From Antedon mediterranea (lineage: Eukaryota > Animalia > Echinodermata), in the NCBI RefSeq assembly GCF_964355755.1, contig NC_092672.1, positions 26,418,437 through 26,482,436 on the forward strand: a DNA stretch of 64,000 bases, in the 5' to 3' direction. Below are positions 1 to 64,000 of the stretch, in pieces; the stretch's first letter is position 1, and every line of letters starts with the position of its first letter. The notes under the pieces are model-generated. The model had not been told where the DNA came from. It was given only the letters and a program-made list of their open reading frames with translations, and did not search any database. The translations under genes and the position numbers were made by a program.

Positions 1-207
1 CGTTAAAAACAAACTCACACCCTTCCCACACCCTATTTAAAAAAAACATGTGAAATCACAGGGTTTTATCCAGGGAACACAGTAAGAAAACACATGAAAA
101 CCAAGATAAACTAAAAACAGATGAGATAACATTAAGCCTTGTAAAAATTTATTCACCGCCAATAATGTTTTTTAAGAAGTGTTATAATACATTATCATTT
201 ATTTTAG

Positions 208-3200
208 GTGTAAGGGAGAATGGATCTACCAACAAAAAAGAACTTCATATCCATCAAAGCTATTCATACAAATAAAAGGTAATATTATGCACAGTAGTAA
301 ATTATCACGCTATATATTAATGTAATCGTTTTGTAATATTAACCAACACTGTGCAATCTAAACCATTAATAAATAGTTTATCTCTGGGACATAAAAAAGC
401 ATGACATTTTGTCTGGAGAATGACAACAAAGTAACATTTATTTACCATTGTTTTTTGGAAATCGAACAATAACCACCAGGACAATATACCCACCCATTAT
501 GGACTGTACCATTGTTAAAGTATATTCATTTTTTTTTTTTTTCTTTTAGTGGATGAACGTCTGGATTTGAATGTAACCAGTGCTTTGATAGACCTGATAC
601 AAATTACCAAAGAAAACTGGACAGAAGACTACTACAAAATGGCTTCTACAACCAAAGAAAAGTAAATGCTTAATGCCTCCAGTCTTCGGATTATCGTGGG
701 CATTTCCCAATATTTTGAGTGTGCCACTAAAAGTGCAATTTCTTCTTATTGTTTTGGATATACAAAAAACATCTAGGCCCCTTTTCAGATTTAAAGAAAG
801 TAAAAAATGCATCACTCTTTACTGTTTTTCATACAATTAACTGGCACTGGCACTGTTTATAATTTTAAACAAAAGTATTTCTTAGGCATTTGTTTCACGA
901 ATTAACAGCCTTCTATCAACTGCCAAGCCAAGCATTTTTTTATGATTTTTTACATGAAAATTTCACTGAAACACTCGTTTAGTAAAAAAAATGTCTACTT
1001 TAATAACAAAATTATTGTAGGCCTACGTGGCTTGGCTTGAACATACAGTACACTTTTGTAAAAGTGGCACAATTTACTAAAAAACACATTACAATACTAT
1101 TAGGGCGTGTGGCGCAGTGTGTTGGACATTGGACTACCGATCGTCAGACCTAGGTTCGAATCCAACTCTTGCCGCATTGCTTGTATCCGTAGGCAAGATA
1201 CTTTACTTACGTTTGCCTCTCTCCACCCAGGTGTATAAATGAGTACCCAGTTAGATCTAGACACAACTGCGCTGGTTACCGGCTGCATTATGGGAGTATG
1301 TTTCCATACGTGTTTGATCCCAAAAAATACTGGGGTAATAATCCTTTGAGCATTATTACTCATGAAAAGGGCGCTATATAAATGTGGTATTATTATTATT
1401 ATTAAATTTATAACAATTATAATTATACAAATGTAATAATAATGAGACAACCAAACAGTACCCTGCTCCAATGTACAGCCTCTACAAATCCCCATTGTCT
1501 TCAATCAACATAACATTAATGACATGTGAATTTAAATTAATACAAATAATATATAGTAATAATTTAAAAATTATATATAGCATGCCCTCTATTGTTTACC
1601 CTCGGTTTTTTTTTTCTGTTTACCCAACATTTCATTTTTTCAACTTAGGACCTCTGTGTACATCAGTTCACCAGCTGCATCTGGCATGCCCAATACTAAT
1701 AGATGCAGATGCCCTAGATTTTTCAAAAAGCATACTCTACGTTTGGATTTTTTAAATAAAAATATAACTCCCTCGGTGGCCACACTTATATAAAGTTTTT
1801 CGATATCGTTTGACCTTTGAAATAAAGACAATACAATACAAATTTTGATAAACTAAAATGTTATCTTTTCTTTTTAGCAAACGTCATCGAAAACCATTTG
1901 TACCGTTTGCTCTACGCAACAAGACTGGTTGTTTGCTTTGTTTTGCTACAATGACAACAACACCAACAATGTAAGTTCATAGTCATAAATCAAGTAAGAT
2001 CATTCTATATTCATTACTCTCCTCTATAGTGTAGAGTAAATACCCGGTGTTCTGGTCTATCACAGCCCTAGCTGTTGTTGAAAGACGAGTGAACTCTGTT
2101 TGGTAGCAGCTGGGACAACATGAATTGACCCTTAGTGAAAATGAAAATGGTCTGTGCACAATTCAGCCCTGTAGGCTGTGAGTCATCCAATTTATTTGAA
2201 ACTGTACATTGCTTGTGTCATGCAATACATTCTGAAGCTAAAATTTATCTTGTTTTAGTGTTGCCACGACAACAGGTGAGGTTTCTAACAGTGAGAATGT
2301 TAGTTCGTGGATACAGGTCAAACAGGAGGAAGAGGTCACATTTCAGTTTCAGGAGAAAGATAAAATGCGGCATAGGGTAAGATATTCCTTGAAAATTAGT
2401 ATTTTCTTCTTTTTTTTTAATTCTTTACATTCAGAGGATTTTTTTTCTCTTATTTTTTTTTACAATCATTTTTTACTAACATGTAAAATGTATGTTAACA
2501 TACAGAGTACAAGAGAGCCACATATGCACCAAGTTCTGGTAAAGGTTGACGGATGGCATAAGGTATCACCAGTGTCTGTGGATAAAGTTGGAGTGTACTT
2601 TAGACAAGCGAATCCACAAAGAAACCAAGCTTCAAATGTTGTAAGTTAACCTTTAATTAAGTAGCATGACACCACAAAGTTATGTGAGACACTATCCATG
2701 TGAAATAGATTTTGAAGTTGACACTAGCTTTAGTTAACTAATATTACAATTATAAACTACACCTTAATTTTAATAACTGAATTTACTAACATTACAGACA
2801 GATCTCTTATTCCATTTATGTTAGATGTTTATTGTTCAGCACTATACTACGTTTTTGGGAAATGCTGTTTTTATTAAAGAATAAACAGCCATTGTCACTT
2901 TGTGTCACACATTATATGTTAACTGGAAATGGTTGCATATCTGTATTCAAAGCCAAATTTGTTTTGTTACAGTTCTCCAGCAGTCACCCAGCCAGGTTAG
3001 TATTTGAAGTGACCTTAGAAGGAAATGCTAGAAAAGTGATAACAGTGAGGTCAGGTTTAATGGTAGTCAGTAGGCTTAGCATCCCAATGGAGCTCAGGGT
3101 CACAAACCCAGAATCAACTTCAGTGGGTGAGTATGTCATGTCATGTGTCCCATCCATAACAGAACCATGTCCAACGTTGCTTAACTTTGGTCAGATCACC

Positions 3201-6200
3201 TAATCCAAATTTCCTCAGTTTCCAGTTACGCTTGAAGACGATAATAAATACAGTTACCTTTTTTGTCCAAATGTATACACAATTTAATACGTTTTCTTTT
3301 TTAAATCATCAATTTTTGGGTATCAAAATTAAATTATTCTTTTTCACTCTTTTAGATTATGAAAACTTGGGAATTCTCGAGCCTAATTGTGAGGTACCCA
3401 TACCGCTCCATAGAATATCATGGCATCTTCGTGCAAGACCCAAGAATGGCGGAGTGGAGTTCTGTAAACGTGCCTTCCTTTGGCAACGAGTTACAGACTC
3501 TGAAACCTTGGTGATGGAATGCAAAACACATGATGAAGAAGAAGAGGAACTTTTTAGGTGAGGTTGTTTATTTAAGGAGGTTTTTATTTTACCAATAGTA
3601 AATTAATCACTGTCCTATAAGGTAGGTGTTTCCACCACTAGAACTTGGAGTGAGTTGCCTTTGAACCCATGCCATGAAAAAACAGCTTTCGTTTTTGTCA
3701 AGTCACCAGCTACTTTGACCAATTATAATGGTTCCAATTTAGAAGTTTGTTGTTGTTGAAACAAAAACAACACCTTGGCATATTAATCCCCTTTTGATGA
3801 TTTATCCCTGGTGCTATACACATGATTGTGTTTTTTGTTTGTTCATATCTGTAATGTCTGTATGTATGGTGTATCAAAATAAATCAAATCAATTACTGCT
3901 GAAAATTTGTAGGTTTTGTTGTTGGGTGAAGCGAGAAGCATATCCAGTAGATCCATTAAGCAAGAGACAGCCGTCATCGATAGAACTTGCACGACGTGTT
4001 GAGACCCCTCCACAGCCAGGTCATACGTTAACACTGCTACCAACTCTGGTAATGACCAACCTGTTGCCATACGAGATTAAATACTTTGTGAAAGGAACAA
4101 CAATGAAAGGAGAAATTGCTCCTGGCAAAGATCAGCCATTATATGGGGTGAGAGTGCAATTGTTATTTTTATCACTGTTGGTATTATTATTATCCAAAAC
4201 AACATCAGCACCACCGTCCAGCTCACCACCATCATCATCATTAATACCAGCATGACCACCACCGTCATCATTACCATTAGCATGACCACCACCTTCATCA
4301 TAAAATATGAACACCACAATCATCACCATCATCATCATTACCATCATTACCAGCATGACCACCACCTTCATCATTACCATTAGCATGACCACCACCTTCA
4401 TCATAAAATATGAACACCACAATCATCACCATCATCATCACTGTCATCATCATTTCGATTATTACTACTAGCATCATTATCACCACCATCATCATCACCA
4501 TACCCCATTAGATTACCACCATCATTACCAGCATGACCACCATCATCATCACTACCATCATCACTGCCATCATCACTACCATCATCATCACCACCAGCAT
4601 CACCATCCATCATCACCACTATCATTACCATCATGACCACCATCATCATCACTACCATAATAACCATCATCATCACTACCATCATCATTATCAGCAAGAC
4701 CACCATCATCACAATCCATCAGCACTTCCATTATTTTTTAATTGTATTTATTTATTATCATCACCACCATCATTACCATCATCACCACCACCACTGTACA
4801 GTAGTAATTGTCATCACAATATATGTAGCCATTGTTATTTTTCAAAACTCAAATTAATTGTGTGAACTCTTTTTCCTTCCAAGGTTGACATCAACCGTGA
4901 AGTAAGCTTCAACTTCACCATAGAAAACTTTCCAAAAGGAGCAGCAATAAATCTTCCTGCAGGAATAGTAGATGATATGCGTGGAGATATCCAAATCTTT
5001 GACACCAAAAACAGACTTCTAGCATTGCATGCCAAGGTAGAAGTCAGGGCTTCCAGAGCATTAAAGGTATAAACCAATGATCTAATTCATTAATACAATT
5101 CTGATGAATGACTGAGTAGTGAGTGGTTAAGACAGTACAACCATAATATGTAGCCATAACATCTGCAATGGTTTGAGGCTCACTCTCTCTATGATTCTGG
5201 TGGTATAGTCTTCTCGGATAATAATAAACTGTAGGTCCCAGTGTACAAAAACTACTTGTGTTAAAGAACATTGTACATTTTGAGATAAGTAGATGGTTTG
5301 TATACACAGCTACTTCCACACACAGCCATGCATCATAGTCCTGTACGCTCCTCTCTGAGAACTGAAGAGGTCACCCACCCAAGAATGTATAATAACAAAT
5401 GATGATTATCATAAATACTTAAATACAGCTATTGTTCACATTTAGATATCAAAATATTGTCCAATATAGATTAATTAATGAATAACATTACAGATTACAG
5501 TCCTTTTTTTTCAATTACTTTTGATACAGTGTCTAATCTCTGCACCTTATTGGCTTATCAACAAGTCAGGACTACCGCTAATCTTTAAGCAACATGAAGG
5601 TGATGATGAGTCTGCTGGACAGTTTGAAGAACATGAAGCAGCAAGGAGCATGTCACCACTTCTGTACTCCTTCTCAGATTTTGAGAAGCCATACAAGTAA
5701 GTATGATGGTAGTGAATTGATTTTAAACAATGTTTAACAGGACCATGCCTTTAATTCTGTACTCTGTATACTGTAACTATCCTTCATTGTTCTTCTTTTT
5801 CTGATAATTATAATGTATACTGATATACTTATAGATATATATATATAGATTTCTTCTATCTAGCGCTTAGATTTATATGTTACACTTTTCAAGTACTTGC
5901 CTCCTCTAAGGTCAGGTTATGTCTGTGCAGCCGATTAAGGACCTCTCCTCTGTCTACTCACAGTACCTGTCTAGAAAGATGTACTTGGTTCTTGGAGCAC
6001 ATTTGTTTGTGTACACAGAACCTACATTTGATTGAATTGAAATATTTTATTTATACTGGGCGACCTCTTCAGTCAAAGACTGGTCTCCCAGAGGGCCCAG
6101 TTATAATCAGTGGCTGTGATGTACTAATACACCGGGGTAACCCCCTACTCGTCTCGAAAGATGTACTAGGTTCTTTAAAGTACACATGAGCTAAATGTGT

Positions 6201-9200
6201 ACACTGGACCTACAGTTTATAATCCTTATCCGAAAAGACTCGTTCTACCACCAGAACAATGGAGTGAGTGTGCCAATAACACTTTACAATATTATGGTTA
6301 TTTAATACCACTTACTGTACTAGTGGTAAAGTATCCCCAAACTTACTGTGAAAGGTAGGTAATTGATCATTAATTCTTTTTCAAATTTATTTTCTAGATG
6401 TCAAATGCGGCTTGGTAAAGGATTTGCCGGACATGAAGGTCGACCTTATTGGTGTAGTGACTTCTCCTTGGATAGAGGTACTGGAGTTCGCTCACTAAGA
6501 CTCTTGCAAAACAATGGAAGACCACAAAAGTAAGTTGTACTGACAACAATATTTATCTATCATCTATTGTATGCCTTAAGCTCTGTCTACACTATCAAAC
6601 TGTATGTGACAAATAAAATGTGATGCGCCCATTATGGAGATGATGTCATATCAGTACCATATTTGGGCATATCACACTTTTTTGTCAAACTAGTTTGATA
6701 ATGTAGACAGAGCTTTACACACACATCACTTAGTAGGGATAACCCTCTAATTCCACAAAATTTACTTTAATTTTTTAACAGGGTGTTTCATCTTGGTATT
6801 GATGTTGTTTCTGGCAAAGGTCGATATATGTCTACCCACATTGTAACATTTGTACCTCGCTTCCAATTGGTCAACTTTGCAGGATGTAAATTAGCATTTG
6901 CTCAAAGGCATCTTGTCAAAGGCATGGTGAGTATCGTTTATAATACAATTTCAGTACTGAAGTATATTTTAAGTTATTTTTATGTTACTATTTATTTTTT
7001 ACGATTATTAATACTGTTGTCAATTTTTGCAGTGGACCAAAGTCCCAGAAGTTCATCTCGTTGTCATGCCAGAGTCAAGTGTTGTCTTCCATTGGCCACG
7101 AGATGACCTAGACAAATTGCTTTGTGTTCGAATGTCAGACGTCAAGGATTGTAGATGGTCAGGCGGATTCAGGATAGATCGGCCAGTCTCATTTAACATT
7201 AACATGAGGTGAATGCATAGACATACTACTAAACTAATTGAGAGTCAACTAGGTAAAGTGATGCAAAACAGGGGATGGCCTTTTCAAGATGGTTGTCGTA
7301 TATCTGCTAAAAGTATTACAGTTATTATAAATTGTATTATATTCTTGTGTGGCTATGCTCAACTCACTGCAAGTTTAGTACTGCTTGATTGAATAGTAGG
7401 CATGGTTTCAAACTAGCATCTTAAATCCAATAATGCCTCTCCAATTTTAAATAATTGTGTTAAAGTTAACCCTAGAAGTTTGATATTATGGTTGACTATT
7501 TTTATACTACTTTATATGGAGTAAAGCGGACACAACAAGCTGAAATAAATTGTCTCAATTATTGTTGGAAGATTATTCTATTAATCAAGTTTGAAATCAA
7601 AAATCAAAATAACATTTATATCCTTCATTTATAAACAAACATGAGTATAATTTCTTACAATATACATGAAGGAGGCACTGATTTCAAAAAGCAAAGCTTG
7701 TGCTAAAAGTGACAATATAAAGTGTAATACTCAAGAATACAATTTAAAAACAATAACATTTATATCTTTAATATTCATATGTGTTTCTCTTATCTTTCAC
7801 AGAGGCTCTGGTAACAACTCTACACTTCTCCACGTGGAAGTTAGTCTCAGGGGAGCCACCTACTTTGTTGTGTTCACTAATGTTGATAAAATGCCCCCAC
7901 CGTATAAAATAGACAATAAATCAGATGTAAGTATGATCAACTTGTAATTGTATTAAACTACTGTGGAGTAGCTTTTGCGAGTAGGGCAAAACAAAGCTAC
8001 TCCACAGTAGTTTAATACAATTACAACCCTGTTGGTGCAGTACCCGCTGCTTACTTGGGCTCGAATCTAACCACTAGCCATCACTGCAAGCTTGGTGGTC
8101 TAGAGGTATGAACGCCAGGTTAGTGATCTGGCGGTCGTGGGTTCGAGTCCCACCCGAAAATTACTTGCGAATTTGTTTCCGCTGGTATTCTCAAATGTAC
8201 TTAGTATAAAGTACAAATAACGCCAGAGTAGGGCAAAACATCTGACCAATTATGATCAACTTCAAATCATTCAACAGAGTTGTAACTTTGTGGTTAAGAT
8301 GCATCCTGGTTGTCAGGATTGTTTTCCCATGACAATAAAGACTTTCGAAGAATGTAATATGATTGTTTGCTGTTCAGTTTGTCTTATACACATTTATGAT
8401 TAAAATTTTGAGAAAAAAAATATAAAATTCTATCTTTTAGGTTGATGTGATATTTTGTCAAGTTGATGTCGCTGATGACTCATTAAATACAACACTGACC
8501 TCGCAAGCTTGCGTTGCTTATGCATGGGATGAACCAGAGCTTCCAAAGGTATTGCAATGTACAGTTAAAGGAGGATCTAGCGCATATTACAAACTTGATC
8601 AAATTGGTGAGGGGGAACGCCTCTACTATGAAAATTTTATCTACATTACGATGGCAGCTACTTTTAATGGGTATGTCAATTTATTTTTTTGTGATAATCA
8701 TCATCATCCTTAATTCTCGTAGATTTACTATAACTACTAGATAAAGAGATATTTATTTTCATCCTCAAGCTTAACTGGGAATGGGGATTAGGCCCTCTAT
8801 GAACCCAATGCAGCCAGCTGGACAGCTGCTAACAGATCAGCACACCGATCCTGTACTCTTTTCGAATAGTGTACCAAGTTCTCAAGTTCTAACATGCACT
8901 ATATGTACATGGGACCAATGGCTTTACGTCCCATCTGAAGGATGAGGCAATATGCCTAAGGATGCAATCAGTATAGTACAATAGGTTTGAACCCATGTCT
9001 ATCACATGTTAGTTTGATATTATCAATACACTGTCACCTCCATTATATACAGCATCCAAAGTGATATTCTCACAAAGAAAGGCTGATGTGATACACAGTG
9101 GTGATGAAGATGACACATTTAAACATATTGATCCCCAGTAAAAGTTTGTAATAGATTAGAACATCTTTGACAAAAGTGGTTTGTTTTACTCAAATGCAAA

Positions 9201-12200
9201 TACTCAACCATTAGACTACAGGACCAGCATTTATCAATCATTTTAAGCCAAAGATAGTTAAAAACTATAGTGCTTTTAAAGTGAAAACTTTGTTTTCCAA
9301 AAATGAGTTATCAAATTGTGCTAAGGTTTGGAAACTGACTTAAACAAAACTGTTGACTTAAAAGTTAAGATGATTGTTTTTCTAATTTAGTTTGATAAAT
9401 AGACACTTTAATCTTCTTGTATGTTTTAAACTTAAAATTTAAAGTTGAATGTCAATTCTCTTCACACAGTGGAACTTTCCATGTTTTTTCCAGCTTTATT
9501 GTTGAGTTGAGTTTTTTTTTTAAATTTTCAAATGTTTCACTATTTATAGATTTGTTTGTGAATGATTGAATGAAACAGTATACATTTTTTTCTAGATCAA
9601 ATTGCAATTTACAATCACTTATCAATGGCAGCCAATCAGGACTACATCGTAATCAACAACTTGTACTTGATGCAGTAGATGGCTACAATGTTGTATTAAT
9701 GAAAAAGGTAGGAGAAATAATTTGTGACATAAGTAGGCCATATTGACCAAGTCAAAATTCCTATACTTTTGCCTGATCTGAGCTCTCTACATTAGGTCCC
9801 TTGTTTATATTGACTCTTTAGGTATGGTAAATGGCCCCCTTGCCTTATCGCTCGACCATTTGAATCTGTTCATGAGGATAGGTGGCTTTAAACCAATTGA
9901 CAGGTAGCCCTTTCACATCGCCAAGCAAAAGTTTGGAGTTTATACACTGGAGCTATAACACTGATGTTTGGTCTACTATAGTTGATATAAATATTTGTTT
10001 TATAGGAGCCGGCCAAGCGTAGCCAGCTGTGGAGAATGACAAGTACCGGTATGCTTCAAAACGAAGGATCATGTTCACCACGTAACCCCAACGCAAAACG
10101 CAAAGGCCCTCTGGAAGGCCTTGTTCTTGATATTGCAGAGATGGCAGCAGACTCTACAAAGCCTGTAAATCTGATCTTACAAAAACCAGAAGATGAAAGG
10201 AAGGCAACACAAACATGGTATTTTACAGAGGTACGGTTCTGTCGAAAAGGCATCCTTTTCACACATATATACATGTTCTTTTTCGGTATAGTTGAATACA
10301 GTATCATATAATCTGTAAAGGCATCCTGTCCATACACAAACACAAATACATATCTATGATTTTCAATCATCAGTGGATACTGCCTAAATTGTATACAGCA
10401 TCGCATCCACACATGAACATTTGACTTTCTGTATTGCAGCCTGGGTTTATATCGTCATTATATAAATGTCAACTATTACACAATACTTTTTACAGTTCTC
10501 TTTACTAATGTACTGTAGAATTATTCAATTAAAACCTGTTTTTTGTTTCTAATTTGCAAAAACTGTTTGTATTGTTATTATTATTTAACAAGCCTGTGTA
10601 GGTTTCGTGAGGATTTCCTTTTTGTCTCTTATTTTAGCAGAATTAATTTTGGGACAAATAAAGAAATGTATGTAAGAATGGTCATTAATCTTTTTAAAAA
10701 ACCAACATTAGAGATAGTTATTGTTATATATTTTGAATATTTCAGGATGGTCGCTTGCAATGTAGTTTTGGTGGACTGACAGTTCAATCAAGGCATGGTA
10801 TTATGGGATTAGAACAAGGTAAGATTTTTTTTTTCTGAATGATTAAAGTTTTAAAGTAGAACCATTTACTACTGTACCTGAGGCAGACAGCGAAACACAG
10901 AGGTCTGTGAATTACAGAGAGAATTACATTTAGGGCATGATAGCTCTGTCTATTATTATTCTTTATTGACAACTAGGGATAACAGTGTCCAACATGGCAC
11001 ACAAATAGTAGGTGATCATACAAGCATGAAAATAGCAATAACAGACTTAGATAATATTTTCACTATCTACACTATCAAACTAGTTTGACAAAAAAGTGTG
11101 ATGTTCCCAAACATGCTGGTGATATGTCCAAATATGGTATTGATACTGTATGTCCACATTTTCGTTCACATAAAGTTTGATAGTGTACAGTAGGTTTTGG
11201 GCTAATTCTCATTGAAAATCCGGGGTTTGAGGCCAACACTGCAGGTGTAGGGTCAAGACTGTGCTGATTACTAGCTGCAACATTATGGGAGTACATTTCC
11301 ATAAGTGTGACTGGTGTAATAATGTGAAGCATTAAGTGCTATATGAGAATGACACATTATTATTATTATTATTTAATCCCCATCGCTTTTCGATTTATTT
11401 ACTTCACACAAATTCCTGTTGTCCATTTTGTAAATTATGGGTAGACATATACTTTAGTATTTATGTATTGGTGGAAACTTGTAATCTTATTTGTTGTACA
11501 TGAAATCTGCAAGTGGTAAATGTATGATGTTGAAAATGTCCCATAATACAAATGGAAATGCAACAATTGCAATCCACTGAACACAACCTCAATCATTTTA
11601 GTGCAGTTTGTCATGAACTCCATTGCGGATGCATCTGCTTGATTATGATGAACAGGATATAAAAACAAATATAAAATAGAGCATGGCTAGTTTTCTAGGC
11701 TGTATTTATTTATTAACTTCCAAATGACCAAAAAATATAAGTTTATATATTTAATATGTAGTATTATTGATACAGTATACTGTAGGCTATATTAATGAAT
11801 AGAAGTTGGCTAAATAACCATATACCCATACTTATATACAGTATATATATTATATAATATATGAATATGCACTGAGAGCTCTGCAATTTTTTCTGACTTT
11901 TTTACTTTAATGTTTTTATTTAAGTTTTTGCTTATTTTATTTATATCTCCATATACATCATTATTTCAGTGTTTATTTGTACCTTCATTGAGATCCAGCC
12001 ACTGATACCCACAGCAATGTTATATTTGCAGTAATTTGCCTTTTAATTTATAATATTTGGATAAGTAACATAAACTAACATAATTAAAATGGTGGTTTCA
12101 TGATTTTAAAACTTACAAATCCAATATAACTGAATAGGACTTAAAAATAAAATTTCCCTGAAGTTTTCAAATAATAGCTGCTTTGCTTTAGAATATAGCT

Positions 12201-15200
12201 TTGTAGAAATAAAGTATTAAAATGCTTTTACAAGTACTCTCACATGACATTATACTTCTATTAGAAATTTATATCCTTTCAATATCATAACAAATGCTTT
12301 GTAGTTTTCTGTTTGCTGTTTGTATAGAGTAATTGTGCTGGTTGGAGGTGGGCAGTGACACCCATTATTCTACCATATCCTTTTTAATATTATTATACAG
12401 GGAATAATTTCGCCAGTGTAGCATAGCAAAAAGCTATACAAAACAACCTTATTGCTACACATTTCTAAAATTGTGTAGCAAAAAAGACAATACAAAACTA
12501 TGTTTCTCGACTAAAAAATCAGTTTGATTAGCAATAACTGCTAAACAAAATTTTAAAATGAAATTTTTCCCTGTTATAACAAATGCTTTATCTTGTTTGA
12601 AGGTTTACATGGGGAAATCAAATGTTGATATATACACCATGTATGTTACCACATACGTGGTGTACCACAAAATATGTGGTGTACTGCAAAATCTATATCA
12701 ACAAATGCTTTATCGTTTTCTATTTTGCTAATTCAGTCATGCTATTTTGTAATGTTTCCGTATGCTATACATGATGAATTATGTACAGTAACTTTGCTAG
12801 TTGGATGTAGGCAGTAAACCCCCTTTAAATTCCTCCCACCCAGCCTAAAATTTAATTTAAGGCCTTAATCCACCCAGCTTAACTTCAACACAGCACCGAT
12901 TCAAGAATCCTGGAGTGAAAATACTGTTTATTTTTCAACCCACTCTTGTTGAGTTCAGTAAACTTTTCTAGATATTACCCTTTTTCCACCCACACTTTTC
13001 CCTAAACTTTTTAGACAATAACCTTTTTTCCACCCACTTATTTTTGACAAAGACCCCCTATATTTTTGTAGCTAATACCATGTTTAAAATGCTGTCTTAA
13101 AATTAAAATTCAAGAAATCGTTCAAAATAAATGATAGTATGTAACTTTAGTAATGAAATAGCAAATATCAAGAACATTTAATTGATAGAAAACCTATAGA
13201 TCTAAAATCCTTATACATAAAAATCGTTAATTTATGTAATTAATTAACAATAAAAATGTTTATGTAAATTTTGGCTCTGATGCTTCACCTGCACTCAATT
13301 TCAATATAGCTTTGTTTGACTTGTAAGGGGATTCATCGTACCAAGTACCAAGATTCAGAATTTCTATGAAAATTAATAACAATGTTGACAATATAAAAGA
13401 AAATGCATTTAATAATAAAGCCAAATTGAGTTTGGTTTCTGGTTTCCTGGTTGAATATACTAGGAGGATAAGATGACTGAAAGGAACTGGCCACTCTACC
13501 ACAAAATTCTGAGGCTTGGTAAAAATGAGCTTCTAACAGCTCATTCCCCTATATTCAGAATGAACATGGGACGCACCTTTATCTTACAGTACATAAACAT
13601 CAGATAAGTATTTTCAGAAAGATAAAGTCAGACCTCTTAAAAAACGAAAAAAGGTTTTGCCAACTCCCTTCCAAACACTTATCAAAACAACGGAATTGCT
13701 CACCACATTTAAAAACTCCTTATATTGTTTGACCATACTTTCATAAAGTTTCCCGCTATACTACTGTTTCTGCTTTCTCCATAAGATGTCTATGTGTAGT
13801 TTTGTTGTGATTTTTGTTGTGATGTCGAGTACCAAACAAACTTTTCCTGTGAATGTGAATTTGAGTGTCCAATTGTTTTAATTTACTAAATGGCAATGAT
13901 TCTCTACAAATTGAATACTTCTGTAATAATATTTCCGCTGCTAATTTTTGTAAAGTCTTGTCTCTTTTCGTGCATCTATTTTTAGCTTTGCGTAACTTGT
14001 GAGCATTTCCCGAGTTCTCTGCCTCCTCCCTTGAAGAGTTCTCTAAGTGGCTAAAACACATATTTCCATTATTATACATGCCGTTATTATCTTCATCTTC
14101 TTGTGAATTTAAATCTGCTACATTCTTCAAATTCACAAATAAAGGTTCTTCAGTAAATATATGTGATCTAAATTCCGGAATGTTATCTTCTTCAACTATA
14201 TGATTTATCTCTGGTCTTGGCTCTGACTGGTTATCTTCCTGATCATCAGGTATAAAATTGTTTCCTTGGGATTGTTCATCTTCCCGACTGTGCCGCTTAG
14301 CACGGAATATGCATAAACAAATAAGTGATGTAAAGACAACCGAGATGAAAGCAGTTATGACAGCAAAAACAATGCAACAATGCTTAAAGCAATCTTGGAA
14401 CATATCCTATTCAAAAGAGAATAAATTTACAGTAATAAATGAACTTCAAAATAAAAATTATTCCAAAAATGGACTCTGTTCCTGAAAAATGCATTCGAGT
14501 TGATGGTTTTGGACCAAACACATAATTCCTAACCCATGTGACCGATTAGATAGCAAGCAGGGATTCCCCCTTTTTTTTATTTGATAAATTTTAATGATGA
14601 TGCATGCAACGTATTGGCAGCTATGTTCAACACCCAGTGGGGAAATTAATTGTTTGTTTTGGTTGACTGGTCTTTCTTGTAGGGAATGACTGCAGTAGCT
14701 TGCTGGACATACAGGTCATAGGTCATTGACTGTACTGTACTGGATTCTCATAGGTTATACTGTATCACTGCTTTTATCTTGGCTGTCAGGGGAAAATTTG
14801 AATTTTCATTCAGTTTTGACTTTTGGAAATTCAAATAGGCTACTGTACAATGTGATTTCCAATATTACTTAATATTATACCAGACGACTATTAATATCAG
14901 CATTGGTATTAACATGTTAATTGAAAAACGATATACATAAAACACCAATTCAAAGAATTCAAAGAAATTGTGGTTTTAATGTTTTTGATGCTTTAATTAT
15001 CTAAATTATTAGGAACACAATTTAATGCCCAGTTTGCCAGTAAACCATCTGTATACTGTGTAGTATATAAATCATATTGTCAAATTATAGAAACAGTAGT
15101 TTATCAGTATTTAGGAAACAAGAATTCCTGTAAATACCAGTTTCTTCTATGTTATTTTAGGAAAACAATAAATAAATGCCCAGTCGTCCAGTAAACCAGC

Positions 15201-18200
15201 TAGGTTTTGTAATATATCAGTATTTAGGAAACACAAATTCCTGTAAACACCAGTTTCTATCTTGTAAGAAAACAATAAAAACAATGTAATGCCCATCAGT
15301 CATCCATAAACCAGCAGGGTACTGCAGTATTTGGCAACAAATCCCCTGTAAGTACCAGCTTATCAGAAATCAAGTCAGTATTGAGTTGTATACACACAAT
15401 CATAAAAGGAAGTATGAAAATATAGAAATGTTGGATCCGAAATGTTTATCTTACCTTCTCTTCAGATGTCAGTGCTGTAATGTTTTGTGTCCAGATGACT
15501 ATGGCTATTTATACTGATTTAGTTTATGTTATTTTCCAACCATGTACACGTTGTGTTTCTTTGATTATAAATAAAAACTTGTCAAATTTTTATTGTATTT
15601 GTACAGTACTAAACCACTTGCTTTTATCACAGTTTATTAGCCACAATTAACAGCCTGTACACAGATTGTACGAAACCGTTCAGGTGTATCAACAAGTGTG
15701 CTGAACTTGTAGACTTCCTGGATATTGTCTGCTATTGCTGTGTTATATTGTTAACCCATGTTTTGTATTCATTTTCAAACAACTTCCTTATATATAATTA
15801 TTTATTTGGTAAACAATAAGCACATGACTCAGCAATTACTGAATAGGATATCAACCAATGATTTTGTAAAGGTGAAGTCTCTTATGAGGCATAGTATTGG
15901 CACTGTTTTGGGCATAAGAATAATGCTCCTACACCTGACACTGACAGTGGCAGGCATGGTAACAACCAAGCTAGCATTAACTAAAATGTACCAACTCATG
16001 TCAGACAATTATTGCCACAGTATATAGTACTAATTTTAATTTAAATTAGCTTAAGTATCCGTATTCGTCATTTTATGTTAATTGTGTTCAATGTGTGTGC
16101 CACCGATGTAAAGGTGCAATTTCCAAATAAATTGATTGATTGATTGATTATACCACTATTGACATGTTTAATGTAGGCCTTAGATTTTTTTTTTTGATTT
16201 TTTTTTTTTAACCATATTTAATGAGGGTAATCCATCCAGCTATTGCTGATCATTAGGGACCCTCAGAGGTTCACAAGACAAACATACACAAGATGCTCTA
16301 CATAAACAAAGTCTTATTACAAGTCTTTGGGAGTGGAGTAATTTGGTCCTTAGAAAAAATCCTGACATGTGACGGGACTTGAACCCAGGGCCCTTGGAGT
16401 GGTAGCCAAGCATCATAACCACCAATCCACAACTCCACTCCGAATTCGAATTGGTTGACATATCTGGCCATTAAATGTTAAATCATAATTTAGATTAAAC
16501 TATTTGTTTGGTTTGAAAGAGCAGTACCTGTTATACCATTTATATTCCCATTCATCTGTCTCCAACGACCAGTACAACAGGGTGATCCCTACTCTAAGTG
16601 CATATACACTGGACCTCCAGTTTTAAGTCATCCAAGAAAACTTGTTCTACTGCCAGAACCACAAGCAGAATCTTTAAAAACCTGTTCTGATTTTGTGGCT
16701 AGATTTGCAGCGATATCCTCCCCCCCCCCCCCCTGCCATCAGGTGTGGGAAGGTTTGATTAAATATGATAATTTTATTTATATTACAAACAAAATTGAAA
16801 TTAAACTGTAAAAAGAAAATCCACTACCAATTCCAATCACCATAAATATTTATTAACTCAAATGTAAAAAGTGTCTTAGAAATGATAAGCAAAATATTTT
16901 TTAAGTCAGTTAATTGGTTAATCAATCATTGGCAAATTGTGTTTCACATTTCCAGGCCTCACAAAACCAAGGTTTTGTTGTTCCCCTGAGGGGCAGCCAG
17001 TTTGGTTGCCCTCTCAATATCTTAATGGCCAAAACTGATGCAAAACATTATTGTACTCTTTCATTGGATTTTTACTTGTTTGTCCACCAGGGCTGACCAT
17101 TTTAATTAATTTTTAGCTGCTCTACATCCATTTACGGTTGCCCCGAGGCCAACTGATTCTGCGAGCCAAGTATCATATGTGACACCTGTATCATAGGCAA
17201 TAAGCCTATGACCTAAACATAATACAGGCGCACCTGTGATAGCTTAGGTATATGTGACTTGATATAATGCTGTATGTTGAGATTCAGTACATAGAAAATC
17301 GGGTGCAAAATAATATTACAGAAACATGGTTATATAGAAAAACCCTTTTTTTCTTCAAAAGGATAGCACAGCACCTTTAATGTTTACTGACTCCGGTGGG
17401 TTTTCAATATCAACTTTGCTATCAATAATTCGAAGTTCAGATCCAGCAGGTGTGGGTGACACTGTAAAATAAAACCATTGCATTTGTTATTATGTTATCT
17501 AGTAAAACGCATTCTTAGTTTTATTCATCATCATCAAGATGGCTCACATGGTCCAATTATGAAAATCTGGGCCTATTAAAAACCTTTATTTTAGAATATC
17601 TTTTGGTTTTCTGTTATGAGAAAGTTGAAGCCAGTCTACTTATTTTTAAACAACCTTGTCTACACTATGAAACTTATGTGACAAATTTGATGTGCCCATA
17701 ATATGGACAGGATGAATATATTTGATCATATCACTACCATATTTGGGCACATCACTCCTTTTTTGGTCTTATAATACTGTAATGTCACTTACATTTTGCC
17801 TGTTTGCAAGTTCTTTGCAAAATCGCTTGCATCGTTGATAATGCCTGTTCACATGCAAACTGAAATATAGATAATGAACTAAAAATATAATCAACCTTAT
17901 AATCATTGGAGTTTTCTAAAACAATGCTCTGAGATGAATGTCATAATACATCCTGTGGAGCAAATTTCATTTCATTTCATAGTAACATTTATTTCCTTCA
18001 TAATATACAAAATAAATAATATAATACAAAATTCATGACGAGAAGAAAGATAGTTAAAACAATACAATTTTTTTTTTTTTTTTTTTTCTCATCTTTAAAA
18101 TGAATAAAACAATATTATGAAGGAGGCACAGTTTCTAAAAAGCAAAAGCTTGTGTTGAAAGTGCCTGAACAAAACAAAAAGTAACTAAAATCAAATTAGT

Positions 18201-21200
18201 AAATAATAGTAAATGGGATAGGAATAAAGTAATTACGATAACGGAATATGAAAACAATAAAAAACTGATACCTAGAATATAACTAGTTAATTAATTTACT
18301 TTTGTATTAGATATTGTTTAGTGTTAAAGACGAAGCTATGTTTGTTTGCAGAAGTTGTAATTTTGTTAGGAAGTGAGTTCCATATCTTGGGTCCAGTAAA
18401 TCTAATATTATGTTGAAAAGAAGTCTTTTTGTGTTTAGGAATATGAAGGTTATTGAGGATTCTTGTGGAATAGCCGTGAAATTCATAATTGGGAGAAAAC
18501 ATATCGCGTAAATGAGATGGAAGAAGAGCATTTTGGCTTTTGTAAATAAATAAACATTGTTGGAAAATATTAATATCTGTTAATTTTAATAATTTGAGAG
18601 AACGAAATAAAGGATCTGTACTAGTTCTAGGTGAAACATTTGAAATTATTCGAATGATTTTCTTTTGTAGTATTTGAAGTTTATTTAAATTAGATTTTAT
18701 TTCATTTCATTTATTTATTTCACTTTACAAATATATAAATATAAAGTGGAGGAGCCTAAAAAAAAGCAAAGCTTGTGGTGAATAGGCTCCTCAAAACAAA
18801 ACAAATAAAATATAAATAATATAACACAATTAGAAACTCCAAAAAAACAACAATTAAACTAATATCTTTTCTCTAACACATAAGTTTAACATGTTTAGAA
18901 CTAAAAAAACAAGTAAAAAATAGATTATAAAAATTATTTAAGAAATATCAAATATATCAATAATAAAAGAATTTACAAAGAACCTTCAACCAATAATAGT
19001 TTAAATTGACGTTTAAATAAACGTTTAAATAAAGCACAGTTATGAGATTTTTTAAGAGATAAAGGAAGAGAATTCCAGAGTTTAGGTCCAGTATATACAA
19101 GGGTATTCATTTTAAGTCTAGTTCGAGTAAATGGCAGGTGATACTGATCTTTTTGTCTTGTTTGGTGAGTGTGGTATTGTTTATTTTGAGTGAATTTACT
19201 GGATATTATAGGTGGTAAGTGTCCGGCGGTTAATTGAAACATGATGACACCAACATTAAATCTATAGAGATCCTCAATTTTTAATATTTTATTTGTTTGA
19301 AAGAGATCTTGGGTGTGAGCACGAAAAGTTACCCCTGAGATAATTCTGACAGCTCGTTTCTGGATTAATAACATTTTAGTAATAATTGATTTTGAAGCAT
19401 TTCCCCAAGCAAGAACACCATAATTTAAGTACGATAAAATAAGAGTAGAATATAAAATATTTAATACTTTTTGAGGAAATATTGATTTCAATTTATACAT
19501 CATGCCAACATTTTTTGATAATAATTTGGGAATGTGTCACACCAAACGATATTGCAATATAAGAGATATGGCAAAACAAGGGAGCAGTAGAGTGTTCGGA
19601 GAATATGATGTGGAAGAAAAGATGCCAGTCTACAAATTATACCAATATTTTTTGAGATTTTGTTTTCTGTCTCAATAACATGGGGTTTCCATGTCAGACG
19701 ACTATCAATGGATACACCCAAAAATTTAGCATGATTGACCATGGGGAGAACAGAACCATTTAGTTTAATTTGCAATGGACCTAATTTAATTGGCATCGTA
19801 CTACTTCTAAACAAAACATAGCTGCACTTTTTTAGATTTACAGAAAGGCTGTTTGCCAGAAACCATTCGGATACATTAATTAAACTTGTATTTACAGTGT
19901 TAAATAACGACTCTAAGTGTCGATTTTTACAGATTAGTGTTGTGTCATCTGCATATAAAAAGTAAGATAAAGATACTGACGAATTGTAAATATCATTCAC
20001 ATATAAAAGAAACAGAAAAGGACCTAGTAATGAACCTTGTGGTACTCCACAGGTAATAGGCAAATAGTCTGATTGGGAATCACAAAACTTGGTACATTGG
20101 TAGCGGTTGGATAAATAGCTCTTAAATAAATTGAGAGGAACACCGCGAATACCATAGTGATACAGTTTTGAAAGAAGAATGGGATGGTTAATGGTATCGA
20201 ATGCTTTCGATAGATCGACAAAAACACCAATTGCAAACTCATCATTTTCAAATGCATCTATTATTTCATTGGACAAATCAATTAAGGCCATTGCGGTATC
20301 AAAATGTTTGCGAAATCCAAATTGCTTATTGAATAGAATATTATTTTTTTCCATAAAGGCATAGGTTCTATTATAGATAATTCTTTCTAATATTTTAGAA
20401 AATAGCGAAAGGACTGAGATCGGTCGGTAATTAGATAAAGTGTCCTTTTTTCCTGCTTTAAAGATGGGAGTAACTCTTGCCAATTTCAATTTATTTGGAA
20501 AAACTCCTTTTGTTAAAGACAGATTAAATATGTGACATAGAGGTTTAACCAAAAGGGAAATTGATAGTTTAATAACTTTTGGACTGAATTCATCAAGTCC
20601 TTGCGCTTTATTAGTTTTAAAACAAATTCAAGAGTAAGAAGAAAACGTTTTAAAGAATCCATCTTGCCCAAGAGACTACGTGTATTAAAATGGATAGTAG
20701 ACAAAACATTTTTATCATTGTTATGCTTAGAGAAATTCTCTGAGAATGTTTCTGGATCAAAATAATTAGATTCATTTAAACTAGCATAAAATTGAGAGTG
20801 TGGATCAACATTTTCGTTAATATTCATGTTCTCGTATGCCACAAAAGGGTTAAATTTCACATCAGTTGTAGGGTTGGATTGGCACATTAATTATAAGGTA
20901 TCATAGATAATTTAAACATTAGGTAAAAGTTAACAATAATATAATAAAATAAAAAACTAAATATAACAATAATTAAACATAAAACAATTCTGTATAGTGC
21001 TGCCGTATTACTGGTAGCGTAAGCGTTGCACTCCCCGTGTATAAAACGGAGAATAATACATTAGGTATGCAACCGGGTATGCAAAGGTATAATTTGCATA
21101 ATAATGGTACGTAGCGGACATACTTGGAATTTAAACAAGCAAAGCCAGGTTAAATATACTGAAATTACAAAATGAAAGAAGGCAGAGAAAAAGAAACCAT

Positions 21201-24200
21201 TCATATCTCAGTTCCTCAAATCACCGTAAAAGTTACTTGAATATATAGGGAGTCCCCGTAGAAGTTCGCCATTTACCAGCAGAGAATTTAAGTTTAGTTC
21301 CATTGTCATATAAAGCTTTAACTTGAAATTTCCATTTCTTCCTTTCTTTATAATCCACTAAGGTCAGATCATCTATCACGTAAAACTGTTTATCTTGTAA
21401 GGCAATATTCTTCTGTTTCATGACTTGAATTTTAGAGTTATAACTAAGTAGTTTAATTATAATGTGTCGGGGCCTCACCGGTAGTACAGGACCGACTCGA
21501 TGTGCACGCTCTATCGTTGGTATTTCACTAAATTCAAAGTTATCTATTAGAATGTTCCTGGCCAAGACAACACAATCCTCACCTGATTCTTCTTTAAGTC
21601 CCACAATTCGAACGTTGTTACGTCGGCTGAAGCGTTCGGATTTGTTGGCCTCTAGTTCAAGCTTCGCAACCGTAGATGATAATTTATCAACCGTTTGTTC
21701 GAGTTGACCAATCTTGTTAGCCTTGATAATATCGTTTTCTTCGAGTGCTGCGATTCTGTCCGAGTTAAATCCAATAGCTTGGTTCAAATCCTCTTTAATT
21801 TTTGCCTGCCCATCTAATAATGATTTTAGGGAAGCATGTACAAAATTGTTAAAGTCCACAGGGTTGGAACAAGCACTTTCAATATCGGCTGGGCGAGAGC
21901 GAGTCTTGGGTTTGGTGGCCATGATGCATACACGCCGTGTAAATTGTAGTCAAATGAGGAGCGCTCGCTATACACGTCTTATCCTGAGCACGTCATTGAT
22001 ATACTATAAATGTCGCCCTCTATACAGTACTATGTTTTTTTATTTATATTTGTTCTATTTTATATAATGCATATCCTTGGTTAATGGTTGGTTATTAATA
22101 TGATGCTTAAATTCTCAATTATTAGGCCATTAAAAAAGGCAGCATGCAGAATTTTGACCGCGCAGTAGAACAGTTTTAAGCAGCACACACTACAGGTTGT
22201 TTTTTCGAATGTCACCAATGCTGCAGCATGGCACAACATTTTTACAACAAACTGAACATGCAATAGAGCCATTTAATGGAACCATTATATTTTACTTCTA
22301 CTTCATATGATGCAGAATTAGAACAAATGGCAAGGGATATTCTTTTATCATGTTATAATGTAACCAAATGAATTAAAGCAATAACTAGTAATATTAAACA
22401 AACCTGAAGGTTGTCTGGATATCTATGACTCCATACAAGTAGAAGAGCAGAGAAGACATCACCAGTTCCTTTAAATGACATCTCTACCTTGGGATACTCA
22501 ATTTTAAAACCAGTCTTCTTTCCATCTATAGGCAAAAGCACACAGTGCAACATGTTTATTATTGGTCCCTGGGTAAAGACATTGAGCTTTAGAGCAAAAG
22601 CACAGTCTCTGACCCCCACTCACAATCTCAATGGATTTCCTTTAGTGGTGGACACTCCTCAAATGAACCAAATATTTATAATATACTACTCACATTACTC
22701 TCAAATTTTGAAAATTTAACAACAAGTGATTCCTGCTACTGTATGTATAATTTGTTGAACTGTAGGCAACTGTAATTTGTTGCATGCAATTATTGTAATA
22801 TGTATCACTTGTGATGCCTGTATCGTATGTCATAGACCTATCCTCCACCATAAAATACGGTACTACAGGCACCAGATGTGATTCATGCAACACAACAGAA
22901 TTGCCTTTCAGACTGGATAATTTATGCTTGAATTTGGAGGTGTACAGAGAATTTGAATCATTATGCAATGGTCATTACCTTTGATCTGTGTTCCAATCAA
23001 TGTTAGTGTATTTTCATTGCCTGTTTCATAGCTGCTAAGTATAACTGTCTTTACTCCTTTATCATGTAGAAACTGAGTAGCTTTTAATGCTTCTTCTTCA
23101 TTGGTTATTTTCGTCCCACTTAAAAGTCTAACAACCAAAAATGTGAAAGATAACTGTTTTGAACTATCCGATTATTCTGGGACCGATAGATCCAGGAATT
23201 ATGAAATAGGGTCGAGCACCTAGGGCCTAAACATTGTTAACAGCTTAACTTATGTCCTTTCCGTTTGCACATTTCAATTTTCAAACTTGTAGTTAGAAGC
23301 CAGCTAAATCCACATATTCATACGTGCATATCAGTTGCACGCATGTGAAAGGCATGATCACATATGAAAGGTTGTAAGTAATCAATATTGTAATTGAGTA
23401 TTGAGAATTTACAATCTTTTTTTATTTTCCTGGTCACCATTGAATCTAATTGTAGGAGCTAATCAAACTTTTGTCAAATGGTAACTCTTCCATGATTGTT
23501 GTCCATAGTTCGAAATGTGTGCATTTAGGAATTCTTGGCAGATTCAGAATTTTTAACAGAGGAGCACTAACTATAATATAGTATGTTTAAAATATATATC
23601 AATAATTTCATTTTAAGAGAGATTGCGCCCCCTGTATCTGTTCCTTGGCTTTCCAATGTAAAATGTTACCATAAAGTCAACTTTTAACTTTGACTTACTC
23701 AGCCTCAAACTGATTTGGTGTAATTATGTCTGCCAGTGGTAACAGTTCATCGCGATAAATTGGCATCAGTTCTTCTGGGACATAGTAGCAGCCGTTATCA
23801 CCCATGACTGGATCACACAGATATATCACATTTGGATTGGCTTGTTTTGCATCTTTTACCACCTGTACAATCTCACGAAGGAAAGATGGTGAGCCTACAC
23901 CACCTGTGAATAATGTAATATACTTGTTACAGATTCTTTTGGATTGCAAAGTAATTGCATTGTATGTATTATTATTATTAGTTGACATTCATGGCTGGTG
24001 TAGTGCTATTTTTAACCTTCTAAACAAAGTATCAGTAGGCTGCTGAGACTTAGCACAAATGCAATTTCATGAGGTGTATATTTAGTGTAGCGGTACATCC
24101 TGTCTAAATTCTGAATTTTCTATATTCATTTTCTATTTATACATAATTTCATTTGTATACCTAATAATAATGTAGTCTCGGTTGGAGTGGCTTTTTCTTA

Positions 24201-27200
24201 TTCTCATAGATTTTCTCATCTTTCTCATTTTTAGTTAGTTAATTAATATTCGGTATATCATTGACAAAGCAAAACATACTAATACAAAAATAGAATTGTT
24301 ATCTTGATATAACCCACCACCTCCTATATGAAATTTCCTAAATCAACAATACATATAATACTCTATAGAAAAAAAGAGGATGATTTAATCATCAGCCCCG
24401 ACTAATTCCACTAGGACACAGGGATGCATAAACAACAAAAATAAAAGCACTTAGAAACTGAGTGAAGTACTTGGCAACAGAGTGGCGTGTTAAAAGAAAA
24501 ACAAAATTATTTGTAAAATTATTAAATTTTCTTGAATGTTTGTCATGCAAACAAACGTACAAAGCAATTGTACTATATAATAGCAAGCTTCTGTTTTTTC
24601 AAGTAATAAGTAATAATAAAAGCATTTTAATAAACAAATTATAAATAAGATTGAATCTAAAATTAAATCACCACTCAATAACTAGTGCAGTTCAGAGCAT
24701 ACAGTACTTACCAGTTAAAATATGAGAATAAATATTTATGTCATTTTGCTTGATACAATCATACAGACGTTTGAGATCATTACCATTTAAGATCTGACCA
24801 TCGTTCCAAACCTTATATGCTATGTTTGTGCATTGCTGCATTGCATTGATAATATCTACTTCATATCCAAGTACCTGAAAAAATTAATTTAAATGTATGC
24901 AACAACACTTAAATGTTCAAAAATATGGTTTCTTTCTCATTTCGTCAGTACAGTATTGAGCACCATCCAAAATATGACAACTGTAATAAATTTGAACTGC
25001 ACTTTTTTTTTCTAAACCTTTTCTTGTAATATAACTAAAACAATGCTTTCAATATACTGTATTTTGAAGTCATTACCAACAAAATGTTTGTGGTGCCATA
25101 TTATGTTTTTGAAGGCTAGAACATTTATTATAACTTTATTTACATATTATATTATGATTGATAACTTAAAATCGGTGCTCTATGGTCTTTTTTTATTGTT
25201 TGTATAATTTGTTGGAGATACTGTGATTAATATTTTACAAAATGTAGTTTTGGTTAGGCATTGTATAGATTCCTTGACCCTTTTTTATTTTATTTTCTTG
25301 GTTTCTGGTTTGATCGAAGGCATGACAAGGATGCTAGGATTAATGAAGTTCTTTAATATCAAGATTCAATTGATTCAAGACATTGTAATTTATCAAGCAA
25401 TTAAACATGCGTGTGATTTTCCTCTGCCATTGTCATATAAATATATGCTTTTTATCAGCTGGTAATAGTAATTAAACTACAATATGGTATACACACTCAC
25501 AAATAATATTTAATAGATTAATGTTATAATATAGTAAACATTTATATTCATAGTCCACACAGCCTAATAATATTTAATAGTTTATAGTAATGTTATATTT
25601 GGTCATTCATGTTTTTCATATTGTATCATGCAATTATGAAGTACAAATATGCTTATTCATCATAAACATTGAAAATACTGTATTTACAGTGTTTAAATAA
25701 ACAGAAAGAACCAAAATTGTTTCTTAGTCCAAGCTTTGGACTCAAAATTGTCGAGTCGAGTGGCCGAGCAGTTTGGTTTAAGGCCCTCGACCATTTTTTT
25801 TTGTGGTAGAACAATTCTTCTCGGATAAGGACTTAAAACTAGAGGTGCAGTGTACTCATCTGGCCAATGTGCACTTTAAAGAACCCAGTACATCTTTCGG
25901 AAGAGTAGGGAGTTACCCCGGTGTACTGTTCCATTCATCCCCTGCCGTTGAGGACAGACGAACAGGCGCCATTTGGTGGCAGCACTCGACATGAATGGAT
26001 CCTTAACGGAGAAGAAAGTTTTGTATGTGTAGTCCACATCTGTTCACAATTCAGCCCTGTAGGCTGCCAGTCGCAGGTTATTCCCCCATTTACATTTATA
26101 TATAGATATATAAATTTACAGGCATATATACTGTAAATAAATTTGATGGTCAAATAAGAAATTCTAAACTGCCTATATAAAAATAATATAATTAATAGAT
26201 ATATCATAAATTGATCATATTTTTTAATAGAATATAAATTTTACTATCAAAACAAACATGTTTTGGTTTGTCCAAACACTGGACAAAAATATCTCTGATA
26301 AAAACTGAATAAATTAAATTACAATGTAAAGATCTTTTCTTCAAGAGAGAGTGACCCATCTACTACTGTAAATTTGTACCTTGCTGGAACATTATCACCA
26401 TCCTCTTCCTTGTTTTTCACTCCTTTTGTTTTTCACTAAATAAAATGCACAATATCTAACCTGCATTGGAAACACAGCTGCCTTGTTTCCAATATATCCA
26501 GACACAACATGAATTTGTATGGACAAAACACGGCGCTCGTGTACCGACATTTTTGATTGTCAAAAAAGAAAATCGACACAATTAGATACAAACACACTTG
26601 TAAGAGCTCCCAAATTAAACAAAGTGATCAAAGGATTTTTTTTATACTGCCGTCATAAAGTTACAGTAGTCATTTTGACTAGATCCGCCTACCTATTGCA
26701 TATTCAATGATTTTGATGACATCATCATCATGAAAGTCAGTTATTTTAGACTTGATTGTCCAAACCTGTTGCATATTCAATGATTTTGATGACATCATCA
26801 TCATGAAAGTCAGTTATTTTAGACTTGATTGTCCAAACCTATTGCATATTTAATGATTTTTAAGACATCATCATAATAAAGTCAGTAATTTAAGACTTGA
26901 TCTGCCTACCTATTGCATATTCAATGATTTTGATGACATCATCATGATCAAAGTCAGTCAATTTGATAATGTGCCAATTCAATTTGTATCCCTAGATCCC
27001 TGGATCTAAATTTCCTGTATATCCCCTTATTATGTTGTAATTTTCACCATACTGAGGAGATAAAAATTGTCACAGATTGTCTGTCTCCCTTCCCCTATTT
27101 TATGTAAGACTTGTTTACGGTGTGGTCCTTTGTGGTGAATTTGGCAGTACACCGAGAGGCGATACCCTACTCTTTTTCAAAGAGTATACTGATAGTTCTT

Positions 27201-30200
27201 TAACATGCACATTAGCCATGTTCCAAAACAACTTAACGTCTTCCAAAAGACTACTACTGTTTACATGACACACGGAGAATGTCGATGGGAATTGAACCGT
27301 ACACCAAAGGAAACCTATAGTATTTCATGGTTCAGCACACAACACAGTGGACTACCACCACTTTAGCCAACTGTGCTAAAGATGTCACTATCTCATAAAA
27401 ATATATATTTTAATTTACCAGATGAGGCAAATACTGTACATCCTACCATCATATTTATTATTTATATTATGGTTAGTAGTGTGATGATGATATTAAATTA
27501 TTTGTATTATTTTTTGATGATTTTCAATGGAGTGATCCTTGACCACATATCTCATATCATATCTGTATTTTCATTTTAGTAAAGATCTTGCAATTACTTT
27601 TCGAGTAATCCTGCTAACAAACAAACAGACAAACAAACACGCGCGATCGGCTACATATACTTAGTGGAGGTAAATAACAAAAGCTGACAGAGAGTTGTAA
27701 CCTCCGGCAGGGAGAAAATGTGAAGACAGATCTAAAATTATGACTCAGATCCTAACCAAAATCTAATAGAGTTTACCTTTTACAAACCTTTGCATTCCCT
27801 GCGCAAAAATCTGCTCATCCGTATTGGAATTTATAAAACATTCTCTTTAGAGGATAACCGAAAGTTGAATTCATGACATGTTTAAACTTCACAATGATTA
27901 TATGTTCTACTTTCAGGCACTCCAGCTGTGCTCGGACCTATGAGCTCCATTAGTAATGATAAAACACCACCACAAGAGCAGCGTGTAGAACGACTGAAAC
28001 ATCGGCCTGGCTCAGGAAGCCTTACTTGCAAAGTGATATCAGATGGACCTTCTAAAGTGCTAAGAATAACAGACAGCTTTCCACAGGTACACATTGTACT
28101 TACTGTATTATTAACCCGATTCTCTGTATTGCATCTCACATATGGCATCATTTGTCCAATATCATACAGTAGGCAAACTATGTATACTCTGTCACATATG
28201 TATCACATGTGTCGCCTGTAACATGTAAAGGTTATAGGTTTCTGGCTTAGCCATCACACGTGATACACACTATATGTGACACTGTATTAGAGAATTTGCC
28301 TATGATAGGGACACATTATAGATAGATCCGGATATTAAAAATATTAATATAAGTACTGTGGAACTTTCATACTCCAATCCTAGTGGTTATTCCAAGCCCC
28401 GTAGCCAATGGGGGTTTCAATGGATCAAACAACCTCCTGAACCAGCAATAATAAAATGCAGACCACCAGCGGAAAAGTGATCGTAACTTATGCTGATTTT
28501 TGCCCCTTTTGTAGAACAATTGAATTCCTCAGACAAAAAAAATATGTACCATACTAAAAACCATTTATTTATAATAGCAACATTTTTTTTTACAGAAACA
28601 TTTTCAAGTTTCAAGTGTTGTGAGCAACTCTGGGTTTGTATCAGATTGGGAAGTAGTAAATAGTCAAGAGGTCAAAAGTCAAGAGAAGAAGAAGTCAGCA
28701 GATCCGGCTGTAACACCTAGTGATGATGCTGATTCCATGCAAGAACTTGAAGTAAATTTTGTTGTTAAATAACTATACTAATAGTGTTATATGTTAGAGA
28801 TGTTTATACTGAGCATTCTGTTCATAACATTGTTCGTTCATTTGACAGTGCTCCATAAATTGGCAGTCCATTTGTAGTAAAAATTGACATGCTTCAAATG
28901 ATGTCATTTTAGTGTTTAATAAACCAGGTCATGACACCCACAACCATATTCATATAACATCATTTTTAGGGTATTGGAAACTAGTAATAACCAACATCAT
29001 TGGTATAGAATTTGTAGTTTGTTATCTCAGCATAATTCATTTCTTAATGTAGGTGGCACTATGGCTGAAGAGTGGGATTGGAATTTCACTTGTTAACAGT
29101 TTGCCAGAGGAGATATTGTACTGCTCACTCAACAACATTGATGTTCATTACCTTGATGCGGTGACTGGCCTATATATAGATGCAAACATAGATGATATTC
29201 AGGTATTGTAGTAGTGATAATAAAAATCCTCAAATTTCCAACCCCAGACATGAAACTAACTAACCCTACAAAGGATGTTTTGGCATCATTGTTTTAGAAC
29301 CAGCACCATAGGTTTAAAACCATTGTCATTGTTGGTTTAGAACCAGCTTTCATTCCATATCCATCAGTGAAAATCTTTTAAGCAATTTAAGTAATCTCAC
29401 CTCAGTAATTGCTGTTGGTCTTTTTGCCCTGGGAGACACCAGCAAACAGAGCTTTGTAATGTTTACTTGACCTACAGTAGTTATCCATGAACTTTCACTT
29501 GAATAGTTTTGATTTTCAGTCATTTTTGTTTTGAATAAAACTATTTTTTTACTTAGGTTGATAACCAATTAATGAATTCCTTGAAACCAGTAGTATTGTA
29601 TAAAAATCAAGAGAACAACAATAAAGCTCCATTACTTGACTTCCACATCAACAAGTTACCGTCAGCTGGACATGATATCAATATTTATAAGGTAATAATA
29701 AATACAGTATTAATTTAAACAAATAAAAAACAAACTTCTGATGCATGTACTTGTCCACTATACAATAATATTCACTCATTCATTTATATTGACCCCCAAA
29801 AACATTAAAAATGAAGGTTAATAAATCAGACTTACTTTTGAATAGGCTACTTGTAGTTTTAATAAAATTAATCACTGAAAAAAGATGCAACCAAAAAGAC
29901 AAAATGATTTGTATTTTTTTTTTTTTGTATTTTGTATTAATATTTGTCCTCAGTGAGGAAATTCGGATTAGGCCCTCCACGGACCCACGGCAGCCAGCAG
30001 TGCAGCGCCTACAGATTTCACTTATAGAAAAACAAAATAAACAGTTAAATTTAACCAAAAACTCATTGTCTGAAAGAAAGATTTACTAATGTTTACTTTA
30101 AATTATTTATCAGGAAAATAAACTTTTTTAATACAATTTTGAATATCTATGTTATTTTTTCAGGGGAACAATATATTTTTTAAGTATTCACAAAAATAAT

Positions 30201-33200
30201 GGTGAAAAGGATTTTTAAAAAAGTAACTAATAATAATAGTTCCAGCCCAATATTTTGCACAAGCATAATAGAACATTTAGTTGTTGTTTAAGCTTGGTTT
30301 CCACTAGGACGCAAGTCATTTGACCAATCAGAAGCAATGGATTATTCAAACTTTGGCTTATCATTGATCAACTTGCTTGCATCGTGTTACATTGTTGCGT
30401 TGTGTTGTGGGAAACAAGCTTAAGGCAACATCCACACATATTATATTGTACTATCTTTTTCTTTTTATTACATCTTTTTATGTCTAGACTTTGATGATGA
30501 ACATGCAGAATGTGATTCTACAAATAGAAGAGCTAATGTTGCTGAAGTTGTTTGAATTTTTCAAGTATGGAGATGAGGAATCCAACATTGAAACATCAAA
30601 TGAAAGCCGTTATGATGTATTCAGGTTAGTGAGTTTGACTAAAGGAGCCCAAGACTCAGTGGCGTAACTGCTATGAGCGCTCACTGGCTAAACCCAGGGA
30701 ACTCGGAGCTTAAAGAGCCCTGATTCAGTCTGTTTGAAGACCCTACAGATTTGGTTAAGATTAAAAAATATATATTGTCCTGCGCTAAGCACTTAAAAAC
30801 ATATTGCTTGTTTTATTTGTTAATCATTTAGGGTATAATACTGTAGTAGTGTAAATAACTCCAGCTTGCCTTTGCCTCATCTTAATGTTCTGTACCCATT
30901 ATGTTAACATCAACTGTTTGTTAAAGGACAACTTGACCGACGACCATATTTTTACAACGTATTAGGGATGTACAGCCGTCGCCGTCAATTGCTGTGACGT
31001 CAATGGTGCATTGCAATACTTCTCTTGTATGTTAACAACAGTGAAAACTAATTAAGTAGATGCACGATTGATGTCACAGCAATTGACGGCGACGGCTGTA
31101 CGGCGAGCGCGTGCGACGATATCCTTAATCTCGCGATTGTTCTGAAATCATATGTACATCCCTAATACGTTGTTAAAATATGGTCCTCGGTCAAGTTGTC
31201 CTTTAAGAATATTAATATACTATGTAATCTGCTAACGGCTAGGCTACTCCCTGCTCAGAAATAATATTGAGTTTACAATACAAATTTCAACATGCTTAAA
31301 GAGAAAGCACCTCACTGGCTTTTAATAAATTTAATTAATTTACTTTATTTCAGAACAAATGCTTCATTAAGCCAAGCTAAAAGATTTTTCTTTGAAACCA
31401 TCAAAGTAAGCACAGCAGAGTTTCGCTTGACAGTTTTGAAATCCGTCCAGTTGCCTCCACGATACAAGCAACTCAAATCCAGGATGCAACTTATGTTGAT
31501 ACAGTTTCAAGATGCACCAGTGACTCTTGACCCCTTCACACGTGTACACGCCTTTGAGACCCAAGAGTTATTGCTTGAAGCGGTTTCTAAACACTATACT
31601 GAAGTGAGTAATTTGATCATATAATAATACCTTTTTCACACCAATATGAGGTTTGCATAGTGTGAACGCAATTTTGTGGAAAATCTGACTCTATGAAAGA
31701 CACACACCAGCAAGGACGAGGACAGTTCTGACTGTTCCGAGTTGTTACTATACATGTATTGTATACTGTACTTCAAAATTGCCCTTGTATTTAACTGACC
31801 AGTCCATGCATAATAATAAAAAAATGGCACCCACTATACCTTTTTCCAAGATTTCACAAGGTTTTTTTAATGTGTGTATGACAATGCATAATAAACCCAG
31901 GAGATCAAAGTAATGTAACAATTTTAATGCAGATGTCAAAATTGTATACTGTAGGTGTATTGCCATTTTGTATCTTGAGCCATGCATTACTTTTTATAAT
32001 GACTGTGCTATTGCAGCACACTCAGTTGTACACATTTTGAGAATTTGTGCAAATTATCCTGTAAAAAACATATTGTAGTCGAAGGCTTAAATAATTGTTA
32101 TTTCACAGGAATTGAAGAGCCAAGCAGTAAAGATCCTTGGAGCTGTGGACTTCCTAGGCAATCCTATAGGATTACTACAAGACCTCCGTGATGGTGTAAG
32201 GGAAGGGTTAGAAGGAAACGTAGCTGGACTGTTAAGAAACGTTACTCATGGCATGTCCAACACAACAGCAAAGGTAAGTGAAATATTTATAATTATATTT
32301 TACAGACAAAAATATTTTGAAATTGAATATTATCATACCATTTGATATTTAAATATTAATATTTATTTCTATTTTTTGCATACAAAAACAAAGTAACTTA
32401 ACAAATTTATTTTAATGATAAAAAAGATTGACTTTTCGAAATCTTCTGATGGTTTACAAAATTGCAATTTTTGCAACTAATTATAATAAACATCTCCCCA
32501 AAATAATATATTTAAACAATCATTTCAAAAAAAATGTTTTGTTGAGTTCCGATAACGTAATAATAATAAATAATAATACATTAAATTCAAAATCATTAAA
32601 CATTAATTAATTTCAGATGGCAGGGACGATTTCAGCAGGTATTGGCTTGGTCACTATGGATCGAAAACATCAGGATATACGCCATCAGATCCACAGATCT
32701 CACGGTGAATCTGGTGTCGGACATTTTATGGCTGGTGTCAAAGGTCTTGGATTTGGAGTTGTTGGTGGGTTAACCAGCGTCTTTACGCAGTCGTATCAAG
32801 GTGCAAGCAAAGATGGCGTTGAAGTATGTGTACTTTTGTGTCAATAATATATTTTTAAAAGATGAATCCAATTACGAAGAGAATGAAACATGTTTTCTAA
32901 AGCTCTGTCTACATTATCATAACTATTTGACAAAAAAAGTGTGTTGTGCCCAAATATGGTTTTGATATGACATCATCATGTCCATATATAGTATGACATC
33001 ACATTTTTTGTCACATAAATTTTGATAATGTAGACAGAGCTTTTAGGAAAACTAAAGGCTAGAAGTAGGCTTTGTTGACACAAAAATAGAAATATATATT
33101 TAGAGGCTCAGGTTTTTTTTTCTTACAGTAGAAGCCCTATTTTAATAAGTGGATACCTTAAGGAATAAAAATGTGTCTCCTTTATAGTGGTGTCCCCTGA

Positions 33201-36200
33201 ATAGAAGTTAATGTTTCTGTTAATCTAAAAAAGTGCTGTTGTATGGTGTTCAAAAATTCACAAATACCACTAAATACTAGTACTTTTAAACTAAAAATTA
33301 AAGATCAATTAATACCTATTGTTGAGAAAACTAAATTTCTTGGTGTTTATCTGGACTGTAAGCTAAATTGGAAACATCAGATTACTCAAGTCGAAAACAA
33401 AATATCCAAAAGTTCTGGTATCATATATAGATTATCATCTTTCATCCCTCGAAACATACTCCGGATTCTTTACTGTTCACTAATCCTCCCTTACCTCACT
33501 TACTGTAATATTATTTGGGGTAATACATACCCGTCCTACTTAAACAAACTGTTATTGATCCAAAAGAAAACCGTAAGATACATAGCAAATGCTCCTCCTT
33601 TATCCCATTCCAATCCTTTATTTTCTTCATTTGGTCTTCTTAAAATTCAGGATATTAACCATCTTCAACAAAGTGTTTTCCTCTATTCATGGCTAAACTC
33701 GATCCTGCCATCACACTTTAATGATTTATTTAGTTTCAATCTTAATTTTCATAACCACAGTACTCGGAGCGCAAATCAAATACGTATTCCTTTTTTTAAA
33801 ACTACTTCTTTTAAACATAGCATTAAGTTCACTGGTCCTAAACTTTGGGATAACGTACCAGTTAATATAAAAAGTGCTTTGTCTAAGAAGAGTTTTTCTT
33901 TTAAATTGAAACGGCACCTCTTATCTAGTTATGTTTAATTATCCTTTCACTCATTGTAGTTTTGATATTTAGTCTTTTCGGTACCCTGAATCTAAAAGTC
34001 TTCATTACTGTTTTTGTCCTGTTTCCGGTTCCCGTGTTGTCCTGTTTTTTTTTTTTTCATTTTCTATGGGCTGCCTTATACAAGCTTTGCTTTTTAGGAA
34101 TGTTGCCCCTCTTATTTCAATAATTTTTACTGCTAATTTTTATTTTCTATGAAAGACAAGAGAAATAAATGTTACTTTGATTGATTGATTGATTGAATGG
34201 TTGTGCTAAAACATACATTTCCCCTTGTTCGGTTCATAGGAAAGTATCCATTTGATAGCTTTAATAGGGGTGTCCCAAAGGAGGAGTTCTACTGTGTACT
34301 GTATACTGTTACATATGCTATGTTAACTCACCTAAATCCTATTCTTCAAAGTCCCAAATGTTTTGTAATATGGAAAACGCATTATGAAGCCTTTTGAATC
34401 ATATGATGAGTGTGTGATTTCTGACAATTGTCACTGTAAAATAAATATTGGAAGAAATGTAATTATGTTTTGGTTTATTATTAATTTTTCAAAAATGTTG
34501 TTTAACAGGGTCTTCTAGCGGGGTTTGGCAAAGGCATTGTTGGCACGTTCACTAAGCCTGTAGCTGGTATGTTTGACCTAGCCTCTGGTACTGCAGCAGC
34601 CCTAAGCTACACCACAAGTAGCGCAACCAATCAAATGCCTTCAAAAGTGCGCAAGATACGATGCTGTGTCAATCAGGCTGGTGTTTTACCTCAATACACA
34701 ACACATGATTCTACGGGACAGGAATATATGAGAAAGATTAGTGAATCAGAAAGCAAAGAAACGTAAGTGAAGTGAAATTGATTTTAGGATTTTAAAATAA
34801 CTAGGACAGCACAATTTTGTTCAAACATTATTAATAAACTTCGGTCGGTCTACACTATCAAACTTCATGTGACAATAAAATTTGATGTGCCCATATATGG
34901 ACACAATGATGTAACATGTTTTTTTCACAAGTTTGTACTGCCATTCCTGGTACCACTAGCAGGTGTCATTCAAAAGATGTGATCATAATGCCACTCTTAT
35001 AGAATGTGTAATTTCAATTCATTGTAAGATTTCAGAGCCATTTTAAAATGATGTTCTTTTTGTGCAGTAAATTTATTTTATTTATTTTTTGTTGTTAATC
35101 GATAAGATTTGCCATTTTGCTTGCATGTATCATCAACATAATTCATTACTCTTAAATTAGTTTATCATATTCAAGTACAAAATCTGTATCCATAGAAACT
35201 ATAAAATGAATTCGTTATTGCAAATATGATTATTATCTATCTGAATTAAGAAAACAAGGAGAACAAAACATAAAAGAACTTAGACAATCCAATACATCTA
35301 TAATATACAAAACCAACCAACCTCAGATTTTATTTAATTTCATTGTTTTTTTTCAGGTATGTAGCATTTGAGACTTTAAGAGATAATGCCACAGAAGGAA
35401 TGCAAGCCTTGATAACCAGTGAATGTGTACACTTTCTTGCCGATTCGGACCCTCTTAACCCGGTGCTAACGGTCTGGTACTCAGAACTATACCATGCTAA
35501 CCATCTGAAAGTTGGTGAGTTACTCATCTTAACAACTAATAAAGTCTAGAATAATTGTTATAAATATTAAAGAGGAAATTTAATGTGAGAGCAATTGTTG
35601 TCTCTTATTGACATCCTATCGTGCATCTCCCAAGTACCCCAAAAATTGCAAGAGATTCCGGCTAAACTGACAATTTTTCTGGACTGTTTTGGATATGCCA
35701 AAACATAGCAATATAAGACATAAATTAACCAAGACTCGACTACTAGTTTCTTTTTAATAACTAAAGCATTGGTTGGCACATTATCAGTATATTCCATGCT
35801 TTGGAAAGTTTCCAAATACATTTTCCCAGTAAGGATCTGTGCGTCTTGTCTGGTTTTGACTACATAATTTCCCATCCCAGGGGTGTCCGGTATTGTTGAT
35901 GAGATAGGTTGACAGTAATCCTGGGGTTTGACTTGACAAGAAATTTCTTCTTGCAATTTCCTGTATTAATGTAATTGTTGTATTGTTTAATTAGTACCAT
36001 TTTTTTTTTTTTGTTGACCATTGATAGAAATTAATAAATTCATGTAGAATCAGTACAGTACTTGTATATCTCTACTATTCTATCACAGGGCCTAAACATT
36101 ATGTCGAACTAACAAAACAAGCATATACAGAGGCTGGTGTTAGCCACCCTCATCTAAGTCCAAAAGAAAGGCCAAGAGTAGGATGTGATAATGAGAATAT

Positions 36201-36875
36201 TGCACTCAAGGTACGTAATGAGAAATGTAGTTGCTTGGTTGCCACTAGGAAGTAACACAAGGACGTAAGCACTATGCAAGAGATTTGACCAATCACACGC
36301 AATGGATTATTCAAACTGTCGCTTGTCATTGGTCAACTCGTCTACATTCTTGTATTTTGTGCCGCTAGTGGCATCTAAGCTTTGATGTTGCAATAGTACG
36401 ACAATAATAAACAAAATAATAAATGTTTATGATTAATTGGGGAGATTATTTTTTCCTTGAGAAAATTAACTAATCTATTTAATGGAGCTGAGACCAGGCG
36501 TTCAAAAGCCTGCCGTGTAATAGAACCATTAAATAGAATGGTTACCATGCAGTAGAACTAATACTGAATGGCACATGATATTCAATTAACCATTTAGAGT
36601 AAAAATATGCTCAAGTGTAATTTTTATATTAGGCCAAGTAAACAAAAGTTTCCTGTCCAATATGTTGATGTTTGTGGCTTGAATTGTGATGGGAAAATGG
36701 GAAGGAAAATAGAATTCCCGCAAGGAAAAGAAACTACTTTTGTACCATGTTCTTAAATCTTTGTTTTTTTCTTTAGGTTTCTCAACAGATCAATTATGCT
36801 AAAAGTAAATTTGAAGAAATGAACCAGATGGTGGCTACTGGTACACAAGATCCTAGTCTTCTGCTCATTTTATGA
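208..36875 (+). CDS. VPS13D: VPS13D lipid-transfer protein, 3' part (multi-exon; 5' end lies outside the window)
   Basis: GT-AG exons in continuous frame (approximate): 208-278, 550-661, 1878-1970, 2259-2376, 2505-2640, 2973-3126, 3356-3557, 3913-4147, 4884-5066, 5529-5696, 6398-6529, 6783-6926, 7033-7208, 7803-7926, 8441-8670, 9596-9707, 10006-10230, 10746-10818, 27917-28086, 28596-28751, 29053-29202, 29557-29691, 30488-30624, 31354-31603, 32109-32273, 32617-32823, 34509-34762, 35357-35514, 36089-36210, 36777-36875 (TGA). Peptides [57 protein letters not shown] (ricin-like region), [11 protein letters not shown] and [10 protein letters not shown] match recalled VPS13D motifs. Confidence 0.93.
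1103..1403 (+). mobile_element. tRNA-derived SINE with Deu/Nin-like core and (ATT)n tail
   Basis: A box TGGCGCAGTGTG, B box GGTTCGAATCC, central GCCTCTCTCCACCCAGGTGTATAAATGAGTACC, 3' end GCGCTATATAAATG followed by (ATT)n. A deleted second copy lies at 55740-55930 (-). Confidence 0.85.
4205..4795. repeat. Degenerate (CAT/CAC)n microsatellite with higher-order duplication, in a VPS13D intron
   Basis: Trinucleotide periodicity. The unit ACCATTAGCATGACCACCACCTTCATCATAAAATATGAACACCACAATCATCACC occurs twice (~4273 and ~4376). Confidence 0.9.
5113..5400 (+). mobile_element. tRNA-derived SINE family B, diverged copy
   Basis: GAGTGGTTAAGACAGT...GTAGCCATAACATC...GAGGCTCACTC...CTTCTCGGATAA is shared with the 62519-62843 copy. 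Confidence 0.75.
6045..6272 (-). mobile_element. SINE family B, 5'-truncated copy
   Basis: Near-identical to 62535-62770 (TATACTGGG.GACCTCTTCAGTCAAAGACTG...CGTTCTACCACCAGAAC). Confidence 0.85.
6579..6714. mobile_element. MITE family AGCTCTGTCTACAC...GTAGACAGAGCT, 3-bp TTA-type TSD (PIF/Harbinger-like)
   Basis: TIRs flanked by TTA on both sides. Related copies at ~11065-11190, ~17655-17765, ~32901-33041 and ~34847-34930. Confidence 0.75.
7575..7790 (-). mobile_element. 3' end fragment of a CR1/L2-group LINE
   Basis: GAAGGAGGCAC...AAAAAGCAAAGCTTGTG motif is shared with the LINE 3' UTRs at ~18118, ~18750 and ~34070. Confidence 0.6.
7944..8250. mobile_element. Short retroelement with 34-bp fold-back, tRNA-like segment and 12-bp TSD
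   Basis: TSD TATGATCAACTT (7932-7943 / 8251-8262). Inverted arms 7942-7975 / 7993-8026. GAGTAGGGCAAAACA repeated at 7979 and 8226. A/B boxes TGGTCTAGAGG and GGTTCGAGTCC at ~8096-8150. Confidence 0.7.
12398..12574. mobile_element. hAT-like MITE (CAGGG...CCCTG)
   Basis: Short TIRs. A second copy at ~43021-43217 has imperfect 8-bp flanking repeats (CTACA(T)CA). Confidence 0.7.
13756..14403 (-). CDS. Orphan 215-aa protein with N-terminal transmembrane helix, nested antisense in the VPS13D intron
   Basis: Long ORF in AT-rich DNA with a hydrophobic stretch at aa ~11-33 followed by RAKR. Acceptor AG directly before GATATG (14406). Matching upstream donor AAG|GTAAG at 15455, suggesting a 5'UTR exon. 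Confidence 0.65.
   Translation of the reverse strand: MFQDCFKHCCIVFAVITAFISVVFTSLICLCIFRAKRHSREDEQSQGNNFIPDDQEDNQSEPRPEINHIVEEDNIPEFRSHIFTEEPLFVNLKNVADLNSQEDEDNNGMYNNGNMCFSHLENSSREEAENSGNAHKLRKAKNRCTKRDKTLQKLAAEILLQKYSICRESLPFSKLKQLDTQIHIHRKSLFGTRHHNKNHNKTTHRHLMEKAETVV
15025..15365. repeat. Degenerate ~120-150-bp tandem repeat, about 3 copies
   Basis: Recurring ATGCCCAGT..CAGTAAACCA...CAGTATTTAGGAAAC..ATTCCTGTAAA.ACCAGT. Confidence 0.65.
16200..16445 (-). mobile_element. tRNA-derived SINE
   Basis: Minus-strand head GGAGTTGTGGATTGGTGGTTATGATGCTTGGC...GGGTTCAAGTCCCG, with an A-rich tail at ~16185-16210. Confidence 0.65.
17355..26550 (-). CDS. PDXK: Pyridoxal kinase-like protein (PDXK family), 7 exons, nested antisense in the VPS13D intron
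   Basis: Exons 26550-26461, 24874-24712, 23903-23699, 23127-22979, 22525-22404, 17859-17793, 17461-17355 splice in frame: [37 protein letters not shown]...[11 protein letters not shown]...[15 protein letters not shown]...[13 protein letters not shown]...[14 protein letters not shown]. Probably a divergent paralog. Confidence 0.9.
19500..20887 (-). pseudogene. LINE ORF2 remnant with reverse transcriptase domain
   Basis: [38 protein letters not shown]. The endonuclease stops just after HFNTRSL because of an internal deletion. Confidence 0.92.
21233..21922 (-). CDS. LINE ORF1p (coiled coil + RRM, L1/Transposase_22-like)
   Basis: Heptad-rich N half, [34 protein letters not shown]. Confidence 0.85.
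   Translation of the reverse strand: MATKPKTRSRPADIESACSNPVDFNNFVHASLKSLLDGQAKIKEDLNQAIGFNSDRIAALEENDIIKANKIGQLEQTVDKLSSTVAKLELEANKSERFSRRNNVRIVGLKEESGEDCVVLARNILIDNFEFSEIPTIERAHRVGPVLPVRPRHIIIKLLSYNSKIQVMKQKNIALQDKQFYVIDDLTLVDYKERKKWKFQVKALYDNGTKLKFSAGKWRTSTGTPYIFK
25753..26085 (+). mobile_element. tRNA-derived SINE (family B-related) in PDXK-like intron 1
   Basis: GAGTCGAGTGGCCGAGC head and TTCTCGGATAAGGACT core. Its 3' end CACAATTCAGCCCTGTAGGCTG also occurs at ~2158. Confidence 0.75.
26690..26960. repeat. ~73-bp tandem repeat (about 3.5 copies) directly upstream of the PDXK-like start codon
   Basis: Unit CCTATTGCATATTCAATGATTTTGATGACATCATCATCATGAAAGTCAGTTATTTTAGACTTGATTGTCCAAA. Confidence 0.9.
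30291..30420. mobile_element. MITE family AGCTTGGTT.CCACT...GTGGGAAACAAGCT
   Basis: TIRs and internal CCAATCA/TGATTGG symmetry. Related copies at ~36232-36381, ~38763-38880 and ~63272-63400. Confidence 0.7.
30925..31202. mobile_element. Non-autonomous Kolobok MITE (278 bp)
   Basis: TTAA TSD at 30921-30924 and 31203-31206. Ends AGGACAAC...GTTGTCCT. The body is homologous to the TIRs of the 43635-49950 element. Confidence 0.92.
33212..34196 (+). mobile_element. 5'-truncated CR1/L2-group LINE
   Basis: ORF 33243-33938 ([27 protein letters not shown]), CAAGCTTTGCTTTTTAG 3' UTR motif, AATAAA and (TTGA)n tail. Confidence 0.9.
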
Positions 36876-39800
36876 AAATAAAAAAGTTTCATTTACTATT
36901 TGCATAAATTAACATCTTTTTGCATCTGAATACAGTACTTTGTATTTTTTTTTACATTAAATCAATGGAAAAAAATATTTCTGAAAAAAAAAACAATTGA
37001 CATAATTATTACAAAACTCACATAGTCTGGTTAAAGTATTCATTTCTTTTATATAACAAAATAAGTAGATCCTTGTCATTTGATTGGAGGATTGCGGGTC
37101 ACATGATATTCAATAAATCGCAGAATGGAAATGTGGAAAAAGCACACTGTTAATAATGTTAAGGGTGTGTTTAAACTTACAACTAGTGTGTGAATTGGAG
37201 TTCACTTCCTAGATATTAGGGCTGGTACACACAAGGAAAAATGTTTACATATTATTTTTTTAATTATTTTCTAACGATTACCATAACAGAGTGAGGAGAG
37301 GTGAACACTCCCAATTGAACAACTCTAAATCATTTTGCAATAAACGTAGAGCGCTAATGTACTTTCTATTAGGTAGGGTTAAGTTCGCCAATGCTAATCG
37401 GTGGTTCAAAGTGTATTAGTGATGAGAATTCAAGGCTCCACCCTTGTGAACCAACTGAACAGTGCTCTAGTGTGTACCAGCCATCACTGGACTACATATG
37501 GTCAATGCTTTTAATTGTTATTCAAGGACTGAATCATTTGAACCTTGTCATATTTATGATATTTATTTTAAAATTAACAATGCAATTGACATTTTTTAAA
37601 TAAGTGATAGATTAAATTTAGGAAAGTTTAAGACTTCGATCAAAACAATTATAAAGTATTAAATTTTACCATGGATACTGCCATGCTTTCACTAACCAAA
37701 TACCGTCTTTATCAATTAACAAAATATATGTTGAATCAACATTTTATTCAATCAAAACCTGTTTCAACTGGTTTGAACCTATTTGAACCGATTTAGCCCG
37801 ATTTAGCCTAAATATGTTTGAACTAATTTTATATTTATTTAATTTTAGAAATATTACGATTAACCAAAATACTATTTACCGTCATTTTTTTCTTAATTTA
37901 AAATTATATATTTTATAGTAAATGTTTGCATTTAAATTACTTGTTCTGCTTCTTAAATGTGATGCTCGATTTTGTTTACAGTTGCAATATATTCTACTAC
38001 ATTATTTTACCTAGCAATGCTAAATGTCTATATTAAAATATTAAAATCGTTTTATTTTTTTAGGGTGTTTTTTTTTTTTTTTTTTTTTTTACTGAATTAC
38101 AGTGTCATGTTTCCACTTACTATAACTTCGCTTGTCATTTGCTCAACACAAATGCATCTAAATTATATTGCTTACACTCATTGTCATTACTGTATTTTTT
38201 TAATTTTTTTTCAATTTACCGTTGTTATTTCTCCATAATTTTACATGCGGATAATGTAGCAATGAATAGGAACATGTACCTATTGAATTCAAATAAATTA
38301 TTAATCTGTTTTTAAATTATCATAACGTTTGATATCATAGTATCAAGGTTCGCTATGATCTAGTAGTTATGATGACTGCCAATTCGACTAGAAGACGAAA
38401 CAAAACGAAATTAATTTCCTATTTTGGTACATTATTGTTACCCTTTGTTTTTTATATTACTCCTGGACAATCGTTTTTATAACTTGGGAAAAATTATTTG
38501 TATGTGCTATTATTATACATTAAGCTTTAACATTATTATAACAATGTTTTACTTTTTTGCTATGCATCACTTTATTTTTTTTTTCTTGGGTTCGAAAATA
38601 ATTGTATAGGATAAAATATGTAAAGTTTGAAATTTAAAGAGAAATATTAATAAAAAATATATTGTGATTTTATGTATTTTTGTCGATGAATTCTATATTT
38701 TTGCATCGTCGTATATTACGTTCGCAGTCTCTCTGGTCCGGAACGCAATTTTGGTACGGGTTAGCTTGGTTCCCACTATAACGCAACGCAGGGACGTAGA
38801 CGCAACGCAAGACTAATCGTGAATTATTGATCGCTTGTGATTGGTCAAATGTCCTTGTGTTGCGTCCTAGTGGGGTTGCTTCTCCCACAAATGACATTAT
38901 AATTGCGAAACAATAGTTTACAAGACATGAGTAATCTACAGTGGATCTCACGTGCCGCTTATAGACGTACCTGGATATCACACGCATACCACACGCAAAG
39001 AAATGGCCACTTATAATGTATTATTGTAGGCCTTTTTTTAACTTGATTGTGAAATACAGTATAACAGCAATGTAAAGCAAATGAAGATTCCCGTTTGAGC
39101 TTTCGTTTAATCGACCAAAATACAGTCCCGATGCGATAATAAACGGAACGTTGTATAGGCTCGTACGCATGCGCAGATTGATATTTTGTATAAACCATCT
39201 CCTACGTTAATTAGAACCTCGAAACGAGCTTATGAAACAAACCAGACTATAAATGTTGTCTGTCGATGTTAGTTAATATACCGCCACAATACGTATCAAT
39301 TGTGTACAGAGTCTATCGATTATAACACTGTAATATTATGTGCATTGTTATTGTTAAACACACGCACACAGTCTTGTCCTTTTTACTTACCGACAAACCA
39401 ACGTGTGAATAGCAATTGCACGTACACCTTTATATGTTTAGCCAATAATTAATTAAAGATCCTTCCGAATGGGTTACTTTGTATAACTTAAAGCTTACTG
39501 AAGTGGAATGAAGAAATCGAATCAAATAATATGATAATTTTATATATCGTTTACTATGCAATGTTTGCGAAACTGTATAGTATGTCGGTGTATTGCTTAG
39601 TCTGTTTATCATAGAGGTTGGATTTTAATATTATTGTTTGATACCAGTCGGTACTACTGAAGTAAGCAGGGACATTGAATTGGTAGGTTAATATATTTTG
39701 GTTTATTTTAATTTTTAATGTATCGTTGTGCAGCTAATGTAGTAATATCTAATAAGAGATAAAAAAATATTGATATCACAATTAGGTCGAATACAAATTA

Positions 39801-42161
39801 AAATCAAGTAGCTCTTACAAAAATTCGGGACATGTGAGAGTAAAATTCATCGGGTTGCTTAAAATCTAATGGAATTTACACAAAAAAAAAATAATTTGTA
39901 AAATCTCTGTGTTGTTCTGGTTTAAGAATGACAAAAATGTAACATTCCTCATATAATTATACTTTTAATGTATGATGACGTAGGCATAACACTTTATAGT
40001 ACAGTTTGAAAATTGAATATCAATTAAGAGTAATCTCGATATTATTGACTTAAGCCTAAGTGAAATACTTTGCCTAGACGCCGAAGATGATAGAAAGTCG
40101 GCATAATAGTTATCTAACTACTAACTACTAGCTCCTGTTATAAAGTTGATACTTCCGATGCTTGAACTAATCTGAAAATTATAAAATTTTATTCTAATTT
40201 GAATATTTCCTCCACACTTTTACTAAACACGTGGGCCGGGTAATTTTAGGTTAATCCGCGTTCCTAATTCCTTCATGATTATCCAACCAATTAAGATCGT
40301 TGGATTATTCTTGAAGAAAGAGACTGTGGCTTTAAGATTATTGACGAAAATCTTCAACACAAAGAGAACAATTAAGATCAGGTTAATTGTGTATACATTC
40401 CACAGTCCTTGCTGCAATTCGATTATTGATTATTAACGACAAGATACAATTGACAAACTCGTCTGAATGCGGCGAATGATAGAAACAGCTAGTCGGATAT
40501 TTATGTTGGATCATAACAAACAGAAGTATGTTGTAATTATTGATTTGTTACAACGAATTTAGTAGCCTACGGTAATCTTAGTGCCTGAAACATGTAGTTT
40601 GGAGTATACTCCACGCTGAACAGTTCACTGTGCCTGCAGCTGGTAAAGTACTGTGAAATTTCCGCCTCATTATTTCCAAAGAAAAGCAGCACACGACCAT
40701 TTTGTAGTTGCTATATTACGATAATTGCTGTACTTTCTTGTCAAACCGCGCAGTTTGTGAGATTCGTTTCAATTTTCAAATTCTCAAGTTGTTAACAAAT
40801 AAAGTAAGTAGATTTTTTATTTATGTTTTAATGTTACCTATAACCGGTAGTAGTGTGATGATGAATACTTGGCAGTAGGCCTAAGATACCATTAATTTGG
40901 TTCGATAATCAGCCACAAATAAGACTTTCGTCTTAATAACCTATTCATAAAAAATATGCAGCTGCAATGGGCATGTAGAAACACATTTGCTAATGTTTGA
41001 AGAATACAATGTTTTACCTATTAATATCAACTGCAGGTGATCCATTTCAAGCTTTGTTGACCCTTAGAGAAATATAGTTAAACCCTTTATGAAAGTAAAA
41101 ATTGGGCTACTGTTGTGTCCATCTTAAACCATCACATAGTCCTATATTAGTAAAACCACGGGGTTAGGGTTAAGATGTATATCTTCCTGATAAAACTATT
41201 CCATGAATTACATGTTTGATACAAAATGACCGTTCATAAAAGATACTTTTCCATACAATGCAATGCGTTTCTATTTATATGGTGTTATAATTCTTTTGTT
41301 ACACATTTAGGCATATCCTCAATTATAATTTGGTAAAACTTCATTCTCATTGTTCTTTTTGCATCTTTGCGGTCAATGAATATGCAAGAGTTTTTCTTAT
41401 TTGTCTTCTATTCACATTAATCACAATTTCATCAAGAAAGAGGAGAGAAAATATATAGTTTCTGTCGTCTATTTGCCTACGTCAGCGTAGGGGAAATATT
41501 TAGGCCTAAAGCCCTAAACTACGGATTATATGCCACTGTTTTAGGAATTTTTCATAAACAGTATGCTTTACAATAACTATGAATAAAGGATATATCCTAC
41601 CGTAAACAATGTATACAACCACGTACGTTCCAATTTTCAGATTTAAACAAAATACATTTCTAGCTAACTTTCACTAAACAGTCATTGCTTCCACACACAA
41701 AAACATGTGGATTACCAGAACAAAGTCGCCGTTTTAGTTTTCAGGTACCCCAATTAAGTAATGCTAATCCGATTGTATAGTTTTAGTAAATACAAAGGGT
41801 AAGCCTGATGTAGTACAGATTTCTATAGCACATGTCTTTACAATTGATTTTATCTGATCATTGATCATATTAATAGAAGGTGTTTATTAGTTTAAAGAAT
41901 TTTTCTTGATCATGATTTTTACAGTTCATGTGAAAAAATAACCATGTAGGCCCCCTATATTGTAGGGAATATATTAACTTTTATCATCCCATATACTGTA
42001 TTTTGAACGACTGTTCCAGATTCACCAATACAGTATGTATACGGTTGTTGCGACAAACAAAAACATAAACATGCGTAAAAAAACAATATTTTGTTTTAAT
42101 ATTCGTTTTAAGGCTTCTAATTGTTTTTAATATTAATTTGTATAATATTGTGATGCGATAC

Positions 42162-42545
42162 TATGGGGCGCCATAAGCAGCAAAAGTGTGTAGCTGAAAA
42201 ATGTATGTGTACATTTAAAATGTGTGTGTGTGTAATTGCAAAATGTATTTGTAAACCTAAAAATGTGTGTGTATTTGTAAAATGCATGTTTGTAATTGTA
42301 AAACGTAGTTGTACACTTTTAAAATGTAGTTGTACACTTTTAAAATGTAGTTGTACACTTTTAAAATGTAGTTGTATACTTTAAAATGTAGTTGTACACT
42401 TTTAAAATGTAGTTGTAACAAGGAATGTATACTTGTAACGCTTGGTTAGAGATCTCTAATCAAGCGTGAAGACCATACCATTTCTCGAAAGGGGTTTATC
42501 GTCTAGAATGGCTAGATGACCGGCGGCCTGCCACCGATGGTATTT
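42162..42545 (+). repeat. Left TIR of the IS3EU-like element, with internal 21-bp array
   Basis: Reverse complement of ~60540-60930. About 5.5 copies of TGTAGTTGTACACTTTTAAAA. Confidence 0.92.
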
Positions 42546-44215
42546 TGTTATCTGTTTTTATTGACAATGTATGAAACACATTTGATTGACATGCGCATTA
42601 GTCAACGTTGTCGATTATTGGCGCGAATAACGATACGCAACCAACCGCTACCCACCCTCATGGTATTCAGCGAGTGAGACGAGCATGCACCACATGTTTG
42701 GATGGAATCTGGAATGCATACCCACAACTGTCAGTATCATCCTATTGTTGAGGTAGGCCTACAGTACAGTATGTAAAGTAGCCCATTCCTTAGAGCTGTA
42801 CTGTAAACCAGTATAGGCCTAGGCCTAGCCTAGCTAGGGAGGCATAATAAATAGTATCCTAGCCTAGCTAGGCCTACTGGTTCACAGCTACAGTAGCGCC
42901 TAGCTAGTCTACTAGGGCTAGGCCAAGGGGCATAGGCTTAGCCTAGGCCTACTGGGCCTAACTAGGCAGGCCGCATAAACTAGCTAAATGCCTACATCAC
43001 GCAGCTTAAATGCCTACACACAGAATAATTTCGCCAGTGTAGCATAGCAAAAAGCTATACTAGCCTAGGCCTATTAGTATTACAAAACAACCTTTTTGCT
43101 ACAGATTTTTAAAATTGTGTAGCAAAAAATACAATACAAAACTATGTTTCTCGACTTGAACATCAGTTTGATTAGCAATATTGCTAAACAAAATTTAAAA
43201 ATGAAATTTTCCCCTGCTACATCACGCAGAGCTTGCTGGCTATAGTAATTAGTAGACCGAATTTGCTGTTCAATTTAGCCAAAATTGTTTTATTCTTTAT
43301 TAATGACATTTCATTTGTACATTGATTGTTTATAAATGTAGGGTATCCATATATAGGCTATATAGGCTATATATATATAGGCCTAGGCCTATATAAAGTT
43401 ATTGTCATGCTTTTGTTATGTTATGCACAATTTGAAATTGGGCATGACAACGTTTCGCTATTTGAACAGACTAAAATAAATATGTTACTGTTGAGTGTCA
43501 GCGTTTACTGTACATGTCATCAATTTAAAGGATTTATTTGTTTATACATTTTATAAGGGTCAGACGTGAGCCTACTTATGAGGCCTACTTAAAGCCTAAA
43601 TCCAAGATTTGCTATTCATGATATAGTTAGTTAAAGGACAACTGTACCGAGGACCATATTTTAAAAACGTATTAGGGGTATACATATGATTTCAGAACCA
43701 TCGCGAAATCGAGGATATCGCCGCACGCGCTCGCCGTACAGCCGTCGCCGTAAATTGCTGTGACGTCACAGGTGCATCGCATAATCTACTTAATGAGTTT
43801 TCGCTGTTGTTACCATACAAAAGATAGGTACCGTCACTTCAATTGCTTATTTAACCTTTTAAATTACTTAAATTTGCCAAAATGTTTTCCTGGTATTTTG
43901 AAGAAACACTTCAATATCCAGATAGGCAAAACAAACAATAAAAAAATTCAACTTTTATATTTTTTACGATTTATTTAAAAAGTGTGTTTACTAGAAATGT
44001 TCGCGCTTTGCGAGACTTGTCTATGGGACCCGAAGAGTAGCTAGTAGAGAAACATGACGTATGACGTTCTGGAATCATTCAACCATATCGGACTCAAAAC
44101 TTTTTCTCTGCTAGCTAGCGATTTTTGGGCCGTGTGCGAGCTTCCTCCTCCTCGTGTGTGTGACGGTGGTGTGATCAACATTGTGTAGAGTAGTAGTAGA
44201 GAGAGGGAACTGAAA

Positions 44216-47200
44216 ATGCCGGCGTGTGTTGTTTCAAATTGTCGGGAATACGAAAAAGCCCGATTAGATGGAATACCCTTTCATACCTTTCCAAATGATA
44301 AGGCGTTGGCCAGAAGATGGTTAACTGTTATTAGAAACGCTAATTTGAATCCCGGCTGTAAGCCGTCGACATACAGAACTTTGCGAGTTTGTGGAAAGTA
44401 CTTCATGAAGTCAGATTACCTACCTGACCCAAAACACGATCTAGCTCCGCATCTTTACAAGCCAAAACACCGCCTGAAACCTGACGCAGTACCAAGTATA
44501 TTTGCATTTAACAAACCTAGTAGTACAACTATGAGAAGTGCATTTAAAAAAAGACAGGAGGCTGGTAATCAAGAATCGGTAAGAACAATGATGAATTTAC
44601 CACCAGAACAATAATATATTAATAATTAGGCCTAATATATCAAAGTAAAATATAGGCCTAATAAGTTTTTTTTTTCTTTTTATGTTTAGGCTAAGCCTAA
44701 AAAAAAATTAACAATTGACTGGGCCTACTACTCTGTACATTATTAAAATATTACATTTATGATATAGGCCTAGGGATTTTAGGCTATGCCTAGCCTATAA
44801 ATCCAAACAAGAAAAAATATAGCCTATGCTAGATAGTATTACTACTACTACTAGCTAGAGATAGGCCCTTTCTTAGTGCATTATTTTTTTTAAATGAAAA
44901 ATGCTATAATGATGATTACTACTAACTAGGCCTACTAACTACTAGCCATCATTTGGTGATTGAGAACAACAACAAATAACACTAACTATAGTTTAAAAAA
45001 ACAATTCTATTTTTTGTTACTGTGTAGAAATGGTATTAAAGAAAAATAAATATATTTAGGTTTTCACAGGCTCAGAATCATCGCATACATCACATGATGT
45101 CCAAGAAAAAAAATCAGTACATGGCAATGATGATGAGGTATGATTATTTATGGTTTATCTATCTTCACCAACTTGTGAATGCGTAGTGTATGTAATAATA
45201 TCAAATTCTGTAAACTATATAATATTATAATTTTACAGGACTTAAATGTAAGCTTTTCATCATCACATGGAAATGAGTCGATGGGATGGATACCAGAAGA
45301 GGACAGTTCTTCTCCCTCTGAAGAAGAAATAGAAGTAGTAGATGATAATGTTACAGGAAAAGTGATAGTCAATGTTGATAGTGTGCTTGAAATGTTTAAG
45401 CGATGCCAAGAATGCGGTCAGAAGATAATATCAACAAATGTGTTATACAGGGGAGCACAAATAATTGTACATTGGCAATGTACTGAATATCACTTTGGCA
45501 AATGGGAAAGCTGTCCAGATGTTCGTGGAATGGCAGAAATCAATTTACTTACAGCCTCTGCTATTTTGTACAGTGGAAACACATATCAAGCAATTAATAA
45601 TTTTGCTAAAATTCTTGATATGCATTTTTTATCATCATCAAGTTTTTATCAAATTCGAAAATGTTATTTGTTGCCAGTCATAAATGAAGCATATAAGGAA
45701 CAACAAGATGTGATGATTGCCGAACTCATTTTAAGAAGTTTGGATAATGAGACTATCTCAATTTTGGGGGACGCCCGGTCAGACTCGCCAGGGTATTCCG
45801 CAAAATATTCTACGTACTCTTTTATTGAAGAGAAAAGTGACAAAATTGTTGATGCTCGGCTGATACAAGTGACGGAATGTTCCAGCTCAGTAGCAATGGA
45901 AAAGGAAGGTTTCATCAGAAGTTTAGAGTTTTTGTTGGGTCATGGCATCAACATCAAAACAATCACAACTGACAGATCACCATCAATCAGAAAAGTTATG
46001 AAGGACGAATACTGGGAGATATCACATCAGCTTGATTGCTGGCATGTTTGTAAAGGTATGATTGATACAGTAAAATAATTTTCTAACAAACTAAAACCAA
46101 ATTAAATCCTTCATTTTTTTTACTCTCATCAGTATATAAATAAGCACCATATACATATTGTACAAATGAGCATTATATGAGTTTGCTCTAATCTATCTCA
46201 TCTCACACAGTGTAATTTCAATTGACACTTCTTCTAGTCTACTAGTGTAGCACCAGCGAGTACAGTATATACTGTAATCATGTTTGTAAAGTTCATAAAT
46301 TGTTTTACTAATACTATATTGTATATTTTATCAAATATTTCAGGCATTAAAAAGAAAGTCTTGGCAAGTGGTAAAAAGAAGGGAAATGAGCACCTATTAT
46401 TGTGGACCAAGAGCATAACAAACCATTTGTGGTTCTGTTGTGCAACTTGTAAAGGTGATGTCCAGGTATGACCACTAGTGAATTTTTTTTTCAATCGACA
46501 GGGGTGAAGAGGAAAAGCAAAAGTAATGAAACTCTCATCTTGTGATGTGCTTAACAAGCCCTGTCAATATACTGTAAACAAAACAAAAATATATATTTAT
46601 GTACATCATCATATTGATAATTGATATATAAAATACTCAAAATTAAAAAATCAGTTCTGCTTTATACTGTGTTTATTATTAATAAGTACTATATAATTAA
46701 TACAGAAATAAAAATAAAGTTGTGTCCAATAAAAAATATTGCAGTACTATATAAACTGCTCTTATACTAGTATAAAAGAAAAAAGAGCACCATCATCATC
46801 ATTCTCTAAATTGAGCTTTACACTATTTTTTTACTAATGTTTAGGTACTCAAAAACAGGTGGAAATCAATTTTAAATCACGTGGTAAATGTTCACAGATG
46901 GGAGGAAGATGGGATTGAGAATACCTGTGCACACAGTGCCCTAACAGAAGAAGAAGCAGAAAGCAAGATATGGCTAGAATATGATTCGCCAGCCTATGAT
47001 GCTTTGAAAAAAATTGTACTGGATAAAAGATTAGATAATGATCTTGGTCAACTTGGAGAATTTAAGCATACTGGTGGGTGTGAAATGTTTTTTGTGTAGA
47101 CAATAAGAATTAAACGTTAGTGTAAAACCCATTTTACTTACTCACTGCTCAATTCTTCAATTCAGGTACCTTAGAGTCCTATCATGCCTCGTACACCAAG

Positions 47201-47713
47201 TTTGCCCCAAAACGAATTCACTTTCATTATGGTTCTATGCAAGGCAGGACTCAGCTAGCAGTTATAGATCATAATGCTAATGTTGGCAGGAAACAGGCAC
47301 AAACAATTGCAGGTAATACTTATAATGCATGTAATAAAATAATACGACACTTTAAGTTAATATACAACATTTTATTATATTCTCTGTTCACCCATGTCTA
47401 AACTGTCTAGTCCAGCTACATAATAGGCCTATTAAAAATGATTTGTTTTTCTGAATTTAATTGTAGGTGATCTTCGATACAAAATGGTTTGCCCAAAAAA
47501 ATTTATGAAGCTAAAAAATATGATTACGTTGTTGATCTGGTTGAGAAGACGCTACAGAGACGAATGGACCCAGGTATAAGGTACAAATATACAGAATCTG
47601 CAGTGCCTCTTCCAGAATTACCAAAAAACATCTCAAAGCAGGAACAACCTTCTAAAGATTTATTAATAAATGAATATTGTCAAAGAACCGAGCAAATTAT
47701 GGATAATCAGTAG
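44216..47713 (+). CDS. Kolobok THAP-DDE transposase (7 exons, probably damaged)
   Basis: Exons 44216-44578, 45060-45137, 45239-46055, 46344-46465, 46845-47073, 47166-47312, 47467-47713. THAP (CVVSNC, FHTFP, RRW, LKPDAVPSIF), GDARSDSPGYSAKY, TTDR, HQLDCWH, HTGTLESYH...APKR. Apparent frameshift near 47495. Confidence 0.88.
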
Positions 47714-47792
47714 ATGATTATGATGGTGATGATTTAAATACTGTTGTTATACAAAGTTTATTTTTCAGTTTAATCGAACAAATTATGCATCA

Positions 47793-48759
47793 TCAGTAGC
47801 AGGCCAAGAAAAACCTTTGTATGTTCCATCAGGTGAAGGAAACTTTTCTCTAATTTTCTTGACCAAACAAGCTGGCAATACCATTCTGTTCTTGTAGCCT
47901 AGTTTTTCACCTTGTAGAATCCATTGTAGTACAACTCTGTAAGCTACAAGGCGGTATTGTCTGATAATTTAAAAAAATGAATGACTTTAGCTAAGTCTGT
48001 TAAAAATAAAAAGTGCCATGTTTTCTATATTTTGTTTTACTCACTGCTTGTTGATATCTAGTATTCTATATAGTAATTGGTTATTAGAGTGACTTTTGAA
48101 AACATGGTCATGCAAAACAGATTTAGTGGTCAAATGTATTTTTAAAAACAAAACATATTCTTGTGCTTATAGAGTAGTTCTCTTGAGTTTAACACAATGG
48201 AACTAGCGGCAAAATGAATGTATTATGTAGAAAGAATAAAAAAAATAAATAAAGGAAGAAAGATATCTTGAATAAAAAACCAAAAGCCTTACTCATTATT
48301 TAGTTGGCCATGTAGGCCCCTTGGTTTCGGAAATTGTTTCCAGTTGTGTCGATGACTTCGAAAAAATGTTGTCAAAACACTTGTATTTAAGTGTGCTTCA
48401 AGATCACAATGAGATGTAATGCACCGTAATAATAAATCGTCATCTTTTTCCATTGGAGTTGTAGTAGGCCTCTCTCTCTCTAACAAAGACAATGTTTGTT
48501 GAACTTCATTGCAACATACACATTCGTCTTCCGTTGCCATTGGTGTACAAAAACCACATGTACACCAAAAACTGTCATTCAGTCTACTTACTAAAGCAGT
48601 TGGCAGGGGTGCAACTGCACTATTATTCTTCTCCTTTCTTCTGCGCTCTATCTCGGTTGGTGAGTATTGTGGTTCAAATAAATATGGTTTTGGAACAGAA
48701 TAAAAAATATCGTCGTCACTTCCATACTCTTCTTCTTCTGTTTCATGCACTTCAGCCAT
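47793..48759 (-). CDS. KolX accessory protein, P2X7 C-terminal ballast/ZCD-like Cys-rich domain
   Basis: Exons 48759-48293 and 47960-47793: PYLFEP, WCTCGFC, ECVCC, CITSH, YRLVAYR..QW, LGYKNRMVLPACLVKKIREKFPSPDGTYKGF. Confidence 0.85.
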
Positions 48760-50273
48760 GTTTTATCGTTATATGTGTCTATGATGAAATTAAATGAGAG
48801 TATTAAATTGGGCTATATTAAATACCGATTTGATATGCACTGCCTAGTAGGCCCTGGGTCTACCTAGTAGTATTCAATCCATCTGCCTAACCCTTCCTCT
48901 AGCTGGGCACAATATGATTATGAGTGAGGATTTCGAGTAAAATATTATTAATATTATTATAATAAGTTCATGAATTTTTAGGCGTTCATAAACGGCGGCC
49001 ATGCCCCACCCACCATGCCATGGCCAAAGGCCCAAAATAATCAGACCCACTCTAAGCTAGTAGTAGAGTACTACTAGGCCTAGGCTGGTACTAGGTAGGC
49101 ATAGTACTATACTAGGCTCTTGCGCATATCAATTAGTAGCCTATTTATTATAGGCCTAGCCTAGTAGAATAGGCTTACCCAGACTCCTACTAGGACTAGG
49201 CTAGGCATATATATAAAAGAAAACAGCGGCAGCAGAGCCAGAGCAGAGGGGACCTAGCTAGGCCTAGGCCTAGGGTTAGGCCTAGTTTTGTTTTCCAAAA
49301 TTGAAATTACGAGACCCTGACACAAAAACAAACATAATCTAATTTTTTTTTTAAACTTACGTGATAAGCCCACGATCAATGCTAAAAAACTTGTCTGGAA
49401 AAATTACAACTATCTCACACACAGAGTTTACCACATCACCACACGTCACATACACACCACCACCACACAGCAGCAGCAGAGAAAAAGTTTTGAGTCCGAT
49501 ATGGTTGAATGATTCCAGAACGTCATACGTCATGTTTCTACTAGCTACTCTTCGGGTCCCATAGACAAGTCTCGCAAAGCGCGAACATTTCTAGTAAACA
49601 CACTTTTTAAATAAATCGTAAAAAATATAAAAGTTGAATTGTTTTATTGTTTGTTTTGTCTATCTGGATATTGAAGTGTTTCTTCAAAATACCAGGAAAA
49701 CATTTTGGCAAATTTAAGTAATTTAAAAGGTTAAATAAGCAATTAAAGTGACGGTACCTATCTATTGTATGGTAACAACAGCGAAAACTCATTAAGTAGA
49801 TTATGCGATGCACCTGTGACGTCACAGCAATTTACGGCGACGGCTGTACGGCGAGCGCGTGCGGCGATATCCTCGATTTCGCGATGGTTCTGAAATCATA
49901 TGTATACCCCTAATACGTTTTTAAAATATGGTCCTCGGTACAGTTGTCCTTTAACACATTTGGAGTTGAAACAGCAGTAGGGCTGGTGTTAGGCTAGCCA
50001 AACCTGCAGGGTATGGCCTAGCCTAGTAGTAGCCCAGCTAGCCCTACTAGACCTGGGTAAAACAATCAATATTTTACTACTAAAATAACAAAATGCGATA
50101 TTCTATTCTTCTTGTAATGTAGAATAATCCTTTAAAATATATCTAAACAAAATATGGGCTTCACCACTAGTACTGTAGTAAGATAGTTAATTCAGTACTG
50201 TATCTGTATTGATGAATTTAATTATTAATAATAATTTGTTTTGTTTCAGATAACTACTGTAAAAAATAAAGCC

Positions 50274-53200
50274 ATGGCATCGCTTTCAACAACTGATATA
50301 GATAATTTAACCAAATCCCTACTATCAAATGACAATTTTTTAACAATCATTCAGAATGTAACTCCAAATGCTCAACCTCAAACACATAGAAATACTACAA
50401 GAAGACCACACCAAGATCTAAATAGTGAAATGAATAGTTTATTTACCACACCAAGATCAAGAAATACCACCAGAAGAAGAACACAAGATAATTCAAGGTC
50501 TCGTTCATGCTCTAATTCTAGGCAAAACCAAAATTACTTCTACTTAAAAGAAGTCATTTTATTGGATACATCATAAAGCGATCAAATACCCAGGGCAAAT
50601 TACTATGGTAAACTAGATGAAAAAGGTTAGTTATTTATTATGATTATTATCCTAATCTACTATGTATTTCAGTTTTTTATTCAATACTAAAAAAAAATAT
50701 TGTTTCTTACAAATTTTTGTTTCAGAAAAGAAATCTTTTCTTTTTTGGCACATTCATTTAAAAAAATGTATTTATAGTCTAAACATTTTAGGTAATGAAC
50801 TTTTTTAAACAAAATTCCTTCCTAAAAGTCAATTGGGATTCATGAATAAATATATAAAAAAAAGTATAGAATAGTGTCTTGAGTAAAAAATCAATTTATT
50901 TTTTTTTCAATCTTTTGAAAGTTGATAAACATTTTCAAGGTTCAACATGGCCTATTTATTTTTGTCTGCATGAGAAATCATATTTACTGATTATGTATCA
51001 TTAAATTTGCTTTTAACACTACAGGTCATGTTTATCATCATGTTGAACTAGAACAATGCATGACAGCAAAAGAAGTTTACAAAAAATTGGAAAATATGTT
51101 TTCAGATATATTGGAAATTGAAAGTGATCCAATTAAGTAAGTTCTTTTGATTTATTTAAATTTAAAATAAAGTACTGTAACTGTAGTGAAAACTAAAATG
51201 TTAAATTTAGTTTACAAGCAATGTTGGATTTGCAAAAAAATATTTTGAATAAGTACATATTTTTGCTCAGCGAAAGTGGGATTCTGATTCTTTATTTTTG
51301 GTTACAAGCATGACTGATTCATGGAAACAACATTCCAGCTTCCTTTTCATCTTCAAAAGATTAAACAAAATGCCTTGCAAAATCTTAACTTTGAGCTTTC
51401 AATATAATGTGATAGTACCAACATAAGAAGTTTGTTAACCTGTGTGCAATGATATGATGTACAGTTAAGATCAGAATAATTTTTGAAGCATTTACATACT
51501 CACTGTTGACTAATAATAATAACAGGATTTTTATAGCGCACATACCACTCAAGAGTGCTCAAGGCGCATAGTAGTTGATTTCTTATTGCAAGACTAGAAC
51601 AATTTTCCATTTCTACAAGCAATCATTGGTCATTACAATATACATACCAGTACATATTCTGAATGTTTTTAATAAATAACTATAATAATAAATGAACTGT
51701 ACCTTGATATTTTGGTGCTGAGCATTCTAAGTCAGAAAAAAAAGAATGCCTTGTGTACAGCTTTCACCTCCCTTCAGTAAATGTTTTAAGTATAACATTT
51801 TGTCATCTACATTTTATAAATTATATCTTTTAGGTTTGAGTTTATGATTGGAATGGGTTCACGATTAACTAAACTACGTTTAACTGATGATCAAGAAAGG
51901 AATGCACAGCTTTTGCATCGTTTATATGGAAACAAGAGGGTGTACTTGTTGCCTTCCCGAGATATTGTTAGTACAACTAACAGTAACATTAGTGACTATT
52001 TATTACCTCTTAGTCCTACATCTGATGCAAAAGAAAGTGATACTGAAGTAAGATACATAACATAACATTTTTGTTTATAACCGGTTTTGTCTAAATCTTT
52101 TCAGTGCAATTGTAAATGAATTAATTGTATTGTGGTATTATGATATGAGATTTTTTTTTTTTTTCAAGATTCAAAAGTTGTATTATAAATCTGAATTGTC
52201 AATTCAATTCAAATAAAGATTTATTTCTTCCAAGTAAAATTAAAAAAACATTTCTTTTTATTTTCAAATTATTTGTGAAATTATAAAAGAATAAAAATAT
52301 AAGAAATGTCTAAAAAATGTTAATGAAAGCGGCAAAAAAAGCTAGAAATATTTATAATGTATGGAACATACTGTATGCAAACAAGTTATTTGCAGTTATC
52401 AGTATATGGTATCTACAATCTGTTAGAGTAATATACAATAGTATTACATGTACAACATGAATGATGAATGTATTTATTATTTAATTTTATTATTCATATG
52501 TAGGTTGTAGACTCAATACAGTGTGTAAACTGTTACAAAATGATTTCCAGTACTGAAAAACACCACTGTAACGGTGGAAGTTCACAGCCTAGAGGTGCAA
52601 ATGAGTGTTCAAGGCAAACTTTAGATTTGTCTAATAAGCAGAGTGTGAGATCATATATATATGAAATGTTCCCAAACCAGTCGACTAAGAGTATTGAAGA
52701 CGCACTTAACTTGGCTGACGTTAATGATGCCATCGACCTTCTCACAAACAACATCTCGAAGGAGGAATGCATAAAGAGCTTTAAAAAAAAGTGTTTGGAA
52801 GAAACAGAACATCTTCAAATTAGAAGGAATGAACTGTGGCGTGATGGAGTCCTGTTCTACAAAAAAAGTTTGGCCGAAAAATCAATGTTAACAAAAAAAC
52901 TGTGCATTGAGTTCACAGGAGAAGAGGGCGTAGATGGTGGGGCCCTTAGTATAGATTTTTTTGACACATTTTTCAAAGAGTCCATTAATCGTTTGTTTGA
53001 CAAGACTGACGTTGGTTTTATTCCAAATCGTTCAGGAAACAATCTAGTTCCCTTTAAGATTCTGGGGTTGGCAATTTCGCATAGTTTGTTACATGGTGGG
53101 CCACCATTTCCAAATCTACCTATGTGGGCCTATTTATATATTGCAGGAAAACCAGAAGAGGAAATAGATTCTATATTGTCAGGGCATCAACCCAAAGAAA

Positions 53201-53862
53201 TAATCCCATTAAATGCAGCAACTGCCAATTTGTTGGCTTTTTTGAATGGATTGGATAATTGTAAGAGCACAGAAGAGATAGATAACCTTATGGATGAATC
53301 AGCAGAGGGGCCAGCCTATGAGCAGTTAATCAATTCAAGTCAATGGCCAGTTGAATGTAAAATTTCAATTGAAAATGTTGAAACATTAAAAAGTATGCTA
53401 ATCAGAGATGAAGTAGTTGGCAAACGAGAGAAGCAACTACGAAGCATAAGAGATGGCCTTCAGTATACAGAACTTATGCCATTCATTGAAAGATGCGATG
53501 AAATGTGTTCTATTTTCCTAATGAAACATGTGGATATGACACCCGAGTTGATGGTAGACATAGTAGAGTGGGATACTCTGGAGAATGTTCATAAAGAGAA
53601 AGAGTGGTTACGGGAAGCAATTAATGAGATGTCATGCCAAGAATTAACATGTATGCTAAAATTTTGTACCAGCTTTACACAGTTCGACAATATTAATAAG
53701 CCAAGAATATACCTGGAAAAGAAAGATGACAGGATGTGGCCAGAATCATCTGTTTGTACGTCGACTTTATTTTTACCTTTAGGGTATACCAACAAAGATG
53801 AGTTCAAATCTTGCATAAAAAGTGCTTTTAAATATGGGCATGAAGGCTTTGGAAGATTATAA
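50274..53862 (+). CDS. Transposon-borne CUE + HECT-domain E3 ubiquitin ligase-like gene (premature stop in first coding exon)
   Basis: Exons 50274-50625, 51025-51136, 51834-52047, 52504-53862 in continuous frame except TAA at 50574-50576. HECT motifs IEFTGEEGVDGGAL, SLLHGGP, MLKFCT, WPESSVC...LFLP and terminal GFGRL. CUE-like YEMFP...DAIDLL. Confidence 0.85.
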
Positions 53863-55739
53863 CAGAATTATAGCATTGTTTTCTCAAACCAAAAATGTTG
53901 TTGATAGCTGATCTTATTCAATTGTTATGTTTCTTTGAATGCTTGAGCATTAAGGCTTTAGACAATTTAGTTTTTACTGTAGCAATAATAGCTTTAAAAT
54001 GTTTAGTAATTAAGTGCTAACATGTTTAATACAATAATGACATTCAGTTTTGTTATTGTTAATATGTTTTTATTGTTTTAATCAAGCTTAATTCAAAGTC
54101 TTAATTCCAATTTAAAAAAAAAATATTTTGCAATTAGTGGCTACATTTTTTTAAACAATTTTTGTTTAATAGATTTGTTGGGAAACACAATCATAAAGTT
54201 AATTTTATCACATACAGTGGTAGTTATATTTTGAACACCAGTTTTAACATAGTTACATGTATGTTTTAATGATGGAGGGTTTTATTCTTAAATCACATTT
54301 AAATAATTATATAATATTGAGAGTTTTTTTCCCTAAAAATCATATTATGAATTGCTCATTTATGTCAGACTTCAATACTTGATTTTTATGTATAGAAATT
54401 GATTTTCTACTGCATCTTAAATGTATAAAGATAATTTCATGTTAAATATCTTCAATGCTTGTTACTTTCATTCATTTAATACCATGTACCACATTTTTTT
54501 TCCTGGTACTTTTATACTTGAAATGCATATAAACTATACTTTGGTAATGTTTGGGTTACTTATAAACCAAAGGAGGCATTTCTATTGAAAAAAAAAATTT
54601 GGTTTAGAATAAAAGAACAGCCTCTATAATAATCTATTTCTTTGCACTTATGGGTATGTTAAATAATTCCACAGAAATTTTACTTAACAACATGCTTCTT
54701 GTTATTAGATTAAAAACTGATTTTATAACGTATTTATAGTATGGTACCTTCATGGAGTTTGGCATACTTTTTAAAGTTTGTGATTGTATTTGAAACAATT
54801 AAACACTGCATTAAAAGTATTTTTGAGTCTCTTATTTTGTTGTTTGTTTGAACTTATTGAAAGTATACCACTGCAAAAACAAGGTCACAAAGGTTAATTT
54901 TGGAAGTTGATGCGACAAATAATATTAGTATACTATACGAATCATGTACGTGTGTAATTATATTTTTAGGTGATCATTTAGAATAAAATGATCATCTATT
55001 ATTATTGTATGAAATCTTTATTGTTATTTTTTTTCTTTTTATTGTTTCTGTACACTATTTTGTGTAACAATTATCTCAAAAAGTTCACTCATCTGTGACG
55101 TAATTTATACGCAATTTTGTGAAATCACATTATCGATCATATCTCTATATTACTTGTAATCACATGTCAATAAAATTTACTATACATAAACTGCATGTCA
55201 AGGGTAAAAAGAATAGCAAATAAAATAAAAATTAATAGTGAAATCGCGCGTTAAAAATTTAAAAAGCTCAAGATTACATTCACCAAATTTGAGTCTATTC
55301 CGACTTTAAATAACGCTATACGAGCAGGTTAAAAAATGACAAAATGCGCACATTAATTGCACAAAAGTGTCAAAAACGGTAAAAAATAAGGCCTTATAAT
55401 ATATAAATATAACTCTTCAGAATGGACGCTTACCCCCATTTTTTTAAACTGATTATGGAAGCCAATGAGTTGGAGTTATGAATGCATCATGTACATATTA
55501 GACGTACAAAATTATATGATGTCATCATTTGGCCACAAGAATAACAAAAATTGGATTTTTTTCGTTTCATCTTAGACAATCATATTGAACAGGGGGCATC
55601 TCGCTTATCTGTGATCGATTTTCTTTAAATTTTTAATATTCTACCTCAACCAATTATGTTACTCATGAGTTGCCAACATTTCCATTTAGATGATTTCATC
55701 ATGTCTAAAAATTTAAATAACGCTGATTACGTAATTTAA

Positions 55740-55930
55740 TAATAATAATATAATAATACCAGATTTATATAGCGCCCTTTTCATGAGTAATCATGCTCAA
55801 AGGCGCTTTACAAGCATTATTACCCCAGTATTTTTTGGGATCAAACACGTATGGAAACATACTCCCATAATGCAGCCGGTAACCAGCGCAGTTGTGTCTA
55901 AGAGTATCTTGCCTACGGATACAAACAATG
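55740..55930 (-). mobile_element. Deleted, truncated copy of the 1103-1403 SINE inside the IS3EU-like element
   Basis: Near-identical 3' half and (ATT)n tail. The core is deleted and the head is missing. Confidence 0.85.
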
Positions 55931-57884
55931 CTAAATAAGTCAGTAAAACCACAATTAGCAAAATTTATTTTCATTTATCCACTATAAACTTATAATGCAA
56001 TGCAATTTCACCTACAATGGATATTTGAATACCTTGCAGCTCTTTTGAAATAAGTTGACCTTGATTTTTATAACTTATTATGAGAGCTTGTAAAATGTAG
56101 ATATGAATTTATTTAAAAATTAGGTCTATCGGATGTTGTAACGTTATCATATGGCCAGTTGAAGTTAAAAAGTAGTTTTTTTATCTCTTTCGTCAAAGTT
56201 ATACAAATTTTAAAGAGCGTGCACCACGCTTCTACGTGACAAATTTTCTTCCAATTGTTATATTTTATTGCTCAATTCATTATCTTTCGATATTGTTATC
56301 CACAAGTTTTTTTTGATAATGTTATCAATGCCAAAAAATTAGAACATGATGTGTGTCCGTAATTTCACCAATGCTACACGGTATATAGATATACAGTATA
56401 TACTGTACTTAATGTATATGGCATATAATAGACACAACTCAGCACTATATAAGCGTATAATAGGAAGGCATACATCAACATGTTCCGATCGTATGTTAAC
56501 ATACGTGCATGTTTAAAAAATATTAATGTCAATAAAATTATAAAAATGATCAACAATAATTCGTCAAAGTTAAATTAATTTCTAGTTTTTTTTACATCTA
56601 TATTGAAAATTTGTTTAGAAGCAATAAAAATCAATTTGTGGGTAATAGGGGCAGACGCAGGGGTGTTGCCTGGGCAATTCCTTCTTTCTGCAAATTTCAA
56701 TATTTTTTTCTGGAGTGTTGTTTAGGCAACACTGTTTATACAGTTTATAGTGGATAAATGAAAATAAATTTTGCTAATTGTGGTTTTACTGACTTATTTA
56801 GCATTTATTTCAAAATAATACAATTACTGTAAACGTTTTGCTCAATATATTTATAGCAGCAGCCTCTTATTTTTTGTTTAGCTTTTTAAAATTATGATTT
56901 GATAATAAATAATTTGTACTCATTATAATTGCTAATTAATTAATTTCCGGCCATCTAGTGGTGTAATTAAAAACAATTTGCATCGCTCCTCTATGGGCCA
57001 AATATGTGGTTTTGCGGCTGGACTCTTCTTGGCCAACACCCTTAAAATAGTCCTCTGCGACCACCCCTGTTAAAATTGCATGTTGCAAATCTAGCCAAAA
57101 TACAATTGATTTTAAATAGCTTGGATCAGCTCTGTATTTGTTTTGCATTGGGAAATCTGTAACATTCACAACAAATATAGTTTTTACTATAAAAAAAATC
57201 ATGTCATTCACATTTTGTTAATATAAATTTATTTATGGATAAGTTTCTAGCCACAGTACAATTGAGTTTAGATGAGCTCAGCTCTACCTTTTGTTTGAAG
57301 GCTCTGTGTTCACTGTACGTTATTAATATAGCTATCATAAAAATTAGAGTTTTTACACCAAAAAACTGTTAAAAATCATGTTACTGTATTTATTTAAATA
57401 AACACCGGAGGATTGTTATGAGTGCAAAGCACTATCCAATCGTATGCTACACCTCAAACAATATAAATTATAATATAAAATAAAACTAAACAATAGATTA
57501 AAGCAACAACAAAAAATTTATTTACAGTTCAAATGTTTCATGTGTACAGAAAAAAGCTGCTTAATATAACATTGGAGAGCTGTCGCAAATATGTTGAAAA
57601 TAATAAGAATGTTCTTTTGGAATATCTTGCCATACACAGAGACAATTATTATAATAAATATTAGAAAAACTAACTCTCTCGTCCATAGAAAGTAAATTTA
57701 AATTACCCATTGCACAAAGTTGTATTTGTGCTACAGTAGTATTATATTTTTTCAAAAAAGAAAACCAGACTCTAGTGGTCCTACGGAAACCGGTGAAAAG
57801 TCTCATTAGAATCAATGTTTGTTAATTTCTAGGGTTGTTTACTATCACTGATCAGAGATAGTTACTAAATGGTTGTTTAGGGGT

Positions 57885-59729
57885 TTACATCATGCCTTCC
57901 ACTATATGAACTAAATTGACATAAATGTCTATACACTGGTCAACATCTGCTTTATTAGCACCTAGTGCATATGATTTAATAAATTGTTCTTGGTTGTTGG
58001 TTAATGGCAATTGTATATATGGAACAACAATCTGTTCATTATTGTTGTCATCAACAGCTTGTGGCCCATCTTCATCAATTCCATAATTGTGAATTAGATC
58101 TTGATATTCTTCAGGATTGGTAAATGCATAAGCATTTAATCCCATATGCCAAAGTTGATTCGGTGAAAGATTATGTTCGCTACTCATGGGATGGTCATTC
58201 CAATTGCCTTCCATCTCTCTTAATGAATCATTAATGAGACTTAAAAATACAGAATGAAGGCAATACATGTAAATATGAATCTGGTTTAAGGGATCAAGAA
58301 TTCCCAAATTTTCCATTTAGTTAAATATACCTTGAAATTGTTTAACAACAGTTTGTTTGACATCCAGCCACAGCCTTTCAATTCTTTGATTGTGAACTGA
58401 TGAACCTGTTATATGGCTGCCACGATTTAAGCCTCTATTGCTTAACATAAAGCGAGCGACCAATACATTCTCGCCTCCTTTATCAGATCTGACTCGTGAT
58501 GGTAAACCATGCTGTCCAACAGCTTCTTGAAATAGCTGAAGAACACTCTCTGCTTTGTTATTTGTGCAACATCTACAGTAAGATAAACAATCTTGCGTGA
58601 ATATCCATCAATGCCTCCTAATATGACAAAGTTCCAGCGAATTAACTTATGATGGCCATCGATGTGCCTGTAAAACAAAACAAATTGGCTACTCTCTTGA
58701 ATCATGCATAATAAACTTTTTGTACTGACATACATTGTTAATGTTACATGTGTATATTTTCTTATCAATTATATGTACAGTACCTCAACAATAATTCATG
58801 CAAATAAGTATTATGGGCAACTTATTATTCACATCTTAAAAAAGTTCATACTTTTTTTAAATCTGCTAAATATACTGTATTTATTATTGTTAGTAAAAAC
58901 ATCTACCGTATACTGTAATCCTTACCATAAACTATTTGGACTTGCAACATTGTAAACTCTTCTTATAACAGATCTGGTTCGCCTTAATGATCTATTGATT
59001 GGGTCAACCTCCATTATAGCATCCCGAATTAGACTTCTCTGAACATGTATACGCCTTCTTCTTAATCCACCAATAATTAATGTTTCTCCAGCATCAGGCA
59101 ATAAAATCAATATTCTTCTTACTTCATTTAAAAGCTGATCTCTTGAAATATTTGAATAGTAGTTTCTAGTAGAGTTAGGCTGGGAAACGGGCAAACCATA
59201 TAATCTTCTTCTTCTTCGAAGTGTATCAACAGAAATCCCTAATTGATGTGCAACAATTTTCCAACTATGAAATATTTCAAATAGTTCTTCAATATTCTCT
59301 TTATTAACTATAATCCTTGGTCGCCCATTAGATGTTTGTTCAGTTTGATGCGATGCAAACCACCTATGATGATCATGATTTCCGTTTATTCTTTCATTTC
59401 ATTTCATTTTTTCATTTCTTTATTCGACAACAAGCGGTCCAGGGATTGCGACAGCAACAGAGCACCATAACACATTTGTGTCCGCAATCCCTTTCATCAT
59501 ATGAGGCAAAAATAGAGTTTAATTCAGTAGAAAGTATAACAAATTGTTCAATGGTATCTAGAGGAACATCACTTTCTTGTAACCTTCTTAAAAAATTATT
59601 AAATAAAATGTTTAAATTCTCAATCCTAAGATGCCAGTTTTCAAGCACATTAATATTGTCAGATATAAGACCTCTTTGCGCCTGGCATAAAGTTCCTGGT
59701 AATTCTCTGATAATTTGCAGTAAATCCAT
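57885..59729 (-). pseudogene. IS3EU-like DDE/integrase-core transposase, disrupted
   Basis: GRPR + HTH (IVAHQLGISVDTLRRR), RRVYNVASPNSLW|[11 protein letters not shown] (intron ~58925-58668), [41 protein letters not shown]...SPNQLW. Frameshift at ~58575, stop at 58317-58319, frame breaks in the N-terminal part. Confidence 0.9.
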
Positions 59730-60539
59730 GGTAAATGCCTGTTCTGAAATAAAAATATGTACAAATTAATTCTTAAAATTTGATTTGAAATAAGAATTAT
59801 TATTAGCTAGCTAGCCTAGGGCCTTTAGTAGGCCTACTAGTACTACTACTACGGCCGAGTCTATGTATGGTCTTCAGGGAGGCTATATTTATTATAAGCT
59901 AGTACTAGCCTACTAGGGCCTATAGGCCTAGAAGGCTAGTAGTAGAAGGACTAGGCCTAGGGCCTAGTACTATAGTAGTCTAGGCCTGCCTACTATAGCT
60001 AACTAGGCCTAGCTAGTAAAGACCTAGCCTATAGGCCTGCTAGGTAGGCAAGAGGTAGGCCTAGCCTAGCAGTTAGTGGGCATAAAGCCTAGCTAGGTCT
60101 TTGGTTAGTTTAGTAGGCTCCTTGCTTGAGAGCTAGCCTATATAGGCCTAGCCCTATTTAGGCCCAGGGCTTAGGAAGTCCTACTGGCTAGTAGGCTAAG
60201 AGGCCTAGGCCTAGCCTAGGCTAGGTCTAGGCCCCTACTTCTACTAAACTACACAGGCTAGCCTAGGTAGGCCTAACTAGTATAGCCTCTAGTAGTAGTA
60301 GGCTAGCTGTTTCATTCTTTTCTTTTAATAACGGAATTGGGTCTTTATTTATAGGCGCGAGGCCTAGGCTAAATATTGTATTGTAATACATACCTACCAC
60401 TCTTAGTGACTTAGTATAGTCCGGCCTAGTTATTATATAATTTAGTAGACGACCGACAACAGTGTTTCGCCGTCGCTTTTCAATATAATAATCAAAACTC
60501 CCAAAACGCCAATGCTATAACGATAAAAAGGAAATAAAT

Positions 60540-60930
60540 ATACCATCGGCGGCCGGCCGCCGGACAGATAGCCCTTTTCCATGGTATACCCCTCTCGAGA
60601 AATGGTATGGTCTTCACGCTTGATTAGAGATCTCTAACCAAGCGTTACAAGTATACATTCCTTGTTACAACTACATTTTAAAAGTGTACAACTACATTTT
60701 AAAGTGTACAACTACATTTTAAAAGTGTACAACTACGTTTTACAATTACAAACATGCATTTTACAAATACAAACACATTTTTAGGTTTACAAATACATTT
60801 TGCAATTACACACACACACATTTCAAATGTACACATACATTTTTCACCTAGAACACACATACACACACATTTTTTAGCTACACATTTGTGTTTAACACAA
60901 ATATACTTTTGCTGCTTATGGCGCCCCATA
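60540..60930 (-). repeat. Right TIR of the IS3EU-like element
   Basis: Matches the left TIR, with about 3.5 copies of the 21-mer and extra subterminal sequence. Confidence 0.92.
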
Positions 60931-60967
60931 CGATACGATACTGATACATTTTTTTTTTCAGGAGGCC

Positions 60968-63309
60968 ATGATGAATTTAACGAATAACGACACAGCCACT
61001 TCGGCAATCGGTGCTGCTTCACTTATTCTCATCATTATAATCGCAATCATCGGTAATATCCTCCTTCTGGTGTCGATTAAAAATGTTCGCCGATCGCTAC
61101 CAGGTGTGCTGGTGTTGGTGTTGTCCTTATGTGATCTTTCATTTTCTACACTAGTTTTACCCATATCAGCTGTTGCGTTTTTAATGGATTGGAACATGGA
61201 AGACACGCCAAGTGCATGTGGTTTCCAGGGTTCGATGTCATTCGCGCTCAAGTTTACTTCAACATTTACCGTCTGTCTTATTTCTTTAGAACGTTACTTT
61301 TACGTTAAACCATCTGAAATAGTTTTAAAGAAACAATGTAGGCCTATTGGAAGAAGTGTTATTGCGTGTGGTTCGTGTTTATTGATCTCTCTTTTACTTG
61401 GATCTATGCCATTGATTGGTGGAATCGGAATGAAAACGTTTGAAGACTCGTTGAGTTATTGTCACTTTGATATTACGCCAGATGATACAATTTCGACAAT
61501 ATTCTCTATCATTGTATTATCAATTGCTTACATAATGCTTCAAATATCAATGTTCAGTTTGGTCTCTGTATTTTGTAATTGGAATTCATATGTCAAAGTT
61601 CAACTCAGGTCAAATAGTCACATGAACCAAAATGGAACGCATGGTGAAAGTGTTGTTCAAACTTCTTTTAAACCGAACTCATCTACAGATTTGAACCAGC
61701 GACTCTCGTTCACTAGGATGCTTCTTGTTATTTGTGTTCTTCATTGGTGCTGTCATATGCCTTTCTTGGTGAGAAATAACTTAAGGTTTATTAAAGGAGT
61801 TTAACCGAGTAAATCTTTGTTAAGTCATTCTTTTTGTTTATTGTTGTATTTTAACAAAATTGTTCCATTAATTCCGTAATATTACAAAAAAACTCGTTCA
61901 ATTGACATCGTAATCTGCAACATTACTAAGTACCAATCTAGTTGGACTTTAATTCTGTAAAATAGCATCATGGATACTGTTTAATTAAAATGCTTTTTAA
62001 ATTATCTTTGTAACGAAATCATATCGTTTCTCTTTTACAGTTATTGATAGCAGTGACACTTATGTCAGGAAGCTTTTCTCAAACTGCAGACTTTGTTACG
62101 GTTTACATAATGGCTCTTCAACCGGCTTTAACCCCCATAGCCATATTTTCATTATATCCGCCCTATTTTCGAAACATGAAGTCTCAATTATTTCGAAAAT
62201 CAAATAGTAAGATGATAGAAATTATAAGTAGGCCTAATGTACTGATTATTCATACTTATAATGTTTAGCTTTTACTAATACAATTTTGCTGTACTATTGC
62301 TTTTGATTATATTATAGAATTGTCACCACTTTTGTTTTCACAGATATGCCGACGTTTAACCACCAACCTTCTGATGAGTCTTCTCGATACCGCGATGCAT
62401 CACAATTCGGGTCTTACCAACGGTAGGACCACGAAGCATTTTTTAAAAATATTGATATTTATTTAGATAAACATAAAATAGTGTTGATCAACCTAACTAA
62501 TCCCATCCACTAACCAATTGTTTGTTTGTTTGTTTTATCTTTATACTGGGTGACCTCTTCAGTCAAAGACTGATCTCCCAGAGGGCCCAGTTGGTGATCA
62601 GTGGCTGTGATGTAGGCCTACTAATACACCGGGGTAACCCCCCTACTCGTCTCGAAAGATGTACTAGGTTCTTTAAAGTGCACACGAGCAAGTTGTGTAC
62701 ACTGGACCTACGGTTTATAGTCCTTATCCGAGAAGACTCGTTCTACCACCAGAACCATGGAGTGAGTGAGCCTCGAACCCCTGCCGATGTTATGGCTACG
62801 TGATTACGGTTCCACTGTCTTAACCGCTCGGCCACTCACTCGTGTAACAATATCGTCCAACTATAGATATCGTCTTTTTTAATGTTTTAGTTAATGATTT
62901 ATTTTTAACTGGTCTATTTATTTTTTATTCTAGAAACGTCAGCGACATTCAAATTAGTTTGGCTGATACATCCAAAGAATCATTTTCCAATCATAACCTA
63001 TCTTATGATGACGTCATCAGAAGGGATAGTTCTTACGGAACGGGTTTAACTTACTCAAACGATGACGTAATCGGAGTAAACGGTTCTTCTCGCGCGATGA
63101 GTGACGTTAAGATCGGACTCCGACGGAATGAACCAAATGGTGACGGTATGATCGGAATCTTCAATGATGGTTATTATGATTCAGATTCTGTATCATGCAG
63201 TACGTGCTCTAGGAGTGACTTCAGTTATTGTGACGACACAGAAGGTAGGACACGTTGTAGATCTTCGTTTAAGCTTGGTTCCCACTTATACACAACGCAA
63301 GTGAGTTAG
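60968..63309 (+). CDS. Class A (rhodopsin-like) GPCR, possibly prostanoid-receptor-like
   Basis: Exons 60968-61768, 62041-62206, 62344-62422, 62934-63300/63309. TM1 GN, TM2 LSLCDL, TM3 SLERY, TM6 CHMPFL with an intron at the end of TM6 (as in prostanoid receptors). The last exon may splice on at GTGAGT 63301. Confidence 0.85.
62519..62843 (-). mobile_element. Full-length tRNA-derived SINE family B in a GPCR intron
   Basis: A box TGGCCGAGCGG, B box GGTTCGAGGC, (AAAC)n tail. Confidence 0.9.
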
Positions 63310-64000
63310 CCAATCACAAGTGAAACTGCAGATGATCCATCGCGTCGTGATTGGTCAAATTGCTGACATTGCGCAAACTTTCTTGCGTTGTGTCCTAGAA
63401 CCACAAATCAAAGATAATACATGTCATGATTCAGTACTTACCACGTGATGTCTAATTAGGAAGTAAATTGAGACCTGGGTATATTCTCAATTTCCTTGAT
63501 GCTTAATCCAAGTGACATCCTCAACTTTACTGTGATTCCTTTTCAGAAACACATTTTACCTTTATCTACCATAAAGCTGACTTACTGATCTGTTTTCTCC
63601 ATGCAAATCTTTAAACAGAAAGTTATGTTGGCGATCATAATGATGTTGCTTATAGTTATATTTGGCTTAACTAAAACCAGCAAATCTAGTAGACCAAGTA
63701 ATAATTTGAATGAAATCATCGCTGATTTGTAATAATTGCTTATGGTAATCTTACGATAATGCGCACATTATTATTAATAATTATTAGAACGAAAACAAAG
63801 AGAGAAGTAAAGGTAGGCTTAATTTTAAATGAGGATGACGTTTTACCCGTATTCGTTCATATTTTTTTGCAGGATTCGACTCTGATTTTTCTGAGTATTC
63901 GTATTCAACAGACGAGGGCCACCGAGGAATTGTATACCTGAATAGAGTATCACGAAAAGTAGTTTTGACAAGAGTAGAATCTGTAATTTCTCACAAAACA

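Follow-up and report, generated by a model that had tools for sequence, protein, structure and literature searches.

The window, the whole stretch of 64,000 nucleotides of the crinoid Antedon mediterranea that was analysed, was found to contain a pyridoxal kinase (PDXK)-like gene on the minus strand, flanked at both sides by host exons on the opposite (plus) strand. The gene consists of seven exons separated by six introns, all of them GT-AG, and its 903 coding nucleotides form an unbroken frame of 300 amino acids plus stop. The product, here called the window protein, was identical to RefSeq XP_071945958.1 (P0121; 'pyridoxal kinase-like'). The seven exons thus join without a stop, as the original prediction had claimed, and the motifs DPVMGD, TPNQFE, GTGD, IQIH and QQCTNIAY were all present at the places where it had put them; its description of the gene as hidden did not hold, since RefSeq already annotates it. 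The features of the locus are as follows (positions in the window).

2790-7944, plus strand: VPS13_VAB matches, upstream of the PDXK-like gene
about 10007-10231, plus strand: upstream host exon, ricin-type lectin-like
10746-10818, plus strand: upstream host exon
10819-27916, plus strand: host intron of a VPS13D-type gene, GT-AG, 17.1 kb, placed from an in-frame junction and not from reads
17070-17354, minus strand: probable 3′ UTR, with ATTAAA at 17106
17355-17461, minus strand: exon 7, coding part, with the TGA stop
17793-17859, minus strand: exon 6, 67 nt
17860-22403, minus strand: intron 5, 4544 nt, containing a broken LINE-type element
19500-20627, inside intron 5: reverse-transcriptase ORF of the broken LINE-type element
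22404-22525, minus strand: exon 5, with K221 and GTGD
22469-22458, minus strand: GTGD anion hole with the catalytic D225, exon 5
22472-22470, minus strand: codon of K221 (human V231, E. coli PdxK K229), exon 5
22979-23127, minus strand: exon 4
23699-23903, minus strand: exon 3, including lid Y125
23721-23704, minus strand: TPNQFE, exon 3
23814-23797, minus strand: DPVMGD, exon 3
23901-23899, minus strand: codon of G86 (human Y84), exon 3
24712-24874, minus strand: exon 2, amino acids 31-85, with the one-residue insertion D55
24844-24818, minus strand: pocket loop A41-M42-Q43-Q44-C45-T46-N47-I48-A49, exon 2
26461-26550, minus strand: exon 1, amino acids 1-30, with the ATG
26493-26491, minus strand: codon of I20 (human V19), exon 1
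26514-26512, minus strand: codon of I13 (human S12), exon 1
27917-34763, plus strand: downstream host exons

The LTGG motif is assembled across the junction of exons 2 and 3. The flanks of the gene showed neither terminal inverted repeats nor a target-site duplication. An in-frame GT-AG junction (10818/27917) of the host gene spans the PDXK-like gene, and the downstream segment 34506-34763 showed similarity to the C-termini of human VPS13A (E 1.8e-6) and VPS13C (3.9e-5); single downstream host exons gave no match in Pfam, Atlas or PDB and one weak match to VPS13A (E 0.55). The claim that the gene lies antisense in a VPS13D intron was therefore upheld for the nesting by the flanking plus-strand VPS13 exons, while subtype D is a tentative assignment from the ricin-type lectin after the VAB repeats and not from direct alignment to VPS13D; a lectin inserted in the VAB region is described for VPS13D in an excerpt of PMC7613979.

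The window protein is a member of the PDXK/PdxY family by descent. It scored 252 bits with the TIGR00687 profile (cut-off 144.5), and remained below threshold with the E. coli PdxK-type profile NF006034 (111 bits, cut-off 342). An assignment as HMP/HMP-P kinase (ThiD) was rejected, as TIGR00097 gave 65.5 bits against a cut-off of 204.95 and the descent is that of animal PDXK. The predicted structure reached pLDDT 95 and TM 0.93 to human and mouse PDXK (2AJP, 6YK1), a prediction that is driven by the alignment of canonical enzymes (pLDDT 35 without alignment) and is uninformative on ligands.

At least three PDXK-family genes, one canonical and two altered, intact copies, were counted in the species from protein records and contig matches. 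The separate canonical PDXK that the original prediction had proposed to look for was found as XP_071954997.1 (P0002), which is 79% identical to the window protein and encoded on a different contig (30.6 Mb vs 39.0 Mb). The second altered paralog, XP_071956917.1 (P0019), is 75% identical to the window protein, as is the canonical PDXK of Anneissia japonica, XP_033117147.1 (P0003). In the tree, the window protein was nested among crinoid PDXKs (support 100/100) and formed one clade of sister genes with P0019 (support 100/98), and the two have 14 derived residues in common, including I13, I20 and K221. P0002 and P0003 represent the parent lineage of the duplicate, retain the entire pocket and evolve at roughly a tenth of its rate. 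In the best tree the duplication postdates the separation of Antedon and Anneissia (support 86-91), and an earlier date was not rejected (AU p = 0.119). A retrocopy origin was rejected because both altered copies carry introns; the intron before exon 3 is at a matching position in the two genes.

No altered orthologue was found outside A. mediterranea with exon 3 as query against longer proteins (best 120 of 623 matches), with residues 1-110 (31 matches), against short proteins (113 matches) or among 50%-cluster representatives (best 150 of 5155, where close relatives collapse), which is a weak negative as crinoids are barely sampled. The altered copies are known from this single species, so their long-term conservation is unproven.

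Vitamer contacts of PDXK are given as S12, V19, F43, H46, T47, Y84 and V231 in an excerpt of PMC3412620, and as V41 and F43 in an excerpt of bioRxiv 10.1101/2020.04.05.026310. The human numbering given in the original prediction (S12, F43, H46, T47, Y84) was verified by alignment with the sequence of PDB 2YXT. Six near-invariant B6-pocket sites (human S12, V19, V41, H46, T47 and Y84) were replaced in both altered copies, and the window protein contains I13, I20, N47, I48 and G86 at S12, V19, H46, T47 and Y84, respectively. V41M, V19I and T/V231K, which had gone unmentioned in the prediction, were also present. The position of human F43 is a polar Q in the window protein and R in P0019; L at F43 and C-T at S44-N45 occur in the canonical crinoid copy as well, and the paralog-specific step at F43 is thus L to Q. 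A count of changed pocket residues made against the human enzyme is therefore too high. P0019 additionally shows P127L, adjacent to the lid. The lysine gained directly before GTGD in both altered copies aligns exactly with K229 of E. coli PdxK, and K was found at this column in only four homologue rows, two of which are the window protein and P0019.

Among the 244 rows covering the six pocket columns, 194 were unchanged at all six and 227 had zero or one change; only the window protein and P0019 changed all six, and other homologues changed at most three. The equivalents of S12 and Y84 are preserved as far away as E. coli, in PdxK as well as in PdxY. At columns conserved at 95% or more, departures from consensus numbered 8/63 in the window protein, 9/63 in P0019 and 0/63 in P0002, with the six pocket sites making up six of the departures in either altered copy, and with such a canonical copy present the duplicate was free to change. 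The predicted clustering of changes in the pocket was borne out: seven of nine literature-defined pocket positions were changed in the window protein vs 3/55 other conserved columns (Fisher p = 6e-6) or 40/254 non-pocket columns (p = 1e-4). The ATP, metal and catalytic residues were unchanged in both altered copies; D115, D120, T146, N148, E151 and G222-T223-G224-D225 are present (human D113, D118, N150, E153, G232-D235), as are Q12, lid Y125 and the catalytic base D225.

The window protein as a whole is relaxed relative to the canonical copy, with a branch length of 0.24 vs 0.022 and 46 vs 7 unique changes. This roughly tenfold faster protein evolution would suit a redundant duplicate that is decaying into a pseudogene, as would the replacement of an invariant glycine outside the pocket (G70C), the one-residue insertion, a six-residue loop deletion, the LINE fragment in intron 5, a RefSeq isoform (X2) in which exon 6 is skipped and the frame shifts, and the restriction of the altered copies to one species. 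We regard this explanation as very improbable. At a synonymous distance of about 0.3-0.5 between the window gene and its sister paralog, the frame had neither a stop nor a frameshift and every splice site was sound, and survival of the intact frame and splice sites under neutral change has p = 3e-4 to 6e-8. Besides, conserved columns were spared compared to variable columns (3/55 vs 21/76 changed, p = 0.001). Under neutrality 13-23 of the 55 conserved non-pocket columns were expected to change, and none of 3000 simulations gave three or fewer changes at any of four distances. This shows that purifying selection acts on the gene outside the pocket, and neutral evolution, named in the prediction as a refuting case, is rejected for the scaffold. 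For exon 3 compared with the P0019 contig (one exon, 23 of 38 differences visible) omega was about 0.3-0.7, and at the least favourable split it was indistinguishable from 1 (p = 0.38).

There is no more than a hint of expression of the window gene. A contig from run X1, which is guessed to be RNA and in which unspliced pieces are present too, fits 17461-17070 with 3 differences in 392 nt; its match to the DNA stops precisely at the exon 7 acceptor, beyond which 72 further letters of the contig follow, whereas run X2 reads on into the intron there. Three of the four coding differences between the window and the X1/X2 contigs were synonymous, a further point against a decaying gene.

In the pocket, 13 minimal changes in eight codons gave omega 1.0-2.0 (p = 0.015-0.52 over four tree lengths). 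The pocket rate is about five times the non-pocket rate, yet not significantly above neutral, so that selection towards a new substrate is not separable from a simple release of constraint. A pocket omega compatible with 1, the unlike residues of the paralogs at five pocket sites and the preserved fold and ATP site would all agree with a protein retained because it binds or hydrolyses ATP, or because it forms dimers with canonical PDXK and tunes it, while an irrelevant pocket drifts. We consider this improbable. Both copies still have D225, Q12 and Y125, an indication that phosphoryl transfer remains under selection; the three new residues I13, I20 and K221 have persisted in each copy (p = 0.03-0.13 under neutrality), and both separate copies would have to be retained for such a role.

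We judge it about an even call that the window gene is an intact crinoid PDXK duplicate with replaced B6 contacts that uses ATP to phosphorylate a small molecule other than B6 with a hydroxyl group. Judged from their residues, both altered copies likely phosphorylate some other small molecule, and the finding of P0019 with matching pocket positions changed strengthens this reading. Mg-ATP would be bound as in PDXK (D115, D120, N148, E151 and the GTG anion hole), and D225 would be the base acting on the substrate hydroxyl. S12I and T47I would remove two side-chain hydrogen bonds (pyridine nitrogen and 3-hydroxyl), loss of the ring-packing side chains by Y84G and H46N would give more room, and K221 would place a positive charge or amine at the site of the vitamer 4′ group. 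From these lost bonds, the opened room and K221, the predicted substrate is larger than B6, without ring nitrogen and possibly bearing an anionic or carbonyl group; as a guess, it might be an aromatic metabolite of endogenous origin or a compound from the diet. Solved PDXK structures do hold other compounds (ginkgotoxin, theophylline, artesunate, luteolin and roscovitine, according to PDB entry titles). A DNA-level duplication in crinoids may have fixed I13, I20 and K221, a second duplication may have carried one copy into the VPS13D intron, on another contig, and the two copies would then have diverged at five more pocket sites.

The altered copies may instead still handle B6, differently: as a slow kinase in which, as in E. 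coli PdxK, pyridoxal or PLP is trapped as a Schiff base on K221, so that it would buffer or carry PLP, or as a form that a natural inhibitor of PDXK fails to affect. We hold this to be unlikely, but worth weighing. K221 is fixed in both paralogs, rare in homologues and exactly aligned with K229, on which, according to an excerpt of PMC3404986, both the tight binding of PLP and inhibition by the product depend in E. coli PdxK; that enzyme functions without equivalents of H46 and T47. According to the excerpt of bioRxiv 10.1101/2020.04.05.026310, single pocket mutants of mouse PDXK retain 20-50% turnover, so the window protein may still act on B6, and mouse V41W and F43R lose artesunate sensitivity with some activity kept; P0019 has R at F43. 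However, the S12 and Y84 equivalents kept in E. coli PdxK are both lost here, six or seven ring contacts are lost together, far beyond the single and double mutants tested, and T to K is one base change for which chance convergence is possible.

The reading as a kinase for a different small molecule may, as a speculation we rate as rather doubtful, be extended to a B6 kinase turned into a small, diversifying natural-product kinase family in feather stars, in which the shared I13/I20/K221 pocket would accommodate an aromatic hydroxy compound free of nitrogen (e.g., a polyketide pigment of crinoids or a toxin from the diet), with a different compound for each paralog. If so, this would be the first change of substrate known to us in an animal PDXK, and the phosphate conjugation involved would be a route so far undescribed for echinoderms. 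Should the substrate be a metabolite of crinoids or come from the diet, this would likewise mean phosphate chemistry new to echinoderms, and if K221 traps PLP, an animal would have separately acquired the product-trapping feature of E. coli. Duplication followed by pocket divergence is an ordinary pattern, so far seen here in one species. As the animal B6 pocket is near-invariant, two rebuilt crinoid copies are a natural experiment on the specificity of a drug-binding pocket, and the set of three genes offers a direct assay with a built-in control. Annotation pipelines name all three genes pyridoxal kinase-like, which masks the pocket divergence. No report of altered copies was found in literature on pyridoxal kinase paralogs, substrate specificity, duplication, neofunctionalization or crinoids, in a search covering few subscription journals; the one match with crinoids names the enzyme solely in the title of a reference. 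Titles and abstract starts of 20 out of 57 matches on the A. mediterranea genome revealed no PDXK paper, and titles revealed nothing relevant on alanine mutants of S12, H46, T47 or Y84.

Compared to animal PDXK (EC 2.7.1.35; human 2YXT/4EN4, sheep 1LHP/1RFU, mouse 6YJZ), the window protein showed 44-48% identity and has the fold, the ATP and metal ligands, the GTGD anion hole and the catalytic Asp, but it lacks S12, V19, V41, H46, T47 and Y84 and has Lys at V231. E. coli PdxK (b2418) has the same Lys before GTGD and likewise lacks H46 and T47 equivalents, whereas it is only 27% identical, keeps S23/Y96 (human S12/Y84) and has been proven to phosphorylate B6; the tree implies that this Lys arose separately in the crinoid clade. 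ThiD has the ribokinase-superfamily fold and Pfam PF08543 in common with the window protein. The sister gene product, P0019, differs from the window protein at five of eight pocket sites, with I, R, P, K and C in place of M, Q, N, I and G.

The original prediction of an intact seven-exon pyridoxal-kinase paralog was found to describe a real gene: all introns are GT-AG, the frame is open and the product is identical to a RefSeq protein. The exons are:

26550-26461, minus strand, exon 1
24874-24712, minus strand, exon 2
23903-23699, minus strand, exon 3
23127-22979, minus strand, exon 4
22525-22404, minus strand, exon 5
17859-17793, minus strand, exon 6
17461-17355, minus strand, exon 7

The spliced gene (903 nt) encodes 300 aa with no internal stops and showed a 100% match to XP_071945958.1 of the crinoid Antedon mediterranea, named 'pyridoxal kinase-like isoform X1'; isoform X2 is exactly the frame-shifted form that skips exon 6. 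Two RefSeq isoforms usually mean transcript evidence. The gene had been called hidden, which holds for its antisense nesting in a host intron but not for its annotation, since the identical RefSeq entry gives it a family name only. One contig of sequencing run X1 (a run of uncertain kind) matches 17461-17070 apart from 3 differences. It extends 72 letters beyond the base at which exon 7 exactly begins, close to the 67-nt length of exon 6, whereas a contig of run X2 continues into the intron at this point. The other end of the X1 contig lies 36 nt past an ATTAAA. This is a hint that it represents the spliced 3′ end of the transcript; X1 also holds unspliced pieces. The probable promoter region of the kinase gene carries a 71-73-nt unit repeated four times in tandem (26691-26980), an array that begins some 140 nt before the ATG.

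Upstream plus-strand exons (2790-7944) matched Pfam VPS13_VAB (best E 1.5e-10), and 34506-34763 downstream matched the C-termini of human VPS13A and VPS13C. An in-frame GT-AG junction (10818 to 27917) encloses the kinase gene, and nesting within the host intron is well supported. We infer that the host is of subtype D, and likewise where exactly the intron begins and ends; an upstream plus-strand exon at about 10007-10231 is ricin-type lectin-like, and the available part of one source records a lectin insertion within the VAB region for VPS13D (PMC7613979). The same intron holds a 216-codon open frame (13756-14406, minus strand) without a clear Pfam match, in which basic residues and then an acidic tail come after a hydrophobic stretch; it is likely to be an exon encoding the membrane-spanning segment and cytoplasmic part of another antisense gene nested there. 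A contig spanning 13000-14291 has a depth of 74 in X1 versus a single-copy-like depth in X2. Kinase intron 5 carries a LINE-type retroelement fragment in the orientation of the kinase gene (about 18300-21950, minus strand), with an RVT_1 match (E 3e-34) in 19500-20627 and a 238-codon frame upstream (21233-21949). This copy looks internally deleted, because an X1 contig contains some 1.27 kb of extra sequence at 20623. On the plus strand, a 245-codon frame without a clear Pfam match sits between host exons (33201-33938), and the window further contains a THAP domain (E 4e-13) with a Mutator-like transposase frame after it (E 3e-7; 44189-46078), a single 452-codon frame that encodes a HECT domain (E 3e-10; 52504-53862) and a rhodopsin-family GPCR frame of 302 codons (E 2e-18; 60896-61804).

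A search for a separate canonical PDXK in the same species identified P0002 (XP_071954997.1; 79% identical to the window protein), which has a canonical pocket. A second altered paralog, P0019 (XP_071956917.1), is 75% identical, and both lie on one 30.6-Mb contig, the window gene being on a 39.0-Mb contig. A tree of 21 proteins gave the order (Anneissia japonica P0003, (P0002, (window gene, P0019))), with the two altered genes as sisters (support 100/98) having 14 derived residues in common. From the split, the altered genes are 0.24 changes per site away versus 0.022 for P0002, and relative-rate counts were 46 (altered) versus 7 (canonical; p = 4e-8). An AU test did not reject a duplication predating the Antedon-Anneissia split (p = 0.119). 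The altered genes are DNA-level duplicates, because in X2 genomic contigs exon 3 of P0019 has its acceptor at the same place as the window gene, and exons 4 and 5 of a paralog are kept apart by other sequence.

We aligned 109 proteins with lengths of 275-345 aa, after removing isoform X2 and ten rows that were near-duplicates or mis-modelled. In this alignment, 63 columns were conserved at ≥95% among the 107 proteins other than the two altered paralogs. P0002 departs at none of these and P0003, the canonical Anneissia enzyme, at one; the window protein departs at eight and P0019 at nine. Six departures are common to both (human numbering; window/P0019): S12 to I/I, V19 to I/I, V41 to M/I, H46 to N/P, T47 to I/K and Y84 to G/C. 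Besides, the F43 position, L in echinoderms, is Q in the window protein and R in P0019, and the V231 position, T in crinoids, is K in both. The available part of PMC3412620 describes the contacts in the human and sheep enzymes: S12 bonds the pyridine nitrogen and T47 the 3-oxygen, D235 serves as the base, and the residues packing against the ring are T47, F43, V231, V19, H46 and Y84. Of the nine contacts named there, seven are changed in the window protein (only Q11 and D235 are unchanged), compared with 3/55 other conserved columns (p = 6e-6) and 40/254 non-pocket columns (p = 1e-4), p-values that are somewhat flattering because the finding was chosen for this pattern. P0019 showed the same enrichment (p = 2e-5), with three changes common to the window gene by descent. 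A wider set of 244 rows spanning all six columns (the 109 proteins and further rows of at least 100 aa) comprised 194 rows without a change, 33 with one, 12 with two and 3 with three; six changes were seen in the two altered paralogs only. The original comparison with the human enzyme slightly overcounted the pocket changes, because the canonical crinoid copy already carries C45 and T46. P0019 also has P127L beside the lid tyrosine, and its Arg at the F43 position corresponds to a mouse PDXK variant with turnover down fivefold and artesunate sensitivity abolished, as stated in the available part of bioRxiv 10.1101/2020.04.05.026310. Two PDXK homologues, P0366 and P0327, have H46, T47 and Y84 changed and an aromatic residue just ahead of GTGD; they may form a further, distinct pocket variant.

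Comparison of a P0019 exon 3 contig with the window showed 38 differences in 193 letters, 4 of them intronic; among the 23 seen, all amino-acid changes match P0019 and at least 11 are synonymous. At least 22 exon 3 changes are non-synonymous, giving dS 0.28-0.52 and omega 0.32-0.71, ranges set by the split of the remaining differences. The p-value against neutrality is 0.007 for the best split and 0.38 for the worst. Decay of the gene is very improbable: 3/55 conserved non-pocket columns changed versus 13-23 expected under neutrality (0/3000 simulations as low, at per-lineage distances of 0.12-0.25), and the neutral chance of an intact frame and splice sites is 3e-4 to 6e-8. Eight ring-contact codons carry at least 13 changes over both paralogs (1.62 per codon) versus 74 in the 253 remaining codons (0.29 per codon). 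The scaffold and catalytic machinery are under selection and the pocket data fit driven or released change alike, since omega is 0.18-0.36 elsewhere and 1.0-2.0 in the pocket (assumed tree lengths 0.35-0.7), with an excess over neutral significant only at the shortest length (p = 0.015). Released change would suit a role independent of the pocket, which we consider unlikely; that I13, I20 and K221 persist in both paralogs (p = 0.03-0.13) tends to favour a new state under selection.

Both altered genes keep D115, D120, Y125, T146, N148, E151, S185 and G222-T223-G224-D225. We give about an even chance to the window protein using ATP to phosphorylate a hydroxylated small molecule other than B6. 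It would bind ATP and carry out base catalysis as PDXK does, in a pocket made roomier by Y to G and H to N; S to I and T to I would take away the residues that pair with the ring nitrogen and the 3-hydroxyl, and T to K would place a charge at one pocket edge. An altered B6 enzyme or PLP trap seems rather unlikely. It would be in keeping with turnover retained at 50% in V41W and 20% in F43R, V41 and F43 also mediating pyridoxal binding (bioRxiv 10.1101/2020.04.05.026310, available part), and with K221, which aligns with K229 of E. coli PdxK, a residue required in that enzyme for product inhibition and for holding PLP tightly as an aldimine (PMC3404986, available part). Lysine before GTGD occurs in 4 rows of the wider homologue set, 2 of them the altered paralogs. 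E. coli PdxK retains the equivalents of S12 and Y84, both lost from the altered crinoid genes. Crinoids make anthraquinone and naphthopyrone compounds (PMC11766827, available part) and PDB entry titles list several natural products held in PDXK structures; nothing here links the altered genes to any of these compounds. The altered paralogs are easy to test at the bench.

An alignment-guided structure model (pLDDT 95) had a TM of 0.93 to mouse and human PDXK, which mostly reflects the family. The window protein passes the TIGR00687 model and falls below the cut-offs of the HMP-kinase and E. coli PdxK models; HMP kinase was rejected as its identity. A literature search found no published description of such PDXK paralogs. 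The gene is an altered form of a known enzyme, of ordinary origin and in one species so far. Descent and fold make the protein a PDXK; on the residues that define B6 recognition it does not qualify as a canonical pyridoxal kinase.

Follow-up and report, generated by a model that had tools for sequence, protein, structure and literature searches.

The 64-kb window of Antedon mediterranea DNA analyzed here (64,000 nt; all positions are those of the window) contains a spliced HECT ubiquitin ligase gene that lies opposite a transposase gene, between one pair of terminal inverted repeats (TIRs). This arrangement raises the question of whether the ligase gene belongs to the transposon or to the host and, if to the transposon, what it might do there.

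The element and its transposase gene

The element spans 42162 to 60930 (18,769 bp), has TATGG..CCATA ends and is flanked by CGATAC target site duplications (TSDs; 42156 to 42161 and 60931 to 60936) that match perfectly over 6 bp. Its termini read TATGGGGCGCC at the start and GGCGCCCCATA at the end, and its first 25 nt occur at two sites only within the window, namely the two ends. The TIR alignment covers about 400 bp, from 42162 to 42561 on the left (plus strand), where the palindrome AGAGATCTCT is found, and from 60523 to 60930 on the right (minus strand), with 21-bp tandem repeats inside the TIRs. A sequence-only reading of this DNA had described long TIRs and a perfect 6-bp TSD around a DDE transposase and a convergent multi-exon HECT gene, here modeled with four exons, and had put the element at about 12.4 kb without a nested transposon; the description held, and the computed length was 12,449 bp.

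The nested element is a 6.3-kb Kolobok-like transposon (43635 to 49950, or 43631 to 49954 with its TTAA duplications; plus strand) with AG..CT ends, TIRs of about 480 bp, exons for a THAP domain and a Mutator-like transposase on the plus strand, and a second open reading frame on the minus strand. Its TTAA TSD, RR (AG) termini, THAP domain and DDE-type transposase are those of the Kolobok superfamily (PMC6004289). It inserted later and independently, and sister copies lack it: of four runs publicly available for this organism (X1 to X4, whose depth figures are rough), one, X4, yielded a Kolobok-free joint from 43631 to 49952 that skips 6,320 nt. High-copy repeats (54970 to 56830), including a MITE-like piece with inverted ends of about 70 bp (55927 to 56805), are inserted between the HECT and transposase genes, and Rfam gave no match over 41500 to 62000.

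The transposase gene lies on the minus strand and matches Pfam rva_4 in two pieces (E values of 5e-34 and 6e-12). Exon 1 (58926 to 59729) would encode N-terminal helices and a helix-turn-helix (HTH) and contains a frameshift near 59400 to 59440; exon 2 (57885 to 58667) carries the DD34E core and is interrupted by a 5-nt insertion near 58574, a TAA at 58317 to 58319 and a 6-nt insertion near 58264. In a by-eye comparison with alignment rows from the supplement of PMC10045372, the core was about 66% identical to IS3EU-4_DR (71 of 107 positions) and also near IS3EU-1_CVi and IS3EU-1_SK, unlike the Ginger2 rows. Upstream of the core, no Integrase_H2C2 match to an HHCC motif was found, and HTH matches were weak only. 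IS3EU/GingerRoot elements, as defined in the text of PMC10045372, have TA..TA (TAY..RTA) termini with TIRs and a 6-bp TSD; the ends and TSD of the element described here, its integrase-like DDE core without HHCC and its occurrence in an animal are shared with that group, so far as the texts of Kojima and Bao 2023 (PMC10045372) and Cerbin et al. 2019 (PMC6839031) describe it. The ends, the TSD and the similarity of the core to IS3EU-4_DR bear out the proposed IS3EU assignment and support the classification, made on sequence, of a putative cut-and-paste DNA transposon of the IS3EU/GingerRoot type with a DD34E transposase, a group described in the available text of PMC11934779 as little studied in structure and function.

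The HECT gene, its predicted product and its decay

Four coding exons on the plus strand, with GT..AG junctions, are predicted to encode a protein of 678 amino acids. Exon 1 (50274 to 50625) includes the start of a ubiquitin-like domain (from 50535), which would continue through predicted exon 2 (51025 to 51136) and end in predicted exon 3 (51834 to 52047); exon 4 (52504 to 53862) encodes a C2HC-like finger (52522), CUE-like helices (52645 to 52749) and the HECT domain (52810 to 53859), with the catalytic Cys codon at 53755. The HECT domain scored 40.7 bits in Pfam against a cutoff of 23.9 (E value of 3e-10), and the nearest protein, P0001 from the crinoid Anneissia japonica, is identical at 386 of the 678 residues. 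The modeled structure (pLDDT of 89) has the bilobed HECT fold, and all PDB matches listed by Foldseek were HECT ligases (best E value of 4e-13). Cys644 aligned with the catalytic SHTC motif of E6AP and EGFGRL with KGFGML, which ends in the terminal Phe; with a HECT domain, this fold, a catalytic Cys near the C terminus and a terminal Phe, the product is predicted to be a HECT E3 ligase. In run X1, a contig started exactly at the exon 4 acceptor (52504), with a depth of 58.9 compared with 14.2 in the intron, which is a hint of expression from a run that is not recorded as RNA.

The N-terminal domain is predicted to adopt a beta-grasp ubiquitin-like fold, common to seven loci with a convergent HECT gene. 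Its structural neighbors were weak (best E value of 6e-3), and the best Z score, 5.7, is common to many unrelated ubiquitin-like domains; no solved structure matched significantly, and the domain is not called RAWUL or USP7-like here. PHD and RING domains had no match in P0001 or eight relatives, which matched CUE or C2HC domains instead.

In this copy neither gene is intact, a point not stated in the sequence-only reading. The HECT frame is closed at codon 101 by a TAA at 50574 to 50576, which a T-to-C difference at 50574 converts to Gln in all four runs. The element family is multicopy in the same organism, with a depth roughly 9 to 13 times that of the flanks in runs X2 to X4, and most sister copies lack the catalytic part of the ligase. 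Deletions from 52044 to 53441 and from 53685 to 53879, the latter removing the Cys codon, were common in runs X1 to X4, and a whole exon 4 accounted for only about 26 to 40% of the depth in runs X2 to X4, so that about a third of the copies would have a whole HECT gene. That these deletions are common and the whole exon 4 is in the minority suggests that an element does not require the ligase in cis. Contigs from X2 to X4 were 7 nt short at 59115, in transposase exon 1; an intact transposase copy is thus not evident in those contigs.

The gene pair in other elements

We surveyed 80 metagenome loci found by their transposase alone, with scan patterns that cover one IS3EU subgroup and leave out the "DKLKP" subgroup, and called HECT genes with our own profile at an E value of <1e-3 (best decoy, 0.37). 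Of the 35 loci whose sequence continues for at least 2 kb on the downstream side of the transposase, 24 (20 of 27 sequence clusters) have a convergent HECT gene and 11 have none. Pfam alone placed 10 of 70 long open reading frames above the HECT cutoff, all downstream of the transposase and on the opposite strand. Gene order was not fixed, since HECT or its ubiquitin-like domain lay upstream in L021, L028, L031, L032, L054, and L077. Two loci, L053 (TSD AAGAGA) and L069 (TSD GATAGA), are complete elements with TATGG..CCATA ends, a 6-bp TSD and both genes; L065 has the ends and no TSD, and L043 (complete, TSD CTCCTT) and L075 gave no HECT match. A TIR/TSD pair was not found around L019, L031, L054, L055, L056, L059, L060, or L077, and none of 21 pattern matches in viral contigs encodes a relative of the transposase.

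The earlier view of the HECT gene as part of the element, not of the host, survived the test on which it depended, the presence of the gene in other TIR-bounded copies: L053 and L069 carry the pair, and the family is multicopy. That the gene was captured just once, or is a host gene lying by chance between two TIRs, is accordingly very improbable and largely refuted. The nearest protein, P0001, is a single record, as such a capture would allow; against it stand the perfect TSD, flank contigs that depart at the TSD and bypass the TIRs instead of entering them (X2 record 9, X3 record 24, X4 record 32), the multicopy depth, and the occurrence of this pair in further elements bounded by a TSD. Finding the same gene pair in many related elements from other organisms makes the ligase a likely working helper and not a single stolen host gene.

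The catalytic Cys is present in all 32 loci and 40 of the 41 proteins that cover its position, a count that is partly circular, as the profile scores the Cys motif and eight of its seeds came from the same loci. In four diverged HECT pairs, synonymous sites were saturated and dN was 0.38 to 0.65; together with open frames and the invariant Cys, this points to selection over long times. Congruence of the HECT and transposase phylogenies, which the sequence-only reading had put forward as a check, stood in broad outline and failed in two places. HECT and transposase distances were correlated (Mantel rho of 0.28, P = 0.003, 22 rows) and IQ-TREE recovered the same broad groups for both genes; for L004 (P = 0.005 and 1e-5) and for L060 (P = 0.01), congruence was rejected by AU tests, with groups chosen after the trees had been seen, so that ligases do swap between transposase lineages. 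Matching trees are also expected from linkage alone. The pairing across loci, the complete elements, the kept Cys and the broadly agreeing trees indicate that an IS3EU subgroup has long had the ligase as its second gene, which is very probably a resident, selected gene of the transposon lineage.

These data also bear on whether the HECT gene is an ancient passenger, captured once long ago and either of no help to the element or kept for a benefit to the host. The 11 loci without a convergent HECT gene and the predominance of sister copies without its catalytic part agree with such a history, and GingerRoots are known from the text of PMC6839031 to acquire gene fragments. The captures described there, however, are fragments 79 to 98% identical to host genes and accompanied by transposase loss, unlike this whole and deeply diverged HECT gene, and the saturated synonymous divergence, open frames and invariant Cys require long-term selection; we therefore regard a passenger as quite unlikely.

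Possible roles of the ligase and known relatives

The sequence-only reading had listed three candidate roles for ubiquitination: degradation of host silencing factors, remodeling of target chromatin and turnover of the transpososome. We tentatively favor, at a little under an even chance, the reading that this is a decayed IS3EU/GingerRoot copy whose resident ligase is a trans-acting helper that marks the transposase complex of its own element for removal; that the transposase is the main target of the ligase is put forward just as tentatively. By analogy with the family, the DD34E transposase would bind the repeat-rich TIRs, excise the element and insert it with a 6-bp stagger. The ligase may then select its substrate through the ubiquitin-like domain and bind ubiquitin through the zinc finger and the CUE-like helices; its HECT Cys would build ubiquitin chains on transposase remaining at the new junctions. 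The host proteasome and p97 could clear the tagged protein and so permit gap repair; alternatively, transposase levels might be capped. Copies without the ligase, which are in the majority, would be provided with it by a few whole ones. Transpososomes are cleared by protein turnover in other systems, as when ClpX removes MuA or the proteasome removes retroviral integrase.

A counter-defense role, in which ubiquitination by the resident ligase of silencing or chromatin proteins of the host keeps copies expressed or makes targets accessible, is possible, if on balance doubtful. It would accommodate a ligase that acts in trans and swaps between transposase lineages, and fungal IS3EU elements offer a parallel: TET/JBP dioxygenases, found beside an alpha-kinase gene in opposite orientation, are proposed in the available text of PMC12730594 to be antisilencing. 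The weak neighbors of the N-terminal domain include the USP7 ubiquitin-like domain and the RING1B RAWUL domain, which bind chromatin regulators, but neither match was significant, and a self target would explain at least equally well why ligase and transposase broadly codiverge across distant sources. As described there, the fungal TET+ elements share with ours TAYGG..CCRTA ends, a 6-bp TSD and an oppositely oriented gene for a protein-modifying enzyme; they differ in that the partners are an alpha-kinase and TET/JBP, with no HECT ligase.

A literature search, with Repbase and most supplements outside its scope, found no paper on a pairing of HECT and IS3EU, and "HECT" and "ubiquitin" are absent from the main texts of PMC10045372 and PMC6839031; relative to those texts, a whole spliced HECT gene as a recurring second gene is seen only here. 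Protein names ending in _1p and _2p suggest that Repbase already includes curated families with two proteins. A conserved E3 ligase with an intact catalytic Cys as the second gene of IS3EU elements would mean that a transposon encodes its own way into the ubiquitin system.

The class IV HECT families G2E3, GL-Metazoa, and GL-Bikonta (Grau-Bove et al. 2013, PMC3673628) share a strongly diverged HECT domain with the element protein and were described as host genes, with transposons unmentioned. Vertebrate G2E3, compared here by description only, has a nonfunctional HECT domain and PHD/RING-like fingers, whereas the element protein has a kept Cys, a ubiquitin-like domain and C2HC-like and CUE-like regions and is not of the vertebrate G2E3 type. 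We consider it rather unlikely, though worth stating, that this IS3EU branch is an ancient two-component transposon whose HECT protein dismantles its own transpososome, as a eukaryotic, element-encoded counterpart to ClpX acting on MuA, and that it was the source of the fast-evolving "G2E3-like" class IV HECTs in animals, the dead HECT of vertebrate G2E3 being a domesticated remnant.

The sequence-only reading suggested that many "G2E3-like" annotations in invertebrates and fish might be such cargo. Many divergent, multicopy animal HECT genes may be transposon genes, in which case counts of HECT family expansion would be affected. The named relatives examined here are annotated as "uncharacterized protein," although one cluster, in Hydractinia, is clearly multicopy, with nine accessions at least 90% identical on at least six different chromosome-sized contigs.

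The element and its two genes

The sequence-only reading had set the ends of a large IS3EU-like transposon at a duplicated CGATAC, and these boundaries held: the target-site duplication (TSD) at 42156-42161 and 60931-60936 flanks an element of 18,769 bp, which starts TATGGGGCGCC and ends GGCGCCCCATA. Its terminal 25-mer occurs in only two places in the window, both of them element ends, and the terminal inverted repeats (TIRs), alignable over ~400 bp, contain 21-bp tandem repeats. TA..TA ends and 6-bp TSDs define IS3EU/GingerRoot in PMC10045372. Nested in the left part is a Kolobok-like element (43635-49950) with a TTAA duplication, AG..CT ends, and THAP and Mutator-like matches, assigned by features given in PMC6004289; its removal leaves 12,449 bp, in agreement with the ~12.4 kb estimated earlier. 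The second open reading frame (ORF) of the nested element has a weak P2RX7_C match (E 0.04). At 42750-43000, 49000-49300, and 59750-60300, the IS3EU element and the Kolobok both have CTAG/GGCC-rich low-complexity tracts, internal to their ends and upstream of the genes they carry.

A single intron interrupts the minus-strand gene, whose product is an integrase-type transposase (Pfam rva_4) with a DD34E core. Compared with the IS3EU-4_DR row in the PMC10045372 supplement, this core agrees at ~71 of 107 residues, counted by eye. On the plus strand, four coding exons with GT..AG junctions encode a 678-aa HECT protein, identical at 386 of 678 residues to its nearest relative, the crinoid protein P0001 (Anneissia japonica). 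From N- to C-terminus the protein has a ubiquitin-like domain, a C2HC-like finger, CUE-like helices, and HECT, with the CUE and C2HC Pfam matches coming from relatives and none from the window protein itself. For the predicted exon-4 model (pLDDT 89), the PDB matches listed are HECT ligases throughout, and in alignment Cys644 falls at the catalytic motif of E6AP. P0001 has an N-terminal domain predicted to be a beta-grasp (pLDDT 85), with matches to many ubiquitin-like domains, all weak. Models of chordate C2H2 zinc-finger and Neuralized-HECT proteins contain the same domain (P0001 residues 95-225; TM 0.66-0.72), which could be a sign of domestication. The window copy is decayed, and both genes carry lesions: a TAA stands at HECT codon 101, and the transposase is frameshifted near 59400-59440, has gained 5 nt by insertion near 58574, and is interrupted by a TAA at 58317-19.

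Sister copies and neighborhood

Contigs from four public runs of the same organism (X1 to X4), representing at most two samples, were compared with the window. Position 50574 is C (a Gln codon) and the 5-nt transposase insertion is missing in all four runs, so both lesions are confined to the window copy; a 7-nt gap at 59115 of the transposase in X2-X4 contigs counts against a simple picture of intact sister copies. A joint in X4 passes over the Kolobok and nothing else (6320 nt). In X2-X4, the transposase and HECT exon 1 are covered at about 8-13x flank depth, a ratio that does not equal true copy number. Three flank contigs depart from the window sequence at the TSD and do not enter the TIR, which fits an empty allele, the joint itself not being among the listed contigs.

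Also against a simple picture, each of the four runs commonly shows two HECT deletions, 52044-53441 (1396 nt) and 53685-53879 (193 nt, with loss of the catalytic Cys codon), and in X2-X4 the share of depth contributed by whole exon 4 is only ~26-40%. Ligase-dead derivatives that retain the transposase region seem to outnumber whole copies by about 2:1. In X1, one contig matches the exact span of a Kolobok exon, and the start of another, with fourfold intron depth, coincides with the acceptor of HECT exon 4; X1 behaves like RNA, a hint, short of proof, of spliced HECT mRNA. The nested Kolobok-like family is multicopy (~4-9x flank depth in X2-X4) and seems to be spliced and expressed in X1. A 139-nt high-copy repeat in HECT intron 2 (51485-51625) is skipped by sister copies in X2-X4.

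The adjoining stretch, 60931-61804, holds a rhodopsin-family GPCR exon (ATG at 60968; Pfam 7tm_1, E 2e-18). The element ends 24 nt upstream of its AG acceptor (60960-61), just before a CTGAT branch-point-like motif, and likely lies within the GPCR 5' intron with splice signals left intact. Scattered exons at 1-32000 have motifs resembling those of a putative VPS13D-like host gene, and LINE-like reverse-transcriptase remnants occur at 18300-21950 and 33200-33940.

HECT-transposase pairing in other organisms

Metagenome contigs were scanned with a 42-protein transposase alignment; of 568 confirmed stretches, the best 80 were kept (66 clusters at 80% DNA identity). Within IS3EU, the scan patterns reach just the '[15 protein letters not shown]' subgroup. 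With Pfam alone, HECT was above cut-off in 10 of 70 long neighboring ORFs of these best 80 and below it in 3 more, all on the opposite strand, downstream of the transposase. Our own HECT profile, seeded with 8 of those ORFs and 4 other proteins (best reversed-sequence decoy, E 0.37), found a convergent HECT in 24 of the 35 best-80 loci whose contigs extend 2 kb or more downstream (20 of 27 clusters), the remaining 45 loci having less; on the upstream side, where 19 best-80 loci have 2 kb or more of sequence, 4 gave a HECT match. That the HECT gene is element cargo, as proposed from sequence, is supported by L053 and L069, each of them a complete element with TATGG..CCATA termini, a 6-bp TSD, and the two genes. 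In L065 the same ends occur with no TSD, inverted repeats bound both genes in L036, L076, and L080, and neither L043, where a TSD is present, nor L075 has a HECT match. The pairing is real, and a one-off capture of the HECT gene, a very improbable account, is excluded in practice.

A related Hydractinia HECT occurs in 9 accessions at least 90% identical, spread over 6 or more chromosome-sized contigs, a distribution that fits a gene carried by an element active in the recent past. All 32 loci that cover the catalytic Cys column retain the residue, as do 40 of the 41 proteins that cover it, in a profile that itself rewards Cys, and four diverged HECT pairs have dN of 0.38-0.65 with synonymous sites saturated. 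The HECT gene is resident, constrained, and dispensable in cis; an unlikely alternative, that it is a neutral passenger, fits this constraint poorly.

A second gene order exists, with HECT or its ubiquitin-like domain on the upstream side of the transposase in L021, L028, and L031 (GC 0.25-0.27 across these three) and in L032, L054, and L077. In L007, a CbbX/EccA-type AAA+ ATPase (2665-3741, minus strand; PDB E 3e-45) lies opposite the transposase, in the HECT position of other loci. In L019, a Ulp1-like protease ORF (14165-15070, minus strand; Peptidase_C48, below cut-off) past the HECT pieces could be a third gene with a ubiquitin/SUMO connection, or could belong to a separate element.

Shared history and role of the ligase

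Distances were compared for the window and 21 loci, one per cluster, with at least 200 HECT profile columns (14 of 35 paired loci dropped). Transposase and HECT distances were correlated (Mantel rho 0.28, p 0.003), and IQ-TREE trees of the two genes recovered the same broad groups. In AU tests, congruence of the two trees, the comparison suggested earlier, was rejected for L004 and L060 and not for L052, on groups named after the trees were seen and with long branches present. Together, these results indicate a pair mostly co-inherited, with occasional swaps. Because correlated histories could come from linkage alone, they do not identify the ligase substrate.

The ligase would act in trans. 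Transpososomes are cleared by proteolysis in known systems, and by analogy we tentatively favor a ligase that targets the transposase complex of its own element. This reading is also favored because another protein-modifying enzyme, an alpha-kinase, fills the same slot in fungal IS3EU: it lies opposite the transposase (PMC12730594), where the window element has HECT. Counter-silencing directed at host factors is a close rival, somewhat less likely.

The words "HECT" and "ubiquitin" are both absent from the main texts of PMC10045372, PMC12730594, PMC6839031, and PMC11934779, transposons go unmentioned in the available parts of the HECT surveys PMC3673628 and PMC2837046, and a search outside Repbase entries found no paper joining HECT with IS3EU. 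The Repbase protein names _1p/_2p suggest that a second IS3EU ORF is already curated there.
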